Part shown: piece after piece, positions 1-64,000 of the stretch
How positions within the stretch are numbered: the stretch's first letter is position 1
Layout of the letters: each line of letters opens with the position of its first letter
Notes under the pieces: generated by a model
What the model saw: only the letters and a program-made list of their open reading frames with translations
The model's database searches: none
Told to the model about the DNA's origin: nothing
Made by a program: the position numbers and the translations under genes
Virus record (IMG/VR): IMGVR_UViG_3300048574_000421
Origin: a virus
Taxonomy: Duplodnaviria > Heunggongvirae > Uroviricota > Caudoviricetes
Length of the DNA: 64,000 bases
Direction: 5' to 3' (one strand)

Positions 1-507
1 TTAATAGACTTTGCCCAAATATTTAGGTTTATGCTCTTTATTGATAAATGCATCTACTTCTCTATCAATCTTGTTTAGTTCTTGTTGTTTTAATAATTTA
101 GAAATTTCGATATCACTATCACTGTAAAAAACTTTGTATTTTTCAGCTTTAAAACGTGTATATTCTTTACCAGAACCATCCACATCAGAGTCGAGAAACG
201 TATCAATATCATCTATTGTGACAGGTACTTCTACTTCTTCAACAGATCCTTCTTTTAAATCTTTAATGATGCTAAAAAAATGATCAAATAACTGATCATT
301 ATCATACTTTTCATTCGTAGATTTGAAATCAATCTCTTTGTCTTCTTGTTTCACTATATCAAAAATTTTATGATCACCAAGGTAGATAGCATTATTTTTG
401 TAAGTGAATGGAACTTTTATGTTTTCAACTTCAAGATTATCTTTTGATGCTTGAGTTAAAATACTTTCAAGTAAAGCTGATTCATTTGGCCTTGCTATTT
501 TTTGCAT
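1..507 (-). CDS. hypothetical protein (acidic, 168 aa)
   Basis: Complete ORF in the track: ATG at 507, stop at 1-3. No recognisable motif. Confidence 0.4.
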   Translation of the reverse strand: MQKIARPNESALLESILTQASKDNLEVENIKVPFTYKNNAIYLGDHKIFDIVKQEDKEIDFKSTNEKYDNDQLFDHFFSIIKDLKEGSVEEVEVPVTIDDIDTFLDSDVDGSGKEYTRFKAEKYKVFYSDSDIEISKLLKQQELNKIDREVDAFINKEHKPKYLGKVY

Positions 508-517
508 AATTCTCCCA

Positions 518-733
518 TTAATCTATATCGATTTTGCTCCAAGCATCTTCAATATCTTTGACAGTTTGTTCTAAATCGTTTCCACTCCTAAAAGAACCCG
601 ATAAATTAATTTCAAATCCTTGTTTGTCTTTTGTTTCTTTAAGTGTACAAACAACACCTGGACCTAAATCAAATCTTTTACTTGCAGCTTCTTTTTCAAA
701 AATAGCAGATGCAATTTTCGCTACTTTACTCAC
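518..733 (-). CDS. small hypothetical protein (71 aa)
   Basis: ORF track only. It is packed tightly against the neighbouring gene. Confidence 0.3.
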   Translation of the reverse strand: MSKVAKIASAIFEKEAASKRFDLGPGVVCTLKETKDKQGFEINLSGSFRSGNDLEQTVKDIEDAWSKIDID

Positions 734-984
734 AAAATTCTCCTTTTTATAAAACTACTCTAGTATGCTCACATTCAACACCTGTGATCGATTAAGGCGT
801 GATTACCACCACAGTGGGCCGCTTGTTTCAGGCTGAGTCTTGTCTCTTCGTCAACCAGAGTAGCTTAATTCAAAGGTATTATAAAAGCTTTGGAAAATAC
901 ATGAGAGCATTACTAACACACAAAAAAATAAACATATAGTTTCCTATGGAATACGTTTTATGATGTGCTAGAGACCTTTCGTTT

Positions 985-1251
985 TCACCCGTAATAAGTA
1001 TAAACTTCAAGGCCCATTTTTTTATAAAAAGCAATAAGGTTTTCTAAACTGATAGAATTTTCTTTAGGTTTTGCTACAATTTTGATCACGTCTTTGTAAC
1101 CAGTTTCTCTTATCTCATTAATTGCTAATTGTATGAGTTCTTTTGCTTTTCCTTGTCTACGGTATTCTGGATAAACAAAAAGATCGTAAATGTGAGTATA
1201 GTCTAGTTCAAAATCATATTGGCAATGACCATATTGAGTTCGAATTAGCAC
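985..1251 (-). CDS. GNAT-family N-acetyltransferase
   Basis: The acetyl-CoA binding motif VYPEYRRQGKAKELI (R/Q-x-x-G-x-A/G) is followed by a C-terminal beta strand typical of the GNAT fold. Size is 88 aa. Confidence 0.55.
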   Translation of the reverse strand: MLIRTQYGHCQYDFELDYTHIYDLFVYPEYRRQGKAKELIQLAINEIRETGYKDVIKIVAKPKENSISLENLIAFYKKMGLEVYTYYG

Positions 1252-2177
1252 TAAATAATTGCTTTCTTTTTCAAACTATGTATGATAGCATCATCTATAG
1301 AAAATTTTGGTTTCCATTTTAATTTTTCAAAAGCTAATGACGAATCTGCAACCAAAAAATCAGGTTCGCCCTCTCTTTTGTTTTCTATAATTACTTGAAT
1401 TTTCTTTTTTGACAAAGTCTCGACTTTATTTACAAGATCTAACACAGTATGACCCGTTTCAGAACCTAAATTATAAATGCCATTATTGTTTAATCCAAGC
1501 ACTATAGCATCACTTATATCTGAAACATGAACATAATCTCTTAAACATGTGCCATCATAAGTCGAGCAATTCATGCCATAAATCCTAAAAGGTTTGTCAT
1601 TTATTACACTTTCTAACAAAGCAATTAAAATTCTTGAACTATTATTAATACCCAGTCCAAGTTCGAGAGATGGATCCGTTCCAACAACATTAAAAAAACG
1701 AAAAATAGAATAAGAAATGTCTGAATTTATTATTGCTTTTTCAGCAATCAATTTTGAAATACCATACGGATTAATAGGCTTTAAGTCTGAGTTTTCTGTT
1801 ATGGGCATAGGTGCATTTCCATACACAGAACAAGAACTTGAAAAAACTATCTTATTTACTTCAAATTCTTTCATGATTTTTAATAAAACAATTGTTCCAG
1901 CTGCATTGTTTCGTAAATATTTTTCTGGGTCTAAAATAGATTCATTTACGAAAGCAAAAGATGCAAGATGAATAACAGCTTTAAAATTGTATTTTGAAAA
2001 TATTGATCTTAAATTTTCTTCATTCAAAATATCACATATTTCAAATGTGCCATATTTTACAACATTTTTATCGCCATTGACTAAACTATCACAACAAACA
2101 TGTCGATAACCAAGACTAGATAGTTTTTTACATACATGACTACCTATATATCCAGCACCACCTGTAACTAAAATCAT
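1251..2177 (-). CDS. galE: UDP-glucose 4-epimerase (short-chain dehydrogenase/reductase, NAD-dependent)
   Basis: N-terminal Rossmann motif ILVTGGAGYIGSHV and catalytic YxxxK (PYGISKLIAEK). The track ORF runs up to 2231, but the conserved start MILVTGGAG corresponds to the ATG at 2177-2175. The upstream extension overlaps a 13-bp terminator hairpin. Confidence 0.8.
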   Translation of the reverse strand: MILVTGGAGYIGSHVCKKLSSLGYRHVCCDSLVNGDKNVVKYGTFEICDILNEENLRSIFSKYNFKAVIHLASFAFVNESILDPEKYLRNNAAGTIVLLKIMKEFEVNKIVFSSSCSVYGNAPMPITENSDLKPINPYGISKLIAEKAIINSDISYSIFRFFNVVGTDPSLELGLGINNSSRILIALLESVINDKPFRIYGMNCSTYDGTCLRDYVHVSDISDAIVLGLNNNGIYNLGSETGHTVLDLVNKVETLSKKKIQVIIENKREGEPDFLVADSSLAFEKLKWKPKFSIDDAIIHSLKKKAII

Positions 2178-2223
2178 ATTGTTTCTCTCATTATTCAAAA
2201 ACATTGCAAAGCAAATACTAAAA

Positions 2224-2253
2224 ATGAGCATATAGGATTTCCTATATGCTCAT
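2224..2253 (-). terminator. rho-independent terminator hairpin downstream of the flotillin gene
   Basis: Perfect 13-bp inverted repeat atgagcatatagg / cctatatgctcat with a 4-nt loop. On the minus strand it is followed by TTTTAGTATTT. Confidence 0.5.
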
Positions 2254-2278
2254 TGTAATATGCTAGTCAATGTCGCTG

Positions 2279-3736
2279 TTATTCTTTTTTTTCATCGACG
2301 CTATCAAAAATACCTTTTGTAGTTACGCCAATTTTACTAAGAAGACCACTAATGTCAAAACCCATTTGACTCATAACTTCTTGAAGCATTCCTAAATTTT
2401 TAGGAACTTGTCCTGCAAACTTTTGCATTCCGCTTTGACCATTTCCTGAGTCGATAATAACAACTTTATCAATAGCAGAAAGAGGTTGTGCAGCTTCTCT
2501 AACAATTGCAGGGAATTTTTCTAAGATACTTGGTAATTTCTCAAGGATCATTTGAAATTGTCCTGCATCATCAAGCATTTTATAAGCTTCAGCTTTTTTC
2601 ATAAGACCTTCAGCTTCACCCATAAGACGTGCTTTGATTGCGGCTCCTTCAGCTTCTCCAATTGCTAAGATTCTTGCAGCTTCTCCTTCACCTTCTAATC
2701 GAAGTTTACTCTTTGCAGCTTCAGCACTTTTAATTGTTGAAGCACGTTCACCTTCAGCTTTGGCAATTTTTGCAGTTGCTTCTTTTTCAGCAGGAACAAC
2801 TTTTTTCGCATGTTCTTCTTTTTCAGCGACAAGAATCATTTGTTCTTGAACCGCAATATTTGCTTTTTGACGAGCTTCTTCAATACCGACTTGCGCTTTT
2901 ATAACTTCTTGCATTGCTTCAGCATCAGATCTTGGTCCTGCTTGCTCTGCACGTGCTCGTTCTGCAGCTACTTGCGCATCAAACATTGCTTTCTTAACAT
3001 CACGTTCTTTAATTGCTTCAAAAGTAAGAGCATCGTTCTGTGCTGCAGCAATATTTCCATCTTTTTGTGCTGATGTTGATTGTTGTTTTGCTTCTTTATC
3101 TGCATTTGCTTGTCCAATTGAAGCATCACGCATAACTTCAGCAGTACGTTTTTTACCAAGGGACTCAATATACCCTGCATCATCAGTGATACTCTGAATA
3201 TTTAAAATGTCAATTCCAACACCAATTTTCCCAAGTTCACCGTCAGCTTCTGATTTTACTTTATTATTAAGAGCTTCACGATCTTTAATTAACTGTTCAA
3301 TAGACATTGTACCAATTACTGAACGTAATTGACCTTCAAGGTTTTCTTGAACTGTAACATGAATATCAGCATCTCTTTTCCCTAAAAATCTTTCGACAGC
3401 TGCATTAAGCGATGCTTGATCGCTTTTAATCTTACATGTTGCAACAGCATCAATATTTACTTTAACACCATCTAAGTTGGGAATTCCTTTTAATGGCATT
3501 TTCAATTGAAAAGCCGCCATATCCATTACTTGATAGTCTTCAATAACAGGCCATTTGAATTTAGCACCGCCAGTTACGACAACAAAACCTTTATCAAGAT
3601 GTTTTCTTCCAAAGAAAACAGCTGCTTTGTTGGGTGGTACTTTGATATAGTTCTTTGCAAGTAATGCGACGACAACTATTAAAGAAATTACAGCACCAAC
3701 TACTACAATTATCGGTAAAAAATCTTTAAATTCCAT
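2279..3736 (-). CDS. flotillin-like SPFH/band-7 domain protein
   Basis: N-terminal TM helix, then the SPFH core (KAAVFFGRKHLDKGFVVVTGGAKFKWPVIEDYQ...). A long A/E/K-rich coiled-coil region carries flotillin-type EA repeats (AEGERASTIKSAEAAKSKLRLEGEGEAARILAIGEAEGAAIKARLMGEAEG). Confidence 0.8.
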   Translation of the reverse strand: MEFKDFLPIIVVVGAVISLIVVVALLAKNYIKVPPNKAAVFFGRKHLDKGFVVVTGGAKFKWPVIEDYQVMDMAAFQLKMPLKGIPNLDGVKVNIDAVATCKIKSDQASLNAAVERFLGKRDADIHVTVQENLEGQLRSVIGTMSIEQLIKDREALNNKVKSEADGELGKIGVGIDILNIQSITDDAGYIESLGKKRTAEVMRDASIGQANADKEAKQQSTSAQKDGNIAAAQNDALTFEAIKERDVKKAMFDAQVAAERARAEQAGPRSDAEAMQEVIKAQVGIEEARQKANIAVQEQMILVAEKEEHAKKVVPAEKEATAKIAKAEGERASTIKSAEAAKSKLRLEGEGEAARILAIGEAEGAAIKARLMGEAEGLMKKAEAYKMLDDAGQFQMILEKLPSILEKFPAIVREAAQPLSAIDKVVIIDSGNGQSGMQKFAGQVPKNLGMLQEVMSQMGFDISGLLSKIGVTTKGIFDSVDEKKE

Positions 3737-3748
3737 TTAATCTCTCCT

Positions 3749-4321
3749 TCATATTATTTTAACAATTCCAACGTTTCCTGAAATTCTAATAATTTCAACG
3801 TTAGTACCTGACACAATTTGACAACCATTCTCTGATTGTACATCTAAAGAACGAACTTGACCTTCAATTTCGATAGTAATTTCTCCTGTTCCTTGTTGAG
3901 GTATACCAACTCTTAAAGGCGCTTTTAAGCCAACAAATTTTTCATTTGTAAAAAGTGATGAAGATTGTTGAGATAGAAAAAATTTGATTATACTCCATGC
4001 ACAAAATCCAATAATTATTCCAGATAACAAACCAAAAACACCATCAATAAAAATTCCCAATCCTATAATTTGACGTTGTTGTATCACCCAACTACTTATC
4101 CAACTGTGTGAAACAATTGCTCCCATCCCAAAACCTACAAGAAAACAAGCCATGACTTTTGCTGAGAAAAAACTTGGGCTAATTGTATTATCAACATCAT
4201 GTCCTGTAAAATCAATATGATGTTCAACATTTAACCCTTCAAACCCAAATAAAAATGATACAATCAAAAAAACAAACCCTGCTAAAAAAACACATAAATA
4301 AACTGTCATCAACATATCCAT
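3749..4321 (-). CDS. NfeD-like membrane protein (SPFH-associated partner)
   Basis: Three to four N-terminal TM helices, then a C-terminal beta-rich OB-like segment (GTGEITIEIEGQVRSLDVQ...GTNVEIIRISGNVGIVKII). It lies immediately upstream of the flotillin gene, which is the conserved NfeD-SPFH operon arrangement. Confidence 0.55.
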   Translation of the reverse strand: MDMLMTVYLCVFLAGFVFLIVSFLFGFEGLNVEHHIDFTGHDVDNTISPSFFSAKVMACFLVGFGMGAIVSHSWISSWVIQQRQIIGLGIFIDGVFGLLSGIIIGFCAWSIIKFFLSQQSSSLFTNEKFVGLKAPLRVGIPQQGTGEITIEIEGQVRSLDVQSENGCQIVSGTNVEIIRISGNVGIVKII

Positions 4322-4323
4322 TT

Positions 4324-4674
4324 TTAACTCTCCTTTATAAACTTAAATTTATTTGACTTTGTCTTATCTCCTACATGAGGTTTTTTGACATCGCCTGTTT
4401 TCTCAAAACAATCTTTACATATATGTTTTATAAGAAATATTGTTTGTGAATGTTTTCCCTCAGTTTTAGTTTGATTAACGTATTTTTCGCCTGGTAAAAT
4501 CGCTTTTTTACATTCAGTACATTTCCATTTTTTTCTTGCTGTAGTTGCTTTTGTAGTATATTTTGTCCCTGCAGCATCATGATAAGCATCAATCAAGTCT
4601 TTTCTTCCTTGATTTATCACATACTCAAAAATCTCTTCTAAAATCTTGTGTTGCTTGTTATATTCATAATACAT
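4324..4674 (-). CDS. hypothetical Cys-rich (zinc-ribbon-like) protein
   Basis: CTECKK...CKDC cysteine pairs. No further homology recognised. Confidence 0.4.
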   Translation of the reverse strand: MYYEYNKQHKILEEIFEYVINQGRKDLIDAYHDAAGTKYTTKATTARKKWKCTECKKAILPGEKYVNQTKTEGKHSQTIFLIKHICKDCFEKTGDVKKPHVGDKTKSNKFKFIKES

Positions 4675-4677
4675 GTT

Positions 4678-4839
4678 TTAATCTTCTAATTCAAGGACAA
4701 TATTTGTATCTAAGAGATTCACAGAAATGATTTTCTTTCCTAAAATTGTTATAGGATCTACAAGTTGCATTTGCTCATTAAAAACTACTTGAGTCCCGCC
4801 CAAATCTGGATGTGATTCATATTCAATCAAAATTTTCAT
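4678..4839 (-). CDS. small hypothetical protein (53 aa), not in the ORF track
   Basis: Hand translation of the minus strand gives MKILIEYESHPDLGGTQVVFNEQMQLVDPITILGKKIISVNLLDTNIVLELED*. It ends 3 nt before the start of the 4324..4674 gene. Confidence 0.3.
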   Translation of the reverse strand: MKILIEYESHPDLGGTQVVFNEQMQLVDPITILGKKIISVNLLDTNIVLELED

Positions 4840-4870
4840 ATTGTTTTATATATTGTATATTTTCGAGATA

Positions 4871-4904
4871 AAACAAAAAAGTCTCTGGCGCAAGTACCAG
4901 AGAC
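4871..4904 (-). terminator. rho-independent terminator downstream of the tmRNA gene
   Basis: Perfect 8-bp stem gtctctgg / ccagagac with an 8-nt loop. On the minus strand it is followed by TTTTTTGTTTT. Confidence 0.55.
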
Positions 4905-4957
4905 TTTAATGAAGAGCTGGGATAGCTCTTTAGACAGGACAGGGATAAAAATTAAAA

Positions 4958-5360
4958 TGGAGGTAAAGGGAATTGAACCCTTGTCCATAGAACAATCCAA
5001 ACAAACTTCTACATGTTTATCTGATTTGTATCTTACATTCTTTTATCTTAAAACCAGAAAACTTTCTAAAAGAACGGCATAAACGTAATTTCGGTCCCCT
5101 TCTCACTTATGCACTTCGGTTTTCCTACGCTGTGTCAATTAGATCTTAAGCTCCACAGTATTGCCTAAGTTCTTCGTTGCTTTTAATTAAGCAACAATTG
5201 TATTCGCCATGCCCAAACGAACATTGTTCGCAAAAGCAAGAGCGAAATTAACTGCAATTTTGTTGACAGTTATATTGTAACCAGATTTTTAACGAGGCCA
5301 ACTGATCATCCTCGGCATGCAATCTGCACTTCATGTTCCATGTCGAAACCTGATACCCCC
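4958..5360 (-). ncRNA. ssrA: tmRNA (transfer-messenger RNA, ssrA)
   Basis: The minus strand 5' end GGGGGUAUCAGGUUUCGACAUGG matches the canonical tmRNA 5' end (E. coli GGGGCUGAUUCUGGAUUCGACGGG). Downstream, GCAUGCCGAGG...GUUGGCCUCGUUAAAAA matches the PK1 region of E. coli ssrA almost base for base. The 3' end GGACAAGGGUUCAAUUCCCUUUACCUCCA is a tRNA-like T-arm plus acceptor. The 5' GGGGGUA pairs with the 3' UACCUCC, giving the G3:U70 alanine identity pair, with discriminator A and CCA not encoded. Length is about 400 nt. The segment is ORF-free in the track. Confidence 0.75.
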
Positions 5361-5435
5361 CCAAAATTTTCAAAGAACTTTATCTAAAAATACAATAAAA
5401 CAAACAAGAATATAAATAATTTTTCAAATAAAAAC

Positions 5436-5666
5436 TCAATTTTTTACAAACCATTCCCATAAGTAATTGGTTTTTTTTCTTTCAGTTTTAATTGAAAAGT
5501 ATTCAATGTCTCTCCATTTAGTCATTATTCCGACTGCATCATTTTCTATAGAATGAATTTTACAAACTTCTCCTTTACTAAACACACAGCCAGGTTCCAT
5601 TATTTCTGGCACATGTGTTTTAGCTATTAAAGAGTCTCCTTCTTTAATCAATTCGAAGTTATTCAT
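5436..5666 (-). CDS. hypothetical protein (76 aa)
   Basis: ORF track only. Confidence 0.35.
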   Translation of the reverse strand: MNNFELIKEGDSLIAKTHVPEIMEPGCVFSKGEVCKIHSIENDAVGIMTKWRDIEYFSIKTERKKTNYLWEWFVKN

Positions 5667-5672
5667 TAAATT

Positions 5673-6878
5673 TCATCCTACAGGTAATCCTGACATGTAT
5701 CCATTAGTTTCACCAACTAAATCTTTCATACCTTTTGCTTTAACTTCTTCAAATTGATTTTGAAAAACAAAAAACAATCTCATGACCGAAGTTGGTTTTT
5801 CATCCCAATCAGAAACTTTCAAAGGATCAATAACAAGTTGTTGATTTATTTCAGCACCTGCACCTACACCTACTTCTTTTACTGGTGTTTCAATTCTTTG
5901 TTGAATAGCTAAATCAACACAAGCTCCACCTGCTACACCTTCAGGTCCATTGAGTCCTTGTACGCCACGTACTCCGGATTCATGATCGACATTGCTATAA
6001 AAAGAAGCACTATCTAAGCAAGCATAACTCTCTGCAGATCCTGTTGCAAGTTTTCGACTATTAGAAAGACTTTCAAAACTAGAATTTGAGCTTTTTACGC
6101 TTCTCAATGCCATTTTAGAATTTGACTTATTTACAGTCAGATTTGCGTCTGGATTACTTTCTCCAAGACCAATGCTCCCTGCTGCATAACATTGAGTAGA
6201 TGTGTGAAAATTACAGCTTTTTGCTAAATAATTTGAAGAGGATATATGGTTTGAATACTTAATTGGTTCATTATAAGTATGCCAGATTGTCTGTTGAATA
6301 ACTGGACGTTCTCTTCTTACTTTAGATCTAAAGAAAGCAAAGCCAAAAGCGGGAACTGTATCTTCTTTACCAATTACTAATTCAGGAATAGATTTTGCAA
6401 GATCTTCTGTAAAAAAGAATTGTCTTACTTTTCCATCACTTGTACGAAAACCATCCCACCATAATCTATTTGGGTGCGATACATAATTTTGCGCAGGCCA
6501 CTTGAAATTACATTTTTCGCAAAACAAACCTTCTTTGAAAGGTTCATCATGTATAGGACACTTGTCAACATATCTTTCAAGTGAAAACCCGTTAGAACGT
6601 TGTCCTGTAATTGGATTCATGCCTTTTATTGACATTAAAACTGCAGTGTTCATTTCATCATTGAGCGTCCAATCAAACCACAATCCCCAATTAGGATCAA
6701 CAGGAATTACATAGTTACCTTGTCCTGGAATCCAAGATGACAAAGGCTCTTTGAAAGAGTCAACTGGATAAACAGGTATTTGACGTCCAGAAGGAAGATC
6801 ATGTACACCTTCACCTGTCAACCTTATTGCTCTCATTATTCGTGCTGAAAACCCATTAAAATTCATTGTATACATCAT
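5673..6878 (-). CDS. hypothetical protein with CPIH-x(n)-CEKC zinc-ribbon module
   Basis: Contains DKCPIHDEPFKEGLFCEKCNF. The same module occurs in the next gene upstream. The C-terminal part is S/N-rich and low-complexity. Confidence 0.45.
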   Translation of the reverse strand: MMYTMNFNGFSARIMRAIRLTGEGVHDLPSGRQIPVYPVDSFKEPLSSWIPGQGNYVIPVDPNWGLWFDWTLNDEMNTAVLMSIKGMNPITGQRSNGFSLERYVDKCPIHDEPFKEGLFCEKCNFKWPAQNYVSHPNRLWWDGFRTSDGKVRQFFFTEDLAKSIPELVIGKEDTVPAFGFAFFRSKVRRERPVIQQTIWHTYNEPIKYSNHISSSNYLAKSCNFHTSTQCYAAGSIGLGESNPDANLTVNKSNSKMALRSVKSSNSSFESLSNSRKLATGSAESYACLDSASFYSNVDHESGVRGVQGLNGPEGVAGGACVDLAIQQRIETPVKEVGVGAGAEINQQLVIDPLKVSDWDEKPTSVMRLFFVFQNQFEEVKAKGMKDLVGETNGYMSGLPVG

Positions 6879-6902
6879 AAAACTACCTCCAAGTGTTTAT
6901 AA

Positions 6903-6937
6903 TAAAAAAATAGGATACACTATTTTTTTAGTGTATC
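6903..6937 (-). terminator. rho-independent terminator
   Basis: 9-bp stem ggatacact / agtgtatcc with a T-rich loop. On the minus strand the stem is followed by TATTTTTTTA, immediately after the stop of 6947..7855. Confidence 0.5.
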
Positions 6938-6946
6938 CACAATAAA

Positions 6947-7855
6947 TTAGTATGTTTTGTGTGAAGAAACTCTAAAAGGATCGTTTTCACGCGACTTTGA
7001 GATTCTTCTTTTTAAACTTGGAAGTTTATCTTCATCTTTTAATTGTTTGAACTTGAGGAATATTTTTGGGAATGTTTGTGAGAGTGTATCAAACTTTAGT
7101 TCTCTATAAAGTCTGGGTGTTTCTGTTGGAATGTTTTCTTTGACAAGTCTGAGAAATGTCAGTCTATCAATATCTTTTGTATCGTATGTTGTACCGCATT
7201 CTTCACAATATCCATCTATTAAAAGAACATTGTTATGTATAGGACATTCAAAAAAGACATCGAGCGGAAATTCACCAACTTTGTAGATCTGTTTCATTTC
7301 ACCACAAATAACAAATGTCGATGGTGTTTCTTGATGCCGTGCTTTCCTTAACATATAAAGAGAATTTTCAACATCAACTTTCCCGTCTTCAAGAAAAACA
7401 ATACAAGGTCTATCCTTACATCGTTTCTTAAGAACATCTTCAACTTCAGGAAGAGAATCTTTACCGTATGCTTCGAGAAGTTCAATATCAGAATAACCTC
7501 CAACAGGTTTAAAAGTTTTAAGAAGTTCAGCTATATTATCTGAAGATGGTTTTGTTGGTGCAGGCTTTTCTTGTTTTTGTTCAGCTAAAGAAGCCCATGC
7601 GAGTTTTAAACGAGGTACAGGAATAGCAGCACCTTCTACATGAACTTTTGCAACTGCTCCATAGAAATCATCAAATGATGTTGTTGGAGAATCTAAGATT
7701 TCTAAGCCAATTTCTGGTTCATCGATTCCCATTTCAAAAAGAATCTTATCGAGTTCGCTTTTTTCAATTTTGAGATATTTTAAAGCAGCTTCAATGCGGG
7801 AATTTAAGACTGTAGCACTTCGTTCTTGAATACGATTTTCAAGGAATTCGTTCAT
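6947..7855 (-). CDS. hypothetical protein with CPIH-x(n)-CEEC zinc-ribbon module
   Basis: Contains CPIHNNVLLIDGYCEECGT, paralogous to the module in 5673..6878. Confidence 0.45.
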   Translation of the reverse strand: MNEFLENRIQERSATVLNSRIEAALKYLKIEKSELDKILFEMGIDEPEIGLEILDSPTTSFDDFYGAVAKVHVEGAAIPVPRLKLAWASLAEQKQEKPAPTKPSSDNIAELLKTFKPVGGYSDIELLEAYGKDSLPEVEDVLKKRCKDRPCIVFLEDGKVDVENSLYMLRKARHQETPSTFVICGEMKQIYKVGEFPLDVFFECPIHNNVLLIDGYCEECGTTYDTKDIDRLTFLRLVKENIPTETPRLYRELKFDTLSQTFPKIFLKFKQLKDEDKLPSLKRRISKSRENDPFRVSSHKTY

Positions 7856-7986
7856 TTTTTTCTCCTGTTTTGAACCTCTTGGTTCTGTTTGTTTTTGCTA
7901 CTCTTGTAGCTTTTCGTAACTTGGTCTCACAGTTACAGTTACCTAAGCATCTCTATTTTAAGTCTTGAGAGCTATAGACTTTGTTT

Positions 7987-8187
7987 TTACTTCTTCATCT
8001 CCTTTCGTTTCTTGTTTATAAGAATATATATAATTGTAAGTGTAATAGGCCAAAAAATCGAATAAAAAATTTTAGGTGTAATTTCTGTTGTCTTCCAAAA
8101 TTTTTCTAGTGTCATATAGATAAAAAATATAAGGCATAAAACTATATAAATTATAATAGGTGCATTAAAATGCATGTAAGCTCTCAC
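7987..8187 (-). CDS. small membrane protein (2 predicted TM helices), holin-like by architecture only
   Basis: 66 aa. Two hydrophobic helices (IIIYIVLCLIFFIYM and IFYSIFWPITLTIIYILI) and a basic C-terminus KKRKEMKK. Confidence 0.35.
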   Translation of the reverse strand: MRAYMHFNAPIIIYIVLCLIFFIYMTLEKFWKTTEITPKIFYSIFWPITLTIIYILINKKRKEMKK

Positions 8188-8693
8188 TTTTGTGTGTGTA
8201 AAATTGCAAATTCTGTTAAAATCGCAGTTGCTAACCCTGCAACAAAACCAAAATAAACTATGTTTTTCTCAAGCCATGTTCGTTCAACTTTCTTATTTAA
8301 TATCTTTATTTCATTTTGATAAACTTTTTCTACATCTAACGATTTGTCGTATAACACAGAATATAATGTATCAACCAATGCTATTTTTTTATCTAAGTAC
8401 ACATTATTGTTTTTATAAAAAATGTATAGAGCTGCTTTTTTTTCGCTAATCAAAATTCCAGGTCTTAACTGTATTGTATCTTTATAGATAGTAATTAATC
8501 TCCCAGAATCGACAGCAAATTGTTTAAAATCGGGTAAAGTAGAATCGACAATATCTTTATTGGGCGGCATTAATAAGTCTATATCAAGCTTTTCTGGAAG
8601 ATAACTATATTTTAAAGGTTGTTCCTGAATATTTGTTTTTGTTGAAGCACATGAAATCAACGTTATGCAAGCAAACAAAATTAGTTTTTTCAT
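8184..8693 (-). CDS. lipoprotein (possible outer-membrane spanin component)
   Basis: Signal peptide with lipobox MKKLILFACITLISC|AS. A hydrophobic C-terminal helix. Confidence 0.45.
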   Translation of the reverse strand: MKKLILFACITLISCASTKTNIQEQPLKYSYLPEKLDIDLLMPPNKDIVDSTLPDFKQFAVDSGRLITIYKDTIQLRPGILISEKKAALYIFYKNNNVYLDKKIALVDTLYSVLYDKSLDVEKVYQNEIKILNKKVERTWLEKNIVYFGFVAGLATAILTEFAILHTQK

Positions 8694-8697
8694 AATT

Positions 8698-9069
8698 TTA
8701 TCCCATTAATTCTGCTAAACGTTTACGACGCTCTCTATTATCTTCAATTTTTTGAGCATCTTTTAGTTCAGTCATCAATTGTTGATTTTCAGTTTTTGCA
8801 ACAGCAGCTTCAATTTTTACTACAGTATTAACTTCTTGCAACTTCTCTTTTATTTCAGACACATGATCTTTAATTTCATCTGAATCATTAGAAGTTGTCG
8901 CAGTTGTTGCTCTAATTGTAGAAATTATTTTCAAAATAAGAATCAAAATAGCAGGGATTAAAATTAAAGCATACTTCCAATATTTTTTCACAAAAGTTGT
9001 TTTTCTAAAAATTATCAAAAAAACAATAGCAATACAACAAATAACTAAAAGAACAAGCTCTGTTGTCAT
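8698..9069 (-). CDS. membrane-anchored coiled-coil protein (possible inner-membrane spanin component)
   Basis: N-terminal TM helices followed by a charged coiled coil (EIKEKLQEVNTVVKIEAAVAKTENQQLMTELKDAQKIEDNRERRKRLAELMG). It lies directly upstream of the lipoprotein gene, in the Rz/Rz1-like order. Confidence 0.4.
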   Translation of the reverse strand: MTTELVLLVICCIAIVFLIIFRKTTFVKKYWKYALILIPAILILILKIISTIRATTATTSNDSDEIKDHVSEIKEKLQEVNTVVKIEAAVAKTENQQLMTELKDAQKIEDNRERRKRLAELMG

Positions 9070-9072
9070 TTT

Positions 9073-9852
9073 TCACTCCTTTGTTTTATCAATTTCAATC
9101 AAATTCAAACGCCCAAACTTGTTAATATTTCCAATAAGACGTTTTTGATACCTTTTTATTAAAGCATCTTTGTCATATCTTATATCCATAACTTTTCGTA
9201 AGACTTTTTGATTATGATAAGATAAAACCCTATTATTTACTGCAGTATGGTGTATATGAAAAACATCAAAATTCATTGTAATATTTTTCATAAATCGTTC
9301 TACTAATACAGACATAACATCATCTTCAACACCCCAAACATTTGGTTCTTCATCCCAACCCTTAACCTTCAAAAAAGCTTGTTTTTTAAAGATACTTATT
9401 GAACTAGCAAAAGTTAATCCACGTCTTTTACTTAAAGAACTTTCTTGCTTTGATATTTTAAAAACATTAGGGTTTAAATCATAAATATCACCTTTAGGAT
9501 TTACAGCATCATATTCACCTATTTTTTTTACGGATTCAATAAGATCACTTATTGAAATCAAAATGTCGCTATCACAAAATACAAAAACATCATATTTTGC
9601 CTTTAATGCTGCAATATTCATTCCCCAAGATTTATTAAAATTACCAGAATTGCCAAGAAAAAAATAACGAATTGGAAATGACACATCTTTAAGAGTAGAA
9701 TGTTCACCTTGTTCAGTAACTATTATTTCAAATTCATATTGTTTTACAAAAGAAGAGTAATAATTAAGTGTCGTTAAAATAGCTTGTCTTCTATCTGAGT
9801 GCGATTCTTTATAAGGTATTATTAACGAAAACTTATTTTCTGAAACTTTCAT
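9073..9852 (-). CDS. family 2 glycosyltransferase
   Basis: GT-A fold signatures: SLIIPYKE...R...L (N-terminal beta-alpha), a DxD-like FCDSD, and C-terminal GWDE...WGVEDDV. Confidence 0.7.
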   Translation of the reverse strand: MKVSENKFSLIIPYKESHSDRRQAILTTLNYYSSFVKQYEFEIIVTEQGEHSTLKDVSFPIRYFFLGNSGNFNKSWGMNIAALKAKYDVFVFCDSDILISISDLIESVKKIGEYDAVNPKGDIYDLNPNVFKISKQESSLSKRRGLTFASSISIFKKQAFLKVKGWDEEPNVWGVEDDVMSVLVERFMKNITMNFDVFHIHHTAVNNRVLSYHNQKVLRKVMDIRYDKDALIKRYQKRLIGNINKFGRLNLIEIDKTKE

Positions 9853-10376
9853 ATTTCTTCTTTTGTAGCAACGTCTAAAGAAAACTTTCTAATAGAAGCA
9901 CTTGCAAATTTTATTAACAAATTATATGATGTTTTTAATTGATCATCATTCATTTCATTAAATAGTTTTGAAAGATCACGTTCAATAGTACTTAACATAA
10001 CGCGAACTTCATCAGGATCTAAATAAAGAATTCCTGCAAGAACTATTTTAATATCGTCAAACTTATTTTCAGTAACGAGTTTTTTGAAATACTCAAAAGA
10101 AAGTTTTCTTTTTTTATCTTGATAATTAAAAATTATTCTTTTACTAATCTTTCGAACAATATAACCATCCCAAGAACCTAACAAATTACTATAATTTTGA
10201 ATTGCTTCTAAACAAAATCTAAAGGCTTCTAGTTCATTGTCTGTTTCAATCAATAAACCATTATTGTCTACAAAATTTGCATTGCGAAACTGTGCACGAG
10301 CTATGTTTAAGAGAACTTTTGTCTCTTTCTTAGGTAAACAATGCCAACCTTCGAATTCGAGCTTTAATTTGTGCAT
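9849..10376 (-). CDS. hypothetical protein
   Basis: ORF track. 4-nt overlap with the GT2 gene. Confidence 0.4.
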   Translation of the reverse strand: MHKLKLEFEGWHCLPKKETKVLLNIARAQFRNANFVDNNGLLIETDNELEAFRFCLEAIQNYSNLLGSWDGYIVRKISKRIIFNYQDKKRKLSFEYFKKLVTENKFDDIKIVLAGILYLDPDEVRVMLSTIERDLSKLFNEMNDDQLKTSYNLLIKFASASIRKFSLDVATKEEI

Positions 10377-10445
10377 TTATCTTCATTTCGTTTAATCTCT
10401 TTATATATTTAATTTATACAGCAAGAATAAGTTAGATTTTACAAC

Positions 10446-11003
10446 TCATTCCTGCTCTTTTTGTTGTTGAATTGCACAATCAATAATTCTTCCCCATAGT
10501 TCACGATCATCATGAATTCTATTATACAATAATTGTATTATTTCAGGTTTTGTCATGCCCCAACTTAATAATTCTTTTACTTGTTCTAGTCTAGATTGTT
10601 TTTCACCAGAATCATCCCAGTATTTTTTATAATCAATTTCAAAATCACCATCAGGTTGCTTTTTTAAATATTGAACATGAGGAAACACACCAGCTATATT
10701 TTGAAAAATATGCATAGTCTCATGTGTTACTGTAGATTTTGCATCTTCTAAATATTTAACAACATCATCTCTTGTTTTTATATTGTTTTTAGCAAAATCT
10801 TTTAAAGGAAGAAAAACCAACTTTTTTTCATGATTTGAAGCACCACGCTCTTCTTGATCTCTAAACTTAATTTTTATTTTGTCTAAAACATCAGTTAAGT
10901 CTTTTTCGCTTGTTGTCGGATAGATTTCTTTCAATCTATCTAAGATATATTCCCTTTTTTTGGGTATATCTTTAAAAGTATAAGTATCAGTTTTAATGCT
11001 CAT
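10446..11003 (-). CDS. hypothetical protein with HExxH motif (possible metallopeptidase)
   Basis: Single motif VTHETMHIF (H-E-x-x-H). Nothing else recognisable. Confidence 0.35.
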   Translation of the reverse strand: MSIKTDTYTFKDIPKKREYILDRLKEIYPTTSEKDLTDVLDKIKIKFRDQEERGASNHEKKLVFLPLKDFAKNNIKTRDDVVKYLEDAKSTVTHETMHIFQNIAGVFPHVQYLKKQPDGDFEIDYKKYWDDSGEKQSRLEQVKELLSWGMTKPEIIQLLYNRIHDDRELWGRIIDCAIQQQKEQE

Positions 11004-11568
11004 TTGTTTGCTCTTTTTTTAACTTTTTAATTGTCTCTTGCATTTCTTGAATAATCAAGTTTTGATGAGATAATTTTTGTTGCATTTCACTAACTACAGT
11101 AGAATTATGTCTCATTACTTTATCTAAATCACGTTGCAACTTTTCTATCATCTGATTTTCGACATTTTTTACTATGTTGTTTAATTCATCCTTGTCGCTT
11201 ATCAACACATATTTGCCTTGATCATCAGTTTTTTTAGTAAGAAGACTGACTCTTCTATTAAAATCTTTTTCAAACAAATTATTTAACTCTTGTTCTTCAG
11301 CTTTATTGAGCGCAATTATATTACGCAACTTTCCACACAAAAACGATTCTGTACCTTGAAACTGTCTATCAATGTACTCTCTGTCAGGCATTAAAGCGAC
11401 TTCTTGCAAAGTCGGTCCCCCAACACAACCTTTAAAAAAATCTGGACAATGTGTACAAGGGACCGGCTTTAATAAACCCAACAAAAATATAGCTTCATTT
11501 TTGTCTATATAAGAAATTGAGAAGTCATTTGCTTCTATAGAATCTCCATCGAATTGCTTTACAAGCAT
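10993..11568 (-). CDS. hypothetical protein, C-terminal coiled coil
   Basis: ORF track. Cys/His cluster CTHCPDFFKGC. Confidence 0.4.
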   Translation of the reverse strand: MLVKQFDGDSIEANDFSISYIDKNEAIFLLGLLKPVPCTHCPDFFKGCVGGPTLQEVALMPDREYIDRQFQGTESFLCGKLRNIIALNKAEEQELNNLFEKDFNRRVSLLTKKTDDQGKYVLISDKDELNNIVKNVENQMIEKLQRDLDKVMRHNSTVVSEMQQKLSHQNLIIQEMQETIKKLKKEQTNEH

Positions 11569-13229
11569 TATTTTTTTCCAAGCACGTCATCAATTATTTT
11601 TGAATTACTTTGATTGTCAAAAATATCGACATTATAGCTATTTGCACTTATAAAACTTTCTTGTGTTTCTACAGTTTCAGTTCTATCTTTACAAGCCTTT
11701 TTACCAATATTCTTCTTTTCTTCATCTAAAGCAGCTTGAATTCCAAGAGTAAATTTAGAAACAAGTTCTAGATTACAATCGCTTTTCAATTGATTTGCAA
11801 ATGTATCAATATGTGTTTTAGGAACAAAAGACGCAGCTTTTTCAAAAACTCTTTTTGCAGCTCTTGGTGAGCGAACTAAAGGATTGTTTGAAATTAACAA
11901 TGCAACCTTCGTGCATGTGCCACAATTGTGTAAACTACAACCAACACATTTTGAATTTGCTTTCAAACTATAAATCAACTTGCTTCCTGCATGTTGAAGT
12001 TTTGAAAAAGCATCAGCCATTTCATCACAATTTGAATATATGTTTGAATCAATAAACAAATAACCAAGTTGACCATAATGTTTTTGAAGTTTGTACTCAT
12101 GCTCAGCTAAAAACAAATTAGTTGCTTCAAGACCAAAATGTTTTTTAAGCGAACTTTTAACAAATTCAAGATCATTTCCTGATGTCATCAAAGCAAAAGC
12201 ATAATTTGTCATTGCTTTTGAATCTATTGATACAGGTTTTGCTTTAGGTTCTATCTCTACACCTTGTAAAGTTGAACTTGCAAAATTTGTATCAAAAGTT
12301 TGACGATTACTAAAACGTTCAAACTTTGTCAATTCATCTTTGTATTTTTCAGAAAAATCTTGAAATTTATCATAACCAAAAGTTCTTGCAAGTTTCTTAC
12401 CAATTTCTGACCTAGAAAGCTTTGAATTAATTCCAAGCTTATATTCATTAAACATTCTTGCAAGTATATTTTGCTTTTCTGTAGAAGAATTCTTTTTTGC
12501 ATTGTTATCAACATCACGAACAGTCAGTTCTTTGTCATCTGTATCTCTTTGAAATGCAACTCTAGCTTCTTTATTCTCGTAATAACTTTGTTTGATTTTA
12601 TCTAGTGAGAATAAAAATTTAGAAGTTACAAACACAGGACGTTTTTGCTCTAACAAACTTTTGTATTCTTTGACAATAGAACTAGTGACATATTCAAGTT
12701 TTGAAAATTTATCAAGAATATCATTAACTGTTGAACGTCGAACTTTAAAATCAACTTTTGATTGTTCTACAAGATTTGCATTTTTTTCTTCAAGACTTTC
12801 AAAACCAAGAAAAGCATATTTGTCTAGAACTAAACGAATCTTTGATTCAAAGTATTTGAACACAAGCTCTTTATCGAACTTAGAAAGCAAAGCAGATTGA
12901 ATCTGTTCAAAACTGTTTTGTTCACGAACCATTGCTTCAACAGCTCTATCTACAGTTTTTATTGCAACATCTTGGGCAACACGTTGAGATTTTTCTTCTG
13001 TGAATCTGTTTTGTCTATTTGATTCTCTAGACCCGTCAGAAGTCAGTTCGTTTGCTCTAGATAAACCCGAATCCTTGTCAAAAGGGATATTAGGTACTTC
13101 TAGTTTAGGAGGCTCGTAATTAATCTCCTGTTCAGCGAGCTTTTCAATATAATCAGGCATTGTTTTACGACTAGACTCTTGTAGTATACCTGAAAAACCT
13201 TGATCAAAAACACCATTTAACTCATCCAT
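11568..13229 (-). CDS. hypothetical protein (553 aa) with C-terminal Cys cluster
   Basis: Contains KCVGCSLHNCGTCTK. Possibly a virion or assembly protein, but not established. Confidence 0.45.
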   Translation of the reverse strand: MDELNGVFDQGFSGILQESSRKTMPDYIEKLAEQEINYEPPKLEVPNIPFDKDSGLSRANELTSDGSRESNRQNRFTEEKSQRVAQDVAIKTVDRAVEAMVREQNSFEQIQSALLSKFDKELVFKYFESKIRLVLDKYAFLGFESLEEKNANLVEQSKVDFKVRRSTVNDILDKFSKLEYVTSSIVKEYKSLLEQKRPVFVTSKFLFSLDKIKQSYYENKEARVAFQRDTDDKELTVRDVDNNAKKNSSTEKQNILARMFNEYKLGINSKLSRSEIGKKLARTFGYDKFQDFSEKYKDELTKFERFSNRQTFDTNFASSTLQGVEIEPKAKPVSIDSKAMTNYAFALMTSGNDLEFVKSSLKKHFGLEATNLFLAEHEYKLQKHYGQLGYLFIDSNIYSNCDEMADAFSKLQHAGSKLIYSLKANSKCVGCSLHNCGTCTKVALLISNNPLVRSPRAAKRVFEKAASFVPKTHIDTFANQLKSDCNLELVSKFTLGIQAALDEEKKNIGKKACKDRTETVETQESFISANSYNVDIFDNQSNSKIIDDVLGKK

Positions 13230-13278
13230 TTTTTCTCCTTTTGCTTCTCCTCTTATTACAAGAGTAGTTATTGAAGCA

Positions 13279-13560
13279 TTAATATTTCGTATCTAACACT
13301 TTTTTCATTTTGAAATAAGCTTCAATTCCACTTTCGAAATTTTTAAGTTCATCAAGACTAGTAGCTTTATGTGTATCATCAAAACCCGATAACCAATTTC
13401 TAAAACCATTTTTTTTGGTAATTTCTTGGATTTTCTTGATCAGAGTTTCTAATTCATTTAGATCATTGTCTAAATTTTCATTATCGTATTGATCAGCAGA
13501 AGACTTATTATGTTGTGTTTTTAAAACTCTACACATAGAACAAGTACAATTTTTCAACAT
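13279..13560 (-). CDS. hypothetical protein (93 aa), N-terminal CxxC
   Basis: ORF track. Contains NCTCSMCR. Confidence 0.35.
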   Translation of the reverse strand: MLKNCTCSMCRVLKTQHNKSSADQYDNENLDNDLNELETLIKKIQEITKKNGFRNWLSGFDDTHKATSLDELKNFESGIEAYFKMKKVLDTKY

Positions 13561-13592
13561 TTACTCTCTCCTTAGTTTGCACTCTACAATAT

Positions 13593-14573
13593 TTATTTAG
13601 CTTTGCCTATCTCGTTAAGCAGTTCATCATAAGCTTGAAGACTGTTTAACAAATCATTACTAGCTACAGAACATTGTGTGTTATAATTTTCGTCTGTAAG
13701 CTTCATGTAATTTTTCCATTTTGTCGTACTGATAATATTCTTAATTTTTCCGACAAGATCTCCGACTTTATCAAGTTCGCTCGTGAAATCAACAGAATCT
13801 TCGAAGTTTTCAGCAGCTGCTTCTTTTGAGTCTTCATCGTCTTTTTTCTTACAAGGACAATCTGGATTGGGTCCTGTACCATCAGGCACACCAGGTTCAA
13901 CACCTGCACTTTTAACTAACTTCACTTCATAGTCACCATATTGATATGTAGTATCATTTACTTTTTTTCCAGGTCGTTTTTTAATTTCTTCTAAAATCTC
14001 AGCTTTAGTTCCTGCTTCACCTGACATTTCAAAAAACGTTGCAACAGCATCGTCAAAAGATTCACCTTCTACAACACCACCATCTCCTGGTGTTTCACCC
14101 ATAATATCATACTGTTGTTTTTTTGCTGCTCTTTTATCAGAAATACCATCTTCATTTTCTTTGAAAAGTCTCATGACATGTTTCTTATCTTCTGATATTT
14201 TCCAAAAATCGCCAGTTTCAAGATCTTCATAAACATCACGACCAGCAACTTTAAAAATCCCAGCTTGTCTATAAGACATTGCTGTCATAATGCTCATCTT
14301 TTGCATATCGTTTCTTTGAGCAACAAGAATCCCAAAAAAATCTTCAACAACAGATTCGGGATTTAGGTCGATTTTTGCTCTTTCTTTAAACGAACTCAAT
14401 GTACTTTTTGAAACATCAGGACTTTTGTCAAAAGCTCTCAAAGCTTTTTCAACATCTTGTGCAGTCAAAATAGCTTCTTTACCATCAGGTAACATAGAAG
14501 CAGCTGTTTTTACAATACCTCTTTTTGAAACAGAAATATTTTCAAGAAAGGTTGATTCTGTATCTCTTTTCAT
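13593..14573 (-). CDS. hypothetical protein (326 aa), acidic
   Basis: ORF track. Candidate scaffold-like protein by composition only. Confidence 0.45.
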   Translation of the reverse strand: MKRDTESTFLENISVSKRGIVKTAASMLPDGKEAILTAQDVEKALRAFDKSPDVSKSTLSSFKERAKIDLNPESVVEDFFGILVAQRNDMQKMSIMTAMSYRQAGIFKVAGRDVYEDLETGDFWKISEDKKHVMRLFKENEDGISDKRAAKKQQYDIMGETPGDGGVVEGESFDDAVATFFEMSGEAGTKAEILEEIKKRPGKKVNDTTYQYGDYEVKLVKSAGVEPGVPDGTGPNPDCPCKKKDDEDSKEAAAENFEDSVDFTSELDKVGDLVGKIKNIISTTKWKNYMKLTDENYNTQCSVASNDLLNSLQAYDELLNEIGKAK

Positions 14574-14582
14574 ATTTTCTCC

Positions 14583-14861
14583 TTATACAACAAGTAGTTT
14601 TTTCTTTATTTGTTTAAGTCTCAACACAAGACTCTTAAAATCATCTTTTGATTCAAGAATACTTGGACTTTTTTTACCACTTAAATCTTCAGTAGCTAAA
14701 TCTACTTCAGCAGATAGACTATTTAGTTTTTCACTCAAAGATGCAGCAAGCTCTAAAGCAGCATCAATTTGATCTTGAGGAACTGAAGTAACCACATCAA
14801 CTGTATCTGATACAGGAGTTTCTTTCTGAAGAATTTCTTTTGCAATCTTTTTAACATCCAT
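14583..14861 (-). CDS. hypothetical protein (92 aa)
   Basis: ORF track. Confidence 0.35.
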   Translation of the reverse strand: MDVKKIAKEILQKETPVSDTVDVVTSVPQDQIDAALELAASLSEKLNSLSAEVDLATEDLSGKKSPSILESKDDFKSLVLRLKQIKKKLLVV

Positions 14862-15053
14862 TTATTGTTCATCTCCTGTTTTTTTTCTCAACAATTTTGT
14901 GCCTTCAACTTTCCAAACATTATCATCAACTCGACCCTCAAAAGGATCTTTTTTAGGAGAACCTAAACTTACTCTCTCAAAATAACTAGCTTTTTTTGTT
15001 TGAGGAAGATCAAGAACTTTTTCTAGAACGTTTGATTCATCAAATCTAAGCAT
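14862..15053 (-). CDS. hypothetical protein (63 aa)
   Basis: ORF track. Abuts its neighbours with no gaps. Confidence 0.3.
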   Translation of the reverse strand: MLRFDESNVLEKVLDLPQTKKASYFERVSLGSPKKDPFEGRVDDNVWKVEGTKLLRKKTGDEQ

Positions 15054-15727
15054 TAGAAAGCTCCTTTGATCTCATAATCTATTTCAGCAACCCCTTTTTC
15101 AACAGAACTAAATTTCACTTGATTCTTAAATATTTCTGGTGTTAGTGCTGCTTTTAAATTTTTAAATTCGCAAGTTAGATATGCAAAAACTTTCCCAAGA
15201 ATATCATCTATTTCATTCTGATTCAAAACCACGCGATTTGCTGTTTTAAAAATACTCATGTTTTGTTTAAAATCAACAATCAAAGTTCCCGACATAATAT
15301 TACTTTTTTTATCGTAATTATATTTTGACCAATCTTCAGAAACTTCTAATTTAGCAAATCTATCAAATGAAGCTTTCTTCTCTGTTGTTTCATCTTGTTT
15401 TTCCATCTCTTGCTCAACAACATTTGGCTCTTCACTTTTGGGTTGATCTTTTTTCTTTACAGTCAATTCATCGTTAACTTCTAACTGGTCAATTTCATCA
15501 GCAAGAAATTTTAAACTATTGTTAAGTGATTCGCCATAAGTACGAAGTGCATCAGGTGCAGCTAAAAGAACACCTTTACTGACTTCTTTTCTTCGAACAA
15601 GATCTAAAACGTCTTCAAGTACTGTGTTGTCTGCATAACCTTTTGTAACAGCATTGATGACAGCATGAACAAAGCTTTTGTTCTCTGATTCTGTCAGTAC
15701 ATTAGTTCTTTCAGCAATTTTGTCCAT
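15053..15727 (-). CDS. hypothetical protein (224 aa)
   Basis: ORF track. Confidence 0.45.
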   Translation of the reverse strand: MDKIAERTNVLTESENKSFVHAVINAVTKGYADNTVLEDVLDLVRRKEVSKGVLLAAPDALRTYGESLNNSLKFLADEIDQLEVNDELTVKKKDQPKSEEPNVVEQEMEKQDETTEKKASFDRFAKLEVSEDWSKYNYDKKSNIMSGTLIVDFKQNMSIFKTANRVVLNQNEIDDILGKVFAYLTCEFKNLKAALTPEIFKNQVKFSSVEKGVAEIDYEIKGAF

Positions 15728-15803
15728 ATTGACCTCTTTTGAATTTTAATACAATAGTTACTAGTTTTATAGTTCAATGGCAAGATAAAAACTATAGAAA
15801 AAT

Positions 15804-16508
15804 TTAGACAGAAATCTCTTTTTGCACAGTTTTCTTTGATTGCGTATGATAGAGAGAGTTGTACTTTTTGAGGAGAGAGAATACTTTGTAATAAATTGCA
15901 GCTTCTCTCGCTAGTGACACACTTGAAGATTTTTTTAAATACTCTAGTCTTTTTAAACCTAACTTAATTCTTGACCCTATAGATTCATAAAGCAAATCAG
16001 GTTTGCCTTCAGCTTTCCCAATTTTTTTTGCTATTCTTCTCAAATCATGATCTTTAAAATATTCTAACATTGCAATTTTTTGTTTTTTAGTCACATGTAC
16101 ATCAAGAAAATCTTCCATTTTTGTAATATCAATATTTCTAAAAAAACAAAGCAAGTTTATACGTTTTAGTGCACGTTTCTTATAATAACATACCATTTCT
16201 TGAGATACTTTTAAAATTCTACCCACAACTTCTTGTTTCTTTTTATAGAAAAACAATAAAAGTATCACATATTTTTCTATTTCTGGTAGCATGTGCTCTA
16301 TAACATAATTTACTTCATTGATTTTCTCTTCATTCTCGAGCTCAATTTGAACGTCTTCAGAAGTATAGAGACTGTCACTATTTGAAAAAAACAACTCTAA
16401 AAGATTATTGTCAATTCTGACTTCACGTTTATATGCACTGATATCTCCACTTGGATCAAAGTGTCTTATAATACTTGACTTACTTAATTTTGGGAGATAA
16501 TCATCCAT
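15804..16508 (-). CDS. hypothetical protein (234 aa), possible HTH at the C-terminus
   Basis: ORF track. The C-terminal KQKIAMLEYFKDHDLRRIAKKIG is weakly HTH-like. Confidence 0.4.
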   Translation of the reverse strand: MDDYLPKLSKSSIIRHFDPSGDISAYKREVRIDNNLLELFFSNSDSLYTSEDVQIELENEEKINEVNYVIEHMLPEIEKYVILLLFFYKKKQEVVGRILKVSQEMVCYYKKRALKRINLLCFFRNIDITKMEDFLDVHVTKKQKIAMLEYFKDHDLRRIAKKIGKAEGKPDLLYESIGSRIKLGLKRLEYLKKSSSVSLAREAAIYYKVFSLLKKYNSLYHTQSKKTVQKEISV

Positions 16509-16511
16509 AAA

Positions 16512-16655
16512 CTATTCTTCTTTCGATGTTTTTTCCTTACAAGAGTCACATATCATACGACCATTTACTAAACTTGTAGCTGGATTTTTACCACATTCTT
16601 CACATAAACCTGAAGCTATTTTAATTGGTTGTGGTGTACCTTGTTTGTGAAACAT
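16512..16655 (-). CDS. small zinc-ribbon protein (47 aa), not in the ORF track
   Basis: Hand translation gives MFHKQGTPQPIKIASGLCEECGKNPATSLVNGRMICDSCKEKTSKEE* with CxxC...CxxC. A strong SD (TAAGGAG) sits 7 nt upstream of the ATG. Confidence 0.45.
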   Translation of the reverse strand: MFHKQGTPQPIKIASGLCEECGKNPATSLVNGRMICDSCKEKTSKEE

Positions 16656-16665
16656 AAAAAACTCC

Positions 16666-17649
16666 TTAGAAATAAATACAGTCTTCTAGCTTTTTATCTT
16701 CTCGTATCTTTATATATCTTGCTTCTTGATATTTATCATCTTTACTATCTTTTTCTGACGCTAACATTTCGAAAACTTTTCCTACTAAAATTTCTTTATT
16801 ATTGTACAATATTGTTCTTGTATCATACCCATGTACTGGTACATTCATTATTTTTGTAAGAACATTATTTCGTAACTGACCACCTTCTAAAGCAACGATC
16901 ATCTTTTTCAATTTTGGATCATCGCTCTCTACAAGTCCCATTACAGTCATAAAATAAGTTTGAGGAATTTTATAAATTCTCCAAGCTGTACTTTGTTTAA
17001 AACTATATTTCGCAGCAAGGTCTTTAAAAACAAAAACCTTTATTTCGTTTCTTAATTGTTCAAAAACACTTTTTTTATTTTTGCAAAAACCTGCTTGAAT
17101 TTTGACTGTTTCATCTTCTTTAAATAATTTATTAAGTATAGTACGTCGATCAAATAAAGGCAAGTTAAAAACATCTTGTCCTGCACTATATATTATGTCA
17201 GTCACGTAAAACTGTGCACTTTTAGCAAGATCATCATCTATCTCACCGAGCTTAAGAAATCTAAAAGCTTTTGACCTGTCATTCTCAAATGTCAAGTAAC
17301 CTTCAAACAAAGTTTGTTCAGGTAAATTATTTGCTTTTAATGAATTTACAATGTTTGTCAGACTATCGATTTTAAATTGTTCTTTATAGTTTTTTTGCTT
17401 TCCATGAAATTTAATTTGACCAGAAGCACATACAAGACCTTGATAGCGAACACCTAAACGTATAGGTTCCATTATCCATTGGTCTGAATACCAAAACTTG
17501 TCTTGGTCACTCTCGTTATCAATAGAACCAACACTCCTTGCTTCCATTAGATTCACAAACTCAACCATTACAATCTCCAAAAACAAATTGAAATCTAGAA
17601 ATCTTTCTTTTAAAAACATCTTTAAAAACAAATTTATTCTCATTTGCAT
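16666..17649 (-). CDS. nucleotidyltransferase (ATP-dependent ligase)-like protein with atypical motif I
   Basis: Ligase motif V-like EIKVFVFKDLAAKYSFKQSTAWRIYK and motif IV-like TDIIY are present. The motif I position reads EPIRLGVR instead of KxDG. Confidence 0.3.
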   Translation of the reverse strand: MQMRINLFLKMFLKERFLDFNLFLEIVMVEFVNLMEARSVGSIDNESDQDKFWYSDQWIMEPIRLGVRYQGLVCASGQIKFHGKQKNYKEQFKIDSLTNIVNSLKANNLPEQTLFEGYLTFENDRSKAFRFLKLGEIDDDLAKSAQFYVTDIIYSAGQDVFNLPLFDRRTILNKLFKEDETVKIQAGFCKNKKSVFEQLRNEIKVFVFKDLAAKYSFKQSTAWRIYKIPQTYFMTVMGLVESDDPKLKKMIVALEGGQLRNNVLTKIMNVPVHGYDTRTILYNNKEILVGKVFEMLASEKDSKDDKYQEARYIKIREDKKLEDCIYF

Positions 17650-17917
17650 AAAAACAAATCATATTAGGTTTGTCTTTAAAAAACATATATGCTCTACCTG
17701 TGTGCAATGCTCCAACACTAGAACATTTTTGTAATAATTGCGTCACTTGGCATTCTATAGATTGCATTGCAATATTATTTATACAAGAAGTTAAATGATT
17801 ATTATAGATATGCACAATTTGATTTGAAAAATCAGGTACTATAGAAGTGTCAATACACATACTTTCATCAAATTCTATTTGCAAATTATCTTCAAATTTG
17901 ACAACTCTTGCACGCAT
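17561..17917 (-). CDS. hypothetical protein (118 aa)
   Basis: ORF track. It overlaps the 5' end of 16666..17649 by about 90 nt, so one of the two starts is probably later than listed. Confidence 0.3.
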   Translation of the reverse strand: MRARVVKFEDNLQIEFDESMCIDTSIVPDFSNQIVHIYNNHLTSCINNIAMQSIECQVTQLLQKCSSVGALHTGRAYMFFKDKPNMICFYANENKFVFKDVFKRKISRFQFVFGDCNG

Positions 17918-18525
17918 TATTTCTTTCCATCAAACATGAAAGATTCATCAATTTCAAAAAATTTTGAAGCAACATTTTTCAACTCTTGTGAAGTAACATT
18001 CTTATTAGCAGAAAAAGAATATACTTCTACTTGAATATTTTGCAACTTTAAATACTCTACTAATGCTACAAAATCACCATCACCCGAGACTAAAACAACA
18101 GTGTCAAGAGCATCTTTCTTAGTGATGATATCTATTGCCATTTCAATATCTAAATTGCCTTTTGCTGACCCATCACTTCTTTTTTTCAAATCTTTTGAAA
18201 CTATATTGTAACCAATCTGTTTTAAAAAACTAACAAAACTTGTATTATCATTATCTCCTTTTACAAGATAAGCATTTGAAACACAAAGTTTTCTACCTTT
18301 AGTAATGCATTCAGTAAGTTTCTTAAAATCTATTTTTTTCTTAAAATTATCCATTGCACCATAATAGACATTTTGAACATCAACAAAAATCCCAACTCTT
18401 TCGTCAGGTGTGTTTCTGTTCTCTACTCTTACTTGAAACAAAAAATCCCCTTTAAGGGAATCAACAGCTTCAAGTAGTTTTTTATAGTTCTGTATTTTAC
18501 TTTCTTTCATTTTTTCCCTTATCAT
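17917..18525 (-). CDS. NYN-domain (LabA-like) putative ribonuclease
   Basis: GIFVDVQNVYYG ... VLVSGDGDFVALVEYLK...G..V.V matches the NYN/PIN-like acidic-residue pattern. Confidence 0.6.
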   Translation of the reverse strand: MIREKMKESKIQNYKKLLEAVDSLKGDFLFQVRVENRNTPDERVGIFVDVQNVYYGAMDNFKKKIDFKKLTECITKGRKLCVSNAYLVKGDNDNTSFVSFLKQIGYNIVSKDLKKRSDGSAKGNLDIEMAIDIITKKDALDTVVLVSGDGDFVALVEYLKLQNIQVEVYSFSANKNVTSQELKNVASKFFEIDESFMFDGKK

Positions 18526-18529
18526 ATTG

Positions 18530-20806
18530 TCATTCTACAGTTACCAAACTTCCTTCTTCTGTCTTATTAACAATAATTTCATTTCCATTAATCAAATCTT
18601 TTAAAGATTCAATATGAGTAATGACAAATACTTGTTTATAGATTTTTGATATTTCTCTAATGACTTCACCAAATTGTAAAATTCCACGAGCATCAAGTTT
18701 AGCAATCTTTTCATCAATTATAAGAGCTTCATGCTTCTTTCCTGCTCTTAATGATAAAAGCTTTGCTAATGATAAAACAATACTGAAAACTATACGGACA
18801 GTTTCACCACCTGAGTACATTTGCAAATCTTTTGGTTCTTTACCTTCTTCTAAAACCAAAATGTCAAGTCCACCACCTTTTTTAAACTCACCATCTTGTT
18901 TTTTAGGGTCTAGATCAAACTTTATTTTTGTTTTTTCAGAATCTTCATTAAATATTTTTAAAAACTCTGTTGTATATTTTTCAAGCATTGGTATAGATTC
19001 TTTTATAATAGATTTTTGAATTCCATCTTTACCAAATATAGTTGAAAGAATTTGATACAACTTTTTTTGTTTCATGTTTTCTTCATTGATTTTTGCAAAA
19101 TGAGCTATATCAGTTTTCATTTTTTCAAATTCATCAATTTTGTTTTTTGTCTCACCAATCTCTTGATTAACATCATCTATTTCGCTTCTATCTGTCTTAA
19201 TTTCATCTTCAAGTTTTTCTATTGCAAGATTTATTGCTTTAAATGCTTGTTGAATTTTAGGGTCGATTTTTTGTTCGAGCTCAATAATATTGTCTTTTTT
19301 AGATTTAATTGTTATTTTAAGCTCTTCAATTTGTTTTGTTAAATCTATTTGTTCTTCTTCAGAAGTTTTCAAATACTCTTCAAAATCTTTTTCTTTTTCT
19401 TTAAATGTATTTTCATTGTTAATAATTGTTTGCAAAGAAAGTTTCGCTCTAGAAAGCTTATCATTTTCTTTCTGCCTAGAAAAAGCTTGTATTTCAAGTT
19501 TTCTCTGTTCTTTTTTTACAACATCTAATGAAAGTATTGCTTCGTTAAGAGTTTTATTTAGACTTTCAATTTTTCCTTGAATCAAATCTAGTTCATTTTG
19601 TTTTGAATCTTTAAACTCGTTCTTGAATTTTTCATCGAGAATTTTACACTCTATTTCAATAATTGGACAAATCTTCCCAAATTTTTCAAGTTTTGTCAAT
19701 GTTGTTTTTATAGCATTCAATTCAGTTTTTAAAACAGCAATATCTTTTTCAATAATTTTTATTTCGTCGTCATGACTTTTGCAAACACCACTTAATTCTT
19801 TTATTTGTTTATCTACAACATCAAGTTCTTCAAGAATCTTTTCTTGATCTTTAATTGTTCGTTCTATTTGAAGTCTTTCTTCTTTTGAATCTTCAATAGA
19901 TTGTTTACGTCTCTTATAAAGCTCAGTTTGCGATTTTACTTCTTCAATAGAAGACAAAATATCGCTTTGAGCGTCTTTGTATGCTCTCTCCAAACTTGTC
20001 AGGTCTCTATTGCCCTGAACAATTTGGGTTTTTATTAAATTTTCTGTCTCTATTAAAACATTAATTCGTTGCTTTTCTTCATTTTGTTGTTTTAACTCAA
20101 TTTCTTTAGACTTCAATTCGCGTTTTGCTTTTTTCAAAACGCTTTCTAAAGTCTTGAAATTTTGTTTCACTTGTTCTTCTTGTTCTAGTTGTTTTTGCTT
20201 ATCTTGAATAAGATTTATATAGACTTGTATTTTTTTATCTAAATCATCAAATTTCTTACTGCATGCTCTTGCTGCTTTTTCATATAACTCAATATTAAGC
20301 AGTTCTCTAAGGATCTCTTTTCTCTCTGAACTTGTTCCTGTAATAATTTGAAGAGATTCACGTTCGTTCAAATAAGTTGTTGAACTATATGTTTTTGCGC
20401 TCAAACCAAGTATTTCTTCGATTGTTTTATCAGTTTTTTTCCAAGTAGCATCTTTCATCTCATTACTTGTTGTATCTAAAAAAATTTCATAAAGAGCAGA
20501 AGAATTTCTTGTTTTTGATCGAATCGATTTAAAACGTTGACCATCGATTTTAAATATGACTTCAAGATACATCTTTGTCATACTGTCATTTATATAGCTA
20601 TCTAGCAAATCAGCTCTTCCTGAGCCTTTTCCAAAAAAATTCACAACTATTGCTTCAAAAAGACTAGACTTTCCAGCACCATTCGACAATTCTGCGTCAT
20701 CATTAATTCTACCAAGAACAAGACAAGCTTGAACATCAGACAAATCAATTTCTTGGCGTTTCCTATAACTTAAAAAACCTTCAAGTATAATCTTCTCAAG
20801 TAACAT
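18530..20806 (-). CDS. sbcC: SbcC/Rad50-like SMC ATPase (recombination nuclease subunit, gp46-like)
   Basis: N-terminal Walker A NGAGKSSLFEAI, a roughly 450-aa coiled coil, and a C-terminal signature/Walker B MYSGGE...ALIIDE. Confidence 0.8.
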   Translation of the reverse strand: MLLEKIILEGFLSYRKRQEIDLSDVQACLVLGRINDDAELSNGAGKSSLFEAIVVNFFGKGSGRADLLDSYINDSMTKMYLEVIFKIDGQRFKSIRSKTRNSSALYEIFLDTTSNEMKDATWKKTDKTIEEILGLSAKTYSSTTYLNERESLQIITGTSSERKEILRELLNIELYEKAARACSKKFDDLDKKIQVYINLIQDKQKQLEQEEQVKQNFKTLESVLKKAKRELKSKEIELKQQNEEKQRINVLIETENLIKTQIVQGNRDLTSLERAYKDAQSDILSSIEEVKSQTELYKRRKQSIEDSKEERLQIERTIKDQEKILEELDVVDKQIKELSGVCKSHDDEIKIIEKDIAVLKTELNAIKTTLTKLEKFGKICPIIEIECKILDEKFKNEFKDSKQNELDLIQGKIESLNKTLNEAILSLDVVKKEQRKLEIQAFSRQKENDKLSRAKLSLQTIINNENTFKEKEKDFEEYLKTSEEEQIDLTKQIEELKITIKSKKDNIIELEQKIDPKIQQAFKAINLAIEKLEDEIKTDRSEIDDVNQEIGETKNKIDEFEKMKTDIAHFAKINEENMKQKKLYQILSTIFGKDGIQKSIIKESIPMLEKYTTEFLKIFNEDSEKTKIKFDLDPKKQDGEFKKGGGLDILVLEEGKEPKDLQMYSGGETVRIVFSIVLSLAKLLSLRAGKKHEALIIDEKIAKLDARGILQFGEVIREISKIYKQVFVITHIESLKDLINGNEIIVNKTEEGSLVTVE

Positions 20807-20874
20807 AAAAATCCTTGTGTAAGTTCTTGTTGTTCCTATAGATTTATACTATAAGAACAACAAGATTGAACAAA

Positions 20875-21186
20875 TTATTTATTCTGCTTTAACTCAGTAA
20901 CAATTTCTAAAATTTTGTCTAATTGTTTTTGCATATCACAAAGAACAGGTTCTATTTTTTTCATAAGCAATTCAGACTGTGTAACTATTGGTTTACAAAT
21001 TTCAGATTTTCTTTGCAAATTTTGCTTATCTAGATCTTGCAAATTTTCAATAAAACCTAATGTTTGTTTGTTCATTTCGCCAGCAATTTTTTTAGCGTTT
21101 TGTAAAAAATCTGCATTAACTGTGTTGATTTTCAATAAAGCTTCTTGTATCTTGTTTTTATCTATCTCTCTGTTTTCTTTATTCAT
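20875..21186 (-). CDS. hypothetical coiled-coil protein (103 aa)
   Basis: ORF track. Heptad-like composition. Confidence 0.35.
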   Translation of the reverse strand: MNKENREIDKNKIQEALLKINTVNADFLQNAKKIAGEMNKQTLGFIENLQDLDKQNLQRKSEICKPIVTQSELLMKKIEPVLCDMQKQLDKILEIVTELKQNK

Positions 21187-21200
21187 ACGTGACTCCTAGT

Positions 21201-23390
21201 TTAATAGCCTACTTTTTCTTCGCCAAGTTCAAAAACACATTTGATACCATCAACAACAAGTTCGCAATTCTCTCTGCTTGTGAATTCTTTAAACCATTTG
21301 CGACCAAGTATGACAGCCATTTTTGTTTTTTGAATATTTGAACGAAGTGATCTCAACTTTTTCTGTTTCTCTCCAATAGTTTTTTCAAACCATGAAGCAA
21401 TTTCAGCTTTATCTTTGAGTGTTGCTTTTGCGTTTTCCCACAATGTGATTCCTGTTTCAATCAATGCTTCTGAAGCTGTTCTTGATTTATTTGAAGCAAT
21501 CTTTTCCATGACTTTTTTGACAGTGGGCAATGTAGCAATACCTGACAATTTAATATCAAAAGTTTTAGCCATGTAAAAATCTACAGGGTCAGCTTTATCT
21601 GTTGGTGGAGAATAAACTCCTCCTCGTTCAACAAGAATACCATTCTCTTTTAAGAACAAAGCTTGTTCCTCAGTAAAATTTGATGGTACTTCTTGCTCAT
21701 CACCAAGAACATCTGACTTTAACCACTTAAGAGCTTTAATCTCACCCTTAAGCTTCTGTTCAGCAAGAACATTTTTGCAAAGTTCTTCACCTGAAATATC
21801 ATCACCAGCAAGAACTCTATTGATTGCAGGAAGTTTTCCAAGATCTATTGCATAAACTTTTGATGTTTTAAAATCATCATCAACAACAATGCCTTCGTTC
21901 TTGAATTTCTTGTATGACTCTTGTGAAGAAGTAAGATAGAACACTTTTGTATGGGTATGACCATCTTTTACGAAAGTATAGTTTCTAAAAACGTAAGTCG
22001 GATATTTGTCAATAAAACCCATTTGAGCTGCAGTTTTACCATTTGCTTCATGAAGGTCTATTGTACCTTTTATTGAAGTTTGAACTGACAAATTAAGACG
22101 ACTTTCATGCCATACTAAAGTATTAAATGGACACTTACTTGTTTTATCTGCATAAAACTTGCTGTATCCGTCTTTTTCAGATGATTTTACACCAATTTTC
22201 TCATACGCAAACTTTTCGTGATACGGGAAAAAAGCACTTTCAGAATCTTCTGTTAACATATTTAATGCATCATACACGCAAAAAGCGTCAGCTTTGGGAA
22301 GATAAGTTGCATCACGTCCACATGTGAATCTTGAACTTACATCATTTACAGACTTGCTTATAAATTCTTCAGTTTCTCCAAACTCTTCAACCATAAAAGC
22401 GTTATTAAGCTTGTCAATGATAGCTTTATCCCCAGCTTTTCCAACAATCTCCATAGCAATATCAGTTTTAGTTTGTTGACTCATTATCAATGCAGCACCA
22501 TAAATTGCTTTTGCTAATGAATCTTGATTTGACCCAAAATCTACTTTCAAGAGATCAACTTTGTCCCAAGACTTTGTGTTTGGTTTCTCTGTTGTAAGAT
22601 AATAGATTTTTACAGGCTTTCCTTTTTCTGGTGCAACATAAATTTTGTCATCATCAAGAGAAAGCGAAACAACACCCTGATCAGTAACAGAAAAAATTGC
22701 TAAAGTATTTGAAAATAAAGGTTCGACTTCTTCTTTAGGTTCGCTTGAACTTGACATATCAACAAGTTTTACAATGTGATTTGTAAATTCTTTGACATTT
22801 GAACTGTGAATCAACATAGCACCAAGTTTTTCAGACATTTGCGCCATCAACTCTTTGTTGTAATAACAACCACAACCTATCAACATTGCTGTATGAATTT
22901 TACCTTTGATTTTTTTGATAGAAGCAAAAATTGTATCTACTTCTTTTTTGTAGTTGCTAACAACAGGATAACCATCAGTAAAAAGACAAAGCGAAAAGGT
23001 TTTTGATAAAACAGACAAATCGTTTACGACAACATCAGTATCAGTGAGAATTTCACTAAAACATGTAGTGCCTCTTGTTGTGTTGTTCTTTTTAATTGCA
23101 GCTTCAAGCGATTTATAATCAGCATTGTCAACAATTCTAAATCCTTTAAAAACCCAATTAAAATCACCTTCGCTGCTAAACCAGCCCAATGACAAAGAAT
23201 CTCCTTTTGGGATCTTCTTTGATAACGTGATAAGTTGATCACAAAGTTCAGTAATCAACCCGTACATTGAACCTGATCTATCATAGATCCAAATATGATT
23301 TACAGGTTCTTTTTTTGCAACAATCTTTTTTGATTTTATTTCTTGTTCAACCAAAACAAGATCATTGTCAAATTTGACATACTTTGGCAT
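21201..23390 (-). CDS. von Willebrand factor A (vWA) domain protein
   Basis: MIDAS motif elements IWIYDRSGSM ... TRGTT ... LFTDGYP at the N-terminus. A long C-terminal region of unknown function. Confidence 0.55.
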   Translation of the reverse strand: MPKYVKFDNDLVLVEQEIKSKKIVAKKEPVNHIWIYDRSGSMYGLITELCDQLITLSKKIPKGDSLSLGWFSSEGDFNWVFKGFRIVDNADYKSLEAAIKKNNTTRGTTCFSEILTDTDVVVNDLSVLSKTFSLCLFTDGYPVVSNYKKEVDTIFASIKKIKGKIHTAMLIGCGCYYNKELMAQMSEKLGAMLIHSSNVKEFTNHIVKLVDMSSSSEPKEEVEPLFSNTLAIFSVTDQGVVSLSLDDDKIYVAPEKGKPVKIYYLTTEKPNTKSWDKVDLLKVDFGSNQDSLAKAIYGAALIMSQQTKTDIAMEIVGKAGDKAIIDKLNNAFMVEEFGETEEFISKSVNDVSSRFTCGRDATYLPKADAFCVYDALNMLTEDSESAFFPYHEKFAYEKIGVKSSEKDGYSKFYADKTSKCPFNTLVWHESRLNLSVQTSIKGTIDLHEANGKTAAQMGFIDKYPTYVFRNYTFVKDGHTHTKVFYLTSSQESYKKFKNEGIVVDDDFKTSKVYAIDLGKLPAINRVLAGDDISGEELCKNVLAEQKLKGEIKALKWLKSDVLGDEQEVPSNFTEEQALFLKENGILVERGGVYSPPTDKADPVDFYMAKTFDIKLSGIATLPTVKKVMEKIASNKSRTASEALIETGITLWENAKATLKDKAEIASWFEKTIGEKQKKLRSLRSNIQKTKMAVILGRKWFKEFTSRENCELVVDGIKCVFELGEEKVGY

Positions 23391-23418
23391 ATTAGTACCT
23401 TTCTGCTCTTACGAGCTC

Positions 23419-24579
23419 CTAAGTGTTTATAATATCAGCTAAAATTTCTTCACCTGCTTTTAGTACTTCTTCTTTAAGATCAATTTCAGATTGTTCTACA
23501 TAACTTCTAAACATTTCAACATAATTAAGTTCTTCATTATGTTTTATTTTTATTTCGCTTTGCTCTTCACGAACTTCTTGAATACTTTTCCCTATGTAAT
23601 TCCAAGACTCTTCTTCAAGAAACTGTTCAAGTCCAGTAAAATTTATCAAACTTTTATCTTTTTCTCTTATGACTGCTTTCAATCTCACAATAGATTTACT
23701 TAAATCCAAGTCTTGAACTGATTCACAAAAGCCTGCCATTTGCTGTCTTGGATCATCAAGAAGATCAACAAACAACGTCTTGAACTCTCTATCTTCTATC
23801 TCAATAAAAGTATCTTCAGCGTCACGAACAAAATAAAAACCTTTTTTCTCACCCTCTTCTCCAAAATCAACTTTAGCAATAGAGCCCACATGTCTACAAA
23901 AAAAGTTCATTTCTTGTTGTTTGTGTATGTCACCCAAATATACTTTAGTCCAAACATTTTTATCGAAAATTGCTAAAGGAAGAACTCTATTACATTTTTC
24001 ATCCATTCCCATATCGAAACTTTGACCTGCTACAGATTTATCTGTAGCATAATGCCCAAAAAAGTACTTAAATTTCTTTTTACTTTGTACAGCTTTTTCA
24101 GTCAAACTCTTAATGTTTGTTATAACATAGTCATGAAACTGTTTTGCTTCAATATTTGCATCAAAAGGATTAACATGAGGCATGAAACAAAAAATCGAAT
24201 CTTCAACTTCTATAGCAGTGGGTTGGTCGATGACATAAAGATTTTCTATTTGTGTACTAAGTTCTACGAGCTCAACAAGATCGTGGCCATGAGATTTTCC
24301 TTGATCATGATTGCCGAGAAGTAAATAGATTTTTATGTGTCTATCTAGCGCCCATTCAATTTTTGAAGAAAGTAATCTTCTAAAAATTTGTGCAGGTCGT
24401 TTTGTATGGTAAAAATCACCCAAAATCATCACTGTACTTATTTTATTTTGATGTGCATAATTTAGTGCTTGTTGAATATTATCTAGAATGTCTTGCGTTC
24501 TAGAGTCATAACCCAAATTATTCATTTTACCATATTTGTAGCGACCTAAATGAATATCTGATAATAATACCATTTCCAT
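23419..24579 (-). CDS. sbcD: SbcD/Mre11-like calcineurin-type phosphoesterase (recombination nuclease subunit, gp47-like)
   Basis: Phosphoesterase motifs LSDIHLG, ILGDFYH, LLGNHD, GHYA. Confidence 0.8.
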   Translation of the reverse strand: MEMVLLSDIHLGRYKYGKMNNLGYDSRTQDILDNIQQALNYAHQNKISTVMILGDFYHTKRPAQIFRRLLSSKIEWALDRHIKIYLLLGNHDQGKSHGHDLVELVELSTQIENLYVIDQPTAIEVEDSIFCFMPHVNPFDANIEAKQFHDYVITNIKSLTEKAVQSKKKFKYFFGHYATDKSVAGQSFDMGMDEKCNRVLPLAIFDKNVWTKVYLGDIHKQQEMNFFCRHVGSIAKVDFGEEGEKKGFYFVRDAEDTFIEIEDREFKTLFVDLLDDPRQQMAGFCESVQDLDLSKSIVRLKAVIREKDKSLINFTGLEQFLEEESWNYIGKSIQEVREEQSEIKIKHNEELNYVEMFRSYVEQSEIDLKEEVLKAGEEILADIINT

Positions 24580-24588
24580 AATAAATCC

Positions 24589-25044
24589 TTATGCTCTAGA
24601 GTTACTAGACTGATCTGTAATAGGTTCGAAATATGCACGCATATTATTCTGTTCTCTATTAGAGATTTTCGGTTGTTCTATTTTTATATCCATTTTTTCA
24701 TGTAAATCACTCGTAACAGCAAGTATTTGATCTAAACACTCAAGTATATATCTATATCGAATCACAATTTCATGCCAAACAAGCCCTTTTTGAGCTTCAG
24801 CGAGTAGCATTTTTTCTTTTAACTGTTGTTTTAACCAAAAAAGACTATGTTGACCGTCAGGCATTCGTAGATCAGATTTACTTAGCAAAACAAGAAAATC
24901 TTGAATGTCTTCATTTGTAGCTTTTGTAATTTGAAGATTTGGTTTATTTAAAACTTGGGAAAGTAACCAATTGACAGAAATTTCATCATCAAAGACAAAA
25001 ACTCCTTCTTGCTCATCATAATGATATTTCTTATCTTGCTTCAT
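24589..25044 (-). CDS. hypothetical protein (151 aa)
   Basis: ORF track. Confidence 0.4.
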   Translation of the reverse strand: MKQDKKYHYDEQEGVFVFDDEISVNWLLSQVLNKPNLQITKATNEDIQDFLVLLSKSDLRMPDGQHSLFWLKQQLKEKMLLAEAQKGLVWHEIVIRYRYILECLDQILAVTSDLHEKMDIKIEQPKISNREQNNMRAYFEPITDQSSNSRA

Positions 25045-25878
25045 TTATTGACAAGATAGACATCTTTTTGCATTATGAGCTTTAGCTACAAAAAGATTAT
25101 TACATTTGATGCATTTTTTTTCATACAACTTGGGATTGTTTTTTTTCGTATCACTAATTTTTTGTTTTGATTTTTCAGTATGAACCTTTCCAAAAAACGA
25201 ATTACCTTTACCTTTTGTCCGAGCACTAATATTCTTTTTTACTTCTTCTGAAAACTTCTTACCCTCAAGACTTTTAGTTATTTTTTGTTTAGACTCTAAA
25301 CTATGTTTTTTGCCAAACATTCCGTTATTTTCACCAGAAGAAGCACGACTTAATTTTCTTTTATGAGATTTAGAAAGAACTCTACCTTTATTTGCATTAC
25401 TTACTTTATCTTTTGCTTCTTGCGTATGTTTTCGTCCATACATACCATTTTTTTCGCCTGCTCCCTTGCCTTTTCTGTTTCTTTTTAACTTTCTAAGCGA
25501 TTTATCAGACAAATTATGTATTCCGTCACCACCATCTGTCAAATTTGTTAAAGGCCCAGTTTTTAAATCTATTCTACCAATTGATTTTATTAACTGTATT
25601 TCAAGTTTAGAAGCATCAACAAAGCTCAAATCTGTTTTTATTTTAATTCTAAAAGCATCTACACCTGTTTCTCTTTTAATCTTACAAATTTTATTTGCTT
25701 TTAATTTATTTGAGTCTTTATGTTTGTAAGCAGACTGTAAGTGGTGATCTATTCTATTTTCTCTTCCTAAACCTATATAAAAGGGTTCAAATGAAAACAA
25801 ATTATCAAAAACAATTGGTTTTCTTGGATCTAAATATGCATAAACATAAAAATCAGTTTTTTGACGATTTAATTTCAT
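25045..25878 (-). mobile_element. free-standing GIY-YIG homing endonuclease with NUMOD3 repeats
   Basis: GIY-YIG core FYVYAYLDP...PFYIGLGRENRIDHH. Three NUMOD3-like DNA-binding repeats (GMYGRKHTQEAKDKVS, GMFGKKHSLESKQKIT, SFFGKVHTEKSKQKIS). A C-terminal CxxC...CxxC. Confidence 0.75.
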
Positions 25879-26506
25879 TAATTGTTGCCAGTGCTATGCC
25901 TATAGAATCTGCAATATCATTGTTGACACCACAATCGCTATAAATATCAGTACTAATTTTTTCATACTGTTTATCAAACTCTTTCAATTTTTTGCTTAAA
26001 TCTTTTTTATTGATCCCTTGTTTTTTCCCATCAAGTTTTATTGAAATCGTATCAGCTTTTATTCTGTTAAAATCTTCTTTGTATTTTATTATTTGCTCTT
26101 GTCTTAAAAAATTAAAACGAGAACAAATCTCTACTTGAACTTCTGCTTTTAATGAACTCCCACTAATTCCTAAATTTTTCTTCCAAGCTGGTGGCTCAAA
26201 AAAAAATGGTTCTTTTTTCTTATATGAATACACTTGAAAAATCGCAACACCCGAAAATCTAGAAAGTACTTTAAGAATTTTAGGCCCTCTCATAAACGCT
26301 ATTTCTTCAATACCAATTTCGTCTGGATTATGTAATTCAATTGTTTTTTTTAATTCATTTCCTAAAAGGTGTAAACGTTGTATTGTACTCATAGTTTTTT
26401 CACCTCGTATTAAACCATAAGCAACAACAGAAATATTGTTATCAATTAATTTTAAAACACTCCAGCCAGTACTTTGTGTTGAAACATCTAGACCCATAAT
26501 TTTCAT
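25853..26506 (-). CDS. ruvC: RuvC-like Holliday junction resolvase
   Basis: N-terminal IMGLDVSTQSTGWSVL (the RuvC motif MxxxGIDPGxxxxGxAV with its catalytic Asp) and an RNase H-like fold length. Confidence 0.65.
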   Translation of the reverse strand: MKIMGLDVSTQSTGWSVLKLIDNNISVVAYGLIRGEKTMSTIQRLHLLGNELKKTIELHNPDEIGIEEIAFMRGPKILKVLSRFSGVAIFQVYSYKKKEPFFFEPPAWKKNLGISGSSLKAEVQVEICSRFNFLRQEQIIKYKEDFNRIKADTISIKLDGKKQGINKKDLSKKLKEFDKQYEKISTDIYSDCGVNNDIADSIGIALATINEIKSSKN

Positions 26507-26583
26507 TTATCACCCCGTAAAAATGTATTATAGACCTAGTTAGCTTTATAAAAAGTTTATAAATTAGCAGAAGTTCACTTTTA

Positions 26584-26618
26584 AACAAAAAGAGCTAGGG
26601 ACTTGTTTGTCCCTAGCT
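26584..26618 (-). terminator. rho-independent terminator downstream of the recA-like gene
   Basis: 10-bp stem agctagggac / gtccctagct with a 6-nt loop. On the minus strand it is followed by CTTTTTGTTT. Confidence 0.5.
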
Positions 26619-26630
26619 TGAGTTACGAAT

Positions 26631-27890
26631 TTACGATTTTGTTTTTCTTTTTATTGTTGTTGTTTCAGTTTTTTCATTACCTGAATCTTCAACAAGTTCA
26701 GCGTTTTTTTCGTCTTCAGCACTCTCTTCATCTGCTTTTTCTTTTTTCACTATAAAACTTTCACTAACATCAGGATTGTCTTCAACAACTTCTTTATCGC
26801 TGTAAAACTTTCCTTCTTTGATGAACTTGTAAATTACTTCTTTTATATGAGGATTACTTTCGATTACGTCTCTGAAATCCTCTTTTTTGAAATGCTCTAT
26901 CGATTCATCAAAAACCTCATCAGTTCCTGGTTTCACAAAATTGTATTGACCTCGTTTGAGCTTTTTTACAAAACCATTTAGTTCTGCTACAGACATCAAT
27001 TCGCCATCTTGGTCAATTCCTGTGCCATCATAACGAATCCTAATGATAATAGGATCAGCAGGTAAACCACCCGCTTTATTTTTGTCAAACTTGATTTTAG
27101 CTTGATGTGCAAAAATCTTTCCTGCTTCATCGCGCTCTTCAGTTTTCCAGATTTTAGACACGCGATATGATATAGTGTTGTAGAAAGGTAAAGCAGTACC
27201 ACCTGTTCTTGATTCAGGGTTTGCACCAAATTTTGCATTAGGATTCATTCTAGTTTGATTGATAAAAATCAAAATAGTTTTAGAATTCGCTGTTACCATT
27301 GCTGATAAAACTTTCTTGAGTCCCTTTGACATCATTGCTGCAACAGAAGCCATACGCTGTGACTCATCCATTCCCTTATGAATCATTTCGAGGGGGACTA
27401 GCTGTGACACAGAATCAACCATAATAATACCAAAATTACCTGGCGTAATGACTTTCTCGACCTCTCCGTCTGAATTTAGCTGAACATCGCCAAGGATTGC
27501 CATCTCAATCATGTCAAAAGCTTCTTCACCAGATATCACAGGCTTTACGTAAAGTTCAGGTACGTTTACACCAAGTTGTTGTGCCCATCTTGACTGATAC
27601 TTAAATTGATTTTCAGCATCAATAATAAGATGATCTCTAGTAGGATTTTTTTTCTGTGATTGAGCTATAGCAAGGTAACCCATAAGAGTTTTTCCTGAGT
27701 GTTGTGGTCCGTAAATTTCAACCACACAACCTTCAGGGTAACCCTTACAGTCACCAATTGCTTCATCCATAAGGAGCGAACCTGTAGAAATAGAAGGAGG
27801 GGGCTTTAAGATACTTGCCCCAGCTTTTTCCCATTTCCCGCCAAATTTCTGTTCAATACGCTCTGCTGCTGAAATAGTTGTTTTAGCCAT
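26631..27890 (-). CDS. recA: RecA/UvsX-family recombinase
   Basis: ISTGSLLMDEAIG...GCVVEIYGPQHSGKTLMGYLAIAQ aligns to the RecA N-terminus and Walker A (RecA: [45 protein letters not shown]). It has an acidic C-terminus. Confidence 0.85.
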   Translation of the reverse strand: MAKTTISAAERIEQKFGGKWEKAGASILKPPPSISTGSLLMDEAIGDCKGYPEGCVVEIYGPQHSGKTLMGYLAIAQSQKKNPTRDHLIIDAENQFKYQSRWAQQLGVNVPELYVKPVISGEEAFDMIEMAILGDVQLNSDGEVEKVITPGNFGIIMVDSVSQLVPLEMIHKGMDESQRMASVAAMMSKGLKKVLSAMVTANSKTILIFINQTRMNPNAKFGANPESRTGGTALPFYNTISYRVSKIWKTEERDEAGKIFAHQAKIKFDKNKAGGLPADPIIIRIRYDGTGIDQDGELMSVAELNGFVKKLKRGQYNFVKPGTDEVFDESIEHFKKEDFRDVIESNPHIKEVIYKFIKEGKFYSDKEVVEDNPDVSESFIVKKEKADEESAEDEKNAELVEDSGNEKTETTTIKRKTKS

Positions 27891-27907
27891 TTTTTACTCC
27901 TTCAAAG

Positions 27908-29083
27908 TTAAAACGGGATTTTTTTTCCTCTTTTGGGAGCTTCAGCAGGAGCTTCAACTTTCTTGACTTCAGCAACAATGTCTTTTGTTGAACGATGAGG
28001 ATCAGTATCAATCTTCAACTGTTTTGCTTTAACATAGAAAGGATGAACTTCTTCACAAGTTGCTTTCACAGGACAATCAGAACACATTTTGTCGTTTTCA
28101 TCAAAGTCACCTTTGCATTCATAAACTTCAATATTGTGTTCGTCATCAAGAGCTTCTTCAGTAGAAGTCTCAGGTTCTTTCACAGTCTCGACCTTTTTTT
28201 CAACAACAGCTTCTTTTTTCACAGTTTCAGTCTTTGTTGCTTCTTCAATTTCTTTTTCTACATCTTCAACAGGATCTTTTTCTTTTTTACTTGTTTTGCG
28301 TGTTGAAGTTGCTGCAGGTTCGTCAGAAACATACTGTAAAATTTCATTGTAAGGAGCTTTTGCGCCTTCAAGAATCTTCTTGATTTCTGATAAAGGTGTA
28401 TTTTTTCTGAGCTCTTTAAGATCATAACCTGTAGCAATAAGTGCCTTTTCTTCAGCAGTAAGAGGAGATGCATCACGATCAGGAAGCGTTCTATATTCGC
28501 GTCTTTCTTTCACACCTGAAGTGATAATTTCAAGATCGTAACCAGTTTCTTCATTTGAAGGACTTCCCCATTTTTTTGCGAAGCCAAAAATTTCTTTATA
28601 AACTGTGCCACCAACGCCCATTCTTTTACAAGCAAGCTGTCTCTCTTTAGTCTCTTCATTCTCTACATAAGCATCTTCACGATGAATGACGTTCATGTCA
28701 TACCTTGTTTTTGCAGAGACTCTACCAACTTTTGCAAGAAGTGCTTCAACTTCAGGGCTCTTGTCAGTCATGTCTTCTTCTTCTTTAAGACGATGAATTT
28801 CATCCCACTGAACTGAAACCCAATCGCAACAAGCACAACGTTCGTCAATACCGTGTGTTATAGGTTTTCCAGTTGTAGATCCATTCTGAGGAATCCAGTG
28901 TTGTTTGTACCCGTGAAATGGAAACTCACCAGCTTTTTTCGAAGGAAGTACACGGACAGTATGTGTAGTATTGTCTGAGAACTTCATGTCGCGAATTTTT
29001 TGCTTCTTGCTTCCGTCATCTTCACCGTAACGGTCACCTTCATCTAACCATGGATTAACTTTTTCTGCCATTATGGCCTCCAT
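27908..29083 (-). CDS. gp32-like single-stranded DNA-binding protein
   Basis: VRVLPSKKAGEFPF matches T4 gp32 IRFLPSKNDEQAPF. A zinc-ligand cluster (CACC...) and an acidic/K-E-rich C-terminal tail. Confidence 0.65.
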   Translation of the reverse strand: MEAIMAEKVNPWLDEGDRYGEDDGSKKQKIRDMKFSDNTTHTVRVLPSKKAGEFPFHGYKQHWIPQNGSTTGKPITHGIDERCACCDWVSVQWDEIHRLKEEEDMTDKSPEVEALLAKVGRVSAKTRYDMNVIHREDAYVENEETKERQLACKRMGVGGTVYKEIFGFAKKWGSPSNEETGYDLEIITSGVKERREYRTLPDRDASPLTAEEKALIATGYDLKELRKNTPLSEIKKILEGAKAPYNEILQYVSDEPAATSTRKTSKKEKDPVEDVEKEIEEATKTETVKKEAVVEKKVETVKEPETSTEEALDDEHNIEVYECKGDFDENDKMCSDCPVKATCEEVHPFYVKAKQLKIDTDPHRSTKDIVAEVKKVEAPAEAPKRGKKIPF

Positions 29084-29146
29084 TTTGTTAAAGATAATAC
29101 ATTCATTTTACAAAAAGTTTCTGTTGTTCTATCAATTCTATTTATA

Positions 29147-29806
29147 TCAAGTGGGCCAACCATCATTCTTTTTTAAATCAAAATCTTCATCTTTATTTTC
29201 ATAGTCTTTCTTGATATGATGATATTCTTTTTTAGGTCCAAAAAACTTGTTTCCACCAAGAGCATCAGCCTCCCACTTGAGCATAGATGCAATATTAACA
29301 ATCTTATCGCCTTTTTCGCCAAGACCATTTGCAATAGCAAAAATATGTTTCATGTTCTTTTTTGACATTGCAATATCATCTGAATAACGTTCAAAATCAG
29401 GATCGACTTTAATCATATCTTCAACCATTTTATCAGTTACACGACCCTTACAAGTTTTCTCAAGTTCTTTTCTATATTCAGCTGATTTCTTAGAATTCCA
29501 CACATCAAATTTTGTTTTTAATACATCATATTCATAAACAGCTTCATTATAGATAACATTCCATCTTGCATGAAGAACTGGATTTTCCGCAAGCATTTTT
29601 AACACCATAGGTAAATTCAGTTTGTCAGCCATAGGAATAGACAATGACTCTTCTAAGTCTTGCTCAATTGTCTTTTCTCCAACTTTGACTAAGACTTTTA
29701 TAAAAAAGTCTTTTTCGTCATTTCTGTCAGGCTCAACGGCCTTTGTCCTTCTTGTAATCATGATTTTTGTCGTACTCTTTTCTTGAAACTTCTCTACTTT
29801 CACCAA
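29147..29806 (-). CDS. hypothetical protein (219 aa)
   Basis: ORF track. It overlaps the next gene by 74 nt. Confidence 0.4.
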   Translation of the reverse strand: MVKVEKFQEKSTTKIMITRRTKAVEPDRNDEKDFFIKVLVKVGEKTIEQDLEESLSIPMADKLNLPMVLKMLAENPVLHARWNVIYNEAVYEYDVLKTKFDVWNSKKSAEYRKELEKTCKGRVTDKMVEDMIKVDPDFERYSDDIAMSKKNMKHIFAIANGLGEKGDKIVNIASMLKWEADALGGNKFFGPKKEYHHIKKDYENKDEDFDLKKNDGWPT

Positions 29807-30425
29807 CTAAATAGAGCATTTGTTGCAATCTTTCATATACAGCGTACTGTTTTGTTTGCTTATTTAATTCTCTAAAAAAAGGATCAGCAAGTACAAAATC
29901 AAAAACAAACATTGGTTTATCATAATTTAATTTCTTTACAATTCCTGTTTGCGCTTTTGTCTCTCGTACTTTTATAACACCAATTCTTGGAATTCTATAT
30001 TCTTTATATTTTCTAATAATTTCAGAAGCTGTTGTTAACCAGAGTTTATATAACATTCTTGTGTCTGTATTTTTTAAACCAAACATTTTTGATACAACTT
30101 TTAGTTGTTCGAACAAAGGTGCGCAAAATTTTACAGGTGTTGTTAAAACACCACGTACACGTTCTCTTAAATCATCAACTGGATAAAAATCTATCAAATG
30201 ATATTTTCGCCCATAAAGTAAATAACTATAAGGTTTAACATAAAACTTACCAACACCCATTATATTTATACTACCATACTCAATAGTTCTTTTTCTAATA
30301 AAAAAAGAAAATGCATCAATTAACAAAGTTATATCAGTACTTTTCAAGCCTGTCTTGTAAGAGATGATATCAAGCATCTCAGCTTTACCAGCATCTAAAG
30401 GTTGTTTTCCAACGATCAAATTCAT
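29733..30425 (-). CDS. hypothetical protein (230 aa)
   Basis: ORF track. Confidence 0.4.
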   Translation of the reverse strand: MNLIVGKQPLDAGKAEMLDIISYKTGLKSTDITLLIDAFSFFIRKRTIEYGSINIMGVGKFYVKPYSYLLYGRKYHLIDFYPVDDLRERVRGVLTTPVKFCAPLFEQLKVVSKMFGLKNTDTRMLYKLWLTTASEIIRKYKEYRIPRIGVIKVRETKAQTGIVKKLNYDKPMFVFDFVLADPFFRELNKQTKQYAVYERLQQMLYLVGESREVSRKEYDKNHDYKKDKGR

Positions 30426-31305
30426 TTAAAAATTGCTCAAATTCTAGTTCTTCAAATTTTTTCTTTACAGCATCAATGTCAGTCTGTTGTTCACTGAAAT
30501 CAGGTTCTACATCAAGATCAGTACATATCTTGACAAGTTTATATGCTATTTTTATGTTTTCTAAATTCTCTTTCACCTTTTGTCTTAATTCGTCTTTAGC
30601 ATAAACAATCTCACCTTTTCTATTTAACATTTTTAAACACTCTGGATTGTAAAGAATATTCTCTAAAGACCCATTTGCTAATATAAGTTTTGCTGCTGTT
30701 TTCTCTCCTACACCTTCAATTCCAGGAATATTATCTGTAGGATCTCCTGTTATTGCCATTGCTTCAGGTAGTCTATCAGGAGCAATTCCATGCTTATCTA
30801 AAACAAATTGCACGTTCTTTATAAGATTGTTTGCTAAAGGATGTAAAACTTCTACATGTCTTGAAATCAACTGTTCAAAATCATGATCTGCACTTATAAT
30901 TAAAACTTTCTTTCCTTTTTTTCTTGACTTAACAGTTAAAGTTCCTATTAAATCATCAGCTTCTACAGCATCAAAATGATATTGTTTCACACCAAATAAA
31001 GAAAGGATATTTCTTAATTCGCTAAGTTGCTCGTAAAAAGCATTTTCAAATTTTTTTCTTCCTGCTTTGTATTCAGGGAAAATCTCTTTTCTTCTATCAT
31101 TTCCACCATCCCAAGTTAAGAAAATTGTAGAATCTGGATCGCTATAATCTCTTATTATTTTTCTAATCGAAATAAGAACACTATAGATTGTTTCAGTTCT
31201 TTTTCCTTTACTTGTCATTAATGGTTCAGCTGATCTTCCTTTACCAGTCATTAATGAAAAATAACATCTACATGCAAGTTGATTTCCGTCAATTATTATT
31301 ACCAT
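30385..31305 (-). CDS. 5'-3' exonuclease / flap endonuclease (T4 RNase H / PolA 5' nuclease family)
   Basis: IIIDGNQLACRCYF (first metal site), EADDLIGTL, ISADHDFEQL, and the helix-hairpin-helix GIPGIEGVGEKTAAKLI. Confidence 0.8.
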   Translation of the reverse strand: MVIIIDGNQLACRCYFSLMTGKGRSAEPLMTSKGKRTETIYSVLISIRKIIRDYSDPDSTIFLTWDGGNDRRKEIFPEYKAGRKKFENAFYEQLSELRNILSLFGVKQYHFDAVEADDLIGTLTVKSRKKGKKVLIISADHDFEQLISRHVEVLHPLANNLIKNVQFVLDKHGIAPDRLPEAMAITGDPTDNIPGIEGVGEKTAAKLILANGSLENILYNPECLKMLNRKGEIVYAKDELRQKVKENLENIKIAYKLVKICTDLDVEPDFSEQQTDIDAVKKKFEELEFEQFLNEFDRWKTTFRCW

Positions 31306-31317
31306 AGTATGTTTTTA

Positions 31318-32874
31318 TCAATTTTTTATTGCATCAACAAAATATTGTGGGAAAAATTTTCTATTTTGTTTAAGAAAGTAATTAAATTGACTATCCATGA
31401 TGTAGATCGTGCAAAAATCTTTTTCATGTCTTACACCACGACCTGCAGCTTGAACAAGCGTCAAAGCTGTTTTCCACTTATACCATTCACTATCAAGCTC
31501 CATACGTTTTTTTATTTGTTTGTCTCCCAAAAACATAAATGGCAACTTAACTATAACAACAAATCTTGCAAGATCGTCTTTTAAATCAACACCTTCTGTC
31601 ATTGAAGGTGTGATCAAAACTTTAGGCTCTTTTGTTTCTAAAAAACCTTTAAGTGCGTTAATTCGAGATTCACTATCATGTAAAATTAATCTTGATTGAT
31701 ACTTAGGATCGACGTTTTCTTTTATGTAATTTGCAATTTTATAAGAATGTGCATGAATCAATCCTTTTTCTGAATCATGAAACTCTAAAATCCTGCCTAT
31801 ATCAAAAGCTATTTTGGGTAAAGATTCTTCAATGTCGTTTTTTCCTAAATTCCCAGACCTTGTTAATATGATTGGTCTTATATCTACAGGAAATGAAGAA
31901 GGAACTTGAATAAACTTTGTCTTCTTAATATCTAAATCTAAATTTTTACAAAAACTATCTTTATCAAGAATTGTCGCTGACATAAATAGTTTTTTTTCAG
32001 CATGCCTAAAAAGTAAATTTTGAGCAAAAAACCCGACAGTTAAAGGTTTGAAAATAATTGTTTTTGACCTTAACTTTTCGTTAGTTGTTATATCAAAGAT
32101 CCACTCTATTTTCCCATAACTCTCCAAAAACATTTTTACACGTTCTTGTTGACTTATTAAGCTCTCAAGCTCTTTTTGAAGGTCAGAAATTATTGCTACA
32201 TCAAGAAATTTGTTTTTCAGTTTTTCTGTAGTTTCTTTTCTTCTTTCTTTTATTTTCTCTTGAAGCATCTTTAACCACTCGACATATTCTTCGAGTTTTT
32301 CATATAAAGGTATTTTTGAAGTTACACCAAGTTTTGAAAGATTGAAAGACGAAAAACTAAACTCAACAAACGACATACACTCATTATCTAAACTATGTGC
32401 TTCATCACATATCAAAAGTTTTCTATCAGGAAAAGTATTTGTGTAATTTGTAATACAAAGAAAGTACTTATAGTTCATTAAAGCAACAAAAGATTCTACA
32501 GCTTGTTGTTTTGCAACTTCATAAAAGCACTCGGGTTTTACAGGACATTGTTTTGTAGAACAATATGAATCTTCACATGTAAAATCAGGAAGCAATTTGC
32601 AAGGATAGTTGTTTCTACCTTTAAGAACTCTAACTCTACCCGAACTATAATCTTTTATGTATTGATCTTGAAGTATTTTTTGCGACGTTAAAAGGAAAGC
32701 AGATTTATAATAAAGTCCCAGACAAATTGCAATAGCGCTTTTACCTGAACCTGTAGGGCTTTCCAAAACAACATTCTCTATTTCTTCAGAATCTAAACTC
32801 TGTTGTATGTCGAGAATTGTTTCTTTTTGAAAAGGTCTGAACGTCGTGTGTGGGAAAAAATCGAGAACGCTCAT
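31318..32874 (-). CDS. XPD/Rad3/DinG-family Fe-S DNA helicase
   Basis: Motif I ESPTGSGKS, DEAH box ICDEAHSL, a Cys cluster between them (YPCKLLPDFTCEDSYCSTKQCPVKPEC), and motif VI QAAGRGVRHEKDF. Confidence 0.7.
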   Translation of the reverse strand: MSVLDFFPHTTFRPFQKETILDIQQSLDSEEIENVVLESPTGSGKSAIAICLGLYYKSAFLLTSQKILQDQYIKDYSSGRVRVLKGRNNYPCKLLPDFTCEDSYCSTKQCPVKPECFYEVAKQQAVESFVALMNYKYFLCITNYTNTFPDRKLLICDEAHSLDNECMSFVEFSFSSFNLSKLGVTSKIPLYEKLEEYVEWLKMLQEKIKERRKETTEKLKNKFLDVAIISDLQKELESLISQQERVKMFLESYGKIEWIFDITTNEKLRSKTIIFKPLTVGFFAQNLLFRHAEKKLFMSATILDKDSFCKNLDLDIKKTKFIQVPSSFPVDIRPIILTRSGNLGKNDIEESLPKIAFDIGRILEFHDSEKGLIHAHSYKIANYIKENVDPKYQSRLILHDSESRINALKGFLETKEPKVLITPSMTEGVDLKDDLARFVVIVKLPFMFLGDKQIKKRMELDSEWYKWKTALTLVQAAGRGVRHEKDFCTIYIMDSQFNYFLKQNRKFFPQYFVDAIKN

Positions 32875-33323
32875 ATATGCTCTATATCTTGTACTTTTGA
32901 TTTTACAATTTTATCGAAATATGAGGGCTTTATTTTCACTACACGCTTTCGTATTTCAACTATAATTCCATCTATATTTGAAAGATCACCTTGTTTTATA
33001 ATTACATGATCCCCTGTTTTAAATAACGAAGGTTTTGTTTGTTTTAATTCTACGTCAGTAACAGATAGCTTTTTAATTTGTGCTGATGTAAATTTTTGCG
33101 GACCTTCTTTTTTCGTCCCAAGAAATTTCAATACACCTTCAAAAACTAAAAAATTACTTACTTGTTGTGGTAAAATAGCAGTAGTAGAACGAATAAAAAT
33201 ATAACCTGAAAGCTCTTCTGAAGTAAACACTTCTTGAAAAGCCAAACTTTTTTGTTTTGAGACTAATTGATCTCTAATATATTGCTCAAAACCTTGGCGG
33301 ACTAAAAGAATATACCAACTCAA
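32871..33323 (-). CDS. NusG-like transcription antitermination protein (NGN + KOW)
   Basis: NGN start WYILLVRQGFEQYI. C-terminal KOW GDHVIIKQGDLSNIDGIIVEI. Confidence 0.6.
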   Translation of the reverse strand: MSWYILLVRQGFEQYIRDQLVSKQKSLAFQEVFTSEELSGYIFIRSTTAILPQQVSNFLVFEGVLKFLGTKKEGPQKFTSAQIKKLSVTDVELKQTKPSLFKTGDHVIIKQGDLSNIDGIIVEIRKRVVKIKPSYFDKIVKSKVQDIEHI

Positions 33324-34558
33324 GTTGACAATCCTTTTAATTTTGTTTTTACTGTAGAGACGATCATTCTTTTCATTTTAATAACATGACCTTTTGATCT
33401 CTTGTATTTTTTTGCTATTTCATCATCACCATTAATGTCATATTTCATATTACGTATTATATCATTATACATTGAATTTCGCAAATTTTCTCTCAAATCT
33501 CTTTCAATATGAAATAGATCATTAACATCAACATTGTATTTTTTTGCTAAGGAATAAAGAGAATTTTGCATCGTAGATTTATCTCGAATTACTTGGAGTA
33601 CCTCCTGTTTTAATTCGTCAGATGCATCAATGGTTTTTAATTGGAACATCATTTGAATATGCTTACACATATCTCTGTTCATAAGATCTTCTTCAAAATT
33701 GCTTTGAGGTATATGTGTTTTTTCACTAGAGATTATTTCATCCCATGAACATTCAGGATCGTCTAATTCTATTTTACAAGCATTTGTTTTTCGTTTTTTT
33801 GTAGATAAAAGTTGAAGAACTCTATTGAAAGCACAATTGATCACATACCAAGCATAAGTAGAAAAACAACCTGATGATTCTATATCAAACCATTTTGCAA
33901 CCTGTTTATGCAATGCAATTACAATATCTTGGTAAAAATCAGTTTCAGTCCTATCTTGAAATTGTGCAAAACGGTGTTTATTGAAACTAACATAATTTCT
34001 AATTATTTGGTCCCAAGTTTTACCATTTACACCACGTTGATATAGAATAGTATTAAAAATTCTATTTTGTTTCTTTTTATCTTCAGTTTCTCTGAATGCT
34101 TTGATTAGATCCTTTTCGTCTCTATCTTGAGGAAGTTGATCAGCTTTAACAACTACCTTTATTTTTCTTTTTTCTTCCTTTTTAATACGCTCTTTTTTAG
34201 TTTTAACTACTATAACTTCATGTTGAGTAACAGAAGGAGTGTAACTATCAGGTATTTTAAAATCAAAGTATTTTGAAAAAAGAGTTAAAAGTTCATGTTC
34301 ACTAAATATACTACCAATACATCTCATTTTGCCAAGATGTTTTTGTTTAGCTTCTTCTTCGGTAATTTTAATGAAGTTAGGTCCAAAATCTGGATTGTAT
34401 TCTAATAGTTGAACTTTTTTTCCAGAAAAGCATGCTTTTTTACCGTTTTCGTGTTTGAAAATCGTAAAATGTTTTGTTACGTCAGGCTTGATGTTAACCG
34501 GTAAAATTGAGAAAAAATCGTTAGACAAATACATAAATCTCTCCCACACTTTCAACAA
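33320..34558 (-). CDS. sigma-70-family-like transcription factor
   Basis: Region 2-like CFSTYAWYVINCAFNRVLQ (compare FSTYATWWIRQAITR). A plausible C-terminal region-4-like helix pair. It overlaps the NusG-like gene by 4 nt. Confidence 0.5.
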   Translation of the reverse strand: MLKVWERFMYLSNDFFSILPVNIKPDVTKHFTIFKHENGKKACFSGKKVQLLEYNPDFGPNFIKITEEEAKQKHLGKMRCIGSIFSEHELLTLFSKYFDFKIPDSYTPSVTQHEVIVVKTKKERIKKEEKRKIKVVVKADQLPQDRDEKDLIKAFRETEDKKKQNRIFNTILYQRGVNGKTWDQIIRNYVSFNKHRFAQFQDRTETDFYQDIVIALHKQVAKWFDIESSGCFSTYAWYVINCAFNRVLQLLSTKKRKTNACKIELDDPECSWDEIISSEKTHIPQSNFEEDLMNRDMCKHIQMMFQLKTIDASDELKQEVLQVIRDKSTMQNSLYSLAKKYNVDVNDLFHIERDLRENLRNSMYNDIIRNMKYDINGDDEIAKKYKRSKGHVIKMKRMIVSTVKTKLKGLST

Positions 34559-34743
34559 TGATGAAGGTAAATTTTTAAGGCGCGAAATAATTAGTGAATG
34601 TTATTATAAGGAAAGATTTTTATTGTAGGTAAGTTAATGATTTTTAATGCAGAATTGTGTGACTTTCTCATACTAAAAACTCCATTTTCGTAGGTGTATC
34701 TCATACATACGACAAATTAATTATCGTACCTTAAAATAATAAT

Positions 34744-35898
34744 TTATTGTAGGGCTAATGTAAATACGTTTTGCATATTTTTTGCATCATTAAGTGATTT
34801 TTCAAATTCATCTTTTGTACAATCATCAGGATCTTTTCCTTCAGGCAATACAAGATTAAAAACTTGAATATCTGTAAGGTACTCATGCATAATCTTTTGT
34901 GCAGCTTCTTGGCCTGGATTTGATTTTTTTCCATTTATATCTATTTTATTATCGTTATCTAATGCTATATAAATTCGTTCAAAATTTTGAACTAACTGTT
35001 TCGTCTTATAAGAGTTTAAATGGCAACTTAAAAGCGCGACAACATTGTATCCAAATTTCATAATTCTTAATGCATCAAAAATACCTTCGCAAATAAAAAC
35101 TTCTTTTTTGTATTTAATTGCTTCATCCCAGTTAAAAAACAACCTACTCATAGGCGTTCCAAAAGGATAAAGTATTTTTTTGTAAAGATATTTATCAATG
35201 ATACGTTGCTTATCTTGTTTTGAAAGATTTTTTGTCTTCATTATAGCTTTTGCTTTTGCCCATATATCTGACTTTCCCGACATATCTCTTGCAGCAAAAG
35301 TAATCAATTTATTTTGTAAATAAACTGGTATTATTAAACGTTCATGAAAAATTCTATCATCAACGCAATACTTCATCCCATATTTTTTAATATCTTCCAT
35401 ACAAACACGTTTTTTTACTATATCGAAATATTTCTCAGCAGGTTCACTTGGGGGCAAAACAACTTCTTTTAATTGTTCATCATCTTCATCTTCTGTATGA
35501 TTTTCATAAAACTGAAATGTAGAATTTTTCACTATTGAAAATACATCAACTGTCTCATCAATTCCCACTTGTCTTCTTGCAAACGCTATTGCTTCTTTTG
35601 TAGAGTTTAGATTTTCTAAGTTTTTTATTAACTTAACAAAATCACCACCTCCGCAAACAAAACAGTTATAAACACCATTTTTTTCTTGAATACCAAAAGA
35701 CGGCGTAGAATCATCATGAAAAGGGCAGAGACACATAAATTCTCTGCCCTTTTTTGTCCTATAAGGCTTATATTCAATATTGTAGTGCTTAAGAACTTTT
35801 TCAAGATTTACTTTTGCGTAAATCTCGTCATAGATTTGTTCATAGTTCTCTATCATTTTTAGCACACGTCTTTTTATACTGACAAAAATAACAATCAC
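34744..35898 (-). CDS. dnaG: DnaG-type DNA primase (zinc finger + TOPRIM)
   Basis: CHC2 zinc finger CLCPFHDDSTPSFGI...CFVCG. TOPRIM motifs CEGIFDALRI and YIALDNDNKIDINGKK...GQEA. Confidence 0.8.
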   Translation of the reverse strand: MIVIFVSIKRRVLKMIENYEQIYDEIYAKVNLEKVLKHYNIEYKPYRTKKGREFMCLCPFHDDSTPSFGIQEKNGVYNCFVCGGGDFVKLIKNLENLNSTKEAIAFARRQVGIDETVDVFSIVKNSTFQFYENHTEDEDDEQLKEVVLPPSEPAEKYFDIVKKRVCMEDIKKYGMKYCVDDRIFHERLIIPVYLQNKLITFAARDMSGKSDIWAKAKAIMKTKNLSKQDKQRIIDKYLYKKILYPFGTPMSRLFFNWDEAIKYKKEVFICEGIFDALRIMKFGYNVVALLSCHLNSYKTKQLVQNFERIYIALDNDNKIDINGKKSNPGQEAAQKIMHEYLTDIQVFNLVLPEGKDPDDCTKDEFEKSLNDAKNMQNVFTLALQ

Positions 35899-36616
35899 CT
35901 AGTCTTGAATTCAATTTAGGTTCTTTTGCAAAATCTTTCTTTGATATTCGTTCAAGCATATTGTTAATTTGTCTAAACAAACTATTAAAATCTTCTTCAG
36001 TTCTTTGTGTAAACAAAATATCTCCATCAATAGGATATGCAAGCGCTCCATGAATTGATTCTAATGGATATTTATATAGTTCTTTAATGAAAAAACTATA
36101 AAAAGTGATTTGTGTATTGTTGTCAATATCTTTCTCTTTGCTTTTTGAAGATTTCCAATCAAGACAAATGATTATTTCATTGTTCTCAAGAATAATATCA
36201 ATCCTACCTGACAAAAAAACATTATCAAGATAAGGATTAATAAAGGGTATCTTACAATATTTTTCTATTTCAACTACTCTAAAACCTTCCCAACGTTTTT
36301 TCATTTTCTTGACATTTCCAATTTGCAATAATCCCTTAACTAAACAATCATCAAGTTCTTTTGCATTAGGAAAATTTAAACCCTTTGCTTCTGTACAAAA
36401 AGCTATAAACAATGCTTTCCAAGATGAAGCAATTTCATCTAAACTCATTCCATACTTGAAATGTAATTCTAAAGCTTTATGTAAGACTGAACCAAAAGTC
36501 GTAAAAATATATGCTTCATCAGCTGGTCTCTCATCAATAAACTGCCATTTGTACATTTGCGAACATTTAAAAAACGAAGACAAAGATGATGAAGAAACTG
36601 TTAAATAATCTCTCAT
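35840..36616 (-). CDS. Cas4/RecB-family PD-(D/E)XK nuclease with Fe-S cysteines
   Basis: N-terminal Cys (FFKCSQMYKWQF) plus a C-terminal CYFCQYKKTCAK triad. Core residues GRIDIILE...LDWKSSKS fit D...E.K. It overlaps the primase gene by 59 nt. Confidence 0.6.
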   Translation of the reverse strand: MRDYLTVSSSSLSSFFKCSQMYKWQFIDERPADEAYIFTTFGSVLHKALELHFKYGMSLDEIASSWKALFIAFCTEAKGLNFPNAKELDDCLVKGLLQIGNVKKMKKRWEGFRVVEIEKYCKIPFINPYLDNVFLSGRIDIILENNEIIICLDWKSSKSKEKDIDNNTQITFYSFFIKELYKYPLESIHGALAYPIDGDILFTQRTEEDFNSLFRQINNMLERISKKDFAKEPKLNSRLGDCYFCQYKKTCAKNDREL

Positions 36617-37959
36617 GATTTCATCTCGTTAAACAAAAACTCTACTGCTTTTTCATTTACTGTACCAATGTACATCGAGTTATAAGGTATTTTATTTTGT
36701 AACAGATCTTGCTTAATTTTTGCCTCTCTATTAGAATCAAATTTTAAAAGATTTGTAATTCTCATTGTATAAGCAACAACTTCATCTTCTGTAGCTTTGA
36801 TATCAAAATCCTTAACAATCTGTTCTATAACAAGTGACGTCTTCACTACTTGAATTGTACGAGGTGTTGTGTTTACGATAAAACTTTCTTTTGTTACTTT
36901 GCTTTCTTTTTCAAGTTGTCCTTCAGTTTTCCCCATACGTCTCAATAAAGCTTCCCACTCATTATCATTTTCTTTATCGATCATCACTTGTGGAATTGGT
37001 GAAATTTCTGATTCATCAACAATTTTTGAAAGAATGACTTTTTTAAACGTATCAATTGATTTCTTTTGTTTTTCATCAAGTAAACGAATTTTCAAATTAT
37101 CTTCATAAGCTTGAATAGAATCAAAACCCTTTGATTTTGCAAAACTGTCATTATAATCAGGTGCGACTTTGTATTTTATTGCATTTAGTTTTACAGTAAA
37201 TATAACTTTTTTACCTGACAATTCTTTACTATGATAATCAACAGGGAAAGTCACATTTACTTGACGTACTTCGTTAATTTTCATTCCGACAAGTTGATCT
37301 TCAAAATTATCAATAAATTGCTTTCTTCCATTGACAAGATCATTTACTCTAATCTGATAGTTCTTTGCTGTTCCACCTTTAAAAGGTGTTGTTTCTCCAT
37401 CAAGAACACCTTCAAAATCTATTAAAGCAATATCAAGATTTTCTAAAATTTCTTTTGTAGAGTCGTGAATTGTTTCGCTTTGTTTGATTTCTGCATCAAT
37501 CTTCTCTTTTAACTCAACATCAGAAATAGTTGTTGCTTCAAGTTTCTCTGTTTCTTTTATCTTATCTAATGAAACAAGTTTGACAGTCGGTTTTACTTCA
37601 GCAACAAACTCTATAGTAAGTGTTGATTTTCTTTTTAAATCTCCAAAGATCTTAAAATCTCTAGTCGAGACAAGACTAGTTTCTAATGTCGCAATGTCTC
37701 TAACAATCTGATCAATCATTGATTTATATAAACGTTCAACGCCAATTTTAGTTTCAGCAACATCTTGAGGTACACAACCTTTTCTAAAACCTGGTACTTC
37801 GATTTCAGACTTTACTCGTTCGTAAGCAGCTTTCTTTCTTTCATTCACATCATCAGCATCAACTGTGACAATGTATTTTACAGGTGTTGGCATTTTTTCT
37901 GTCTTAATGTCCATTATACTACTCCTTGTCTTTCTCGACAACTGTCGAAGATGCTTCAT
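36613..37959 (-). CDS. tig: trigger factor homologue (ribosome-associated chaperone/PPIase)
   Basis: Ribosome-binding signature PGFRKGCVP (TF: GFRKGKVP). FKBP-like domain IDFEGVLDGETTPFKGG...VNVTFPVDYHSKELSGKKVIFTVKLNAIK (E. coli TF: IDFTGSVDGEEFEGG...[27 protein letters not shown]). The overall three-domain length is 448 aa. Confidence 0.75.
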   Translation of the reverse strand: MKHLRQLSRKTRSSIMDIKTEKMPTPVKYIVTVDADDVNERKKAAYERVKSEIEVPGFRKGCVPQDVAETKIGVERLYKSMIDQIVRDIATLETSLVSTRDFKIFGDLKRKSTLTIEFVAEVKPTVKLVSLDKIKETEKLEATTISDVELKEKIDAEIKQSETIHDSTKEILENLDIALIDFEGVLDGETTPFKGGTAKNYQIRVNDLVNGRKQFIDNFEDQLVGMKINEVRQVNVTFPVDYHSKELSGKKVIFTVKLNAIKYKVAPDYNDSFAKSKGFDSIQAYEDNLKIRLLDEKQKKSIDTFKKVILSKIVDESEISPIPQVMIDKENDNEWEALLRRMGKTEGQLEKESKVTKESFIVNTTPRTIQVVKTSLVIEQIVKDFDIKATEDEVVAYTMRITNLLKFDSNREAKIKQDLLQNKIPYNSMYIGTVNEKAVEFLFNEMKS

Positions 37960-39364
37960 CTACTCTTGAGTCATATTCAAATCTCATAATATCGAATTTT
38001 TTTATAAAAAACAGTTTTGAAACACGTGAGTCTCTTGTCTTAGGAAAATCAAGACATGCTGTTTCATCATCTCCTGTGATACCCATCATATTATCTACAT
38101 TGTGTCCAAGTTTATCAGTGAAAGCTGCATCCATAGAATCAACTTCTTTACCGTGTAAATGTCTTTTGTGCGACTCTCTATTAAACTGACTTGCTCCTAT
38201 AATTGGAATACTTCTTGATCTTGCAAGCAATTTTAGATCCCATGAAATTACTCCTACAGGATCGTCTGATTTTCTATCGCTTGGTGTCATTAAATAAATT
38301 GGATCTATAATTAAAAGGTCAACCCTTTTACCCGAAACATTTTCGAAAGCAGTAATTCTTGAGTCGATAAATTGACAATTGCAATTTTGAGGTGCATCAA
38401 TTATCCAGTAAAAATTTGAATGATCTTCTTTGAGCTTCTTCATTTTTCGTTCTATTAATTGTAGCTCTTCATCGCTCATTAAATCTGGTGTCTTAATTTT
38501 ATTGTATGCTACTCTTGTGACTAAGGATGTGAATCTATTTCTTTGTTGCACTAATGGCATTTCAATTGTGACATAAATGATATTGTAACCTGATTTATAT
38601 GCATTATAACCAAAATTCAAAAGCAAAATAGATTTTCCCATACCTGGTCTACCAAGAACCAAAGAGAACTCACCAGGTTGCCAACCACCAGTTGCTTGAT
38701 CTATTTTTTTATAGCCTGTAGTTATTCCTTGGTATTTTTCAGGGTTTTCGCGTTTTTCTTTTAACTGCTCTATATACAAGTCAACGTCTTGAACAACATC
38801 TTCTTCTATAACTCTATATTTTCCATTAGAAAGAAGAACTTTATTTACAGAGTCTTGTATGTTTTGTGCCAAAACCATTGCTTCGTGTTTTTCGTCTACA
38901 AAGTCATGTTTTAACTGTTCATTTATTTTCAAATTAATGTCAAGAAGACTTCTATAAAAAAACTTCTCTTTTAATTTATCATACATTGGTTTAAAAGATT
39001 TGCTCTCAAATCTGTATGAAAAAATCTTCTCTAAAACTACCTTTTTTTGCTCGTACTCTTCTTGTTCTTTGTACTTAGATTTTAGCTCATCAAATAAAAA
39101 ACTTTTAGATACACATTCTGAAAAAGACACAAAATTTTCTTGTAGTTTAGAAAACATCCATTGTTTAAAATCTGATGTGAATACTTCTTTAGGTAAGCCC
39201 AAAAATGTTACGTAAGACAAATTTGAGTTTATCTCGTCAACATCTGTTTTCATATCAAAATCATTATCGAAAACAAGCAGTCTTAAAACTTTACATTCTA
39301 AAACAACATCGACAAATGGTTTTGTATTTTCACTTGGAGCATCAGTTTGTTTTCTTGAAATCAT
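37919..39364 (-). CDS. dnaB: DnaB-family replicative DNA helicase
   Basis: GYKKIDQATGGWQPGEFSLVLGRPGMGKS (Walker A), a Walker B-like LLIIDPIYLM, and the RecA-like C-terminal domain. Confidence 0.85.
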   Translation of the reverse strand: MISRKQTDAPSENTKPFVDVVLECKVLRLLVFDNDFDMKTDVDEINSNLSYVTFLGLPKEVFTSDFKQWMFSKLQENFVSFSECVSKSFLFDELKSKYKEQEEYEQKKVVLEKIFSYRFESKSFKPMYDKLKEKFFYRSLLDINLKINEQLKHDFVDEKHEAMVLAQNIQDSVNKVLLSNGKYRVIEEDVVQDVDLYIEQLKEKRENPEKYQGITTGYKKIDQATGGWQPGEFSLVLGRPGMGKSILLLNFGYNAYKSGYNIIYVTIEMPLVQQRNRFTSLVTRVAYNKIKTPDLMSDEELQLIERKMKKLKEDHSNFYWIIDAPQNCNCQFIDSRITAFENVSGKRVDLLIIDPIYLMTPSDRKSDDPVGVISWDLKLLARSRSIPIIGASQFNRESHKRHLHGKEVDSMDAAFTDKLGHNVDNMMGITGDDETACLDFPKTRDSRVSKLFFIKKFDIMRFEYDSRVDEASSTVVEKDKE

Positions 39365-40119
39365 AATTTATCCAATAAAGATTCACCAATTATATTTCTA
39401 TAGTCTTCGCCTAATAATTTAACTTCAATTAATCTCTCTTTGAAATTTGAATAAAGTGCTTCACCCAGCAAATCTCTATTTGACTCTAGAGGATGATTTG
39501 AAGTAATTATTGTACACAAATTTGCATCATCACGCTTTGTAAATATTTCGTCAATATTTGCACGTTCGCTGTCGTTTATCTGACTAAATAATCTACCTAT
39601 ATCGTCAATAACAAAAAATGTACTGTTATTCACAACATAAGAAAAATAAGCTTTTTTTTCTTCACTTTTCCAACCCGATCTAACAAAATCTATTATTTCT
39701 GAAGATCTGCTAAAAAAAGAAGGGTAATAATGTTCAATTGCAATTTTTAAGATAATGATTGCAATTGCAGTCTTCCCAACACCATGTGAACCAGAAATAT
39801 ACAATCCTATTCCCTCTTTAGCAGCTTTTTCAATCGATGAAATATATTTCTCGATCTTTTTAATTTGTTCGCCATTAGACTCTATAGTTTCAATTTTGTC
39901 GCGTATTGTTGAAAATTGAAACTTAAAATATTTTTCTGGGATATTTGCAAGTAAAAAGTTTTTCTCAAAAAAATTATCAACAGAACTGTAATGACTCAAT
40001 CTTTCAACAATTTTTTCATTTCCAAATCTTGAAATATCTATCATGCGATGAAAATGCGACCAAAATTCATGCTTTAAAGGACTATCTTGTTTTTTTCTTG
40101 TTATCATTGTTGTATCCAA
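39361..40119 (-). CDS. DnaC/IstB-like AAA+ helicase loader
   Basis: Walker A ISGSHGVGKTAIAI. Walker B FFVIDDIG. 4-nt overlap with the dnaB-like gene. Confidence 0.6.
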   Translation of the reverse strand: MDTTMITRKKQDSPLKHEFWSHFHRMIDISRFGNEKIVERLSHYSSVDNFFEKNFLLANIPEKYFKFQFSTIRDKIETIESNGEQIKKIEKYISSIEKAAKEGIGLYISGSHGVGKTAIAIIILKIAIEHYYPSFFSRSSEIIDFVRSGWKSEEKKAYFSYVVNNSTFFVIDDIGRLFSQINDSERANIDEIFTKRDDANLCTIITSNHPLESNRDLLGEALYSNFKERLIEVKLLGEDYRNIIGESLLDKL

Positions 40120-40991
40120 TCATAATCTTTTTTTATCTCTTGCTCGCGTTTTTCTTCTAATAAAGTTTTACAACCTAACAAATACAATCTATTAAGACCC
40201 TTAAAGTCTTTAGTTCTTATGTACGCTTGATATGCTGTGTTACCTTCGATTTGTCCAGAAGCTATTTTAATAGCAAGTTGTTTGTTACTATCTTCAAACT
40301 CTTGTTTGTATTGTTTTAAAGTTAAAGTTTTTAAATCGTCTTTGTCAGCTGTTTTATCTGATCGTTCTTCTTGGATTTTTTTCATTATTCCATGAATATA
40401 TGATGCAGGTTTTTTAGCATAATGACTTGTAATGTAAATATCACAAGTTTTTTCTAAAACAATTTGAGGTACTTCGAAAAAAGCATCAGTCAAAAACTTT
40501 ATATCTTGTAACTCTACTTTTCCTTTTTCGCCATAAAGATACTTAACATGGCCTGAAATAAGTTCAGCAACTTTTTCAGAAAGTCTTGCATTTGAAAAAC
40601 TAGTAACAATTCTATCAATGTATTTGTCTAAATAATCAGACATATTTCGTTTTCTTCGAATTTTTATTGCATCATCAGTCAAAATCAAACGAAATTTTTC
40701 ATCAGAATTTTGAATCATGCCAATATTAAGTTCATAAGTATTCTGCCCGTAAATTCTTTTGACTAAATTCCAATAACTTAATTCGCCCCAAGAGTACTCT
40801 ATTCTCTCTTTATCTTCTGATATAAGTATATGTTTTTGAAAAACAGATGATGGAACAGAGATTTCGTTCCCCTTTTCCTTATTATCAAAATAAAAAAATA
40901 TAAATCGTAATAAAGTACAAAAACTGTCAGGATTAAGCAGTTTTAAATATTGTTCGAGGAACTCTCTTGGGATCACATTTTTATCTTGCAT
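40104..40991 (-). CDS. hypothetical protein, possibly replication-initiation associated
   Basis: Position only: it lies upstream of the loader and helicase genes. No motif recognised. Confidence 0.35.
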   Translation of the reverse strand: MQDKNVIPREFLEQYLKLLNPDSFCTLLRFIFFYFDNKEKGNEISVPSSVFQKHILISEDKERIEYSWGELSYWNLVKRIYGQNTYELNIGMIQNSDEKFRLILTDDAIKIRRKRNMSDYLDKYIDRIVTSFSNARLSEKVAELISGHVKYLYGEKGKVELQDIKFLTDAFFEVPQIVLEKTCDIYITSHYAKKPASYIHGIMKKIQEERSDKTADKDDLKTLTLKQYKQEFEDSNKQLAIKIASGQIEGNTAYQAYIRTKDFKGLNRLYLLGCKTLLEEKREQEIKKDYDWIQQ

Positions 40992-41005
40992 GCCAATTTA
41001 TAACA

Positions 41006-41281
41006 TTAATTTGATTTAAGTTTACTTTTTATGTAATCTCTTAAATCTATTTCTTGAGCACCTAAGACGATAGCTTGTTGTCTTTTTGATTTTACAATAT
41101 CATAATGTGGGAAACTTTTCTTGTTTTGAAACCAATCGCGTCTCAAACCCAATTTTGAAGCAAACTCATGTAGTTCTTGTTCGTTGTCTGAAAACAAATG
41201 ACACCATTGCGCTCCATATTTTCTAGCTAAAGGATCGATTTGTTCTTTGATATAGATTTGAAGCTTATCAACATAGACCAT
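41006..41281 (-). CDS. DUF4031-like small protein
   Basis: WCHLFSDNEQELHEFASKLGLRRDWFQ...HYDI resembles the DUF4031 family pattern. Confidence 0.35.
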   Translation of the reverse strand: MVYVDKLQIYIKEQIDPLARKYGAQWCHLFSDNEQELHEFASKLGLRRDWFQNKKSFPHYDIVKSKRQQAIVLGAQEIDLRDYIKSKLKSN

Positions 41282-41296
41282 AATCTATTAATTTTC

Positions 41297-41731
41297 TTAA
41301 ACTTCTTCTTTAAGAACCTTATCTTTATTAGATTCTATATTTTCTTCAAAAATGCCAAGAAGATTATCTATAGACTCTCTTGCACCTTTGTCAGAACTAT
41401 ATCTTTCACTTCTAACTTCATTAGGAAAAGTTATGAAATTTTCTACATAATCATTAATACAAACTTCAGTTTTGTAAGAAGAAAATATTTTGTTTAATTG
41501 TGCACTAGGTGATATGTGCCAAATTTGCCATTGATTTAGTGCGTTCTTAATAGAAATAACAGATCTTTGAAATAACAAAGTTTTTACCCAAGAGCCATCT
41601 TGATCATTTAAATCAATCTGAAACATTGGTGAAGTTTCATTATCTAACCACGTCTGTACCTGTTTAAAAATATCACTTCTAAGTTCGTCAGGTAAAGAAA
41701 TTTCTTGTTGTTTAAAAGTTCGTACTTCCAT
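41297..41731 (-). CDS. hypothetical protein (144 aa)
   Basis: ORF track. Confidence 0.4.
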   Translation of the reverse strand: MEVRTFKQQEISLPDELRSDIFKQVQTWLDNETSPMFQIDLNDQDGSWVKTLLFQRSVISIKNALNQWQIWHISPSAQLNKIFSSYKTEVCINDYVENFITFPNEVRSERYSSDKGARESIDNLLGIFEENIESNKDKVLKEEV

Positions 41732-41760
41732 GCTTTTTACCTCTTTATCGTAAACACTTT

Positions 41761-41943
41761 TTATTGTTTGTTTTTAAATACTAGAAGTTGAACTGAAGGT
41801 ATGTTGTCTTCTTCAAAAATTTCATATTTTACATTCAAAAACTTAAGTAATTCTTCTATTTTTTCTTGAGCAGATCCCGGGTCAGTGTCATAATCTATTT
41901 GAACTAAATATTCATCTTCTTTTAAATTAGATTTTTTCAACAT
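41761..41943 (-). CDS. small hypothetical protein (60 aa)
   Basis: ORF track. Confidence 0.3.
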   Translation of the reverse strand: MLKKSNLKEDEYLVQIDYDTDPGSAQEKIEELLKFLNVKYEIFEEDNIPSVQLLVFKNKQ

Positions 41944-44900
41944 TTAAAAGTGCTTCTTTACTTTAAACAAAGGTTCAGATTCGTAAATTTTCATTCTTTT
42001 CTTTGAATGACCAGTAAGATATCGAATTCTATCATAAAAATCAACAATAATTGCTTCTTTTTTTTCATTATTTTCAGCTGAAGGGTATGGTCTTAACGTA
42101 CGTCCCACTCTTTGTAAGGACTTAATAAGCGATTTGCCTCCACCTGCCATAATTGCTGAACCTAAAGCAGGTATGTCTACACCTTCGTCAGCAACAGAAC
42201 TTCCTACAAGAACTTGTAATTGTTTTTTACGAACTTTGTTAAGTAAATCTTTTCGCATCTCTCCATCAACTTCACCTTGTATAAAAGCAACAGAGCTAAC
42301 TCCCGCCTTGTCTAGCATTTCACATAACACATCACCATGAGGTAACCTGGTGACAGTAATCAACACAGACTTACCTAACTCGAGTAATCGTAGGCAACTA
42401 TCAACAATCATTTCATTTCGAAGTTTATTGTTAACAATATAATCTTCGTAAATATTCCTAAAAGATTTTTGGACATATTTATATCTTGGATGCTCATTTG
42501 GGTCAAGCATGTAGATGTGAGGTTGTACAAGAAAACCTCGTTCTATAAGAAAAGATGCATCAATGTTACAAATCTGTCTGCCTGAATAAGCATCAAGCAC
42601 TTTATCAATTGATTTGTCTCTATAAGGTGTTGCTGAATTGTGAACAAGTACACCATTTGCGAAAAAATTCTGATTTTCTGGGCCTACATCTTCAATAGTT
42701 AAATCTAAAAGAAAATCTTCATTATTTTCTATTTCGTTTTTTGAAATTAATGTGATTATTGGATCTTCAAACAGTAAAAAACTTAATTTTTGTTTTAGTC
42801 TAAAAGCTTTAAGATCTTCTCTTCTCAAAACTAAGTAATTAAAATTTAATGATTTATAAATTTCATCTTTATAGTAAGGTATTCTATCCATACCATCATA
42901 TTCAAGATAAAAATCTTTTCCTTCATGTTTGACTTTAAAATCAGCAAAACATCTAGTTCCAGGAATGTTGGGATGTATTTCGTGACTTATATTATTCTTG
43001 TAAAGCCAATTATCAAGCATCATTTCACCTTTAGAATCACAAATATGCCCGTCTATAGCTTTAACAGATTTTGCATATCTTTTTACGCCTTCCCTTTTTA
43101 ATCTTGATTGCGAGACAAGACCAGAAATAATCATTGGCGTTATTATTTTTAATCTTTCTTCTTTTGTTTTCTTACTCCAAGCTTTTTTTGATCTTTTACT
43201 AACAAGTTCAGAATCAATAAAATTTGGATGGTGACACATTCTTTCAAATTTTTCAGGTTCTTCTTGTCTTAAGTGCTGCATTGTCTTTTTTTGCCTTGCA
43301 CTCATTTTTTCTCTATCTTTTTTTGTCAAATTCTTAAAAAATTCTTGTGATGCTTTGTTTCCTAGTTTAAGGAAGCTTTTTCGTCTAACCTGTTCATCAT
43401 CAGATAAACTGTCCCACCATTCTTTACGTTTTTTTGTTCTTATTTTATTCGATTCTTTAAGTTTGCATCTATCAGAACAATATTTATGTGGTGCAACAAC
43501 TTCTTTTCCACAAACGCAAAATCTTTTTATTTTCTCTATTGAACTAAACTTATCACCTATAGTCAAATCTATTGCTTTTTTAAAATCATTAATATCATTA
43601 ACATAAAATAAATGTGTTTCAGCACAAATTATTCTTATTTTTTCTTTATTTTCATTTTCAAAAATCAACTCAAATAATCTTTTTCCTTTGGCATCAATCT
43701 TAATAATTCTTGCTTTTTTAGGTTCCAATATTTTTTTAATTAGATTAAAAGTCATAACTTGAATAAATTTATCTTTATTTGCATAATACAAAGGTGATAA
43801 CTGACATTCTCTACCATCAGCAAGTAAGACTTTAGTTTTTTTATGAAGGCATAAACTGTACCGGTAATATGCATTTTGATATAATTTTGCCATCTGAATA
43901 TAAATCTCAGCAGTTGCACGATGACAATTACTTACAAGTATTCCTTCAGCAAAATAATTGTGATTATCTTCAACCTCAATATTATACCTTTTCTCATCTT
44001 TTATTTTCTTTTGCATCCTTACGCTCTTAACAACAGCTTCATCATGATTAAAAACAAAAGTGTTTATTTTTAATTTTGTCTCTTCCCAATTTTCTTCTAT
44101 GTCTTCATTTGTTAAATAAAGACATTTAAAATCTATTGATTCAAAACCCTTTTTTACTCTTTCAATCTCTTCTTTTGTGTGCCAAAAAGTTATATTACCA
44201 ACTTCAATTACTTTTCTTTGGTTTTTAATTTTAAAATCGGGATTTTTACTCCAACATTTTCCATCAGGTTTAGTGCCTATTCTTAACCAAAACTTACCAT
44301 TACCTGTATATCTAATCTCTGGTATTTTCAAATCTAGTATTGCTTGTTCTAAACGTGTTGGCTTTATTTCTTTTCCTTTTATACGTTTAGGTGCATTCAT
44401 AAATCTTTCTCTAACTATAGCCTTTTCTTCTTCTGTTTTATTTTCAAAATTTTTTAACCAGCCCAGTCTCATTCTCTCTCTTATTACAGGATTTTTATTC
44501 ATTTTAGACATTAAGCTTGAACGTACTTTAAAATGCTTCAATTTTGATTGTTCAGAAAATTTTATTTTTTCTCTGTGCACTCTCTCTCTATGTAAACATC
44601 TATGTTTTTTACAATAAAATCTTGGTCTTGACCTATTTGCATTAATTTTTAACACATCACTCTCTAACAAATCTTTTGCTTGAACATAACCCCTATTTTT
44701 TGTCCAAAACTTATGACTTGGTGTACAAAATATTAATTTTTCTTTTCCTTTAAAAACAAAAGTTATAATACACCAAGGTTCAGAAACTTGCGTTATTAAT
44801 CTACGTAATATTCGTTTTTGCTCAAAAATTTGTTTTTCATGATTATAAGATAAAACATGTGTAATTGCATCATTTTCACAAATATCTTTGATGTACATAT

Positions 44901-45675
44901 ATTCATCTAAACTTATATGTACGTGGGTTTCTGCTTGAAAACACTCATCATTTATTACAACATCAGCTTCAAGTACAGCTTTTCTAATATCTTCTTTTCT
45001 TTCAAGAACATGCTTTTGAATTTTTTCTTTAAACATGTTCTCTTCATCAATTGCACTGTATTTCAAATCAAATGCACTATGTAAAGTCTGTACAGTACAA
45101 ATATTTATTTGTTTAATATCGCAATGACCACCACCTATTTTCCCAACTTTTATTTGAAACATCTTTTCGAATTCATCAGCAGTTTGTTCAAGTAAATCTA
45201 TTGAATAAACAATGAAAAGAGTTTTTAAATTCAATCGTGCTACAATTGCAGCAGCAATAACAGTCTTGCCACCACCAGTTGCAACTTTTATTACACCACG
45301 TTCAGCTTCAATAGATTTTTCAACAACTTCATGCTGATAATCTCTTAATTGTTTTGAATGCATTTGCAAAGGTTCACCAATAATTGGAACATTACGTGCA
45401 TCTACAACATTAAAAGATAGACGGCAGTCATTTAATATGCTTTCTAATGTCGAATAAAGTCCTGTAGGATAACGAAGTTGTTCACGTTCAAAAAGTGTTA
45501 TATCAAGTTCTATAGTTTCTTTTCTAAATCTCGAATACTCTTCTCGAGAATAAGACATTTCATGCTCAATACGTCTAACAAGATCAGTATTCAATCTTAT
45601 GTTAGGTTTTAAATGAGTCCAAGTGTTTTCTATAACAATATCAAAATCTGCCATATTACTTTCTAATATAATCAA
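41944..45675 (-). CDS. SF2 DNA helicase (UvsW/XPB-like) precursor interrupted by two inteins
   Basis: Motif I KVATGGGKTVIAAAI. Motif II is reconstituted as VVINDE+CH (a DECH box) when residues 245-583 are removed. Motif III SATPYR follows residues 609-1013. Motifs V and VI are GSSVADEGVDIPALGSAI and QRVGRTLRP. Spliced size is about 499 aa. Confidence 0.8.
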   Translation of the reverse strand: MIILESNMADFDIVIENTWTHLKPNIRLNTDLVRRIEHEMSYSREEYSRFRKETIELDITLFEREQLRYPTGLYSTLESILNDCRLSFNVVDARNVPIIGEPLQMHSKQLRDYQHEVVEKSIEAERGVIKVATGGGKTVIAAAIVARLNLKTLFIVYSIDLLEQTADEFEKMFQIKVGKIGGGHCDIKQINICTVQTLHSAFDLKYSAIDEENMFKEKIQKHVLERKEDIRKAVLEADVVINDECFQAETHVHISLDEYMYIKDICENDAITHVLSYNHEKQIFEQKRILRRLITQVSEPWCIITFVFKGKEKLIFCTPSHKFWTKNRGYVQAKDLLESDVLKINANRSRPRFYCKKHRCLHRERVHREKIKFSEQSKLKHFKVRSSLMSKMNKNPVIRERMRLGWLKNFENKTEEEKAIVRERFMNAPKRIKGKEIKPTRLEQAILDLKIPEIRYTGNGKFWLRIGTKPDGKCWSKNPDFKIKNQRKVIEVGNITFWHTKEEIERVKKGFESIDFKCLYLTNEDIEENWEETKLKINTFVFNHDEAVVKSVRMQKKIKDEKRYNIEVEDNHNYFAEGILVSNCHRATAEIYIQMAKLYQNAYYRYSLCLHKKTKVLLADGRECQLSPLYYANKDKFIQVMTFNLIKKILEPKKARIIKIDAKGKRLFELIFENENKEKIRIICAETHLFYVNDINDFKKAIDLTIGDKFSSIEKIKRFCVCGKEVVAPHKYCSDRCKLKESNKIRTKKRKEWWDSLSDDEQVRRKSFLKLGNKASQEFFKNLTKKDREKMSARQKKTMQHLRQEEPEKFERMCHHPNFIDSELVSKRSKKAWSKKTKEERLKIITPMIISGLVSQSRLKREGVKRYAKSVKAIDGHICDSKGEMMLDNWLYKNNISHEIHPNIPGTRCFADFKVKHEGKDFYLEYDGMDRIPYYKDEIYKSLNFNYLVLRREDLKAFRLKQKLSFLLFEDPIITLISKNEIENNEDFLLDLTIEDVGPENQNFFANGVLVHNSATPYRDKSIDKVLDAYSGRQICNIDASFLIERGFLVQPHIYMLDPNEHPRYKYVQKSFRNIYEDYIVNNKLRNEMIVDSCLRLLELGKSVLITVTRLPHGDVLCEMLDKAGVSSVAFIQGEVDGEMRKDLLNKVRKKQLQVLVGSSVADEGVDIPALGSAIMAGGGKSLIKSLQRVGRTLRPYPSAENNEKKEAIIVDFYDRIRYLTGHSKKRMKIYESEPLFKVKKHF
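42637..43851 (-). mobile_element. intein 2 (405 aa) inserted immediately before helicase motif III
   Basis: Block A is CLHKKTKVLLADGRE. Block B is CAETHLFYV. C-terminal blocks are LLDLTIEDVGPENQNFFANGVLVHN followed by the +1 Ser of SATPYR. The internal zinc ribbon is FCVCGKEVVAPHKYCSDRC. The DUF559/Vsr-like module is LDNWLYKNNISHEIHPNIPGTRCFADFKVKHEGKDFYLEYDG. Confidence 0.7.
43927..44943 (-). mobile_element. intein 1 (339 aa) inserted in helicase motif II
   Basis: Begins with Cys (CFQAETHV...). Block B is CTPSHKFWT. C-terminal blocks are YNIEVEDNHNYFAEGILVSN followed by the +1 Cys. The internal module LEQAILDLKIPEIRYTGNGKFW...PDFKIKNQRKVIEVGNITFWH is DUF559/Vsr-like. Boundary codons were checked against the nucleotide sequence. 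Confidence 0.7.
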
Positions 45676-46505
45676 TTAACAGATTGTTTTAAAGACTTCC
45701 ACCAAGTTTCGTTTTCTTTATACCATTCAATAGTATCTGCAAGACCTACGCTCAAATCTATAACAGGACTCCAACCATACTGCTTATTGAGGCTTTCATA
45801 GTACATTGTTTGGATCTTTTCGTCAGGTTTTGATAACTCTATTGCATCTTTAGGAATCTTTAAATAATCAGCTATAAAAAGTGCTATATCGATGTTTTCA
45901 ATTTTATTACCACCACCAAGCTCATAAACTTTTCCTGCATTACCATAATGCATCAGCGTCTCAATCCCTCTGCAAAAATCTAAAACATTAGTCCAATCTT
46001 TTGTGTTTGGGTCTGGAACAATTAATTTATTTCCTTCAAGTGCATTTGTAATTAATGTAGGTATAAATTCTGTTGGATGTTGAAACAAACCATAATTATT
46101 AGAATGTTTCAAAACTAGCACTGGAATTTTATCGTTGAAAAAATGTGAAAGCGAAATAATGTCAATAGATATTGATTTTGATGAAGATATTTGAAGCAAC
46201 TTTTTTGTTTTGTACTTTTTTATAATTGCAAAAAGTTGTTGGACTTCATTTACACTTTGTCCATCAACAAAATTAACAATAATATCGAAACCAAACCAAA
46301 ATTTAAAAAGCTTCAACAAATCAGTTTGATCTGCATGATAAAAATAAAACTTCTTATTTTGTTCAAATTCTTTTAAATTTTTTATGTTGTCTTCATTTGA
46401 AAGTTTATCAATACACACAACATTATAGTCTGTATATTTGTCTAAAAGTCTCTGGATAAAATTTACTCCAATGAATCCCATGCCACCAACAACTAGAACA
46501 TCCAT
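45672..46505 (-). CDS. NAD-dependent epimerase/dehydratase family protein (RmlB/dTDP-glucose 4,6-dehydratase-like)
   Basis: Rossmann motif VLVVGGMGFIGVNF. It has the RmlB-like SNNYGLFQHPTEFIPTLITNALEGNKL. The catalytic YxxxK is not obvious, so it may be divergent. Confidence 0.55.
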   Translation of the reverse strand: MDVLVVGGMGFIGVNFIQRLLDKYTDYNVVCIDKLSNEDNIKNLKEFEQNKKFYFYHADQTDLLKLFKFWFGFDIIVNFVDGQSVNEVQQLFAIIKKYKTKKLLQISSSKSISIDIISLSHFFNDKIPVLVLKHSNNYGLFQHPTEFIPTLITNALEGNKLIVPDPNTKDWTNVLDFCRGIETLMHYGNAGKVYELGGGNKIENIDIALFIADYLKIPKDAIELSKPDEKIQTMYYESLNKQYGWSPVIDLSVGLADTIEWYKENETWWKSLKQSVN

Positions 46506-46513
46506 TAGAACTC

Positions 46514-49450
46514 CTATTTTGTTACTATTCTTTCTTCAAGATGAAATAAATCAACAAGAATGTTCTCACCAATTTCACCTGTATGTACACCTTTATTACC
46601 TATTTGTACCATAAGATAAAGTTGTCCTGTTGTTTTATTTCTAACCAAAATTGGCATAATAAATTCAGCATAAGTAGAATCAACTAAAGGCTCTTCAAAA
46701 ATAACTTCTAACATTGGTAAACCGAAGAAACCTCTTGGTGCTTGCAATGTTGGCATTGTATAATCTTCTGACCATAATTGTCCTCCACCATGATATCCAT
46801 ATAGATCATATGTTGCAGTTGACCAAAAATCTGAATTATAACGTTTTTTTCCACAACTTGAAATCTCTATTGCAGTTCCATTTCTTAAATGATCATCAAA
46901 TGAACCTGGTAATCTTGGTGAAACAGGAGTGTATGCTTGATTTGAAGTACCGCTTGAACCTGTAACGCTTATAGTTCCTCCACCAGTACCATTATTAAAG
47001 AAAACACCTTTTTCTCTTTTATAAGTTAAAGAAAGTGTTTGACCTCCGACAGAACTACCCTGATAAGGAGTGTATGAATAAATCATTCTTATGTCGGCAC
47101 CATCATGTGGTGCTCCAAGATAGTCGCAATCAATCCACACAGATTGTCTATCAGCCATAGAATTTATATAACTATTATTATATGACTGCGAACAATCAAT
47201 AATATAACCACCAATATCGTACCCATAACCTGCACTTTGTCTGACTTTTATTCTTGTGCCTGCCCATTTGAATTGTGATTCAGTAGCACCTGTAGGAATT
47301 GGCCATATATCACCTGTTTGATTACACAATATTATTCTCGATCCAATAGCAGAACCTGTAACAACTTTATGTTCAAGAACAAAACTTAAAGCAGAACCTT
47401 GATACATATATCCAAGTAATTCGATTTCTGAACCTACACCTGAAGGAATATATTGTAGTGATGACAGTGTTCCAATAAAACTATCTTCTTCTAACAAAAT
47501 TTTGTTTTCAGAAATTATTAAATCAGAAACTTGAAGTCTTGTTACGACTTGTTGCATTGCAATCTCTGTACCACCTGTAGCTGAAGTATAAACACCTCGT
47601 AAATGTTGTAAAGGATATGGTACGTGAACAGTTTTCGCTGTCTTATTAAGAGTCTCAACTTGTAATGTTCGTGTTGTCCCATTTTTTTCTGATGTAGTTT
47701 GAATCAAAGGCGAAATCTTTATTTGTTTACGTTGTTTAACTAGATTAGTCTCCGTAAATGTTTCAGTGTTTGTTTTATTCTCAAATGGATGTTGTAATAA
47801 ATCCTGATAACGCATTGTTTCAGTCTTTATATTTGAACCTCTAACAACTGTTCCACTAGAACCAAATGCAGAAGCATTAAAATACTGAACTCTTAAAAGT
47901 TCATCAGGTGTATAAGTAAGACCTTGATTAACAGGAAATTCAAGATCATAATAGACCCAAATACTATAACTTGTTCCAACCCAGACACCAGGAGGCAAAG
48001 CATAAGTTGCTTGATCTGTATTTAAACCTGCCCAGGCACCTCCTATTATAGGTGTTTTTGCAGTGTCTTCTAAATAAAGACGAGGTGTTGATTTTATAAT
48101 TGTTCCAACAGGTAATCTTGTAGTAGTCTTAAAAACAATTGTATTGCCTATTGCCCAATTTCCTGTACCTGCACCTCTATAAACATCTAAAGCTGTACTA
48201 AAAGTTGTTGTTGTAACTTTAGCAAAAATATCAGACTGTTGTGTGATTGCATCAGACCAATAAATTCTCTTTCCACTTGCTCCAGCATTAGAAAGAAAAT
48301 CATTATAACCAAGAACGTCAGTGTCAGAAATCGAATCATATGCAAGCATTTGTTGCCAATTAGTTCTCAATGTCCCTCTAAAAAGTTTGTCTAAATTTTG
48401 CTCCATTATTTTTTGATAGTCTAATGACAAAGCAATTTTATTTCTAAGATCAACAATATCAGTAGCATCAATTCCATCATTAAATTTTTTATCAGGCCTG
48501 TCAGAAACAAGACTTGAAAGTGGCGTTGAGTTTCCAGCTTGATTATAAGGTACAGATGCTAAATCGCCTGCTGTATCATTATAAGGGTTTGTTCCTCTTC
48601 TACTAATTTTGAACATAGGTATTGCATAAACATAACCGTCAACAGTTTTCAAAGTCGTTTGTGAAGCTTGATTCCCACTTCCTGCACGCCATAAACCTGC
48701 ATCACCAAGTTCTGTAGCCATATTTGTGAAACCATAACCTGTAAGTTGAGGTGAGTTTCCAGCACCTTGAGCTTGAACAGAACTGTTTTCAAAACCTGAA
48801 GAATCAGTGTTTGTAAAAACTACATCAGAAACACAACGTATTCGATATTGTATTTGTACACGTTCAGAAGTTTCTTCATCAAACACAGTATCAATTGAAT
48901 CATCAGGCAAATTTGTTCCTGTAAATTGAACATTTCCAAACTTATACACATATTCACTTGTTGGTTTATTCTGATTATAAGGAACATTATTTTCATCTCT
49001 TGCTCTGAGTTGTGCTCTCCATACTTCTAAAAACACAAAATCAGTACGTCGACTGCTTGGAGCTTCTAAAACTATACAATTCAAAATAGAACTTGTGAAA
49101 TTTGTTCCACCAACAAGAAGCGGCCAACCATTTACTATTGCATTTGGCAATGCTAATTCTTGTTGATTTTCTTGAGCGTAAAACTCTACTGTATTTGAAA
49201 TACCTGAGTTTGTCGAATGTTTATTTTTACCTAAATTTAACCAACCACTTGGTAAAACAGAACGTATTGTGTTAGTGAACATTTCCATTGACAAATCATT
49301 AATCAAATTCCACTCTGAATCTAATGCTGGCTTACCTGTCCTCCAAATGACATTTGTATAAGACTTGTAGTTTGTTTGTATTGTCCTTGAAACTATTTCT
49401 TCAGAAGGTGTCAGTTTTAAAGCATTATAATTATTTGTCCCTAGATTCAT
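46514..49450 (-). CDS. large virion protein, probably tail fibre/tailspike-like (978 aa)
   Basis: G/T/S/N-rich composition and its position next to other fibre genes. No catalytic motif recognised. Confidence 0.45.
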   Translation of the reverse strand: MNLGTNNYNALKLTPSEEIVSRTIQTNYKSYTNVIWRTGKPALDSEWNLINDLSMEMFTNTIRSVLPSGWLNLGKNKHSTNSGISNTVEFYAQENQQELALPNAIVNGWPLLVGGTNFTSSILNCIVLEAPSSRRTDFVFLEVWRAQLRARDENNVPYNQNKPTSEYVYKFGNVQFTGTNLPDDSIDTVFDEETSERVQIQYRIRCVSDVVFTNTDSSGFENSSVQAQGAGNSPQLTGYGFTNMATELGDAGLWRAGSGNQASQTTLKTVDGYVYAIPMFKISRRGTNPYNDTAGDLASVPYNQAGNSTPLSSLVSDRPDKKFNDGIDATDIVDLRNKIALSLDYQKIMEQNLDKLFRGTLRTNWQQMLAYDSISDTDVLGYNDFLSNAGASGKRIYWSDAITQQSDIFAKVTTTTFSTALDVYRGAGTGNWAIGNTIVFKTTTRLPVGTIIKSTPRLYLEDTAKTPIIGGAWAGLNTDQATYALPPGVWVGTSYSIWVYYDLEFPVNQGLTYTPDELLRVQYFNASAFGSSGTVVRGSNIKTETMRYQDLLQHPFENKTNTETFTETNLVKQRKQIKISPLIQTTSEKNGTTRTLQVETLNKTAKTVHVPYPLQHLRGVYTSATGGTEIAMQQVVTRLQVSDLIISENKILLEEDSFIGTLSSLQYIPSGVGSEIELLGYMYQGSALSFVLEHKVVTGSAIGSRIILCNQTGDIWPIPTGATESQFKWAGTRIKVRQSAGYGYDIGGYIIDCSQSYNNSYINSMADRQSVWIDCDYLGAPHDGADIRMIYSYTPYQGSSVGGQTLSLTYKREKGVFFNNGTGGGTISVTGSSGTSNQAYTPVSPRLPGSFDDHLRNGTAIEISSCGKKRYNSDFWSTATYDLYGYHGGGQLWSEDYTMPTLQAPRGFFGLPMLEVIFEEPLVDSTYAEFIMPILVRNKTTGQLYLMVQIGNKGVHTGEIGENILVDLFHLEERIVTK

Positions 49451-49784
49451 TTTTTATCTCCTTAAAATTAGTTGCATTCAAAACAAAAATACTGTCTTTT
49501 TGTTCTTGTATAATTTTTCTTAACTTAATTTCAGCATCTTTGCCATAAAGACTTTTTGCATATTGTACTAACATAAACCAAATATTACTCACTAAACTTT
49601 CAAATTTTTTTTCTTGACTTCTGGTATCAATTCCAATATCTGAAAGTAATCTTTCTAAATCCAAATCAGTGTATCTATAATGACTTCCAACAATTTTAGG
49701 CTCTATACCTTTGTTTTTGCATAATTTATAAAATGTAGGTTTTGAGATTTTTAAAATCTCTAATACATCTTTTGTCGAATACAT
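49431..49784 (-). CDS. excisionase/MerR-like helix-turn-helix DNA-binding protein
   Basis: N-terminal YSTKDVLEILKISKPTFYKLCKNKGIEP is an HTH_17-like motif. Confidence 0.5.
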   Translation of the reverse strand: MYSTKDVLEILKISKPTFYKLCKNKGIEPKIVGSHYRYTDLDLERLLSDIGIDTRSQEKKFESLVSNIWFMLVQYAKSLYGKDAEIKLRKIIQEQKDSIFVLNATNFKEIKNESRDK

Positions 49785-49991
49785 TTATTTACACTCAGTC
49801 TGAATTCTTCTTATTGCATAAACATTCAGCTCTAAAATATCTTTAGATGTGACTTTAGACTCTAGTTTGAGTTTATTTTGAAGCTCTGCAAAAATTTTAT
49901 CTCTCAAATCTGTGCGACTTCTTATTTTTTCAGGTAACTGCTCCCAATTAAATGAAAGCGTTCCATCAGTAAAATATTGAACTAGTTGCAT
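49785..49991 (-). CDS. small hypothetical protein (68 aa)
   Basis: ORF track. Confidence 0.3.
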   Translation of the reverse strand: MQLVQYFTDGTLSFNWEQLPEKIRSRTDLRDKIFAELQNKLKLESKVTSKDILELNVYAIRRIQTECK

Positions 49992-50127
49992 ATTGTTTCC
50001 CGTTTTTACCGTTTTTTACTTGGCATATAATAATAAGTTCATAATAAATGCTGTAGAAAATTTTTTAAATATTGATTTTCTCTTGCTGTTTTTTTTAATA
50101 ATTTATGTAAGTCAAAAGGAGTTTAAG

Positions 50128-50553
50128 ATGAATTTCACAGGTGAAGTCAAAAAATTCAAAAAAGTAATAGAGTTTTTTGAAGAAAAACTGAAATACAAAG
50201 ATTTTTCAGTTCTAAAAGAAATAAAGCTAAATATTGGCTATAGTTTTTATGGTGCTTGTATATACCCATATAAATGCAATAACTTTTATTTAATAAAATG
50301 TAGACTCAAAAAACAATCTTATCCCAATTATTCATCTTTTTATATTCGGAAAAAAGAGTCTTGCTTACTTCTTAAAACAATTATGACTTGTGACAATTAT
50401 TTTGATGATATGATTTGGGTAGTTGGCCATGAACTTTTTCATTATTTAAGAGATACACGTCAAATCGAAGGAAAAAACACTGAAGCACAAGCAAACGAAT
50501 TTGGACTTAAGTGCCTTAAAGAATTTCAACGCAACCATTCTACGACTTTGTAA
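50128..50553 (+). CDS. HEXXH zinc metallopeptidase-like protein (ImmA/IrrE- or SprT-like). It is the only plus-strand gene in the window.
   Basis: Motif VVGHELFHYLRD. The probable start is the ATG at 50128, preceded by AAAGGAG at a spacing of 7 nt. The track ORF starts at 49993 but has no RBS there. A sigma-70-like TTGATT ... TAATAA lies upstream at about 50072-50102. Confidence 0.5.
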   Translation: MNFTGEVKKFKKVIEFFEEKLKYKDFSVLKEIKLNIGYSFYGACIYPYKCNNFYLIKCRLKKQSYPNYSSFYIRKKESCLLLKTIMTCDNYFDDMIWVVGHELFHYLRDTRQIEGKNTEAQANEFGLKCLKEFQRNHSTTL

Positions 50554-50625
50554 GACACATCAGAACGATATGAATATAGAACTATAAAGGCTCTAAAACA
50601 ATGTCTTAAAGCCTTTATAAGTTGA

Positions 50626-51174
50626 TTAAAAAACTAATTTCCACATCAATGTTAATTGTGAAGCAGCTGTTTTGTTCAAAACGGGAAAGTGCTTTGCATT
50701 TACTCTAGTACCATTGTTCTCAAGTAATGCATTAGCACCACCAAAAAGACCCATTTCAACTATAGGTCCATTTGCTTCAGAAAAATCAAATAACGTAGTA
50801 AACTCAATTTTATTTGTTTTTGTCAATACAGGATTTCCATTATTATCAACATATGTTTTGCTTGTAATAGGTTTTCTGTAAAGCTCACTATACAAAAACT
50901 CTAAATCTGATGTTTCTTCAGGTGGATTCTGAATGTCCCAACCACTACCACCTGTGCCTACAGCTAAAGATACAATTCCTGGAATATGTTCTGCAACATT
51001 AACAATTATACTTGTAAAAGCCCATTGAGCAATAAGTTCACTACAAATATCAACAATCAAGTTGTCATCATGTCTGTCTGGGTTTTTAAGAATCTCTTCT
51101 CTTGTCAAATTAACACCGAGTTTCATCCAGACTTCACCTTTAAGACGAACAATCCCGTTTTCTAACAATTCCAT
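50626..51174 (-). CDS. hypothetical phage structural-like protein (182 aa)
   Basis: Strong GGAGG RBS. Gly-rich beta segments (GIVSLAVGTGGSGWD). It sits between fibre genes. Confidence 0.4.
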   Translation of the reverse strand: MELLENGIVRLKGEVWMKLGVNLTREEILKNPDRHDDNLIVDICSELIAQWAFTSIIVNVAEHIPGIVSLAVGTGGSGWDIQNPPEETSDLEFLYSELYRKPITSKTYVDNNGNPVLTKTNKIEFTTLFDFSEANGPIVEMGLFGGANALLENNGTRVNAKHFPVLNKTAASQLTLMWKLVF

Positions 51175-51185
51175 TTAAAACCTCC

Positions 51186-51293
51186 CTAGAGTTTAATTAC
51201 TTTTTTATTCCCGTTTTTATCTACCAAAACGGCAACTACAGATTCTTTTGGTTTTTGAATCTTTTCAGTGTTTTGGTTTTTTTTCTTATCCAT
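51186..51293 (-). CDS. small lysine-rich ORF (35 aa), not in the ORF track
   Basis: Hand translation gives MDKKKNQNTEKIQKPKESVVAVLVDKNGNKKVIKL*. An AAGGA sits 7 nt upstream. It fills the gap between the giant fibre gene stop and the next gene. Confidence 0.3.
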   Translation of the reverse strand: MDKKKNQNTEKIQKPKESVVAVLVDKNGNKKVIKL

Positions 51294-51303
51294 AGTATTT
51301 TCC

Positions 51304-54300
51304 TTAAGACCAAGTTACTGTATAAACATCTTGTATTCTACACATCTTATTTGTGATAGAAACAGCACCTAAACGATATCTTGTATCATTCAAATATGTA
51401 AAATAAATATCTGGTTGCTTCCCTGATTCAATTGAATATTTTTTTACGAACTCTCCTAGAATAAGTGGTTCTCTAAACTCTGAAATCCTGTCAAAATCTT
51501 CAGGAAAATCTGGGTTAGTAATTGTTGGATCTTCTTCAATACTTCCAGGGTATGGTAATCCAATATATGGTTCTCCAACATAAAGTAAAGCTACACCCAA
51601 AGTAGGTTTATCACACACATGAGCATGAGGCATTACTTCGGGTATTTGAATTCTACCAATTATTTCTCTTGTAATAATTGATTTTCTTTTTTCAATAAGC
51701 ATATCAACAGCATTATTTTCAAGATTAAAATCATCACTTGCTGTATCTTCAACATAGAAATATTCACTACCACCACCAAAAACGCTGTCAGGATCGTTAA
51801 GATAAAATGTCACAATTCTATAAATGAAATATTGATTGTACAAGTATGTCACTTCAATAACATCACCCCAAATAGGTACAGTATCAATAACAACAAGTCC
51901 TGTTAAAGGATCAATACTCAAAACAACAACAGGTGAACCATTAATTGTTACTATTATATCATCTGTTGTTGCAACGTGTGTTGAATCACTAAGAACAGGT
52001 ATTCTACTAATATAAAAGAAATTTTCTGATCCAGTAAACTGAGGTGATACATTGTCTGTGTATGTCTCTAATGCAGCCAAACCTTCACTACAATCTTCAC
52101 GCACATCTTCTTCAAAACGACTTACAAAACTATATTTGAATCTGTCACAAATAGCAGTGTCAGATTGTGTCTCAGCAGCTTGATAACCGTCATAAGCAAT
52201 TTGAGGAACTCTATTACCAAACTGATCTATCACATAATTTCCAAACAAATCTTTTTCCCATAAAAGAACGCAGCCAGCTTGAAAATCAAATGAATCTGTC
52301 CAAGAAAAACGTTGTACTACAAAAACATGTGCAGGTTTAACAAGATTAAAAACGTGCGTTAAATTATTACTTAAAGCAACTAAATCAACACCTGTAAATT
52401 TTTCATTTATAATAATATCAGCTGTAAAAACAAATTGATCAGAAATATCAGAACCTTTTGTGAATACAACTTCAATAATTTTCACATCGGTCCCGAGAAA
52501 CAGTGCAACACCTTCTTCAATTGATGACTTCAAAGATCCTTTAAAAAAAATCGATATTAAAGAAAGAAGCAACCTTCTATAATCATCATGAGAAAGACCT
52601 GTCACAGGTTTTGTATCAAGCAAATAACCTAGTTTTTCATAAAGATATAAAGGTCTTAGTGTATCATAATCTCTATCTAAATCGAGGTCATTAAAACTAT
52701 CTTGGTACCTTGAAAGTTCTAACGAAATCGCTTTATGATGCCCATAAAAGTTAGTCGATTTTGAACGAGAATAATTACTTGCAATATTCTGTTGTATATC
52801 ATTTATGTACTCTAATGCAACTCTATTCAGGTAATTCCTTTTTTTCACTGATGTTGTTGCATAAATATGAGGAATGAAAACATAAGAAAAAACATCCATC
52901 ACATTATTAGAATTGTCTGAAGAATAAATTTTAACAGAGACAGGCACTTTATGCTCAAAACTAAAACTTGGACTTGCAAAAACCAAGTAACCTTTTCCTC
53001 TTTCAATAAAAGAGAAGTTCAAGTTTTCTTCTGGCAAATAAAAATCTACAATGTTTTGTTGCTTAATATCTAAACTTCCAACATTCAACAATAACGTACT
53101 TTCAGTTTGTTCAAATCTTGCATCTATAATTTCAGCTGAATAATCAGGTAAACTATTCAAATACAATTCAATCTTTTTAATTGTATTATAGTTTGACTCA
53201 TAAAAGCTTATCGAAATATCTTTTAATGAATCAACATAAGTTGTCAAAGATTTGTTATAAATTTGCAGTGTTGCTGAACTTGCAGAACCTGTATATTGAA
53301 CTTTTAAAATATTTCTAAAATTAATCTTAAAATCTATACTATTTATATTTACTACAACAGTTTTTATGTTTACACCAGACTGACTATCATCTATAAAAGC
53401 AATTACGTTAGAGTTTGTTGAAACATCTTGAACATTAGGTGCAGGATATGTTTCTCTTACCCAAGGACTTGTCAAATCAGGTTTAATTAAATTAAACTCT
53501 AAAGTAGGCGTTACATTGCCAGCAAAATCTGTTATGTTTTTTACTTTTAAAATCTCTACATCTTGAAAATTCAAAAGTTGTGCTATCGGAGAGATAACTA
53601 CTGTATAAAGAGACTGTGTGCCTGTATAAGAAAAATATGAAGAATTTTTTTGTGTTGAATAAACAATTCCATCAACATCAATCTCAATAGAATCAATGTT
53701 CACACCAGATAAAGAATCACTAACTTGGAATGAAATCTGTGTTGTAGAATCTGTTATTATACAATCTACAGGTGAAAAATTCGATACTTCAGATGCTTCA
53801 AGATCAATATTGACAACTTGCGTCTTAATTGTTTCTATATTACCAGCATTGTCTATAGAAAAGAACTTTAATGTATAAGTTCCAGAAGAAGAGAACTCTA
53901 CAAAACTACCAGAAGGTGATGATATATTAGGATCAGTACCATCTGTTGTATAATATGTAGTAGCAACACCTGATCCTGTATCTACAACAACAAAATTAAT
54001 TATAGAATGTGAAGTATAACCCAGTAAAGGTGCATCTGTTGTTGTCTCTGGAGGTGTGATATCATATTTTACAACAGAAACTCTTTCTTGTTCTATGTTG
54101 CCTACATTGTCAGTACTATAATATGTAATTGTTACAGCACCCTCAACAGGCAATAAAAAGGGTACTCCAGTATACTCAATAAATGCTAAATCATCATTTA
54201 TTCTATAAAAAGTTTGATTTGCTCCTGAATAAACATCAATAACAGTAAAACTAATTTCAGGTTGTGTTCTATACCACCAGTTTTCACCATCAGGTGTTGA

Positions 54301-57300
54301 TGGGTCAATATTAATGATGGTAATAGGAGGATCAGCATCTACATTTAAAAGATTTCCACACGACTTTGTAGTTTCTTCATTTCCCGCAATATCAACAGAA
54401 AAATATTGCACGTCGTAGATTCCAGAAGAACCAAGATTTATTGTTGTCCCTTCAGATGAAACTCTTGAAGGGATTAAACCATCAGTAGTAAAGTAAGTCT
54501 TTGAAACACCAGAACCAGGCATTACATCATTTGGTGTTAACAATATTGTAATTGGAGCTTTTATCCAATCTGTAGTCGTAGGTGCATCGTCTGTAGTCAC
54601 AGGTGCAACTCTATCAAGTTTATAAGGTATTGATTTGATTTTGCTTTGTTTTTGTGGTACACCTGTTCCTAAGACAGTGTTGTTATCATAAACTTGAGCA
54701 TAAACTGAGTGCAAACCATCTTGCGAATAAAATTGCTCTAATGTTCTAGAAAAATGAACAAGGTAATTTACTCTATCATTTGACATGTCAACAAATTTAC
54801 TTACATCATTGTATACTTGTACTTCTGTGATTAAACTTGTACTTTCTAAACCTAAAGCTACTTTCTCAATTCCTATATAATGCGTATAATCTACAAGCAC
54901 TTTATCTTTTAAAGAGTAATGTGCTACATAAACTGCACCAGACAATGGACTTAAGATTGTTACAACTCTACTACCATCAAAAACATAATCTGTATCTTGT
55001 ATTAGAGGAATAGAATTTCTTGTGACTACTAAAGTACCTGACATTGGTACATTACTTAGATAATCAGTTGGTAAAGATTGACTGATGTCGAGATTTTGAT
55101 TGACGTCAATAACTAAAGGTATAGAATTTGCTATTGGTCCAGTAACTAAAATTTCATCATAAAATCCGTCAGATCCCTGAAGAATTTCTACACATACAAA
55201 TTGTTTTTTAGAAATTGATGTTTTTACACACTCTACAGTTTTTACAAACTGATTTGCAAGTTTAAACTTATAGTAAGTAGATGAATAGATATGGTTACTT
55301 GTTTTATCAACAGGCAAATAATCAGGGTTTGTACTTCCAAAACCAATAGTATTTCCAATTGATCTTAATTTATTTACACCTGTTGCCCATAATAAATTAA
55401 AATTATTTGTTGGATTTGTTTCTATTTTAAATGAATAACCTTCAGACACAGAACTTTCAGCTAAACTTACTACATAATTAAATGTACCTACATCATTGAG
55501 TCTGTTTTGGATTTCTGTAGCTAATTGTTGACTTGTATAAGTTCCAGCTGTAATAGTTGCAACTAATGGCACGCCAATTACTTCTTCAAAATCTATTGTA
55601 TCGTTTTGTGCAGTTACAACTATGTGTGTATTTGCTTCAACAACATCTTCATCAATTCTGTTTACGCGATCACTTGACCATAGTTCTACGTTTAAATCGA
55701 AATTATACTTGAACCAACCATTTTCTCCATTTTCTAAAGGATCAGTAACAAATTCAAGTTGTAAATCAGGTTCACGTTTGTCTATAGTGACTTCAAATTG
55801 AGCTTTTTTGACAGCTTCAGTATTTCCTGCTGCATCAACAGAATAATAAAAAATCTTATAAGTATCAGACAATGATAATTCTATTACAGTTCCCTCAACC
55901 CAAGTAGCAAGCTCAAAAGCATCTTCAGGTAACAAATTTTCATCATAATCTAACGAGTAATATGTATGTTCTATGTATGACGAAACATCTGTTGGGAACA
56001 AATGAACAACAACATCATAGTCAATAACGTAAGGTTGATATTGAGGATCAATTAGTGAATAATTTACAGAACTTGAAACTTGCGGATCATGTGATATATC
56101 GTAAGCATAAGCAATATCTATAACATCACCAAAAGAAAGAGGTATACCAGAAAATTTGTAATCAACCTCAAGTCTATCACCAAGATCTATCTGTTGTGTT
56201 CCTATAAGCACAAGATTTCCATCTTGTGTTGAAAGATTTCTGTTTATAGAGTAACTGCAACTTTTTGTTTTATTGTAAACCCTTAAAACATCATCAAAAC
56301 TCGAAAGCACTGAACTTCCAAGACCTAAAAGTTGTATATTAAAATCACCAAGTCTTGTAGAGTTTTCGTTTCTTATTATTGGTAAAACTTCAATTTCATC
56401 TTTGTCAACACCTGTAGCTTGAACAAAAACATATTCCTGTGATTTTGTTATGTTAAAAAATCGAGGTACAGCTACAACATTAGGTTTTTTTACTTTTACA
56501 TGATAAGGGTCAATAACAACAGGGTTTTCATCTATAACTTGTTGATGTCCTGAACCCCTTGTTGTAAAGATTATGCCTTGAAAATTTATTGTGTCATCAG
56601 AAGTAACAGGGTTTGTATAATCAAATTTATACAAAATACGTTGATGATCTTCTTCATTTCCTGCATAATCTATTGAATAGATTTCAAGATAATGTTCGCC
56701 TTGATTTGGAATTTGTATCTCAGTACCAACAACATACTCTTGCCAACAAGTCTCGTCCCATCTGTAATAAGTTCTATATACACCTGAAAGATTATCTTCA
56801 GTCGACAGTGTAATTATAGGATTTGTTATATACCAACCATTATTTCCATCAGGTTCGAAACTATTATTTACAGAAGTAACAGGATTTTCTGAGTCAAGTT
56901 TATAACGTTTTGATGCAATTTGACTTTGATTATCGTCATTATCTACTGAATAATATTCGATTTGCCAAAAATTATCAGCAGGAATTGTAAAAGGTACTGT
57001 GTATGGGACAAAAACAACAGTCTCAGTAAATGGAGACAGAAGTAGTGCATTTTGACCAAAAACTTCTTGAGTAGCATCATTACTTAAAACAGGTAAAAAT
57101 CTTATTTCTGAAGTAGAACTACCTGTTCCTGCTGTAGGTGACGTTAAAGTAACATATCCATTTCCAGACAAACCATCAGGGCCTGTCTCAGATGCAATAT
57201 TCTCTCCTGTAATAGAATTTATTGCGCCAATAATTTCTGTGATAGTAGTTTGAAAAGGTATGACACCTCTTAAATCAACTTCAAAAAATTGACCAGATTG

Positions 57301-59298
57301 ATCAATTTCTAGTCTTATAAAATAGTTTTCAGATAAATTAACTGTAGCAGAAATATCTACAGTACTTGTATATTTCGCTGTAGTTGTTACTCCTTCAGGA
57401 TACAACTTATACATTATCTCTTTAATACCAGAAGGATCAGTAGCTGCAATACTTATCTCAGGTGATGTTTTGTACCACCCATTATTTCCATCAATATGAA
57501 AACTTTCATAAATATATGTATCTGGTCCTGCAGTATCAATAAGAATTCTTATATAGTTAGTTTTTACAACTTCAATATTACCTGCAAGATCAACAGAAAA
57601 ATATTTTACTGTGTAAAATCCTGTTTCTGTTATTGTAACAAATGATCCTGAAGTAGAGCTTGTCGTAGGTGTCGTTCCATCTAGTGTATAATAAGTTTTA
57701 TATACGCCAGAAAAAAGATCTGATGTATAAAAATTAATTGTAGTAACACCTTTATGTGTTCCTGGTGTTATATCATCTTGCGTTACAGGTGGTTGTGTAT
57801 CATACTTAAAAAATGAAGTTTGTATATCTTCTATATTTCCAGCAACATCTTCAGAATAATACTGTACTGTATATATTCCTTCACTAGGTAATGAAAACGA
57901 AAAAGGTAAATCACTAACATCAATCTCAATAAAGCTTGCAGAGTTTATTCTATAAAAAGTCTTTAATACACCTGAACAAGGTAGATTATTAGTGCCAAGA
58001 GGATCTGTCGCATTCAAAGTTATTACAGGATTTGATTGATACCAACCATTTTCATTTGGCAAAATGTTAGCAGTACAACTTGTTACAGGTGGTACATCAT
58101 CAAGTCTTAAATAATCTGTTTTTATTTGTTCAATGTTACCATTATTGTCTACAGAGAAAAATTTTATTGGTATTTCGCCCTGTCCAACAAACGGAAATCT
58201 TGTAACATTGTTAGGACGATTTGGACCAAAAGATGATGACGTATTAGGATCAGAGCCATCTATAGTGTAATATGTTCTAAACACACCAGAAGGAGTGTCA
58301 TGTTCTGTATTTGCATAGTCTACAGCAGTAAGTTCAACAATAGCACTTGGACGTCTATTCCAACTTTGACAAAAACTTATGTTACTTGTTGTTACAGGAG
58401 GCGTTGTATCTGTCAAACCTCCTGGAACTTGTACTATTGTTATTGTTATGGGAAGTGATGTTCCTGTTGCACCATGATTATCTGTTGCAACAGCAGTAAG
58501 TATGTGTGTTCCTATTGTCAAACCAGATAAAACAAAGCTATAAGGAGCATATAGATCTTCTCCTATTTTTACTGAATCAACAAAAAACTCTACTTTTTCT
58601 ACTGTACCATCAGAATCTGTCGTATTTGCTCTTACAAGAATATTTGCACCGTAAGCAAATTGAGCACCATCAAAGGGTAAAGTTATTGTGCAAGTTGGAT
58701 CAGAATTTACTATAACATGAACTGGTAATGAAGTTGCTGTTTCATATGCATCATTTGTAGCTACAGCAGTAAGTGTTTTAAATCCACTTGAGACACCTGT
58801 TAAAGTAACAATATAAGGTTCAGATATAGCATAGCCTACGCTCTCAGGTCCTGAACCTTGATCCATAAAAAACTCTACATTTAAAATAGTATGACCTGGC
58901 GTTACTTCAGCTTCAATTGGGAAAGTCGCTGGTACAGTAGTGAAAATTGTACCTTCAGCTGGAGACACTATGTCACATTCAAACACAGCACTTACAACTT
59001 CAACAAAAACAGGTGTTGATGTCGTAATTGCACCAAACTCGTTTGTGACTTTTGCAGTTAAAGCATAAGAGCCTTCTGTCACACTTGGTATGGTCCAAGT
59101 ATAAGGAGCAGTCGGGTCTTCTCCTACTTTCACACCGTCAAGAAAAAACTCTACAAGAGTTACAGTTGCAAATTCTGATGTTGTTTCTACATTTATAGTA
59201 ATATCAGAAGGCGATGTTTGAAAAACATAACCATTTGTAGGCGACGTTATTGTACAATGTGATGCCATCCATTGAAAAATTGGATAAATGTCTGCCAT
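51304..59298 (-). CDS. giant repeat-containing tail fibre/adhesin (2664 aa)
   Basis: Three N-terminal tandem Ig-like repeats (VEFFLDGVKVGEDPTAPY, VEFFMDQGSGPESVGY, VEFFVDSVKIGEDLYAPY). These are followed by about ten repeats with the chitobiase/hexosaminidase C-terminal-domain-like signature (YYTxDG(S/T)DPxxSS ... Y(T/D)VxY(F/Y)S(V/I)DxAGNxE). Confidence 0.8.
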   Translation of the reverse strand: MADIYPIFQWMASHCTITSPTNGYVFQTSPSDITINVETTSEFATVTLVEFFLDGVKVGEDPTAPYTWTIPSVTEGSYALTAKVTNEFGAITTSTPVFVEVVSAVFECDIVSPAEGTIFTTVPATFPIEAEVTPGHTILNVEFFMDQGSGPESVGYAISEPYIVTLTGVSSGFKTLTAVATNDAYETATSLPVHVIVNSDPTCTITLPFDGAQFAYGANILVRANTTDSDGTVEKVEFFVDSVKIGEDLYAPYSFVLSGLTIGTHILTAVATDNHGATGTSLPITITIVQVPGGLTDTTPPVTTSNISFCQSWNRRPSAIVELTAVDYANTEHDTPSGVFRTYYTIDGSDPNTSSSFGPNRPNNVTRFPFVGQGEIPIKFFSVDNNGNIEQIKTDYLRLDDVPPVTSCTANILPNENGWYQSNPVITLNATDPLGTNNLPCSGVLKTFYRINSASFIEIDVSDLPFSFSLPSEGIYTVQYYSEDVAGNIEDIQTSFFKYDTQPPVTQDDITPGTHKGVTTINFYTSDLFSGVYKTYYTLDGTTPTTSSTSGSFVTITETGFYTVKYFSVDLAGNIEVVKTNYIRILIDTAGPDTYIYESFHIDGNNGWYKTSPEISIAATDPSGIKEIMYKLYPEGVTTTAKYTSTVDISATVNLSENYFIRLEIDQSGQFFEVDLRGVIPFQTTITEIIGAINSITGENIASETGPDGLSGNGYVTLTSPTAGTGSSTSEIRFLPVLSNDATQEVFGQNALLLSPFTETVVFVPYTVPFTIPADNFWQIEYYSVDNDDNQSQIASKRYKLDSENPVTSVNNSFEPDGNNGWYITNPIITLSTEDNLSGVYRTYYRWDETCWQEYVVGTEIQIPNQGEHYLEIYSIDYAGNEEDHQRILYKFDYTNPVTSDDTINFQGIIFTTRGSGHQQVIDENPVVIDPYHVKVKKPNVVAVPRFFNITKSQEYVFVQATGVDKDEIEVLPIIRNENSTRLGDFNIQLLGLGSSVLSSFDDVLRVYNKTKSCSYSINRNLSTQDGNLVLIGTQQIDLGDRLEVDYKFSGIPLSFGDVIDIAYAYDISHDPQVSSSVNYSLIDPQYQPYVIDYDVVVHLFPTDVSSYIEHTYYSLDYDENLLPEDAFELATWVEGTVIELSLSDTYKIFYYSVDAAGNTEAVKKAQFEVTIDKREPDLQLEFVTDPLENGENGWFKYNFDLNVELWSSDRVNRIDEDVVEANTHIVVTAQNDTIDFEEVIGVPLVATITAGTYTSQQLATEIQNRLNDVGTFNYVVSLAESSVSEGYSFKIETNPTNNFNLLWATGVNKLRSIGNTIGFGSTNPDYLPVDKTSNHIYSSTYYKFKLANQFVKTVECVKTSISKKQFVCVEILQGSDGFYDEILVTGPIANSIPLVIDVNQNLDISQSLPTDYLSNVPMSGTLVVTRNSIPLIQDTDYVFDGSRVVTILSPLSGAVYVAHYSLKDKVLVDYTHYIGIEKVALGLESTSLITEVQVYNDVSKFVDMSNDRVNYLVHFSRTLEQFYSQDGLHSVYAQVYDNNTVLGTGVPQKQSKIKSIPYKLDRVAPVTTDDAPTTTDWIKAPITILLTPNDVMPGSGVSKTYFTTDGLIPSRVSSEGTTINLGSSGIYDVQYFSVDIAGNEETTKSCGNLLNVDADPPITIINIDPSTPDGENWWYRTQPEISFTVIDVYSGANQTFYRINDDLAFIEYTGVPFLLPVEGAVTITYYSTDNVGNIEQERVSVVKYDITPPETTTDAPLLGYTSHSIINFVVVDTGSGVATTYYTTDGTDPNISSPSGSFVEFSSSGTYTLKFFSIDNAGNIETIKTQVVNIDLEASEVSNFSPVDCIITDSTTQISFQVSDSLSGVNIDSIEIDVDGIVYSTQKNSSYFSYTGTQSLYTVVISPIAQLLNFQDVEILKVKNITDFAGNVTPTLEFNLIKPDLTSPWVRETYPAPNVQDVSTNSNVIAFIDDSQSGVNIKTVVVNINSIDFKINFRNILKVQYTGSASSATLQIYNKSLTTYVDSLKDISISFYESNYNTIKKIELYLNSLPDYSAEIIDARFEQTESTLLLNVGSLDIKQQNIVDFYLPEENLNFSFIERGKGYLVFASPSFSFEHKVPVSVKIYSSDNSNNVMDVFSYVFIPHIYATTSVKKRNYLNRVALEYINDIQQNIASNYSRSKSTNFYGHHKAISLELSRYQDSFNDLDLDRDYDTLRPLYLYEKLGYLLDTKPVTGLSHDDYRRLLLSLISIFFKGSLKSSIEEGVALFLGTDVKIIEVVFTKGSDISDQFVFTADIIINEKFTGVDLVALSNNLTHVFNLVKPAHVFVVQRFSWTDSFDFQAGCVLLWEKDLFGNYVIDQFGNRVPQIAYDGYQAAETQSDTAICDRFKYSFVSRFEEDVREDCSEGLAALETYTDNVSPQFTGSENFFYISRIPVLSDSTHVATTDDIIVTINGSPVVVLSIDPLTGLVVIDTVPIWGDVIEVTYLYNQYFIYRIVTFYLNDPDSVFGGGSEYFYVEDTASDDFNLENNAVDMLIEKRKSIITREIIGRIQIPEVMPHAHVCDKPTLGVALLYVGEPYIGLPYPGSIEEDPTITNPDFPEDFDRISEFREPLILGEFVKKYSIESGKQPDIYFTYLNDTRYRLGAVSITNKMCRIQDVYTVTWS
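53830..58300 (-). repeat. array of about ten CHB_HEX_C-like about 80-aa domain repeats inside the giant fibre (approximate bounds)
   Basis: Recurrent FFSVDNNGNIE / YYSEDVAGNIE / YFSVDLAGNIE / FFSIDNAGNIE strings. The first is located near 58130-58175 and the last near 53835-53861 by matching codons. Confidence 0.5.
58432..59253 (-). repeat. three tandem about 90-aa Ig-like domain repeats at the N-terminus of the giant fibre (coding repeat)
   Basis: Residues about 16-289 repeat the pattern S-P-x-x-G-x-x-F ... VEFFxD ... Y ... T-A-x-A-T-(N/D). Confidence 0.55.
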
Positions 59299-59368
59299 AA
59301 AATTCCCTATTTGTTCGATTACATTTTGTTTCTAATTACAAAACAAGATAAAAACTTTTCAAATTATT

Positions 59369-59767
59369 TTATGATTCTGGTTCGTTCATAAACCAAGTCG
59401 TATTAAAATCCCAGTTTTCAAAAACATCAAGTGTTCCTTTTACTGTCATCACGTTTGTCGTTTTACCAAAACCTTCAACTGAAGTAGAAATACCTGAAGT
59501 TTGTGTATCCCAATAAGATGGGCCCAAACTAATCCATTTTGCATAAAGCGTCAAATCAAATGTTGCAAAAAACGTGCTATACTCGAAATAATCTGTGCCA
59601 GAGCCATCAGGTTGTGTATTCCAGCAATAAAAAAAATAATCATCTTTTACTAAATCACCATGCGGTAAAATAGACACCGATGTTTCTTGCAGATAAGGAC
59701 TATTACTATCTACAGGTGCTGTGCCACTAGTATTACCATTACCTTGATATGTAATTACAATTGCCAT
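59369..59767 (-). CDS. Listeria-Bacteroides repeat domain protein (132 aa)
   Basis: ITYQGNGNTSGTAPVD ... FFYCWNTQPDGSGTDYF ... LTLYAKW fits the about 70-aa Listeria-Bacteroides (InlB B-repeat-like) domain. Confidence 0.55.
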   Translation of the reverse strand: MAIVITYQGNGNTSGTAPVDSNSPYLQETSVSILPHGDLVKDDYFFYCWNTQPDGSGTDYFEYSTFFATFDLTLYAKWISLGPSYWDTQTSGISTSVEGFGKTTNVMTVKGTLDVFENWDFNTTWFMNEPES

Positions 59768-59789
59768 AATTTTCTCTCATTTAATTATT

Positions 59790-61676
59790 TCAACTTATAG
59801 TAGCAACAAGGCCACCATTTATAATACTTGTCCATTTTGCATAAAGTACTATGCTATCATTGCCAACTCTATAATAACTACCTGGGAAAAAATCAATTCC
59901 TGTACCACTTATACTAGTGTTCCATGAGTAAAATACTGCACTTTCTTTTACTAAAGTCCCAGGTGTAAGTATCAAAAAAATGTCCCCTGTAGTGTATTCT
60001 CCTGGGTCGACTGGTACAACACCTCCAGTATTCCCATTGCCTTGATATGTAACTGTGTATAAAGATGTTGCTTCATACGCACCAATACTTGGTGGATTAA
60101 AATAAGGTCTTCCTAAAATATCAAAATTAACACTAGTTTGTAAACCTGAATGATAACATGGACTTGATTGATCTATTGAAAGAGGATCTTGACCAACCCC
60201 TAAAAACAACGGATTTTCAAGGACATTATTTGAGTTTTGAAGATCTGTAATTGCTGATCTAGTAAAATCAATATGTAAATTACTTGGTCCACTTATGAAT
60301 TGAAAAGCATTATTTAAAAAATAAAATTTTTCAAAATCAAGATAAGTATAACTAATTGTTGCACTTGCAATATTATTAAAAGAATTTGCAATCACTGAAC
60401 CTTCAAAAGTTATACTTTCGCCTCCAGTAGTGAATTTCATAATGTCACCACCTGTTACTGCTGCATAAATATCACCATTATAATCTTGACAAACACCAAA
60501 ATAATTTCTTGGGTGTGAATCAATTGCAACATAATCTCCAATACCTTCTAACTGAACATAGACGCCACCACTTTGAACAACAGCAAATATATCGCCATTA
60601 GGAGAAGAATTTATTTGTTTCCATGACCTTGGTGTTTGGTTTAATGGAATGAAAGAAGCTCCATCGTCTTCACTAACATAAATATCACCATTACTAACAC
60701 AAGCGAAGATAATACCATAAGGTGCAACAGTAATTCCACTCCAGTAATTATCAACAATTCCTAAAGAAACAAAAGCTCCAATTCCTCCAGTTTGTTTCCA
60801 TATACCATAAGTTCTAGAACCTTGAGGAAGTTGAACTGAACCATTTGTAAGATACACATCCCCATTAGGAGCCACAGCAATTGCAGATATAGAAATATTA
60901 CTATTAACTACAGCTTGAACTGCGTCAAAATCACCAATTCCATTTGTTTGTTTATAAACACCTGTAGAAGTACAAGCATAAATGTCACCATTAGGTGCAG
61001 CAGCAATTGCACCACTCCAGTTTCTTTGTGTAATAGCTAATGGATTAAAAGTACTTCCACCTGCATCTCTTTTATAAAGATACCCATATGTGGCTATTGA
61101 CACATAAATATTGTTAGATGGATCTACTGCTAATTGTTTCCAGTTTCCTGATGTTTGACCTGTACCTACAAATCTGTCAAGTGGTCCTTCGTCACGTAAA
61201 TAAACAGCATCACCGATAAAGTTTTCAAATGTATTACATGAAACAGAAATGCTTGTTGTTCGACTATTGCAATAGATTGCATTTTGCGTTATATTATTGC
61301 CATTAAATCTACATCTTGAAATATCAAAATTCCCATCACAATAAACAAATAAAGCATCTTCACTATCTGTTAAAAATGAAATATTTTGAATTAACACTCC
61401 ATCAGGGTTTGTACCATAAATAGTACAACTACTCATATTTAATTTATCTGTAAGTGAATCTTGTCCTATCAAACTAGCACCATTAAATGTATACCACATC
61501 CACTCATCAGGTTCGTAAACTTCACCATGGACATAGACAACATCACCAGAAACTAATTCAAAAATAGAATGACCATCTAGTCCAAGAAACAACTCATACA
61601 AAGATATAGCTGCAGTAGCTCTTGAATCGTAAGGATATGTATTTGAGCCTGTTGCTTCTACATAATATGTCGCCAT
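59790..61676 (-). CDS. fibre-associated protein with beta-propeller-like repeats and a C-terminal Listeria-Bacteroides repeat
   Basis: Recurrent (A/S)PNGD(I/V)(Y/F)A blades (APNGDIYACTSTGVYKQ, APNGDVYLTNG, SPNGDIFAVVQSGGVY, DYNGDIYAAVTGGDIMKF). The C-terminus is TVTYQGNGNTGGVVPVD...FYSWNTSISGTGIDFF...VLYAKW. Confidence 0.6.
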   Translation of the reverse strand: MATYYVEATGSNTYPYDSRATAAISLYELFLGLDGHSIFELVSGDVVYVHGEVYEPDEWMWYTFNGASLIGQDSLTDKLNMSSCTIYGTNPDGVLIQNISFLTDSEDALFVYCDGNFDISRCRFNGNNITQNAIYCNSRTTSISVSCNTFENFIGDAVYLRDEGPLDRFVGTGQTSGNWKQLAVDPSNNIYVSIATYGYLYKRDAGGSTFNPLAITQRNWSGAIAAAPNGDIYACTSTGVYKQTNGIGDFDAVQAVVNSNISISAIAVAPNGDVYLTNGSVQLPQGSRTYGIWKQTGGIGAFVSLGIVDNYWSGITVAPYGIIFACVSNGDIYVSEDDGASFIPLNQTPRSWKQINSSPNGDIFAVVQSGGVYVQLEGIGDYVAIDSHPRNYFGVCQDYNGDIYAAVTGGDIMKFTTGGESITFEGSVIANSFNNIASATISYTYLDFEKFYFLNNAFQFISGPSNLHIDFTRSAITDLQNSNNVLENPLFLGVGQDPLSIDQSSPCYHSGLQTSVNFDILGRPYFNPPSIGAYEATSLYTVTYQGNGNTGGVVPVDPGEYTTGDIFLILTPGTLVKESAVFYSWNTSISGTGIDFFPGSYYRVGNDSIVLYAKWTSIINGGLVATIS

Positions 61677-61702
61677 AATTTTTCTACTCTCATATTAGAT
61701 TA

Positions 61703-64000
61703 TTAATCACCTTGTACTTGTATTATCATACCAGAACTATAACATTTATTAACAGGAATTGCAGAATTTTTGCTTCCTGCAAATCCTGCAACAACTATAT
61801 CTTTTTTGGGAGCTTTTATCTCTGCACCTAATCTTGTTATCTGATATTCTGTAGCAATGCTGCCTACTTTGTTACCTGACATACCTAGTTTTGAATAAAT
61901 AGAACTTTCAGTTGGTGAACTTAAATCAAAAGTTGCTAAAATAACATTGTCAACATAGAAGTTCATTTTTACACCAAGTCTCTCACATGTCAAAGAAAAC
62001 TCATGATTTAACATGTTTGCATGACTATAGATAAGTGTCGAAGTTCTTTCGTGCATTGCGTAAATTTCAACTCCACCTGGTAAACTCAAATAATCTTCTC
62101 TATATGACACTACTTTAAAACCTGTAACATCTACTTGTTCATAACTATCAAGTAGAGCACGAGTGACATATGTCAATTCGCTTGCATTACTACCACAATT
62201 TTTTATTGTAAAATCAAAGAACAACTTAAACGTTGTTCTATTCAAAAATAAAACGACACTATCTTGATAATATCTTGGTGGAGCAAAATTTTGTTTCCAC
62301 AAAATATTCATTCCTGAAGTAGAATATGTGGGTGTAAATTCATTTGGATCATGACGTGTTTCTACTTGATTACAAATTATTTCATCTAAAGAACTACAAT
62401 CTGTATCGACAATTAATTTATTTGTTGTTTTGTAAGTTACATTACTTTGAGAGAAACAATTAGTAAAAACACAATAATAAGCTTCTTGAGTAAAACCACT
62501 ACCAGATACACAAAGCACATCACCCAAAGAAAAACATTCTGACATAAAACCGTATAGAAACCCTGCAAAACCACCAACACCTATTGAAGATTCAGCTATT
62601 ACATTACTTAAAGCACCACAACGTTCACAAGTAGACGAGTTAATACTACCCCCAAACCCGCCAATCTGATTACTTACATTATGTACTTCTATGTTACTTC
62701 TTGAGAAACAAAAATCAAAGGTATCATTACTACTTTGACCTATAAACCCACCTACACAACTATAACTTTCATTTACAGATTCGCTTTTTATATCACCAGA
62801 ACTTCGGCAATTAACATAAACACTTGTACTTGAATGTCCGCAAAAACCACCTACCCAAAGACCTCCATTATCAACATCACTTGTCGAATAACAGTTTTCA
62901 AATCTTGATGTAGTGTTTTCACCTACAAAACCTCCTACTCTCGTTCCTCCTCTAAAAATAAAGTCAACATAACTCACCATTCTATTCCATCGACAATCAA
63001 CATTTCCTGTAGAATAACAATTTATTATTGTTGCTGAAATAGAACCTACAAATCCACCAATGTTCTCATTGCCAAGCACACTTCCCGTACTATAACTATC
63101 TCTTAATTCAAAGTTTGAAGAAAAAAAACCAATTAATCCTCCAACATTCAATTCACCTTCGACATTACAAGTAGAATAAAGATTTGAACAGTCGCTTTCA
63201 AGTGAAGAAAAAGAACCTATTAAACCACCTGTCCTATTGTATCCCTTTACAACACCTTGTGAATAACAATTGTTTACTGTTGTGTATAATGAGTTGCCAA
63301 CTAAACCACCTGTATTGTCGCTTCCAGAAATATCTACAGATGTATGACAATTGTTTAAACTTCCATATATGCAATAACCTACAAGACCACCTGCATTAAT
63401 AGGTGAAGAATATAATTGATGTGGCATTATAGTGCATGTTGAATGGCAATTTTCTAATGAAACATCATAACCATAACATGCAAATGTTCCACAATCGACA
63501 TTACTTGTAAGAACAACATCAGCACTACAATTTAAAAAATCCATATGAATACAATTAGTCATATATGCAGATGTCTGAAATGACGATATCACTCCTGAAA
63601 CAAAACAATTGTTAAAAGAACCTCTTTCTGTTGTTCTAACAAGTCTATAACAAGCAATAGCACCTGCATATGAGTAAAAATGTTCATTGCCAGCAGTAAT
63701 ATTTACATCAATCAAATTTATATTAGAGAAATTAGAATTTTCACATATACCAAACAAACCTACATAATACATTGTCTCTCTATCTATATAGAGATTTGTA
63801 ATACTAAATCCGTTTCCATCGTAATTGCCTGCAAAAACATTATGATATGTCGGATTTTCACCTTCTAAAGATGCAATAGGTTTGAATCCTTTTCCTTGAT
63901 CCCAAGTTAAAGTAACAGAAGCATCAATATTTGTTGTTTGAATGTAGTTGTCATGTAAAGCATAGCCAGGAGAACCAATTAATTGTAATTTTTCTATTGA
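61703..64000 (-). CDS. GLUG-motif repeat protein, 5'-partial (the gene continues beyond the right window edge)
   Basis: About ten repeats of about 28 aa (xGG(L/F)(V/I)GxxxxxxxxNCYSxGxVxG). The ORF track starts it at the Met at 63772. Hand translation of 63773-64000 in the same frame has no stop (...SIEKLQLIGSPGYALHDNYIQTTNIDASVTLTWDQGKGFKPIASLEGENPTYHNVFAGNYDGNGFSITNLYIDRETMYYVGLFG...). Confidence 0.65.
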   Translation of the reverse strand, partial: SIEKLQLIGSPGYALHDNYIQTTNIDASVTLTWDQGKGFKPIASLEGENPTYHNVFAGNYDGNGFSITNLYIDRETMYYVGLFGICENSNFSNINLIDVNITAGNEHFYSYAGAIACYRLVRTTERGSFNNCFVSGVISSFQTSAYMTNCIHMDFLNCSADVVLTSNVDCGTFACYGYDVSLENCHSTCTIMPHQLYSSPINAGGLVGYCIYGSLNNCHTSVDISGSDNTGGLVGNSLYTTVNNCYSQGVVKGYNRTGGLIGSFSSLESDCSNLYSTCNVEGELNVGGLIGFFSSNFELRDSYSTGSVLGNENIGGFVGSISATIINCYSTGNVDCRWNRMVSYVDFIFRGGTRVGGFVGENTTSRFENCYSTSDVDNGGLWVGGFCGHSSTSVYVNCRSSGDIKSESVNESYSCVGGFIGQSSNDTFDFCFSRSNIEVHNVSNQIGGFGGSINSSTCERCGALSNVIAESSIGVGGFAGFLYGFMSECFSLGDVLCVSGSGFTQEAYYCVFTNCFSQSNVTYKTTNKLIVDTDCSSLDEIICNQVETRHDPNEFTPTYSTSGMNILWKQNFAPPRYYQDSVVLFLNRTTFKLFFDFTIKNCGSNASELTYVTRALLDSYEQVDVTGFKVVSYREDYLSLPGGVEIYAMHERTSTLIYSHANMLNHEFSLTCERLGVKMNFYVDNVILATFDLSSPTESSIYSKLGMSGNKVGSIATEYQITRLGAEIKAPKKDIVVAGFAGSKNSAIPVNKCYSSGMIIQVQGD
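62540..63690 (-). repeat. GLUG-type tandem coding repeats (approximate bounds)
   Basis: GGLVG / GGLIG / GGFVG / GGFIG / GGFGG / GGFAG recur every 27-30 residues, each followed by NC(Y/H)S. Confidence 0.5.

What the first reader, a model, noticed from the sequence alone, without database searches (positions are those of the whole stretch)
2279..4321. Flotillin (SPFH) plus NfeD membrane-scaffold operon in a phage-like context
A 485-aa flotillin with EA-repeat coiled coil and an upstream multi-TM NfeD-like partner are arranged exactly as in bacterial SPFH-NfeD operons. A 13-bp terminator hairpin follows. SPFH proteins organise membrane microdomains and in some bacteria are linked to phage resistance. 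A phage-encoded copy could remodel host membrane during infection or act in superinfection exclusion.
Basis: partly seen in the sequence, partly recalled or inferred. Interest (0 to 1): 0.6.

Follow-up and report, generated by a model that had tools for sequence, protein, structure and literature searches.

The report
Flotillin–NfeD membrane-scaffold pair in huge phage
A roughly 425-kb bacteriophage from landfill-type metagenomes carries an intact, strongly conserved copy of the bacterial two-gene module (flotillin plus its NfeD partner) that builds protein cages on the cell membrane, so the virus probably brings its own membrane scaffold into the cell it infects.

Summary
ORF 2279-3736(-) is a full-length flotillin: Band_7 E=1.4e-27, Flot above cut-off, and best PDB and fold matches to the solved flotillin-1/2 cages. 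ORF 3749-4321(-) is a short, YuaF-type NfeD with three TM helices and a C-terminal OB domain. Pfam scores it below threshold (E=0.17). Its family profile hits YuaF at 2e-9, 39 of 65 relatives hit PF01957 (E<=0.01), and the six best fold matches are all NfeD structures. A strong terminator follows (14-bp stem, -24.6 kcal/mol).

The context is a huge phage: contigs of 422-427 kb, T4-type replication genes, a tmRNA, and tRNA arrays in relatives. The NfeD-then-flotillin order is canonical, seen in 86 of 88 related loci.

In this lineage the pair is stably inherited. It matches phage base composition (GC3 0.15 against 0.89 in the closest relative). It is under strong purifying selection (dN/dS 0.05-0.19). 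The flotillin has the lowest dN of eight genes compared, below UvsX.

Flotillin genes are very rare in deposited phages: about 11 of 50,697 records match, and two are complete phages, one with an NfeD-like partner.

The function in infection is inferred, not shown. I favour maintenance of the infected cell's membrane and proteins. This is a new member of a known kind, of moderate interest.

The parts
2279..3736 (-). Flotillin gene (485 aa). It encodes an N-terminal membrane anchor (about residues 6-27), an SPFH/Band_7 domain (about 30-213), two long Ala/Glu-rich helices (189-265 and 270-386) and a C-terminal flotillin domain.
   Evidence: Pfam Band_7 E=1.4e-27 and Flot E=3.3e-8, both above cut-off. 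PDB sequence search gives flotillin-1 at 5e-56 over residues 35-467. The top four Foldseek hits are flotillin-1/2 cage chains. dN/dS is 0.05-0.09.
3749..4321 (-). Short (YuaF-type) NfeD gene (190 aa). It encodes three TM helices (3-28, 49-81, 88-120), a conserved SQQSSS linker and a C-terminal OB-fold partner-binding domain (about 125-190). It has no protease domain.
   Evidence: The direct Pfam NfeD hit is only E=0.17. The family profile hits YuaF (2K14) at 2.3e-9. 39 of 65 relatives hit PF01957 at E<=0.01. The Foldseek top six are all NfeD structures. The model's C-terminal domain has pLDDT 87-90. dN/dS is 0.15-0.19.
3737..3748 (-). 12-nt intergenic spacer with an AGGAGA ribosome-binding site 6-7 nt upstream of the flotillin ATG. 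The spacing suggests co-transcription and independent translation initiation.
   Evidence: Read directly from the sequence.
2213..2254 (-). Intrinsic terminator closing the unit: a 14-bp stem, a 4-nt loop and a T-rich tail.
   Evidence: Terminator scan. RNA fold gives -24.6 kcal/mol, z=-6.2.
4324..4674 (-). Upstream 116-aa ORF with two CxxC pairs (zinc-ribbon-like). Its stop lies 2 nt from the NfeD start and it is probably co-transcribed. It is not part of the conserved module: it is present in L089 and absent next to the pair in L001.
   Evidence: ORF list and sequence. Weak hits only, phrog_7314 at 9.6e-6 and the Sir2 Zn-module at 0.0068. Synteny.
4678..4839 (-). Upstream 53-aa ORF. It would be the first gene after the preceding terminator and a possible first cistron of the same transcription unit. 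No function is assigned, and it had no tblastn match in the syntenic relative L089, so it may not be a real gene.
   Evidence: No family hits.
4878..4907 (-). Terminator just downstream of the tmRNA gene. It marks the upstream boundary of the unit that contains the pair.
   Evidence: Terminator scan: 12-bp stem followed by TTTGTTTTAT.

Best explanation
The locus is a functional flotillin-NfeD membrane-scaffold module of the bacterial YuaF/FloT type. A phage lineage captured it long ago from a bacterium as a two-gene unit, and a lineage of huge (about 425 kb) phages has inherited it vertically since. Shown here: the identity of both proteins, the canonical gene order, the phage residence, the base-composition amelioration and the strong purifying selection. 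Inferred from solved homologues: during infection the two genes are co-transcribed. The flotillin anchors in the host cytoplasmic membrane through its N-terminal hydrophobic helix. It then oligomerises through its long Ala/Glu-rich helices into a closed dome or cage that fences off a patch of membrane. The three-TM NfeD sits in that patch and binds and stabilises the flotillin oligomer with its cytoplasmic OB domain. The most likely pay-off for the phage is upkeep of the infected cell. Candidate effects are keeping membrane fluidity and integrity, and holding unfolded or aggregation-prone membrane proteins without spending ATP, as reported for S. aureus FloA-NfeD. This would keep the cell productive through the long, costly replication of a very large genome. 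I put identity and functionality at about 0.95, cage-plus-NfeD assembly on the host membrane at about 0.8, and the specific 'cell maintenance' role at about 0.35-0.4. The overall confidence figure given (0.55) is a blend of these.
For: Identity comes for the flotillin, and for the NfeD. The gene order is canonical: an NfeD-family ORF lies directly upstream on the same strand in 86 of 88 flotillin loci that have room for one.

The NJ trees of the two proteins are broadly congruent. The phage copies fall in the same clade in both, which suggests the pair was acquired as a unit.

Phage residence is supported by contigs of 422-427 kb and an IMG/VR UViG. The 424-kb contig is listed as viral in the landfill study PMC12607003. 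The window holds UvsX, gp32-like SSB, SbcCD, primase and helicases and a phage-wide family, phrog_2426, present in 503 phage records. It also has a tmRNA, and relatives have tRNA arrays.

The pair is not a passenger. dN/dS is 0.05-0.09 for the flotillin and 0.15-0.19 for the NfeD, at dS of about 0.1-1.2. The flotillin dN of 0.058 is the lowest of the eight genes compared between the two phages (UvsX 0.100, SSB 0.174, SbcD 0.157). GC3 is 0.15-0.16, like other phage genes, against 0.89 in the closest outgroup gene. The pair is kept while every other gene but one within 10 kb on either side differs between the window and L001.

The mechanism is drawn from the literature. Flotillin forms a 44-mer dome that isolates a 30-nm membrane patch (PMC13000311; PMC11260169). 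NfeD binds flotillin and stabilises the oligomer, and the complex holds unfolded proteins without ATP (PMC11222466). QmcA-YbbJ (8Z5G) is the top fold match of the NfeD model.

The neighbourhood fits cell maintenance: a tmRNA upstream, GalE and GNAT downstream, and tRNA arrays nearby in relatives.
Against: There are no expression, localisation or interaction data, and the host is unknown. The maintenance role rests on analogy with Firmicute flotillins and on gene neighbourhood, which is weak evidence in phages. The NCBIfam FloT equivalog model is far from met (228.7 bits against a cut-off of 700). The protein is therefore not an orthologue of the studied B. subtilis FloT. S. aureus FloA is a shorter flotillin type, so functional transfer is indirect. 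Monomer models have only moderate confidence (mean pLDDT 66-67). The dN comparison covers only eight genes, and dS is near saturation.
Confidence: 0.55

Rival explanations
1. The pair is a platform for the phage's own machinery. The flotillin cage concentrates or stabilises phage-encoded membrane proteins, such as envelope-modifying enzymes, lysis proteins, or secretion or assembly factors. It could also tether replication or assembly sites to the membrane, much as bacterial flotillins scaffold secretion systems and signalling complexes.
For: Bacterial flotillins scaffold multi-protein membrane complexes, for example the S. aureus T7SS (PMC5718613, listed). The window encodes several phage membrane proteins close by at 7987-9069 and a glycosyltransferase at 9073-9852. 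Very tight sequence conservation of the flotillin would suit a hub with many partners.
Against: No specific client can be named. The genes flanking the pair are not conserved between the window and L001, so there is no fixed co-inherited client next to it. This explanation is compatible with the main one rather than exclusive of it.
Confidence: 0.2
2. The pair acts in superinfection exclusion or inter-phage competition. The phage-made cage alters the membrane so that DNA injection or membrane-dependent steps of competing phages fail.
For: Phage-encoded inner-membrane proteins often act in exclusion (general knowledge). A paper on phage GIB1 speculates that its SPFH lipoprotein acts in adsorption or DNA entry (PMC13239085).
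Against: There are no PADLOC hits for the flotillin, the NfeD or two neighbours. I found no described exclusion or defence system built on flotillin plus NfeD. Exclusion genes usually evolve fast and are patchy, whereas this flotillin is among the slowest-evolving genes compared.
Confidence: 0.1
3. The pair controls a host membrane protease. By analogy with HflK/C caging FtsH, the phage cage would sequester or modulate FtsH or another membrane protease, either to protect phage proteins or to redirect host proteolysis.
For: HflK/C-FtsH cage structures are among the fold matches (7WI3, 9CZ2). From textbook knowledge, HflK/C-FtsH controls lambda CII stability, and B. subtilis flotillins have been linked to FtsH.
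Against: The protein is a flotillin, not HflK/C. Flotillin chains match at E of about 1e-23 and 32-33% identity, against about 1e-10 and 15-18% for HflK/C. The NfeD is the short type with no protease domain. No protease gene lies beside the pair.
Confidence: 0.1
4. The finding is an artefact, a passenger, or not a phage. The pair could be host DNA mis-assembled into the contig or a decaying recent pickup, or the 425-kb element could be a small cellular genome or megaplasmid. One source labels a protein of the 422-kb contig 'Candidatus Nanoarchaeia archaeon'.
For: NCBI's name for P0004 assigns it to a Nanoarchaeia MAG. No capsid, portal or terminase gene lies within this 64-kb window.
Against: The pair recurs in independent assemblies from different samples and sources: JGI, ENA and Logan. 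It has phage-like base composition and is under strong purifying selection. The surrounding genes are T4-type phage replication genes plus a family found in 503 phage genomes. The 424-kb contig is in IMG/VR and in a published list of viral scaffolds. No ribosomal or other cellular core genes were seen in the window.
Confidence: 0.04

Closest known systems
B. subtilis yuaF-yuaG(floT) operon (NfeD2/YuaF plus flotillin FloT)
   Same: The gene order is the same, with the short NfeD immediately upstream of a flotillin of about 500 aa. The NfeD has the same multi-TM N-terminus and C-terminal OB domain, and YuaF (2K14) is the best PDB sequence match of the NfeD family profile at E=2.3e-9. The flotillin has the same layout of anchor, SPFH domain, EA-rich helices and Flot domain. 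The NCBIfam FloT model aligns end to end, residues 10-468.
   Different: It is not an orthologue: 228.7 bits against an equivalog cut-off of 700. It is encoded by a huge phage rather than a chromosome. It belongs to a separate flotillin clade whose cellular members include Parcubacteria and unnamed high-GC bacteria.
Eukaryotic flotillin-1/flotillin-2 cage (PDB 9BQ2, 9L3G)
   Same: This is the best sequence and structure match in the PDB: E=5e-56 over residues 35-467, and 32-33% identity over 407-440 aligned columns. The order of SPFH, CC1, CC2 and CTD domains is the same as the one that builds the 44-mer dome.
   Different: Eukaryotic flotillins attach by acylation and hairpins and have no NfeD partner (PMC11222466). 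Here there is a hydrophobic N-terminal helix and an NfeD partner. Only one flotillin gene is present, so the assembly would be a homo-oligomer. Its stoichiometry is unknown.
S. aureus FloA-NfeD and E. coli QmcA-YbbJ (8Z5G) SPFH-NfeD complexes
   Same: Both are two-gene SPFH plus short-NfeD modules in which the NfeD OB domain binds the SPFH oligomer. YbbJ in 8Z5G is the top fold match of the phage NfeD model, E=5e-6 over 152 columns including the TM part. The functional model of an ATP-independent holdase or membrane microdomain comes from FloA-NfeD.
   Different: FloA and QmcA are short stomatin-like SPFH proteins (about 300 aa) without the flotillin C-terminal domain. QmcA is only rank 25 among the flotillin model's fold matches.
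Flotillin-family genes in deposited phages: Vibrio phage KIT04 (LC487410) and gut phage csAssE-Sib (OR575929)
   Same: Both are full-length flotillin-family proteins encoded by bona fide phages. csAssE-Sib also has an NfeD-like gene directly upstream (E=6e-8), so a phage-borne NfeD-flotillin pair already exists in GenBank.
   Different: They share only about 30% identity with the window protein, restricted to the SPFH part in BLAST. Both are singletons with no close phage relatives carrying the gene. KIT04's upstream gene is an 82-aa TM protein without an OB domain. Neither is discussed in the literature I could search. The window's pair is conserved across a phage lineage.

Membership tests
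Flotillin (SPFH superfamily, flotillin branch) | SPFH / Band_7 domain | tested here: met
   PF01145 scores 97.3 bits against a cut-off of 23.6, E=1.4e-27, residues 32-213. The mouse flotillin-2 Band 7 domain (1WIN) matches at 2.6e-18.
Flotillin (SPFH superfamily, flotillin branch) | C-terminal flotillin domain (PF15975) following long Ala/Glu-rich helices | tested here: met
   PF15975 scores 34.1 bits against a cut-off of 27. Residues 215-400 are 23% Ala and 15% Glu. The model has helices at 189-265 and 270-386.
Flotillin (SPFH superfamily, flotillin branch) | N-terminal membrane anchor | tested here: met
   There is a Kyte-Doolittle peak of 3.32 over residues 1-34, and the model has a helix at 7-27. 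The topology itself was not tested.
Flotillin (SPFH superfamily, flotillin branch) | Closer to flotillins than to the other SPFH branches (stomatin, prohibitin, HflK/C, erlin) | tested here: met
   By PDB sequence, flotillin-1/2 score 5e-56 and 4.5e-48 against stomatin at about 1e-4. By Foldseek, flotillin chains score about 1e-23 to 1e-20 against 1e-11 or weaker for the others.
Flotillin (SPFH superfamily, flotillin branch) | Assembly into a closed, membrane-attached oligomeric cage | not testable with these tools
   This is inferred from homology to 9BQ2 and 9L3G. It needs expression followed by cryo-EM or cryo-ET.
FloT equivalog (NCBIfam NF058507, B. subtilis-type FloT) | Score at or above the curated equivalog cut-off | tested here: not met
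   The score is 228.7 bits against a cut-off of 700, although the alignment is end to end. The protein is a flotillin but not a FloT orthologue.
NfeD (short, YuaF/YbbJ type) | C-terminal NfeD OB-fold partner-binding domain (PF01957) | tested here: met
   The direct hit is sub-threshold (12.5 bits against 29.1, E=0.17) and so inconclusive on its own. The feature is met at family and fold level. 39 of 65 family members hit PF01957 at E<=0.01, best 1.9e-8. The family profile hits YuaF at 2.3e-9, plus 3WWV, 2K5H and 3CP0. The top six Foldseek matches are all NfeD structures, on a C-terminal domain modelled at pLDDT 87-90.
NfeD (short, YuaF/YbbJ type) | Multi-pass hydrophobic N-terminal half | tested here: met
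   There are three hydrophobic segments, modelled as helices 3-28, 49-81 and 88-120.
NfeD (short, YuaF/YbbJ type) | Encoded adjacent to, and co-oriented with, an SPFH gene | tested here: met
   A 12-nt gap separates it from the flotillin. The same arrangement occurs in 86 of 88 related loci.
NfeD (short, YuaF/YbbJ type) | Physical binding of the OB domain to the SPFH partner | not testable with these tools
   No multimer prediction or experiment was available.
Long NfeD (NfeD1a, with ClpP-like serine protease domain) | N-terminal ClpP-class protease domain | tested here: not met
   The protein is only 190 aa and has no protease-family hit even at E<=10. It is the short type.
Known anti-phage defence systems (PADLOC-DB 2.0) | Match to any defence-system protein model | tested here: not met
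   There are no hits for the flotillin, the NfeD, ORF116 or GalE at E<=0.01.

The most novel reading that the evidence does not exclude
In this huge-phage lineage the flotillin cage would be a core, phage-specified part of the infection cycle rather than an optional helper. The phage would build its own membrane compartments or anchoring platforms in the host, for example to organise replication, assembly or envelope remodelling. This would be the bacterial counterpart of raft or flotillin use by eukaryotic viruses. Being essential would explain why the flotillin evolves more slowly than the phage's own recombinase.
Probability: 0.1. Interest if true: 0.75.

Novelty: new member of a known kind. 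Interest (0 to 1): 0.4.

Why it matters
Flotillin-NfeD modules are near-universal in bacteria, but their physiological role is still debated. A virus that keeps an intact copy under very strong purifying selection, through complete base-composition turnover and shuffling of neighbouring genes, is an independent sign that the module gives a direct, portable fitness benefit to an infected cell. It adds membrane and proteome scaffolding to the 'cell-maintenance' genes that huge phages carry, alongside tRNAs and tmRNA. It also offers a compact, self-contained two-gene system for testing what flotillin cages do. The practical limits are that the host is unknown and uncultured, and that flotillin genes, one with an NfeD-like partner, already sit unremarked in a few deposited phage genomes.

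Tried and rejected
- Direct Pfam, NCBIfam and PHROG scans of the 190-aa protein gave nothing at E<=0.01. Raising the limit to E<=10 gave only the sub-threshold NfeD hit. A family profile and a structure model were needed.
- PADLOC gave no hits.
- Megablast of the first 25 kb against deposited phages gave no match. A tblastn of the NfeD against the same set also gave no match.
- The exact-sequence look-up of the window's NfeD (P0001) was not on record, so the window's own contig could not be fetched.
- Cluster-member names for the ten closest flotillin clusters gave no organism names. The donor lineage stays unresolved. The nearest named genome is a Parcubacteria MAG at 51%, and the closer unnamed relatives (56-62%) include at least two high-GC loci, one of them clearly cellular.
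- I considered L088 (135 kb, 62% GC, one-strand gene array, Apyc1-like gene) and the 74.7-kb contig of P0015 as further independent phage lineages with the pair. Ten L088 ORFs gave no hallmark PHROG hit, so this is not claimed.
- The DnaB-based scan of IMG/VR failed to recover the 424-kb relative, a limit of the peptide patterns. UvsX worked instead.
- The 124-aa NfeD call in the 422-kb contig looked like a truncation. It is an annotation artefact: the DNA is identical to L001 and the ORF is intact.
- The 'Enterococcus' and 'Listeria phage' flotillin hits are small, unannotated records. The one I opened, OR846627, is flagged UNVERIFIED_ORG. I did not count them as phage flotillins.
- A CPR-host idea, raised by the Parcubacteria and SR1 best hits, was not pursued further. 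The closer relatives are high-GC. A lipoprotein with a C-terminal TM at 8184-8693 hints at a diderm host, but this is weak.
Full report
**1. What is in the sequence**

The spacer contains an AGGAGA ribosome-binding site.

A 14-bp-stem hairpin with a T-rich tail sits 25 nt downstream of the flotillin stop, at 2254-2223. It folds at -24.6 kcal/mol with z=-6.2, and none of 200 shuffles fold as well. The hairpin overlaps the first ATG of the mechanically listed 326-aa GalE ORF. GalE's real start is Met19, because profile hits begin at residue 19-20 and the orthologue is called at 308 aa.

A second terminator at 4907-4878 follows a tmRNA gene. The terminator-bounded unit therefore holds four tightly packed ORFs: 53 aa, 116 aa, NfeD-like and flotillin.

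**2. Identity of the 485-aa protein**

It is a flotillin.
- Pfam Band_7 (E=1.4e-27) and Flot (E=3.3e-8) both exceed their curated cut-offs.
- The best PDB sequence matches are human flotillin-1 and -2 (5e-56 and 4.5e-48, nearly full length), far ahead of stomatin at about 1e-4.
- An AlphaFold model built on 20 homologues shows an N-terminal helix (7-27), an alpha/beta SPFH domain (30-185), two very long helices (189-265, 270-386) and a helical C-terminus.
- Its four best Foldseek matches are the flotillin-1/2 protomers of the solved cages, at 32-33% identity over 407-440 columns. HflK/C, stomatin, prohibitin, erlin and QmcA follow.
- The NCBIfam FloT equivalog aligns end to end but scores 228.7 bits against a cut-off of 700. 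The protein is a flotillin but not a FloT orthologue.

**3. Identity of the 190-aa protein**

Direct profile scans were nearly blank. The only signals were PF01957 NfeD at E=0.17 and B. subtilis YuaF (2K14) at E=0.62. I therefore built its family.
- Six close homologues came from a word-indexed search.
- An exhaustive profile search then returned 1,461 relatives at E<=0.001. The 150 listed are mostly 165-215 aa and nearly all align almost end to end.
- Of 65 sampled members, 39 hit PF01957 at E<=0.01 on their own, best 1.9e-8.
- The 65-sequence profile hits YuaF at 2.3e-9, and three other NfeD C-domain structures more weakly.
- The model has three TM helices plus a five-strand beta domain at pLDDT 87-90.
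- Its six best Foldseek matches are all NfeD structures. First is YbbJ in the E. coli QmcA-YbbJ SPFH-NfeD complex (8Z5G), aligned over 152 columns and so including the membrane part.

It is a short, protease-less NfeD of the YuaF/YbbJ type.

**4. Is the arrangement canonical?**

Yes. I took HMMs of both families and scanned 92 sequences: 91 fetched flotillin loci and the first 12 kb of the window. These comprised 80 species-representative genomes, several metagenome contigs and the phage relatives. An NfeD-family ORF lies directly upstream on the same strand in 86 of the 88 that have at least 650 nt of upstream sequence.

**5. What carries it**

The window is all one-strand, 31% GC. It encodes UvsX-like recombinase, gp32-like SSB, SbcC/D-like nuclease, DnaB-like and other helicases, primase, ligase and exonuclease. 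It also encodes a 729-aa protein of phrog_2426, which occurs in 503 deposited phage genomes.

The same proteins occur on contigs of 422,226, 424,144 and 426,911 bp. The 424-kb contig is an IMG/VR UViG. It comes from a Southern Ontario landfill leachate well and is listed among predicted viral scaffolds in PMC12607003.

A tmRNA (Rfam, 127 bits) lies 630 nt upstream of the NfeD gene. Relatives carry arrays of 13-14 tRNAs a few kb downstream of the pair. No virion genes fall inside this window.

One source labels a protein of the 422-kb contig as from a Nanoarchaeia MAG, which I take to be mis-binning. Checking the full contig for capsid and terminase genes is the obvious confirmation.

**6. History of the pair in the phage**

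L089 (Logan SRR11845629) is fully syntenic with the window, including the tmRNA, ORF116, GalE and GNAT. L001, L002, L003 and L005 are one phage seen in several samples; L001 and L003 are base-identical across the NfeD gene. Within 10 kb on either side that phage shares only the pair with the window, plus one remote 32%-identity match. On a larger scale the pair sits in the same region and orientation relative to UvsX in both phages.

Between these two phages:

| Gene | Amino-acid identity | dN |
|---|---|---|
| Flotillin | 91-93% | 0.058 |
| UvsX | 84% | 0.100 |
| SSB | 73% | 0.174 |
| SbcD | 76% | 0.157 |
| NfeD | 70-71% | 0.183 |

- The flotillin dN is the lowest of the eight genes I could compare.
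- dS for the flotillin is about 1.07, so the similarity is not a recent transfer.
- dN/dS is 0.05-0.09 for the flotillin and 0.15-0.19 for the NfeD.
- GC3 of both genes (0.15-0.16) matches other phage genes. The closest outgroup flotillin (P0010, 62% identity) has GC3 0.89.
- NJ trees of the two proteins are broadly congruent. The phage copies fall in a clade with a Parcubacteria MAG (51%), two clearly cellular loci at about 60% GC, and L088, well apart from the large Acidobacteriota-dominated group.

The simplest reading is one old capture of the two-gene unit from a bacterium, followed by vertical inheritance under strong constraint. The donor lineage is not resolved.

**7. How unusual is it?**

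Among 50,697 deposited phage records, only 11 match the flotillin, all at 37% identity or less, and none matches the NfeD by tblastn. Most of these are small unannotated records. The one I opened is flagged UNVERIFIED_ORG.

Two are real complete phages with genes annotated 'flotillin family protein': Vibrio phage KIT04 (T5-like) and the 151-kb gut phage csAssE-Sib. My NfeD HMM shows that the 164-aa 'transmembrane protein' upstream of the csAssE-Sib flotillin is NfeD-like (E=6e-8). KIT04's upstream gene is an 82-aa TM protein without an OB domain. Both are singletons.

IMG/VR scans, which are limited to short peptide patterns, found one further small UViG with the pair (L086). In the searchable literature, SPFH proteins in phage genomes are mentioned only in passing and called unexplained (PMC13239085, PMC13384950). 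I found no paper on a flotillin-NfeD operon in a jumbo or huge phage, and the landfill paper does not mention it.

The kind of module is therefore well known, and phage-borne examples exist unremarked in GenBank. This is a new, lineage-conserved member.

**8. Mechanism**

Shown here: both proteins are intact and constrained, and they carry every sequence and fold feature of their families.

Inferred from solved homologues: the flotillin anchors by its N-terminal helix and assembles through its long helices into a closed dome on the cytoplasmic face. Human flotillin forms a 44-mer dome enclosing a 30-nm patch (PMC13000311). The NfeD sits in the membrane with its OB domain in the cytoplasm and binds and stabilises the oligomer (PMC11222466; 8Z5G).

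For the benefit to the phage I favour maintenance of the infected cell: membrane integrity and fluidity, and ATP-independent holding of unfolded proteins, as reported for S. aureus FloA-NfeD. This fits the neighbouring tmRNA, tRNA arrays and sugar-metabolism genes, but it is an inference, at about 0.35-0.4.

The rivals are a scaffold for phage membrane machinery (0.2), superinfection exclusion (0.1; no PADLOC hits, and the gene evolves too slowly for a typical exclusion gene), control of a host membrane protease by analogy with HflK/C-FtsH (0.1), and artefact or non-phage (0.04).

**9. Verdict**

The finding is a solid example of a host-derived structural module kept by a huge phage, but it is not a new kind of system. 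Interest is moderate at 0.4. Two things raise it: the unusually strong conservation of the flotillin relative to core phage genes, and the rarity of the module in phages. Three things lower it: canonical anatomy, existing (unstudied) phage examples, and an unknown host.

Noticed in passing
window 4955-5360 (-): A full-length tmRNA gene lies 630 nt upstream of the NfeD gene and has its own terminator at 4907-4878. Rfam RF00023 scores 127 bits, E=2e-49. The ARAGORN tag is VNKIAVNFALAFANNVRLGMANTIVA*, and from general knowledge I would expect a tag ending in ...LAA. The gene is conserved in the syntenic relative L089 (123 bits).
   Followed up: partly
window 7987-9069 (-): Three small membrane proteins lie in a row. 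The first is 66 aa with 2 TM helices. The second is 169 aa with a lipobox (MKKLILFACITLISC) and a C-terminal TM, which resembles a unimolecular spanin and hints at a diderm host. The third is 123 aa with 2 TM helices and a charged C-terminal tail. This could be a lysis or envelope cassette. No family hits were obtained.
   Followed up: partly
window 985-2231 (-): Directly downstream of the pair are a GalE-type UDP-glucose 4-epimerase (TIGR01179, 288.7 bits, above cut-off) and an 88-aa mini-GNAT acetyltransferase. Both are conserved in L089 and absent next to the pair in L001. From memory, the B. subtilis yuaF-floT operon also ends in a GNAT gene (yuaI). No GNAT follows the flotillin in the cellular relatives I looked at, so this is probably coincidence.
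   Followed up: partly
window 51304-63772 (-): There is a run of very large surface or adhesin-like ORFs. One is 2,664 aa with three Big_7 Ig domains and a CHB_HEX_C domain. One is 628 aa with a weak, sub-threshold Listeria-Bacteroides repeat hit. One is 689 aa with GLUG motifs. None has a PHROG hit. They could be fibre or host-recognition proteins.
   Followed up: no
window 4324-4674 (-): A 116-aa ORF with two CxxC pairs (zinc-ribbon-like) ends 2 nt before the NfeD start. It has weak hits to phrog_7314 (unknown function) and to the zinc module of Sir2. It is conserved in L089 (85%) but is not beside the pair in L001.
   Followed up: partly
L001 13863-20413; L089 16060-20105: Arrays of 13 and 14 tRNA genes lie a few kb downstream of the flotillin in the two related phages. 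That region lies beyond the start of the window.
   Followed up: no
L100 1899-2393 (phage csAssE-Sib, OR575929, protein WOZ57346.1): The 164-aa gene annotated only as 'transmembrane protein', directly upstream of this deposited phage's flotillin, matches the NfeD family HMM (E=6e-8, aligned over model positions 6-165). It looks like an unrecognised NfeD partner.
   Followed up: partly
P0004 / L003 9433-9999: NCBI attributes a protein of the 422-kb contig to a 'Candidatus Nanoarchaeia archaeon' MAG, which is probably a huge-phage contig mis-binned into a DPANN genome. The 124-aa gene call there is a start-codon artefact. The ORF is intact at 188 aa and identical to L001.
   Followed up: yes
NfeD residues ~28-47 (window 4183-4240), alignment A3: The loop between TM1 and TM2 of this NfeD family is rich in conserved His and Asp residues (consensus ...DHD......HD..HD...). 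It is modelled with pLDDT below 50. A metal-binding or regulatory role is conceivable but unexplained.
   Followed up: no
L088 (JGI 3300041078, 135-kb contig, 62% GC): This is a one-strand array of mostly unannotated small genes. It includes an anti-Pycsar Apyc1-like metallo-hydrolase and an NfeD-flotillin pair (48-49% identity). It looks like a mobile element or phage, but ten ORFs gave no hallmark PHROG hit.
   Followed up: partly

Follow-up and report, generated by a model that had tools for sequence, protein, structure and literature searches.

A complete tmRNA (ssrA) gene with its own predicted terminator is confirmed on the minus strand of the 64-kb stretch of viral DNA analysed here (the window). 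Judging by sequence comparison with related phage contigs, it very probably encodes a functional one-piece tmRNA of an uncultivated huge phage of about 427 kb and has been inherited vertically within a small phage clade. All testable defining features of a one-piece tmRNA were found, a tag end of the ALAA type set aside, and the conserved 26-codon tag without such an end is the sole unusual point of this RNA; the tag aside, the finding is an ordinary, correct annotation.

The initial annotation had placed a complete minus-strand tmRNA at 4958-5360, and ARAGORN returned exactly these coordinates for the single RNA gene that it called in the window. A cmsearch-type search, the check proposed with that annotation, gave a full-length match to Rfam family RF00023 (window positions 4955-5360, model positions 1-374 of 374) at 127.2 bits (E 2.3e-49), the gathering score of this family being 47 bits; it is the sole Rfam family above threshold in the window. 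The 403-nt RNA folds more stably than each of 100 shuffled versions (MFE z-score -4.2). The 5' end, the PK1 region and the tRNA-like 3' end can be read from the sequence as they had been quoted. The features referred to below are the following.

4958-5360, minus strand: one-piece tmRNA (ssrA) gene of 403 nt, identified by ARAGORN, Rfam, MFE and homologues in the related contigs L032, L033/L001 and L034
5354-5360, minus strand: 5' strand of the acceptor stem, GGGGGUA (gene positions 1-7), with the G3 of G3:U70, as read from the sequence
4958-4965, minus strand: 3' strand of the acceptor stem, UACCUCC, plus discriminator A (gene positions 396-403), followed by UUU
4966-4982, minus strand: T-arm with stem AAGGG/CCCUU and loop UUCAAUU (gene positions 379-395), from the Rfam alignment
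5280-5314, minus strand: PK1, in which stem 1 (gene positions 47-51/64-68) and stem 2 (gene positions 55-61/75-81) are interleaved
5187-5267, minus strand: tag reading frame with probable resume codon GUC (5267-5265), 26 codons VNKIAVNFALAFANNVRLGMANTIVA and stop codon UAA (5189-5187)
5176-5195, minus strand: helix 5, a GUUGC/GCAAC hairpin whose loop holds the stop codon
4868-4907, minus strand: predicted intrinsic terminator with a 12-bp GC-containing stem, a 6-nt loop and a T run
5364-5376, minus strand: conserved 5'-flank motif TCTTTGAAAATTT directly upstream of the mature 5' end, a candidate promoter or processing signal
5673-6878, minus strand: upstream anchor gene for a 401-aa Cys-rich protein, a homologue of which directly precedes the tmRNA gene in L032, L001/L033 and L034
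4324-4839, minus strand: two downstream syntenic genes (53 aa and 116 aa), of which tblastn matches both in L001 and the 116-aa one in L032 and L034 as well

At the 3' end of the gene the discriminator A is directly followed by UUU; hence, the CCA end is not encoded. That the gene has a terminator of its own, as had been claimed, is borne out by the 12-bp hairpin and T run at 4907-4878 on the minus strand, predicted about 50 nt past the mature 3' end of the tmRNA, and a T-run block TTTTTTGTTTT following a GC-rich hairpin is common to the window, L033 and L034. On the other side of the gene, TCTTTGAAA is invariant in all four upstream regions and abuts the mature 5' end. A scan for the sigma-70 consensus upstream of the tmRNA gene revealed no convincing promoter, and TCTTTGAAAATTT was rejected as a recurring phage promoter: it has three matches in the window, compared with 2.3 expected by chance. 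The surrounding gap, described earlier as 760 nt free of ORFs, is in fact shorter; two small conserved ORFs at 5436-5666 (76 aa) and 4678-4839 (53 aa), both with homologues in related contigs, lie inside it, and only about 4840-5435 is non-coding.

The relationship to other phages emerges from the genes on either side. Both the 401-aa protein and the flotillin encoded to the left of the tmRNA match one and the same IMG/VR contig of 424,144 bp (IMGVR_UViG_3300029288_006769), for which L033 and L001 are two handles. On this contig, a tmRNA gene (147 bits) is located right after the 401-aa homologue, near position 200,000; about 11 kb beyond it lies the flotillin homologue, which is 91% identical to that of the window, and then an array of 17 tRNAs. 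A metagenome scan with an alignment of the 401-aa protein yielded 64 loci, among which ARAGORN found a tmRNA only in L033 and in L032, the latter from activated sludge. A fourth tmRNA was detected in the 111-kb contig L034 by means of an nhmmer profile of the three RNAs (E 9e-57; 99 bits with Rfam). Its acceptor stem contains an A.C mismatch and two G.U pairs, and this weakening is probably why ARAGORN misses it; it also implies that not every copy need be active. The 401-aa homologues are 87% identical to the window's protein in L032, 55% in L001/L033 and 52% in L034. According to tblastn, eight upstream genes and four downstream genes (those for the 53-aa, 116-aa, membrane-partner and flotillin proteins) have homologues in at least one related contig, and contigs as long as 426,911 bp are on record with a trigger factor 100% identical to that of the window. 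The synteny on both flanks together with the tmRNA homologues therefore points to an internal, vertically inherited gene of a phage clade with genomes of more than 400 kb. The remaining 60 loci, whose 401-aa homologues are 35-71% identical, showed no tmRNA in the sequence at the locus, so the gene would either be limited to a sub-clade or sit elsewhere in those genomes.

Searches with the RNA itself led to the same contig. The exact 5'-end pattern had no match in IMG/VR, and the conserved central block matched only the 424-kb contig there. A degenerate tag-coding pattern hit 22 IMG/VR loci, of which only the one on this contig is real; nhmmer found no full-length tmRNA at the remaining loci, just two short weak fragments. 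With blastn, the tmRNA had no match among 50,697 GenBank phage records or in E. coli genomes, and two short generic matches only among plasmids. At the protein level, the closest cultured phages are Ackermannviridae-like and Bacillus jumbo phages, with only about 27% identity, and no homologue of the 401-aa protein was found in cultured phages.

The two ends of the RNA form the 7-bp acceptor stem that had been predicted, with G3:U70 in place (G1:C, G2:C, G3:U, G4:C, G5:C, U6:A, A7:U) and an unpaired discriminator A after it; pairs 6 and 7 show compensatory changes in the relatives (UA/AU, UA/GC, CG/GC). The T-arm and the D-loop analogue GGUUUCGAC align to RF00023 at high posterior probability and have the form sought, i.e. 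GGxUUCGAC for the D-loop analogue and a 5-bp stem with a 7-nt loop for the T-arm, without an anticodon arm. An A:U pair of the T-stem is replaced by C:G in L033 and L034. PK1 is likewise confirmed, its two stems being interleaved in the standard way: this topology is explicit in all four homologues, stem 1 changes from G:C to A:U in L034, and stem 2 is re-paired with other bases in L033 and L034. In helix 5, a U:A pair becomes C:G in L034. Further covarying hairpins occur at gene positions 191-248, 203-231 and about 291-329, a region that aligns with PK2-PK4, and these represent hairpin pairings only.

Covariation was assessed on a curated alignment of the four RNAs with an RNAalifold consensus. 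Canonical pairs occupy 347 of 373 cells (93%), and 27 of the 94 predicted pairs change on both sides, including acceptor pairs 6 and 7 as well as pairs of H2, PK1 stem 1, helix 5, the T-stem and the long 3' hairpin. Coming from only four related sequences, this covariation is supportive, short of statistical proof, and some of the helices predicted within the tag region are likely to be artefacts. What the comparison does show is that the sequence and structure elements needed for trans-translation are present and appear to be held by compensatory changes across four phage genomes; none of them has lost G3:U70, the discriminator A, the A at -4 or the stop within the loop of helix 5.

The tag itself was read as follows. 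ARAGORN assigns the coding part to gene positions 94-174, with GUC at 94-96. This codon follows PK1 at a distance of 12 nt, and the UAACU before it supplies the U at -5 and the A at -4; the 424-kb relative has a canonical GCC (Ala) at its position, and in all four homologues the resume codon stands 11-12 nt after PK1 with A at -4. The same spacing is known from E. coli, where the resume codon also follows PK1 by 12 nt, the upstream sequence is UAGUC, and A86 at -4 is a nearly invariant frame-setter (PMC2481249). A tag from GCA at 5255 to TAA at 5187-5189 had been proposed at first. Its frame and its stop codon stand; its start probably lies four codons too far downstream, the GCA being in the same frame as the GUC, 24 nt from PK1. 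On the basis of the PK1 spacing, the U-5/A-4 context and the relative's GCC, we take GUC 5267 as the most likely start, which would give the tag (A)VNKIAVNFALAFANNVRLGMANTIVA.

The corresponding tags are VNKIAVDFALAFANNVRLGIANTIVA in L032, ANNYAVKFALAFANNVRLGVANSVVA in L033 and DKAKVASVDFALRFAEMCSISTLVAA in L034, each followed by a stop codon. All four tags have exactly 26 codons and the motif V[NDK]FAL[AR]FA in common, which is kept even in L034, whose C-terminal half differs; the three closer ones (window, L032 and L033) also share ANNVRLG[MIV]AN[TS][IV]VA. They end in TIVA (window and L032), SVVA (L033) and LVAA (L034), that is, hydrophobic and with a terminal Ala, but not in ALAA. Doubt about this unusual ending, as voiced in the initial annotation, was reasonable; the ending is nevertheless real and conserved in the relatives. 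No part of the RNA is better conserved between the window and L033 than the tag region, with 83% identity compared to 62% for the remainder, and 8 of the 14 differences in this region fall on third codon positions, four codons changing synonymously. The constant length of 26 codons, the conservation of the tag region and the third-position bias suggest, on few substitutions among related sequences, that the peptide is under selection in the virus. Searching for the tag peptides as strings gave no relevant literature match. An ssrA tag with an LVA end confers, in E. coli, a half-life of about 13 min versus about 8 min for LAA (PMC3511798), so a degron role for the IVA, VVA and VAA ends is plausible, and the hydrophobic ...IVA end probably marks the products for proteolysis all the same.

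In its architecture, the window tmRNA resembles SsrA of E. coli, a one-piece member of RF00023, in the G3:U70 acceptor, the T-arm, the long H2, PK1 and the stop codon in the helix-5 loop. Its PK1 (GCAUGCCGAGG...GGCCUCGU) matches the consensus of the RF00023 family, and the distance of 12 nt from PK1 to the resume codon, the U at -5 and the A at -4 are also as in E. coli. In contrast to that RNA, it is encoded by a phage, measures 403 nt, resumes at GUC (Val) instead of GCA, lacks an encoded CCA, and carries a 26-codon tag ending in IVA where the E. coli tag has about 10 codons ending in ALAA. Long tags are found in the tmRNAs of Mollicutes, where they are targeted by Lon. The window tag is similar to these in its length (about 26-27 residues), its hydrophobicity, its -FA/-VA type of end rather than LAA, and its low-GC genome; UGA serves as a stop codon in 21 of the 54 window ORFs, and this frequency points to a host without the Mycoplasma genetic code.

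A tmRNA amid phage genes, initially regarded as unusual, has several published precedents: tmRNAs and SmpB were reported in huge phages (Al-Shayeb et al. 2020, PMC7162821), phage G has a tmRNA of 308 nt with the tag AKLNITNNELQVA (PMC12484599), and a survey from 2021 found tmRNAs in 402 of 18,146 phage genomes, about 2.3% (PMC9004378). Like those of huge phages, the present one is complete and occupies a non-coding stretch within a phage genome of more than 400 kb; the trigger factor in the window and the 17-tRNA array of the relative are likewise in keeping with huge phages that possess tRNAs and translation genes. Its tag is twice as long as AKLNITNNELQVA of phage G. The tmRNAs of marine myophages (Melnitz and pelagimyophages), which have been proposed to maintain the hijacked translation machinery, are also complete phage-borne ssrA genes with no integrase nearby (PMC9004378). 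They are, however, circularly permuted two-piece RNAs with a glutamine riboswitch (PMC9004378), whereas the window tmRNA is of the standard one-piece type, and Rfam detected no riboswitch in the window. Huge-phage tmRNAs are thus already known; this one is a further, well-supported case, backed by four homologues and covariation, and it indicates vertical inheritance of a tmRNA in a phage clade as opposed to a one-off capture.

How the RNA would act can be outlined from established tmRNA biology, the sequence elements for each step being present. The gene would be transcribed as its own unit ending at the terminator at 4907-4878; the ends of the transcript would be trimmed, and CCA would be added by a nucleotidyltransferase. 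Host AlaRS would then charge the RNA with alanine by virtue of G3:U70, and SmpB, either the host's or phage-encoded elsewhere, would bring it together with EF-Tu to ribosomes stalled on truncated mRNAs; Pfam revealed no SmpB domain in the scanned ORFs of the 64-kb window. Translation would resume at GUC and add a tag of 27 residues, i.e. the carried Ala and the 26 encoded ones, before release at UAA. The likely gain for the phage is that ribosomes are kept free over a lengthy infection, as host mRNAs are being broken down and the supply of host ssrA may fall. A benefit in ribosome availability has also been proposed for huge phages (PMC7162821) and for marine myophages (PMC9004378).

One may ask whether an active tmRNA serves a different end, its 27-residue tag acting as a signal specific to the phage instead of copying a host degron, or having an anti-defence role, with the RNA out-competing that of the host. 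The phage could thereby choose the fate of stalled products, through escape from host SspB/ClpXP, another protease such as Lon, or the recycling of host proteins; alternatively, the main role could lie in countering host defences that cleave mRNA or stall ribosomes. The tag is two to three times the common length of 10-11 residues, has no ALAA, and exceeds the structural RNA in conservation between the window and L033, while V[NDK]FAL[AR]FA persists in L034 despite the divergent C-terminal half; moreover, it has been suggested that phage tmRNAs tag host proteins selectively (PMC9004378). Yet the ends IVA, VVA and VAA are small and hydrophobic like those of known degrons, E. coli breaks down the LVA tag nearly as quickly as LAA (PMC3511798), and neither a phage protease nor an adaptor was found in the window, and we regard a phage-specific signal as rather unlikely. 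If the host's own tag differs, the system would be a tractable one for studying what a phage gains by re-tagging stalled proteins.

It is less probable still, and in our view improbable, that the gene is a decaying relic, once captured from a host and now passive and inactive, whose long tag arose by read-through of a lost ALAA stop. An internal FALAF does resemble the canonical ...FALAA end and is followed by 13 more codons; the CCA is not encoded, the acceptor stem of L034 is weakened, and sixty further loci share the neighbouring gene but lack a tmRNA at that place. A relic would, however, hardly be expected to keep its helices by compensatory changes where the neighbouring proteins are only 52-55% identical, nor all four of the functional elements that are intact in every homologue (G3:U70, discriminator A, A at -4 and helix-5-loop stop). 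The supposed extension, ANNVRLG[MIV]AN[TS][IV]VA, is itself conserved; the tag has 26 codons in all four RNAs, and its region tops the conservation between the window and L033.

The initial annotation had offered as another reading that this is the host's own ssrA at a prophage-chromosome junction, in which case the genes to its left (flotillin, epimerase and GNAT) would be the host's. The ssrA gene is indeed a classic integration site, and ssrA fragments occur in prophages (PMC9004378); furthermore, domain searches assign cellular-type domains to the genes left of the tmRNA (SPFH/flotillin, its membrane partner, an NAD-dependent epimerase and a GNAT acetyltransferase). We reject this reading, to which we give next to no credence, because, within the window, the 3' end of the tmRNA is not repeated and integrase and break are both absent, and because the 'cellular' genes occur in the related phage genomes too. 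Concerning the repeat, an att site had been suggested as something to look for; with up to three mismatches allowed, neither the 3'-terminal 20 nt nor the 3'-terminal 29 nt of the tmRNA have a second copy in the window. Pfam detected no integrase domain in any scanned ORF of the 64-kb window, and strand and GC content are unchanged across the tmRNA site. Both flanks of the gene are syntenic with the 424-kb viral contig, including the closely similar flotillin, and the arrangement recurs in L032 and L034; the genes for flotillin, the membrane partner and the 116-aa protein are among those syntenic with these phage contigs. In addition, the tag-coding pattern was matched seven times in a scan of 185,579 species-representative genomes of bacteria and archaea; none of these matches is a tmRNA according to ARAGORN or Rfam, so that no bacterial counterpart emerged.

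The remainder of the window is consistent with the reading of an internal gene of a huge phage. The minus strand carries every one of the 54 credible ORFs, and GC content ranges from 27 to 35% (about 31% overall). The predicted domains include UvsX/RecA, a gp32-like SSB, DnaB, a helicase loader and DnaG primase; nucleases of the SbcC-like, SbcD-like, RuvC, flap endonuclease (FEN) and PD-(D/E)XK types; a ligase-like protein, HU, a GIY-YIG homing endonuclease and trigger factor; two further helicases, one with an intein; and NusG-like and sigma-70 region-4-like proteins. By this predicted content, the window is one same-strand replication/recombination module of a huge phage. As to the host, a Bacteroidota-type -7 promoter, and with it such a host, was considered on account of a TTTG motif and set aside: it is countered by clear AAGGAG Shine-Dalgarno sites in 21 of the 54 ORFs. 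The nearest cellular homologues of the trigger factor are from Firmicutes, with 31-36% identity, which gives a weak hint of a host in that group.

Homologues of the tmRNA are found in related loci, among them L032, the activated-sludge locus that is the closest relative, and L034 on a 111-kb contig. L002 is the locus of the flotillin homologue on the 424-kb relative.

Features of the related loci
L032, 5489-5897: tmRNA homologue
L034, 6235-6629: tmRNA homologue
L034, 5109-5966 (+): GIY-YIG/NUMOD3 homing-endonuclease gene
L002, 13857-21283 (+): tRNA array (17 genes), lying downstream of the flotillin homologue

The L032 tmRNA encodes its 3' CCA; those of the window, of L034 and of L033 (the tmRNA locus of the 424-kb relative) do not. 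The L034 homologue reaches an Rfam score of 99 bits, yet ARAGORN makes no call; its acceptor stem contains an A.C mismatch at pair 5 as well as two G.U pairs. It is also in L034 that the homing-endonuclease gene has been inserted at a site separating the tmRNA from the 401-aa gene upstream; the same interval of the window holds only a 76-aa ORF.

Features of the window
2279-4321 (-): SPFH/flotillin gene and adjoining gene of a 190-aa membrane protein
5673-6878 (-): 401-aa Cys-rich protein (for example CPIHDEPFKEGLFCEKCNF)
15804-16508 (-): sigma-70 region-4-like protein
17917-18525 (-): NYN-domain protein, predicted RNase fold
25045-25878 (-): GIY-YIG/NUMOD3 homing-endonuclease gene
32871-33323 (-): NusG/KOW-like protein
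36613-37959 (-): full-length trigger factor; domains Trigger_N, FKBP_C and Trigger_C
41944-45675 (-): 1243-aa helicase (ResIII and Helicase_C domains) with an intein
51304-59298 (-): 2664-aa protein with bacterial Ig-like, CHB_HEX_C and Fn3-associated domains
59369-63772 (-): proteins bearing Listeria-Bacteroides repeats as well as GLUG motifs

The 401-aa protein is a huge-phage protein of wide occurrence: its 64 relatives come from sediment, sludge and other metagenomes, and no Pfam family, PHROG family or GenBank phage was matched. As for the flotillin gene, the initial annotation had placed an NfeD gene near it; the 190-aa membrane protein does occupy an NfeD-like position, but it has no Pfam match. 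Because the flotillin is 91% and the 190-aa protein 70% identical to their counterparts in the 424-kb relative, the pair is a conserved membrane-scaffold module borne by the phage. No tRNA genes occur in the 64-kb window, and the counterpart of the tRNA-array region would lie outside it, past position 1.

With the tmRNA as the first, the trigger factor is a second translation-associated gene in the window. It shares 40-60% identity with about 20 metagenomic relatives, whereas the closest cellular homologues, from Firmicutes, reach only 31-36%. The sigma-70 region-4-like, NusG/KOW-like and NYN genes suggest that transcription and RNA turnover are under phage control, which bears on a possible need for ribosome rescue.

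Within the helicase, the intein (Intein_splicing and HINT domains) spans residues ~260-583. The 2664-aa protein and the repeat-containing proteins following it are possible surface or adhesion proteins; alternatively, they may form fibres of the virion.

What the first reader, a model, noticed from the sequence alone, without database searches (positions are those of the whole stretch)
32871..34558. Phage-borne sigma-70-like factor translationally coupled to a NusG/KOW paralogue
The two genes overlap by 4 nt. The downstream product has an NGN start (WYILLVRQGF) and a KOW motif. The upstream product carries a region-2-like CFSTYAWYVIN motif. Specialised NusG paralogues paired with dedicated regulators (UpxY-type, LoaP-type) control long polysaccharide or secondary-metabolite operons. 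Here the pair could drive processive late transcription of the very long minus-strand virion operons. The upstream intergenic region (34559-34743) has a duplicated TTTATTGTAGG motif.
Basis: partly seen in the sequence, partly recalled or inferred. Interest (0 to 1): 0.6.

Follow-up and report, generated by a model that had tools for sequence, protein, structure and literature searches.

The report
Huge-phage sigma factor paired with NusG
An uncultivated huge phage carries a very divergent sigma factor gene directly followed by a NusG-type elongation factor gene, and in some related phages both proteins carry the same unknown N-terminal domain, which suggests a phage-made pair of start and elongation factors for RNA polymerase.

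Summary

The order primase, leader, sigma, NusG, XPD-like helicase is conserved in every related contig examined. These are all uncultivated phages, with contigs up to 424 kb.

New points:
- The sigma has an extra ~95-aa N-terminal domain with no known family.
- In three related phages the same domain is also fused to the NusG-like protein. In one of them the two copies are 86-88% identical.
- The leader carries a conserved, locus-specific TATGAGA array.

The pair heads a replication/recombination unit, not virion operons. It does not qualify as UpxY, LoaP, RfaH or housekeeping NusG. A role in late-gene or processive transcription is plausible but untested.

The parts
33320..34531 (-). Sigma-70-family gene (403 aa from ATG 34531; the ORF extends to TTG 34558). 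Domains: N-terminal domain, linker, sigma domain 2, linker, C-terminal HTH domain(s).
   Evidence: 28 homologues, 48-96% identity, all starting at the ATG position.
34247..34531 (-). N-terminal domain (aa 1-95), alpha/beta, conserved motif HLGK.R..G. It has no Pfam, PHROG or PDB-sequence relative. It also occurs as small stand-alone proteins and is fused to the NusG-like protein in three related phages.
   Evidence: (pLDDT 85-92).
33797..34156 (-). Sigma domain 2 (aa ~126-245), including DFYQDIVIALHKQVAKWFD and CFSTYAWYVINCAFNRVLQLLSTKKRK (regions 2.1-2.4).
33323..33703 (-). C-terminal helical region (aa 277-403) with two consecutive HTH-like segments: LAKKYNVDVNDLFHIERDLRENL (aa ~327-349) and IAKKYKRSKGHVIKMKR (aa 372-388). 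This is either sigma3+sigma4 or sigma4 plus an extra HTH.
32871..33323 (-). NusG-family gene (150 aa, TTG start): NGN aa 1-86 (33066-33323), flexible linker, KOW aa ~99-150 (32874-33029).
   Evidence: PF02357 26.9 bits, cut-off 22.2; KOW2_Spt5 27.7, cut-off 28.9; phrog_6386; 8; 23 (profile vs T. maritima NusG 9e-7); 38; Foldseek to Spt5/NusG/RfaH, best 3e-9.
33320..33323 (-). TTGA overlap of the sigma stop and the NusG-like start. The junction is -4 to +8 nt in all relatives.
34532..34743 (-). Leader/intergenic region between primase and sigma. It is not unusually structured as RNA and has no Rfam match.
   Evidence: z -0.32.
34666..34705 (-). TATGAGA array: exact copies at 34699-34705 and 34666-34672, with a degenerate TACGAAAATGGAG between them (34680-34692). 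The array is conserved at this position in 10 of 11 related loci and clustered nowhere else.
   Evidence: 21 of 42 same-strand hits in 148.5 kb lie within 300 nt upstream of sigma.
34743..34753 (+). It overlies the primase stop codon and is part of a block CCTACAwTAAATTATTATT shared with L004-L006. It sits in the spacer of a sigma-70-like promoter match (34764-34736).
34619..34629 (+). It is not conserved in relatives and lies 10 nt upstream of a perfect TATAAT.
31318..32874 (-). XPD/DinG-like helicase. Its start overlaps the NusG-like stop by 4 nt, and it is the conserved third gene of the unit.
   Evidence: phrog_2488, 2.5e-110.
26593..26618 (-). First strong terminator-like hairpin downstream of the pair (10-bp stem, T run). 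It lies after the RecA/UvsX-like gene and is the probable end of the ~8-kb transcription unit.

Best explanation
The locus encodes a phage-made pair of RNA-polymerase accessory factors that are co-transcribed and probably translationally coupled. One is an initiation factor, a divergent sigma-70-family protein with an extra N-terminal domain. The other is an elongation factor, a NusG-family NGN+KOW protein.

Most likely mechanism (inferred): both act on the host multisubunit RNA polymerase. The sigma redirects it to phage promoters, probably for the next temporal class of genes. The NusG-like protein then occupies the same clamp-helix site on the elongating enzyme, making phage transcription processive and resistant to host termination.

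The pair is made from the head of a replication/recombination operon, so its appearance would be timed with DNA replication.

Shown: the identity of both proteins, their conserved adjacency, and the sharing of the N-terminal domain in some phages.
Inferred: binding to RNA polymerase, the target promoters, antitermination, and timing.
For: Sigma identity:
- A profile of 29 family members hits sigma region 2 in 21 of 24 PDB matches.
- 11 of 29 members hit Pfam Sigma70_r2.
- In the exhaustive 1.84-billion-protein search, all ten of the weak 170-230-aa hits that were scanned are canonical Sigma70_r2 proteins, most also with r4.
- hhalign to those proteins gives 99.1% over 170 columns, including a region-4 HTH.
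- The top 50 Foldseek PDB hits are all sigma factors.
- The relative lacking the N-terminal domain, P0047, hits phrog_351 'RNA polymerase sigma factor'.

NusG identity:
- Pfam NGN is above its cut-off.
- The profile matches NusG structures at 9e-7.
- The AF2 model has an NGN plus a five-strand KOW barrel, with full-length Foldseek matches to Spt5, NusG and RfaH.

Partnership:
- The order primase, leader, sigma, NusG-like, helicase holds in L001-L006, L008 and L009, including the ~290-aa sigma relatives that lack the N-terminal domain.
- The junction is -4 to +8 nt everywhere.
- In L004, L007 and L008 the NusG-like protein carries the sigma's N-terminal domain: 86-88% identical within L004, 49% within L008.

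Host-RNAP dependence:
- No RNA polymerase gene was recognised among the window ORFs tested or in the flanks of the related loci.
- Jumbo phages with sigma factors generally lack their own polymerase (PMC7824862).
- Sigma region 2 and the NusG NGN domain compete for the beta-prime clamp helices. This is established knowledge; see PMC12802917.
Against: - The window protein alone gets no Pfam or NCBIfam sigma hit, so sigma identity rests on family-level profiles and a predicted structure.
- The canonical sigmas used for hhalign were chosen because they matched the same profile, which inflates the region-2 part of that score.
- No shared promoter motif was found upstream of window genes.
- No virion genes were recognised, so no target regulon is defined.
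- The window is only 64 kb of a genome that may exceed 190-420 kb, so a phage RNA polymerase elsewhere cannot be excluded.
- Tight gene junctions are common in this genome and do not prove a functional partnership.
- The host is unknown.
Confidence: 0.6

Rival explanations
1. Both proteins are what they appear to be but work independently. The sigma switches promoter class. The NusG-like protein is a general shield against host Rho, or a transcription-translation coupler, for all phage transcripts. Their adjacency is just compact operon packing in a replication/transcription module.
For: 4-nt overlaps are common in this genome, and the NusG-like gene overlaps the helicase gene in the same way. 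Bacillus phage G has a sigma near the homologous helicase but no NusG-like gene, so sigma can sit there alone.
Against: The pair is adjacent in every related genome examined, across sigma identities down to ~30%. The same N-terminal domain has been placed on both proteins in three phages, in what looks like more than one event. That is hard to explain without a shared partner or site.
Confidence: 0.22
2. The pair serves a phage-encoded multisubunit RNA polymerase located elsewhere in the genome, not the host enzyme.
Against: No polymerase subunit was recognised among the window ORFs tested or in the flanks of the related loci. In the jumbo-phage survey, phages with their own polymerases lack sigma factors and phages with sigmas lack polymerases (PMC7824862).
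Confidence: 0.08
3. The sigma-like protein is not an initiation factor. It is a decoy or inhibitor that occupies host core polymerase or host sigma-binding partners, or an ordinary HTH DNA-binding regulator. It may act on the TATGAGA array in its own leader.
For: Divergence is extreme: there is no single-sequence Pfam hit. At the two positions equivalent to sigma-70 W433 and W434 it has Y and V (reading of the alignment). There is an extra N-terminal domain and a possible extra HTH. A conserved operator-like repeat lies just upstream.
Against: Domain 2 and the region-4-type domain are both retained under strong conservation, with invariant FSTY, W214 and the KRK segment. The architecture matches full-length group-3 sigmas. 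L001 has the N-terminal-domain sigma but no TATGAGA array, while L009 has the array but a sigma without that domain, so the array does not track the domain.
Confidence: 0.1

Closest known systems
Specialised NusG paralogues encoded next to their target operons (UpxY in Bacteroides, LoaP in Bacillus/Firmicutes, TaA in Myxococcus; RfaH and ActX in Enterobacteria and their plasmids)
   Same: It has the NGN+KOW architecture and fold. It is encoded at the head of a long co-directional gene array, just behind a leader that carries a conserved cis element. UpxY, LoaP and TaA are likewise adjacent to their targets (PMC7819879).
   Different: It scores 24-31 bits against models whose cut-offs are 100-145 bits, so it belongs to none of these subfamilies. 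It is phage-encoded and always preceded by a sigma gene. In some phages it carries an extra N-terminal domain shared with that sigma. No ops or JUMPStart-like element or leader RNA hairpin was identified.
Phage T4 late transcription: gp55 (minimal sigma) plus gp33 (co-activator), both tethered to the gp45 sliding clamp
   Different: The second factor here is a NusG-family elongation factor, not gp33. This sigma keeps a region-4-type domain, which gp55 lacks. The shared element is a folded ~95-aa N-terminal domain, not a short C-terminal clamp-binding peptide. Clamp binding was not tested.
Phage-encoded sigma factors of jumbo and other phages (Bacillus phage G gp69, SPO1 gp28 and gp33/34, T4-like group 2 jumbo phages)
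   Same: A sigma factor redirects host polymerase. In phage G a sigma gene also lies about 2 kb upstream of the homologous XPD-like helicase.
   Different: Phage G gp69 is a canonical sigma (68 bits to the canonical profile, about 7-9 bits to this family). It has no N-terminal domain and no adjacent NusG-like gene. The broad jumbo-phage survey does not mention NusG or Spt5 at all.
Lambda N / Q and P23-45 gp39 antitermination
   Same: A functional analogy only: a phage makes host polymerase resistant to pausing and termination on its own long operons (PMC7819879 and PMC3351154).
   Different: Those phages use unrelated small proteins and borrow the host NusG. Here the phage brings its own NusG-family protein.

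Membership tests
Sigma-70 family | Domain sigma2 (regions 2.1-2.4: core binding and -10 recognition) | tested here: met
Sigma-70 family | Domain sigma4 (region 4.2 helix-turn-helix for -35 recognition and beta-flap binding) | tested here: met
Sigma-70 family | Binds core RNA polymerase and directs promoter-specific initiation | not testable with these tools
   This needs biochemistry. The search for a shared promoter motif in the window was inconclusive.
NusG/Spt5 family | N-terminal NGN domain | tested here: met
   PF02357 scores 26.9 bits against a cut-off of 22.2, over aa 1-86. The profile matches T. maritima and E. coli NusG structures at 9e-7 to 1.5e-5. Foldseek matches are full-length.
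NusG/Spt5 family | C-terminal KOW beta-barrel | tested here: met
   KOW2_Spt5 scores 27.7 bits, just below the 28.9 cut-off. The AF2 model has five strands over aa 106-149. Foldseek alignments to NusG and Spt5 cover both domains.
UpxY family (NF033644) | Score at or above the NCBIfam cut-off of 100 bits | tested here: not met
   31.0 bits.
LoaP (NF033641) | Score at or above the NCBIfam cut-off of 125 bits | tested here: not met
   31.3 bits.
RfaH (TIGR01955 / NF006534) | Score at or above the cut-off (144.5 / 124 bits); ops-type recruitment; KOW able to refold into an alpha hairpin | tested here: not met
   24.1 and 19.8 bits. The KOW is modelled as a beta barrel. No ops-like element was identified. 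Fold switching is not testable here.
Housekeeping NusG (TIGR00922) | Score at or above the cut-off of 135.7 bits | tested here: not met
   28.4 bits.
Specialised NusG paralogue systems in general | Recruitment by a cis element in the leader of the target operon | tested here: inconclusive
   A conserved, locus-specific TATGAGA array lies in the leader. Nothing links it to the NusG-like protein. There is no Rfam match and no unusual RNA structure.
T4 gp55-type late sigma | Minimal sigma (sigma2-like only, no sigma4) that depends on gp33 and the sliding clamp | tested here: not met

The most novel reading that the evidence does not exclude
The ~95-aa N-terminal domain is a docking module that this phage clade attaches to both its initiation factor (sigma) and, in some members, its elongation factor (NusG-like). 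Through it, the two proteins, which compete for the same clamp-helix site on RNA polymerase, would be held at one common partner: a polymerase surface, a replisome or DNA-tracking protein, or each other through dimerisation. They could then be exchanged in a programmed sigma-to-NusG hand-off. That would be a phage-encoded, physically coupled initiation-elongation factor system, conceptually parallel to T4 gp55/gp33 on the sliding clamp but built from different parts.
Probability: 0.2. Interest if true: 0.8.

Novelty: new variant of a known kind. Interest (0 to 1): 0.6.

Why it matters
Phage sigma factors are textbook material. Phage-encoded NusG-family proteins are barely studied, and specialised NusG paralogues are known mainly from chromosomes and plasmids. 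Three things here are new:
- a sigma-NusG gene pair conserved across a clade of huge uncultivated phages;
- an uncharacterised domain that has been placed on both proteins in what looks like more than one event;
- a conserved leader element upstream of the pair.

Together these give a concrete, testable system for two questions: how a virus controls both the start and the continuation of transcription by a host polymerase, and how sigma and NusG exchange on the clamp helices. The work also defines a new domain family (HLGK.R..G motif) with a likely role linked to transcription or the nucleoid.

Tried and rejected
- Single-sequence searches of the sigma-like protein gave nothing useful: Pfam, NCBIfam, PDB phmmer, and tblastn against 50,697 phage records. 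The Helicase_C hit at E 0.018 is noise. tblastn of the NusG-like protein against phages also found nothing.
- The JGI names 'transposase' (P0008) and the NCBI 'Candidatus Nanoarchaeia' MAG label (P0021, P0126) were treated as annotation or binning artefacts. The contigs are phage-like and are in IMG/VR.
- Promoter motif search: k-mer enrichment in 3.5 kb of non-coding sequence gave only modest signals (TATAAA 2.9-fold, TCTATAG 6.6-fold). A 12-mer GTTTTTATCTTG is shared by two intergenic regions, but the relaxed pattern is scattered through coding sequence. No consensus could be called.
The two copies sit at different distances from the nearest -10-like hexamers, and copy 2 is not conserved.
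- TATGAGA repeats as in-frame Met-Arg codons of a leader peptide: rejected. The copies are in one frame in the window and in L008, but in L003 and L006 they are interrupted by stops (reading).
- Leader as a structured RNA or riboswitch: no Rfam match and z = -0.32.
- Internal duplication of the C-terminal HTH: hhalign E 0.003, probability 11%. Suggestive only.
- Second sigma-like gene (15804-16508) as a paralogue of this family: no similarity.
- Host inference: the sigma family is absent from GTDB species genomes, and the tmRNA 3' end has no exact match there.
- A NusG-like gene near the homologous helicase in Bacillus phage G, Tunturi_5 or Xoo-sp13: none found.
Full report
**What is there.**
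On the minus strand, ORF 33320-34558 (412 aa from a TTG) and ORF 32871-33323 (150 aa, TTG start) overlap by the four bases TTGA. All 28 homologues of the upstream protein begin at the position of the internal ATG at 34531 (consensus M.LS..FF), and GGGAGAG lies just upstream of that ATG. The gene is therefore most likely 33320-34531 (403 aa) and the leader 34532-34743. The NusG-like stop in turn overlaps the ATG of the next gene, a helicase, by four bases. Several other gene pairs in the window do the same. The overlap is normal operon packing here. Even so, the sigma/NusG junction stays within -4 to +8 nt in all nine genomes compared.

**The downstream protein is a NusG-family protein.**
- Pfam NusG (NGN) scores 26.9 bits against a cut-off of 22.2, over residues 1-86. 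KOW2_Spt5 scores 27.7 against 28.9.
- PHROGs gives phrog_6386, 'transcription antiterminator'.
- A profile of 19 family members matches solved NusG structures (T. maritima 9e-7, E. coli 1.5e-5) and Spt5 KOW domains.
- An AlphaFold model (pLDDT 78.6) shows an NGN alpha/beta domain, a disordered linker and a five-strand barrel.
- Foldseek finds archaeal Spt5, bacterial NusG and RfaH over the full length, best E 3e-9.
- It is not a member of any curated subfamily. LoaP scores 31.3 bits (cut-off 125), UpxY 31.0 (100), NusG 28.4 (135.7) and RfaH 24.1 (144.5).

**The upstream protein is a divergent sigma-70-family protein.**
Alone it gives no Pfam, NCBIfam, PDB-sequence or phage tblastn match. The family-level evidence is consistent:
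- A profile of 29 members hits 24 PDB sequences, and 21 of them are sigma factors aligned at the same block, sigma region 2. The best is SigF at E 0.018.
- Eleven of the 29 members reach Pfam Sigma70_r2 on their own.
- An exhaustive HMMER search of 1.84 billion representatives returns 80 hits. All ten of the weak 170-230-aa hits that were scanned are canonical Sigma70_r2 proteins, and eight of them also carry a region-4 or similar HTH.
- Profile-profile comparison with those proteins gives 99.1% probability over 170 columns, covering region 2 and a region-4 HTH. The region-2 part is partly circular, because the proteins were selected by the same profile.
- The AlphaFold model (pLDDT 79.5) has three well-predicted domains: 1-100, 126-245 and 277-400.
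- The top 50 Foldseek PDB matches are all sigma factors, with alignments of up to 313 columns to group-3 sigmas.
- The C-terminal domain contains two consecutive HTH-like segments, both beginning (L/I)AKKY. Canonical region 4.2 aligns to the first of them. The second is the best conserved across the wider family. The two align to each other only weakly. Sigma3+sigma4 versus sigma4 plus an extra HTH is unresolved.

**Modularity and the shared N-terminal domain.**
The exhaustive search splits the protein into modules:
- About 290-aa proteins match only positions ~130-400, the sigma module. One of them, P0047, hits phrog_351 'RNA polymerase sigma factor'.
- Proteins of ~90-170 aa match only positions 1-91.

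This N-terminal domain is alpha/beta, carries the motif HLGK.R..G and is modelled at pLDDT 85-92. It has no Pfam, PHROG or PDB-sequence relative. In many stand-alone homologues it follows a Lys/Pro/Ala-rich basic tail.

In three related phages the NusG-like protein is 267-270 aa and consists of this same domain fused in front of NGN+KOW (P0061 in L004, P0066 in L007, P0068 in L008).
- In L004 the sigma and NusG copies of the domain are 86-88% identical in protein and 89% in DNA, with 31 scattered differences. This is a real and recent duplication, not an assembly artefact.
- In L008 the two copies are 49% identical.

The fusions are therefore of different ages or arose more than once. In the window the domain is on the sigma only.

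**Context.**
The window is 31% GC, and nearly all ORFs are on the minus strand. Around the pair, in transcription order, lie:
- a DnaC-like loader, DnaB-like helicase, a full trigger-factor homologue, a PD-(D/E)XK nuclease and the primase;
- the 212-nt leader, sigma and the NusG-like gene;
- an XPD/DinG-like helicase, a 5'-3' exonuclease, an HU-like protein, a gp32-like SSB, a RecA/UvsX-like recombinase, RuvC, a homing endonuclease, SbcD, SbcC and a ligase.

The first strong terminator-like hairpin on the gene strand after the pair is at 26593-26618, behind the RecA-like gene. The pair therefore heads an ~8-kb replication/recombination unit. No capsid, portal, terminase or tail family was recognised among the ORFs tested, so 'virion operons' is not supported for this window.

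The order primase, leader, sigma, NusG-like, helicase is kept in L001-L006 and L008. It is also kept in L009, where the sigma is an NTD-less relative with ~30% identity.

The family occurs only in metagenomic or viral contigs, up to 424 kb and 192 kb in IMG/VR, and not in 185,579 reference species genomes. The nearest deposited phages, judged by the helicase at ~32% identity, are jumbo phages such as Bacillus phage G. Phage G has a canonical sigma about 2 kb upstream of that helicase. Neither it, Tunturi_5 nor Xoo-sp13 has a NusG-like gene there.

**The leader.**
- Copy 1 overlies the primase stop codon. It belongs to a block (CCTACAwTAAATTATTATT) shared with three relatives, and it sits in the spacer of a sigma-70-like promoter match at 34764-34736.
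- Copy 2 is not conserved.

A different element is conserved: two or three copies of TATGAGA, often followed by AATGGAG, directly after the primase stop.
- Of 42 same-strand TATGAGA occurrences in 148.5 kb of related loci, 21 lie within 300 nt upstream of the sigma gene.
- Clusters of two or more occur nowhere else.
- In the window the heptamer is not enriched overall (8 observed, 13 expected).

It is therefore a locus-specific control element, not a general promoter motif. It is not a consistent reading frame. The leader has no Rfam match and no unusual predicted RNA stability. Its presence does not track the N-terminal domain: L001 has the domain but no array, and L009 has the array but no domain. 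What binds it is unknown.

**Mechanism.**
Shown:
- two RNA-polymerase accessory factors, one of the initiation class and one of the elongation class;
- their obligate adjacency and co-orientation;
- their position in a replication-module operon;
- the sharing of a domain between them in some genomes.

Inferred from established knowledge:
- Sigma domain 2 and the NusG NGN domain bind the same beta-prime clamp-helix surface and replace one another after promoter escape.
- Specialised NusG paralogues make long operons resistant to Rho and to pausing.
- Phages with sigmas normally use the host polymerase (PMC7819879, PMC12802917, PMC7824862).

From this, the sigma most likely redirects host polymerase to a phage promoter class, and the NusG-like protein takes over on elongating complexes to secure processive, termination-resistant transcription. 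I put about 0.6 on this combined functional model, and about 0.9 on the two family assignments. That the targets are late or virion genes is plausible by analogy with T4 and SPO1, but it is untested.

**Novelty.**
Phage sigma factors are known. NusG-like genes are sporadically annotated in phages and prophages (phrog_6386; H. pylori prophages, PMC11321410). Neither the NusG-family review nor the jumbo-phage survey describes phage NusG paralogues, and no paper in the searched library pairs one with a sigma. The conserved pair, the shared uncharacterised N-terminal domain and the leader array make this a new variant of known kinds, not a new category.

Noticed in passing
window 4955-5360 (-): The phage encodes a full-length tmRNA. 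ARAGORN calls it with the tag peptide VNKIAVNFALAFANNVRLGMANTIVA, and Rfam RF00023 scores 127 bits, E 2e-49. Its 3' end has no exact match in 185,579 reference species genomes.
   Followed up: partly
window 36613-37959 (-); also L001-L005 and L008: The phage encodes a complete trigger-factor homologue (Trigger_N + FKBP_C + Trigger_C, all above the Pfam cut-offs). It is conserved between the DnaB-like helicase and the PD-(D/E)XK nuclease in all related loci that cover this region. The jumbo-phage survey that was read does not mention trigger factor.
   Followed up: partly
window 15804-16508 (-): This is a second sigma-related gene. The 234-aa protein has only a Sigma70_r4 match (27.6 bits, aa 74-117) and a phrog_351 hit. 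It is unrelated to the sigma family studied here. It may be a 'minimal sigma' or a gp33-like factor.
   Followed up: partly
window 41944-45675 (-): This DEAD/ResIII helicase is 1243 aa, against ~490-505 aa in L002, L003 and L005. It is interrupted between the ResIII and Helicase_C parts by ~750 aa that carry Intein_splicing matches in two stretches, so it holds one or two inteins. The L001 homologue (851 aa) also has an intein.
   Followed up: partly
window 51304-59298 (-), 59790-61676 (-), 61703-63772 (-), 46514-49450 (-): Several very large ORFs lie here. The 2664-aa protein has Big_7, CHB_HEX_C and Fn3-associated domains. Its neighbours have GLUG and Listeria-Bacteroides repeat matches. A 978-aa ORF has no match at all. 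None has a PHROG match. They may be adhesin- or fibre-like structural proteins, but this is not established.
   Followed up: no
window 17917-18525 (-) and 25045-25878 (-): A NYN-domain (predicted RNase) protein scores 122 bits. A homing-endonuclease-like gene is inserted between the RuvC-like gene and its downstream neighbour.
   Followed up: no
window 15780-15791 and 59343-59354 (gene strand); TCTATAG at several intergenic sites: An identical 12-mer GTTTTTATCTTG lies in two intergenic regions: upstream of 15053-15727 and upstream of the 2664-aa gene. TCTATAG is 6.6-fold enriched in non-coding segments (5 copies in 4 segments). These are possible promoter or regulatory elements, but no consensus could be established.
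   Followed up: partly
L002 ~9880-9930, L008 ~4040-4090, L009 ~790-840 (distal part of the primase-sigma leader): These three more distant relatives share a second leader block (CC.CT.T.GTACCA.AT.TAC...CCTA.A.GAT.TT). Read in one frame, it encodes a similar short peptide (PLLYHIY...). It is absent from the window. It could be a small ORF or a DNA/RNA element.
   Followed up: no
P0073, P0080, P0085, P0087, P0092, P0109, P0110 and others (stand-alone homologues of the N-terminal domain): Many stand-alone members of the new domain family carry a long Lys/Pro/Ala-rich tail, like those of histone H1 or Hc1, in front of the domain. This hints at nucleic-acid or nucleoid association. The contexts retrieved were short phage-like contigs and were uninformative.
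   Followed up: partly
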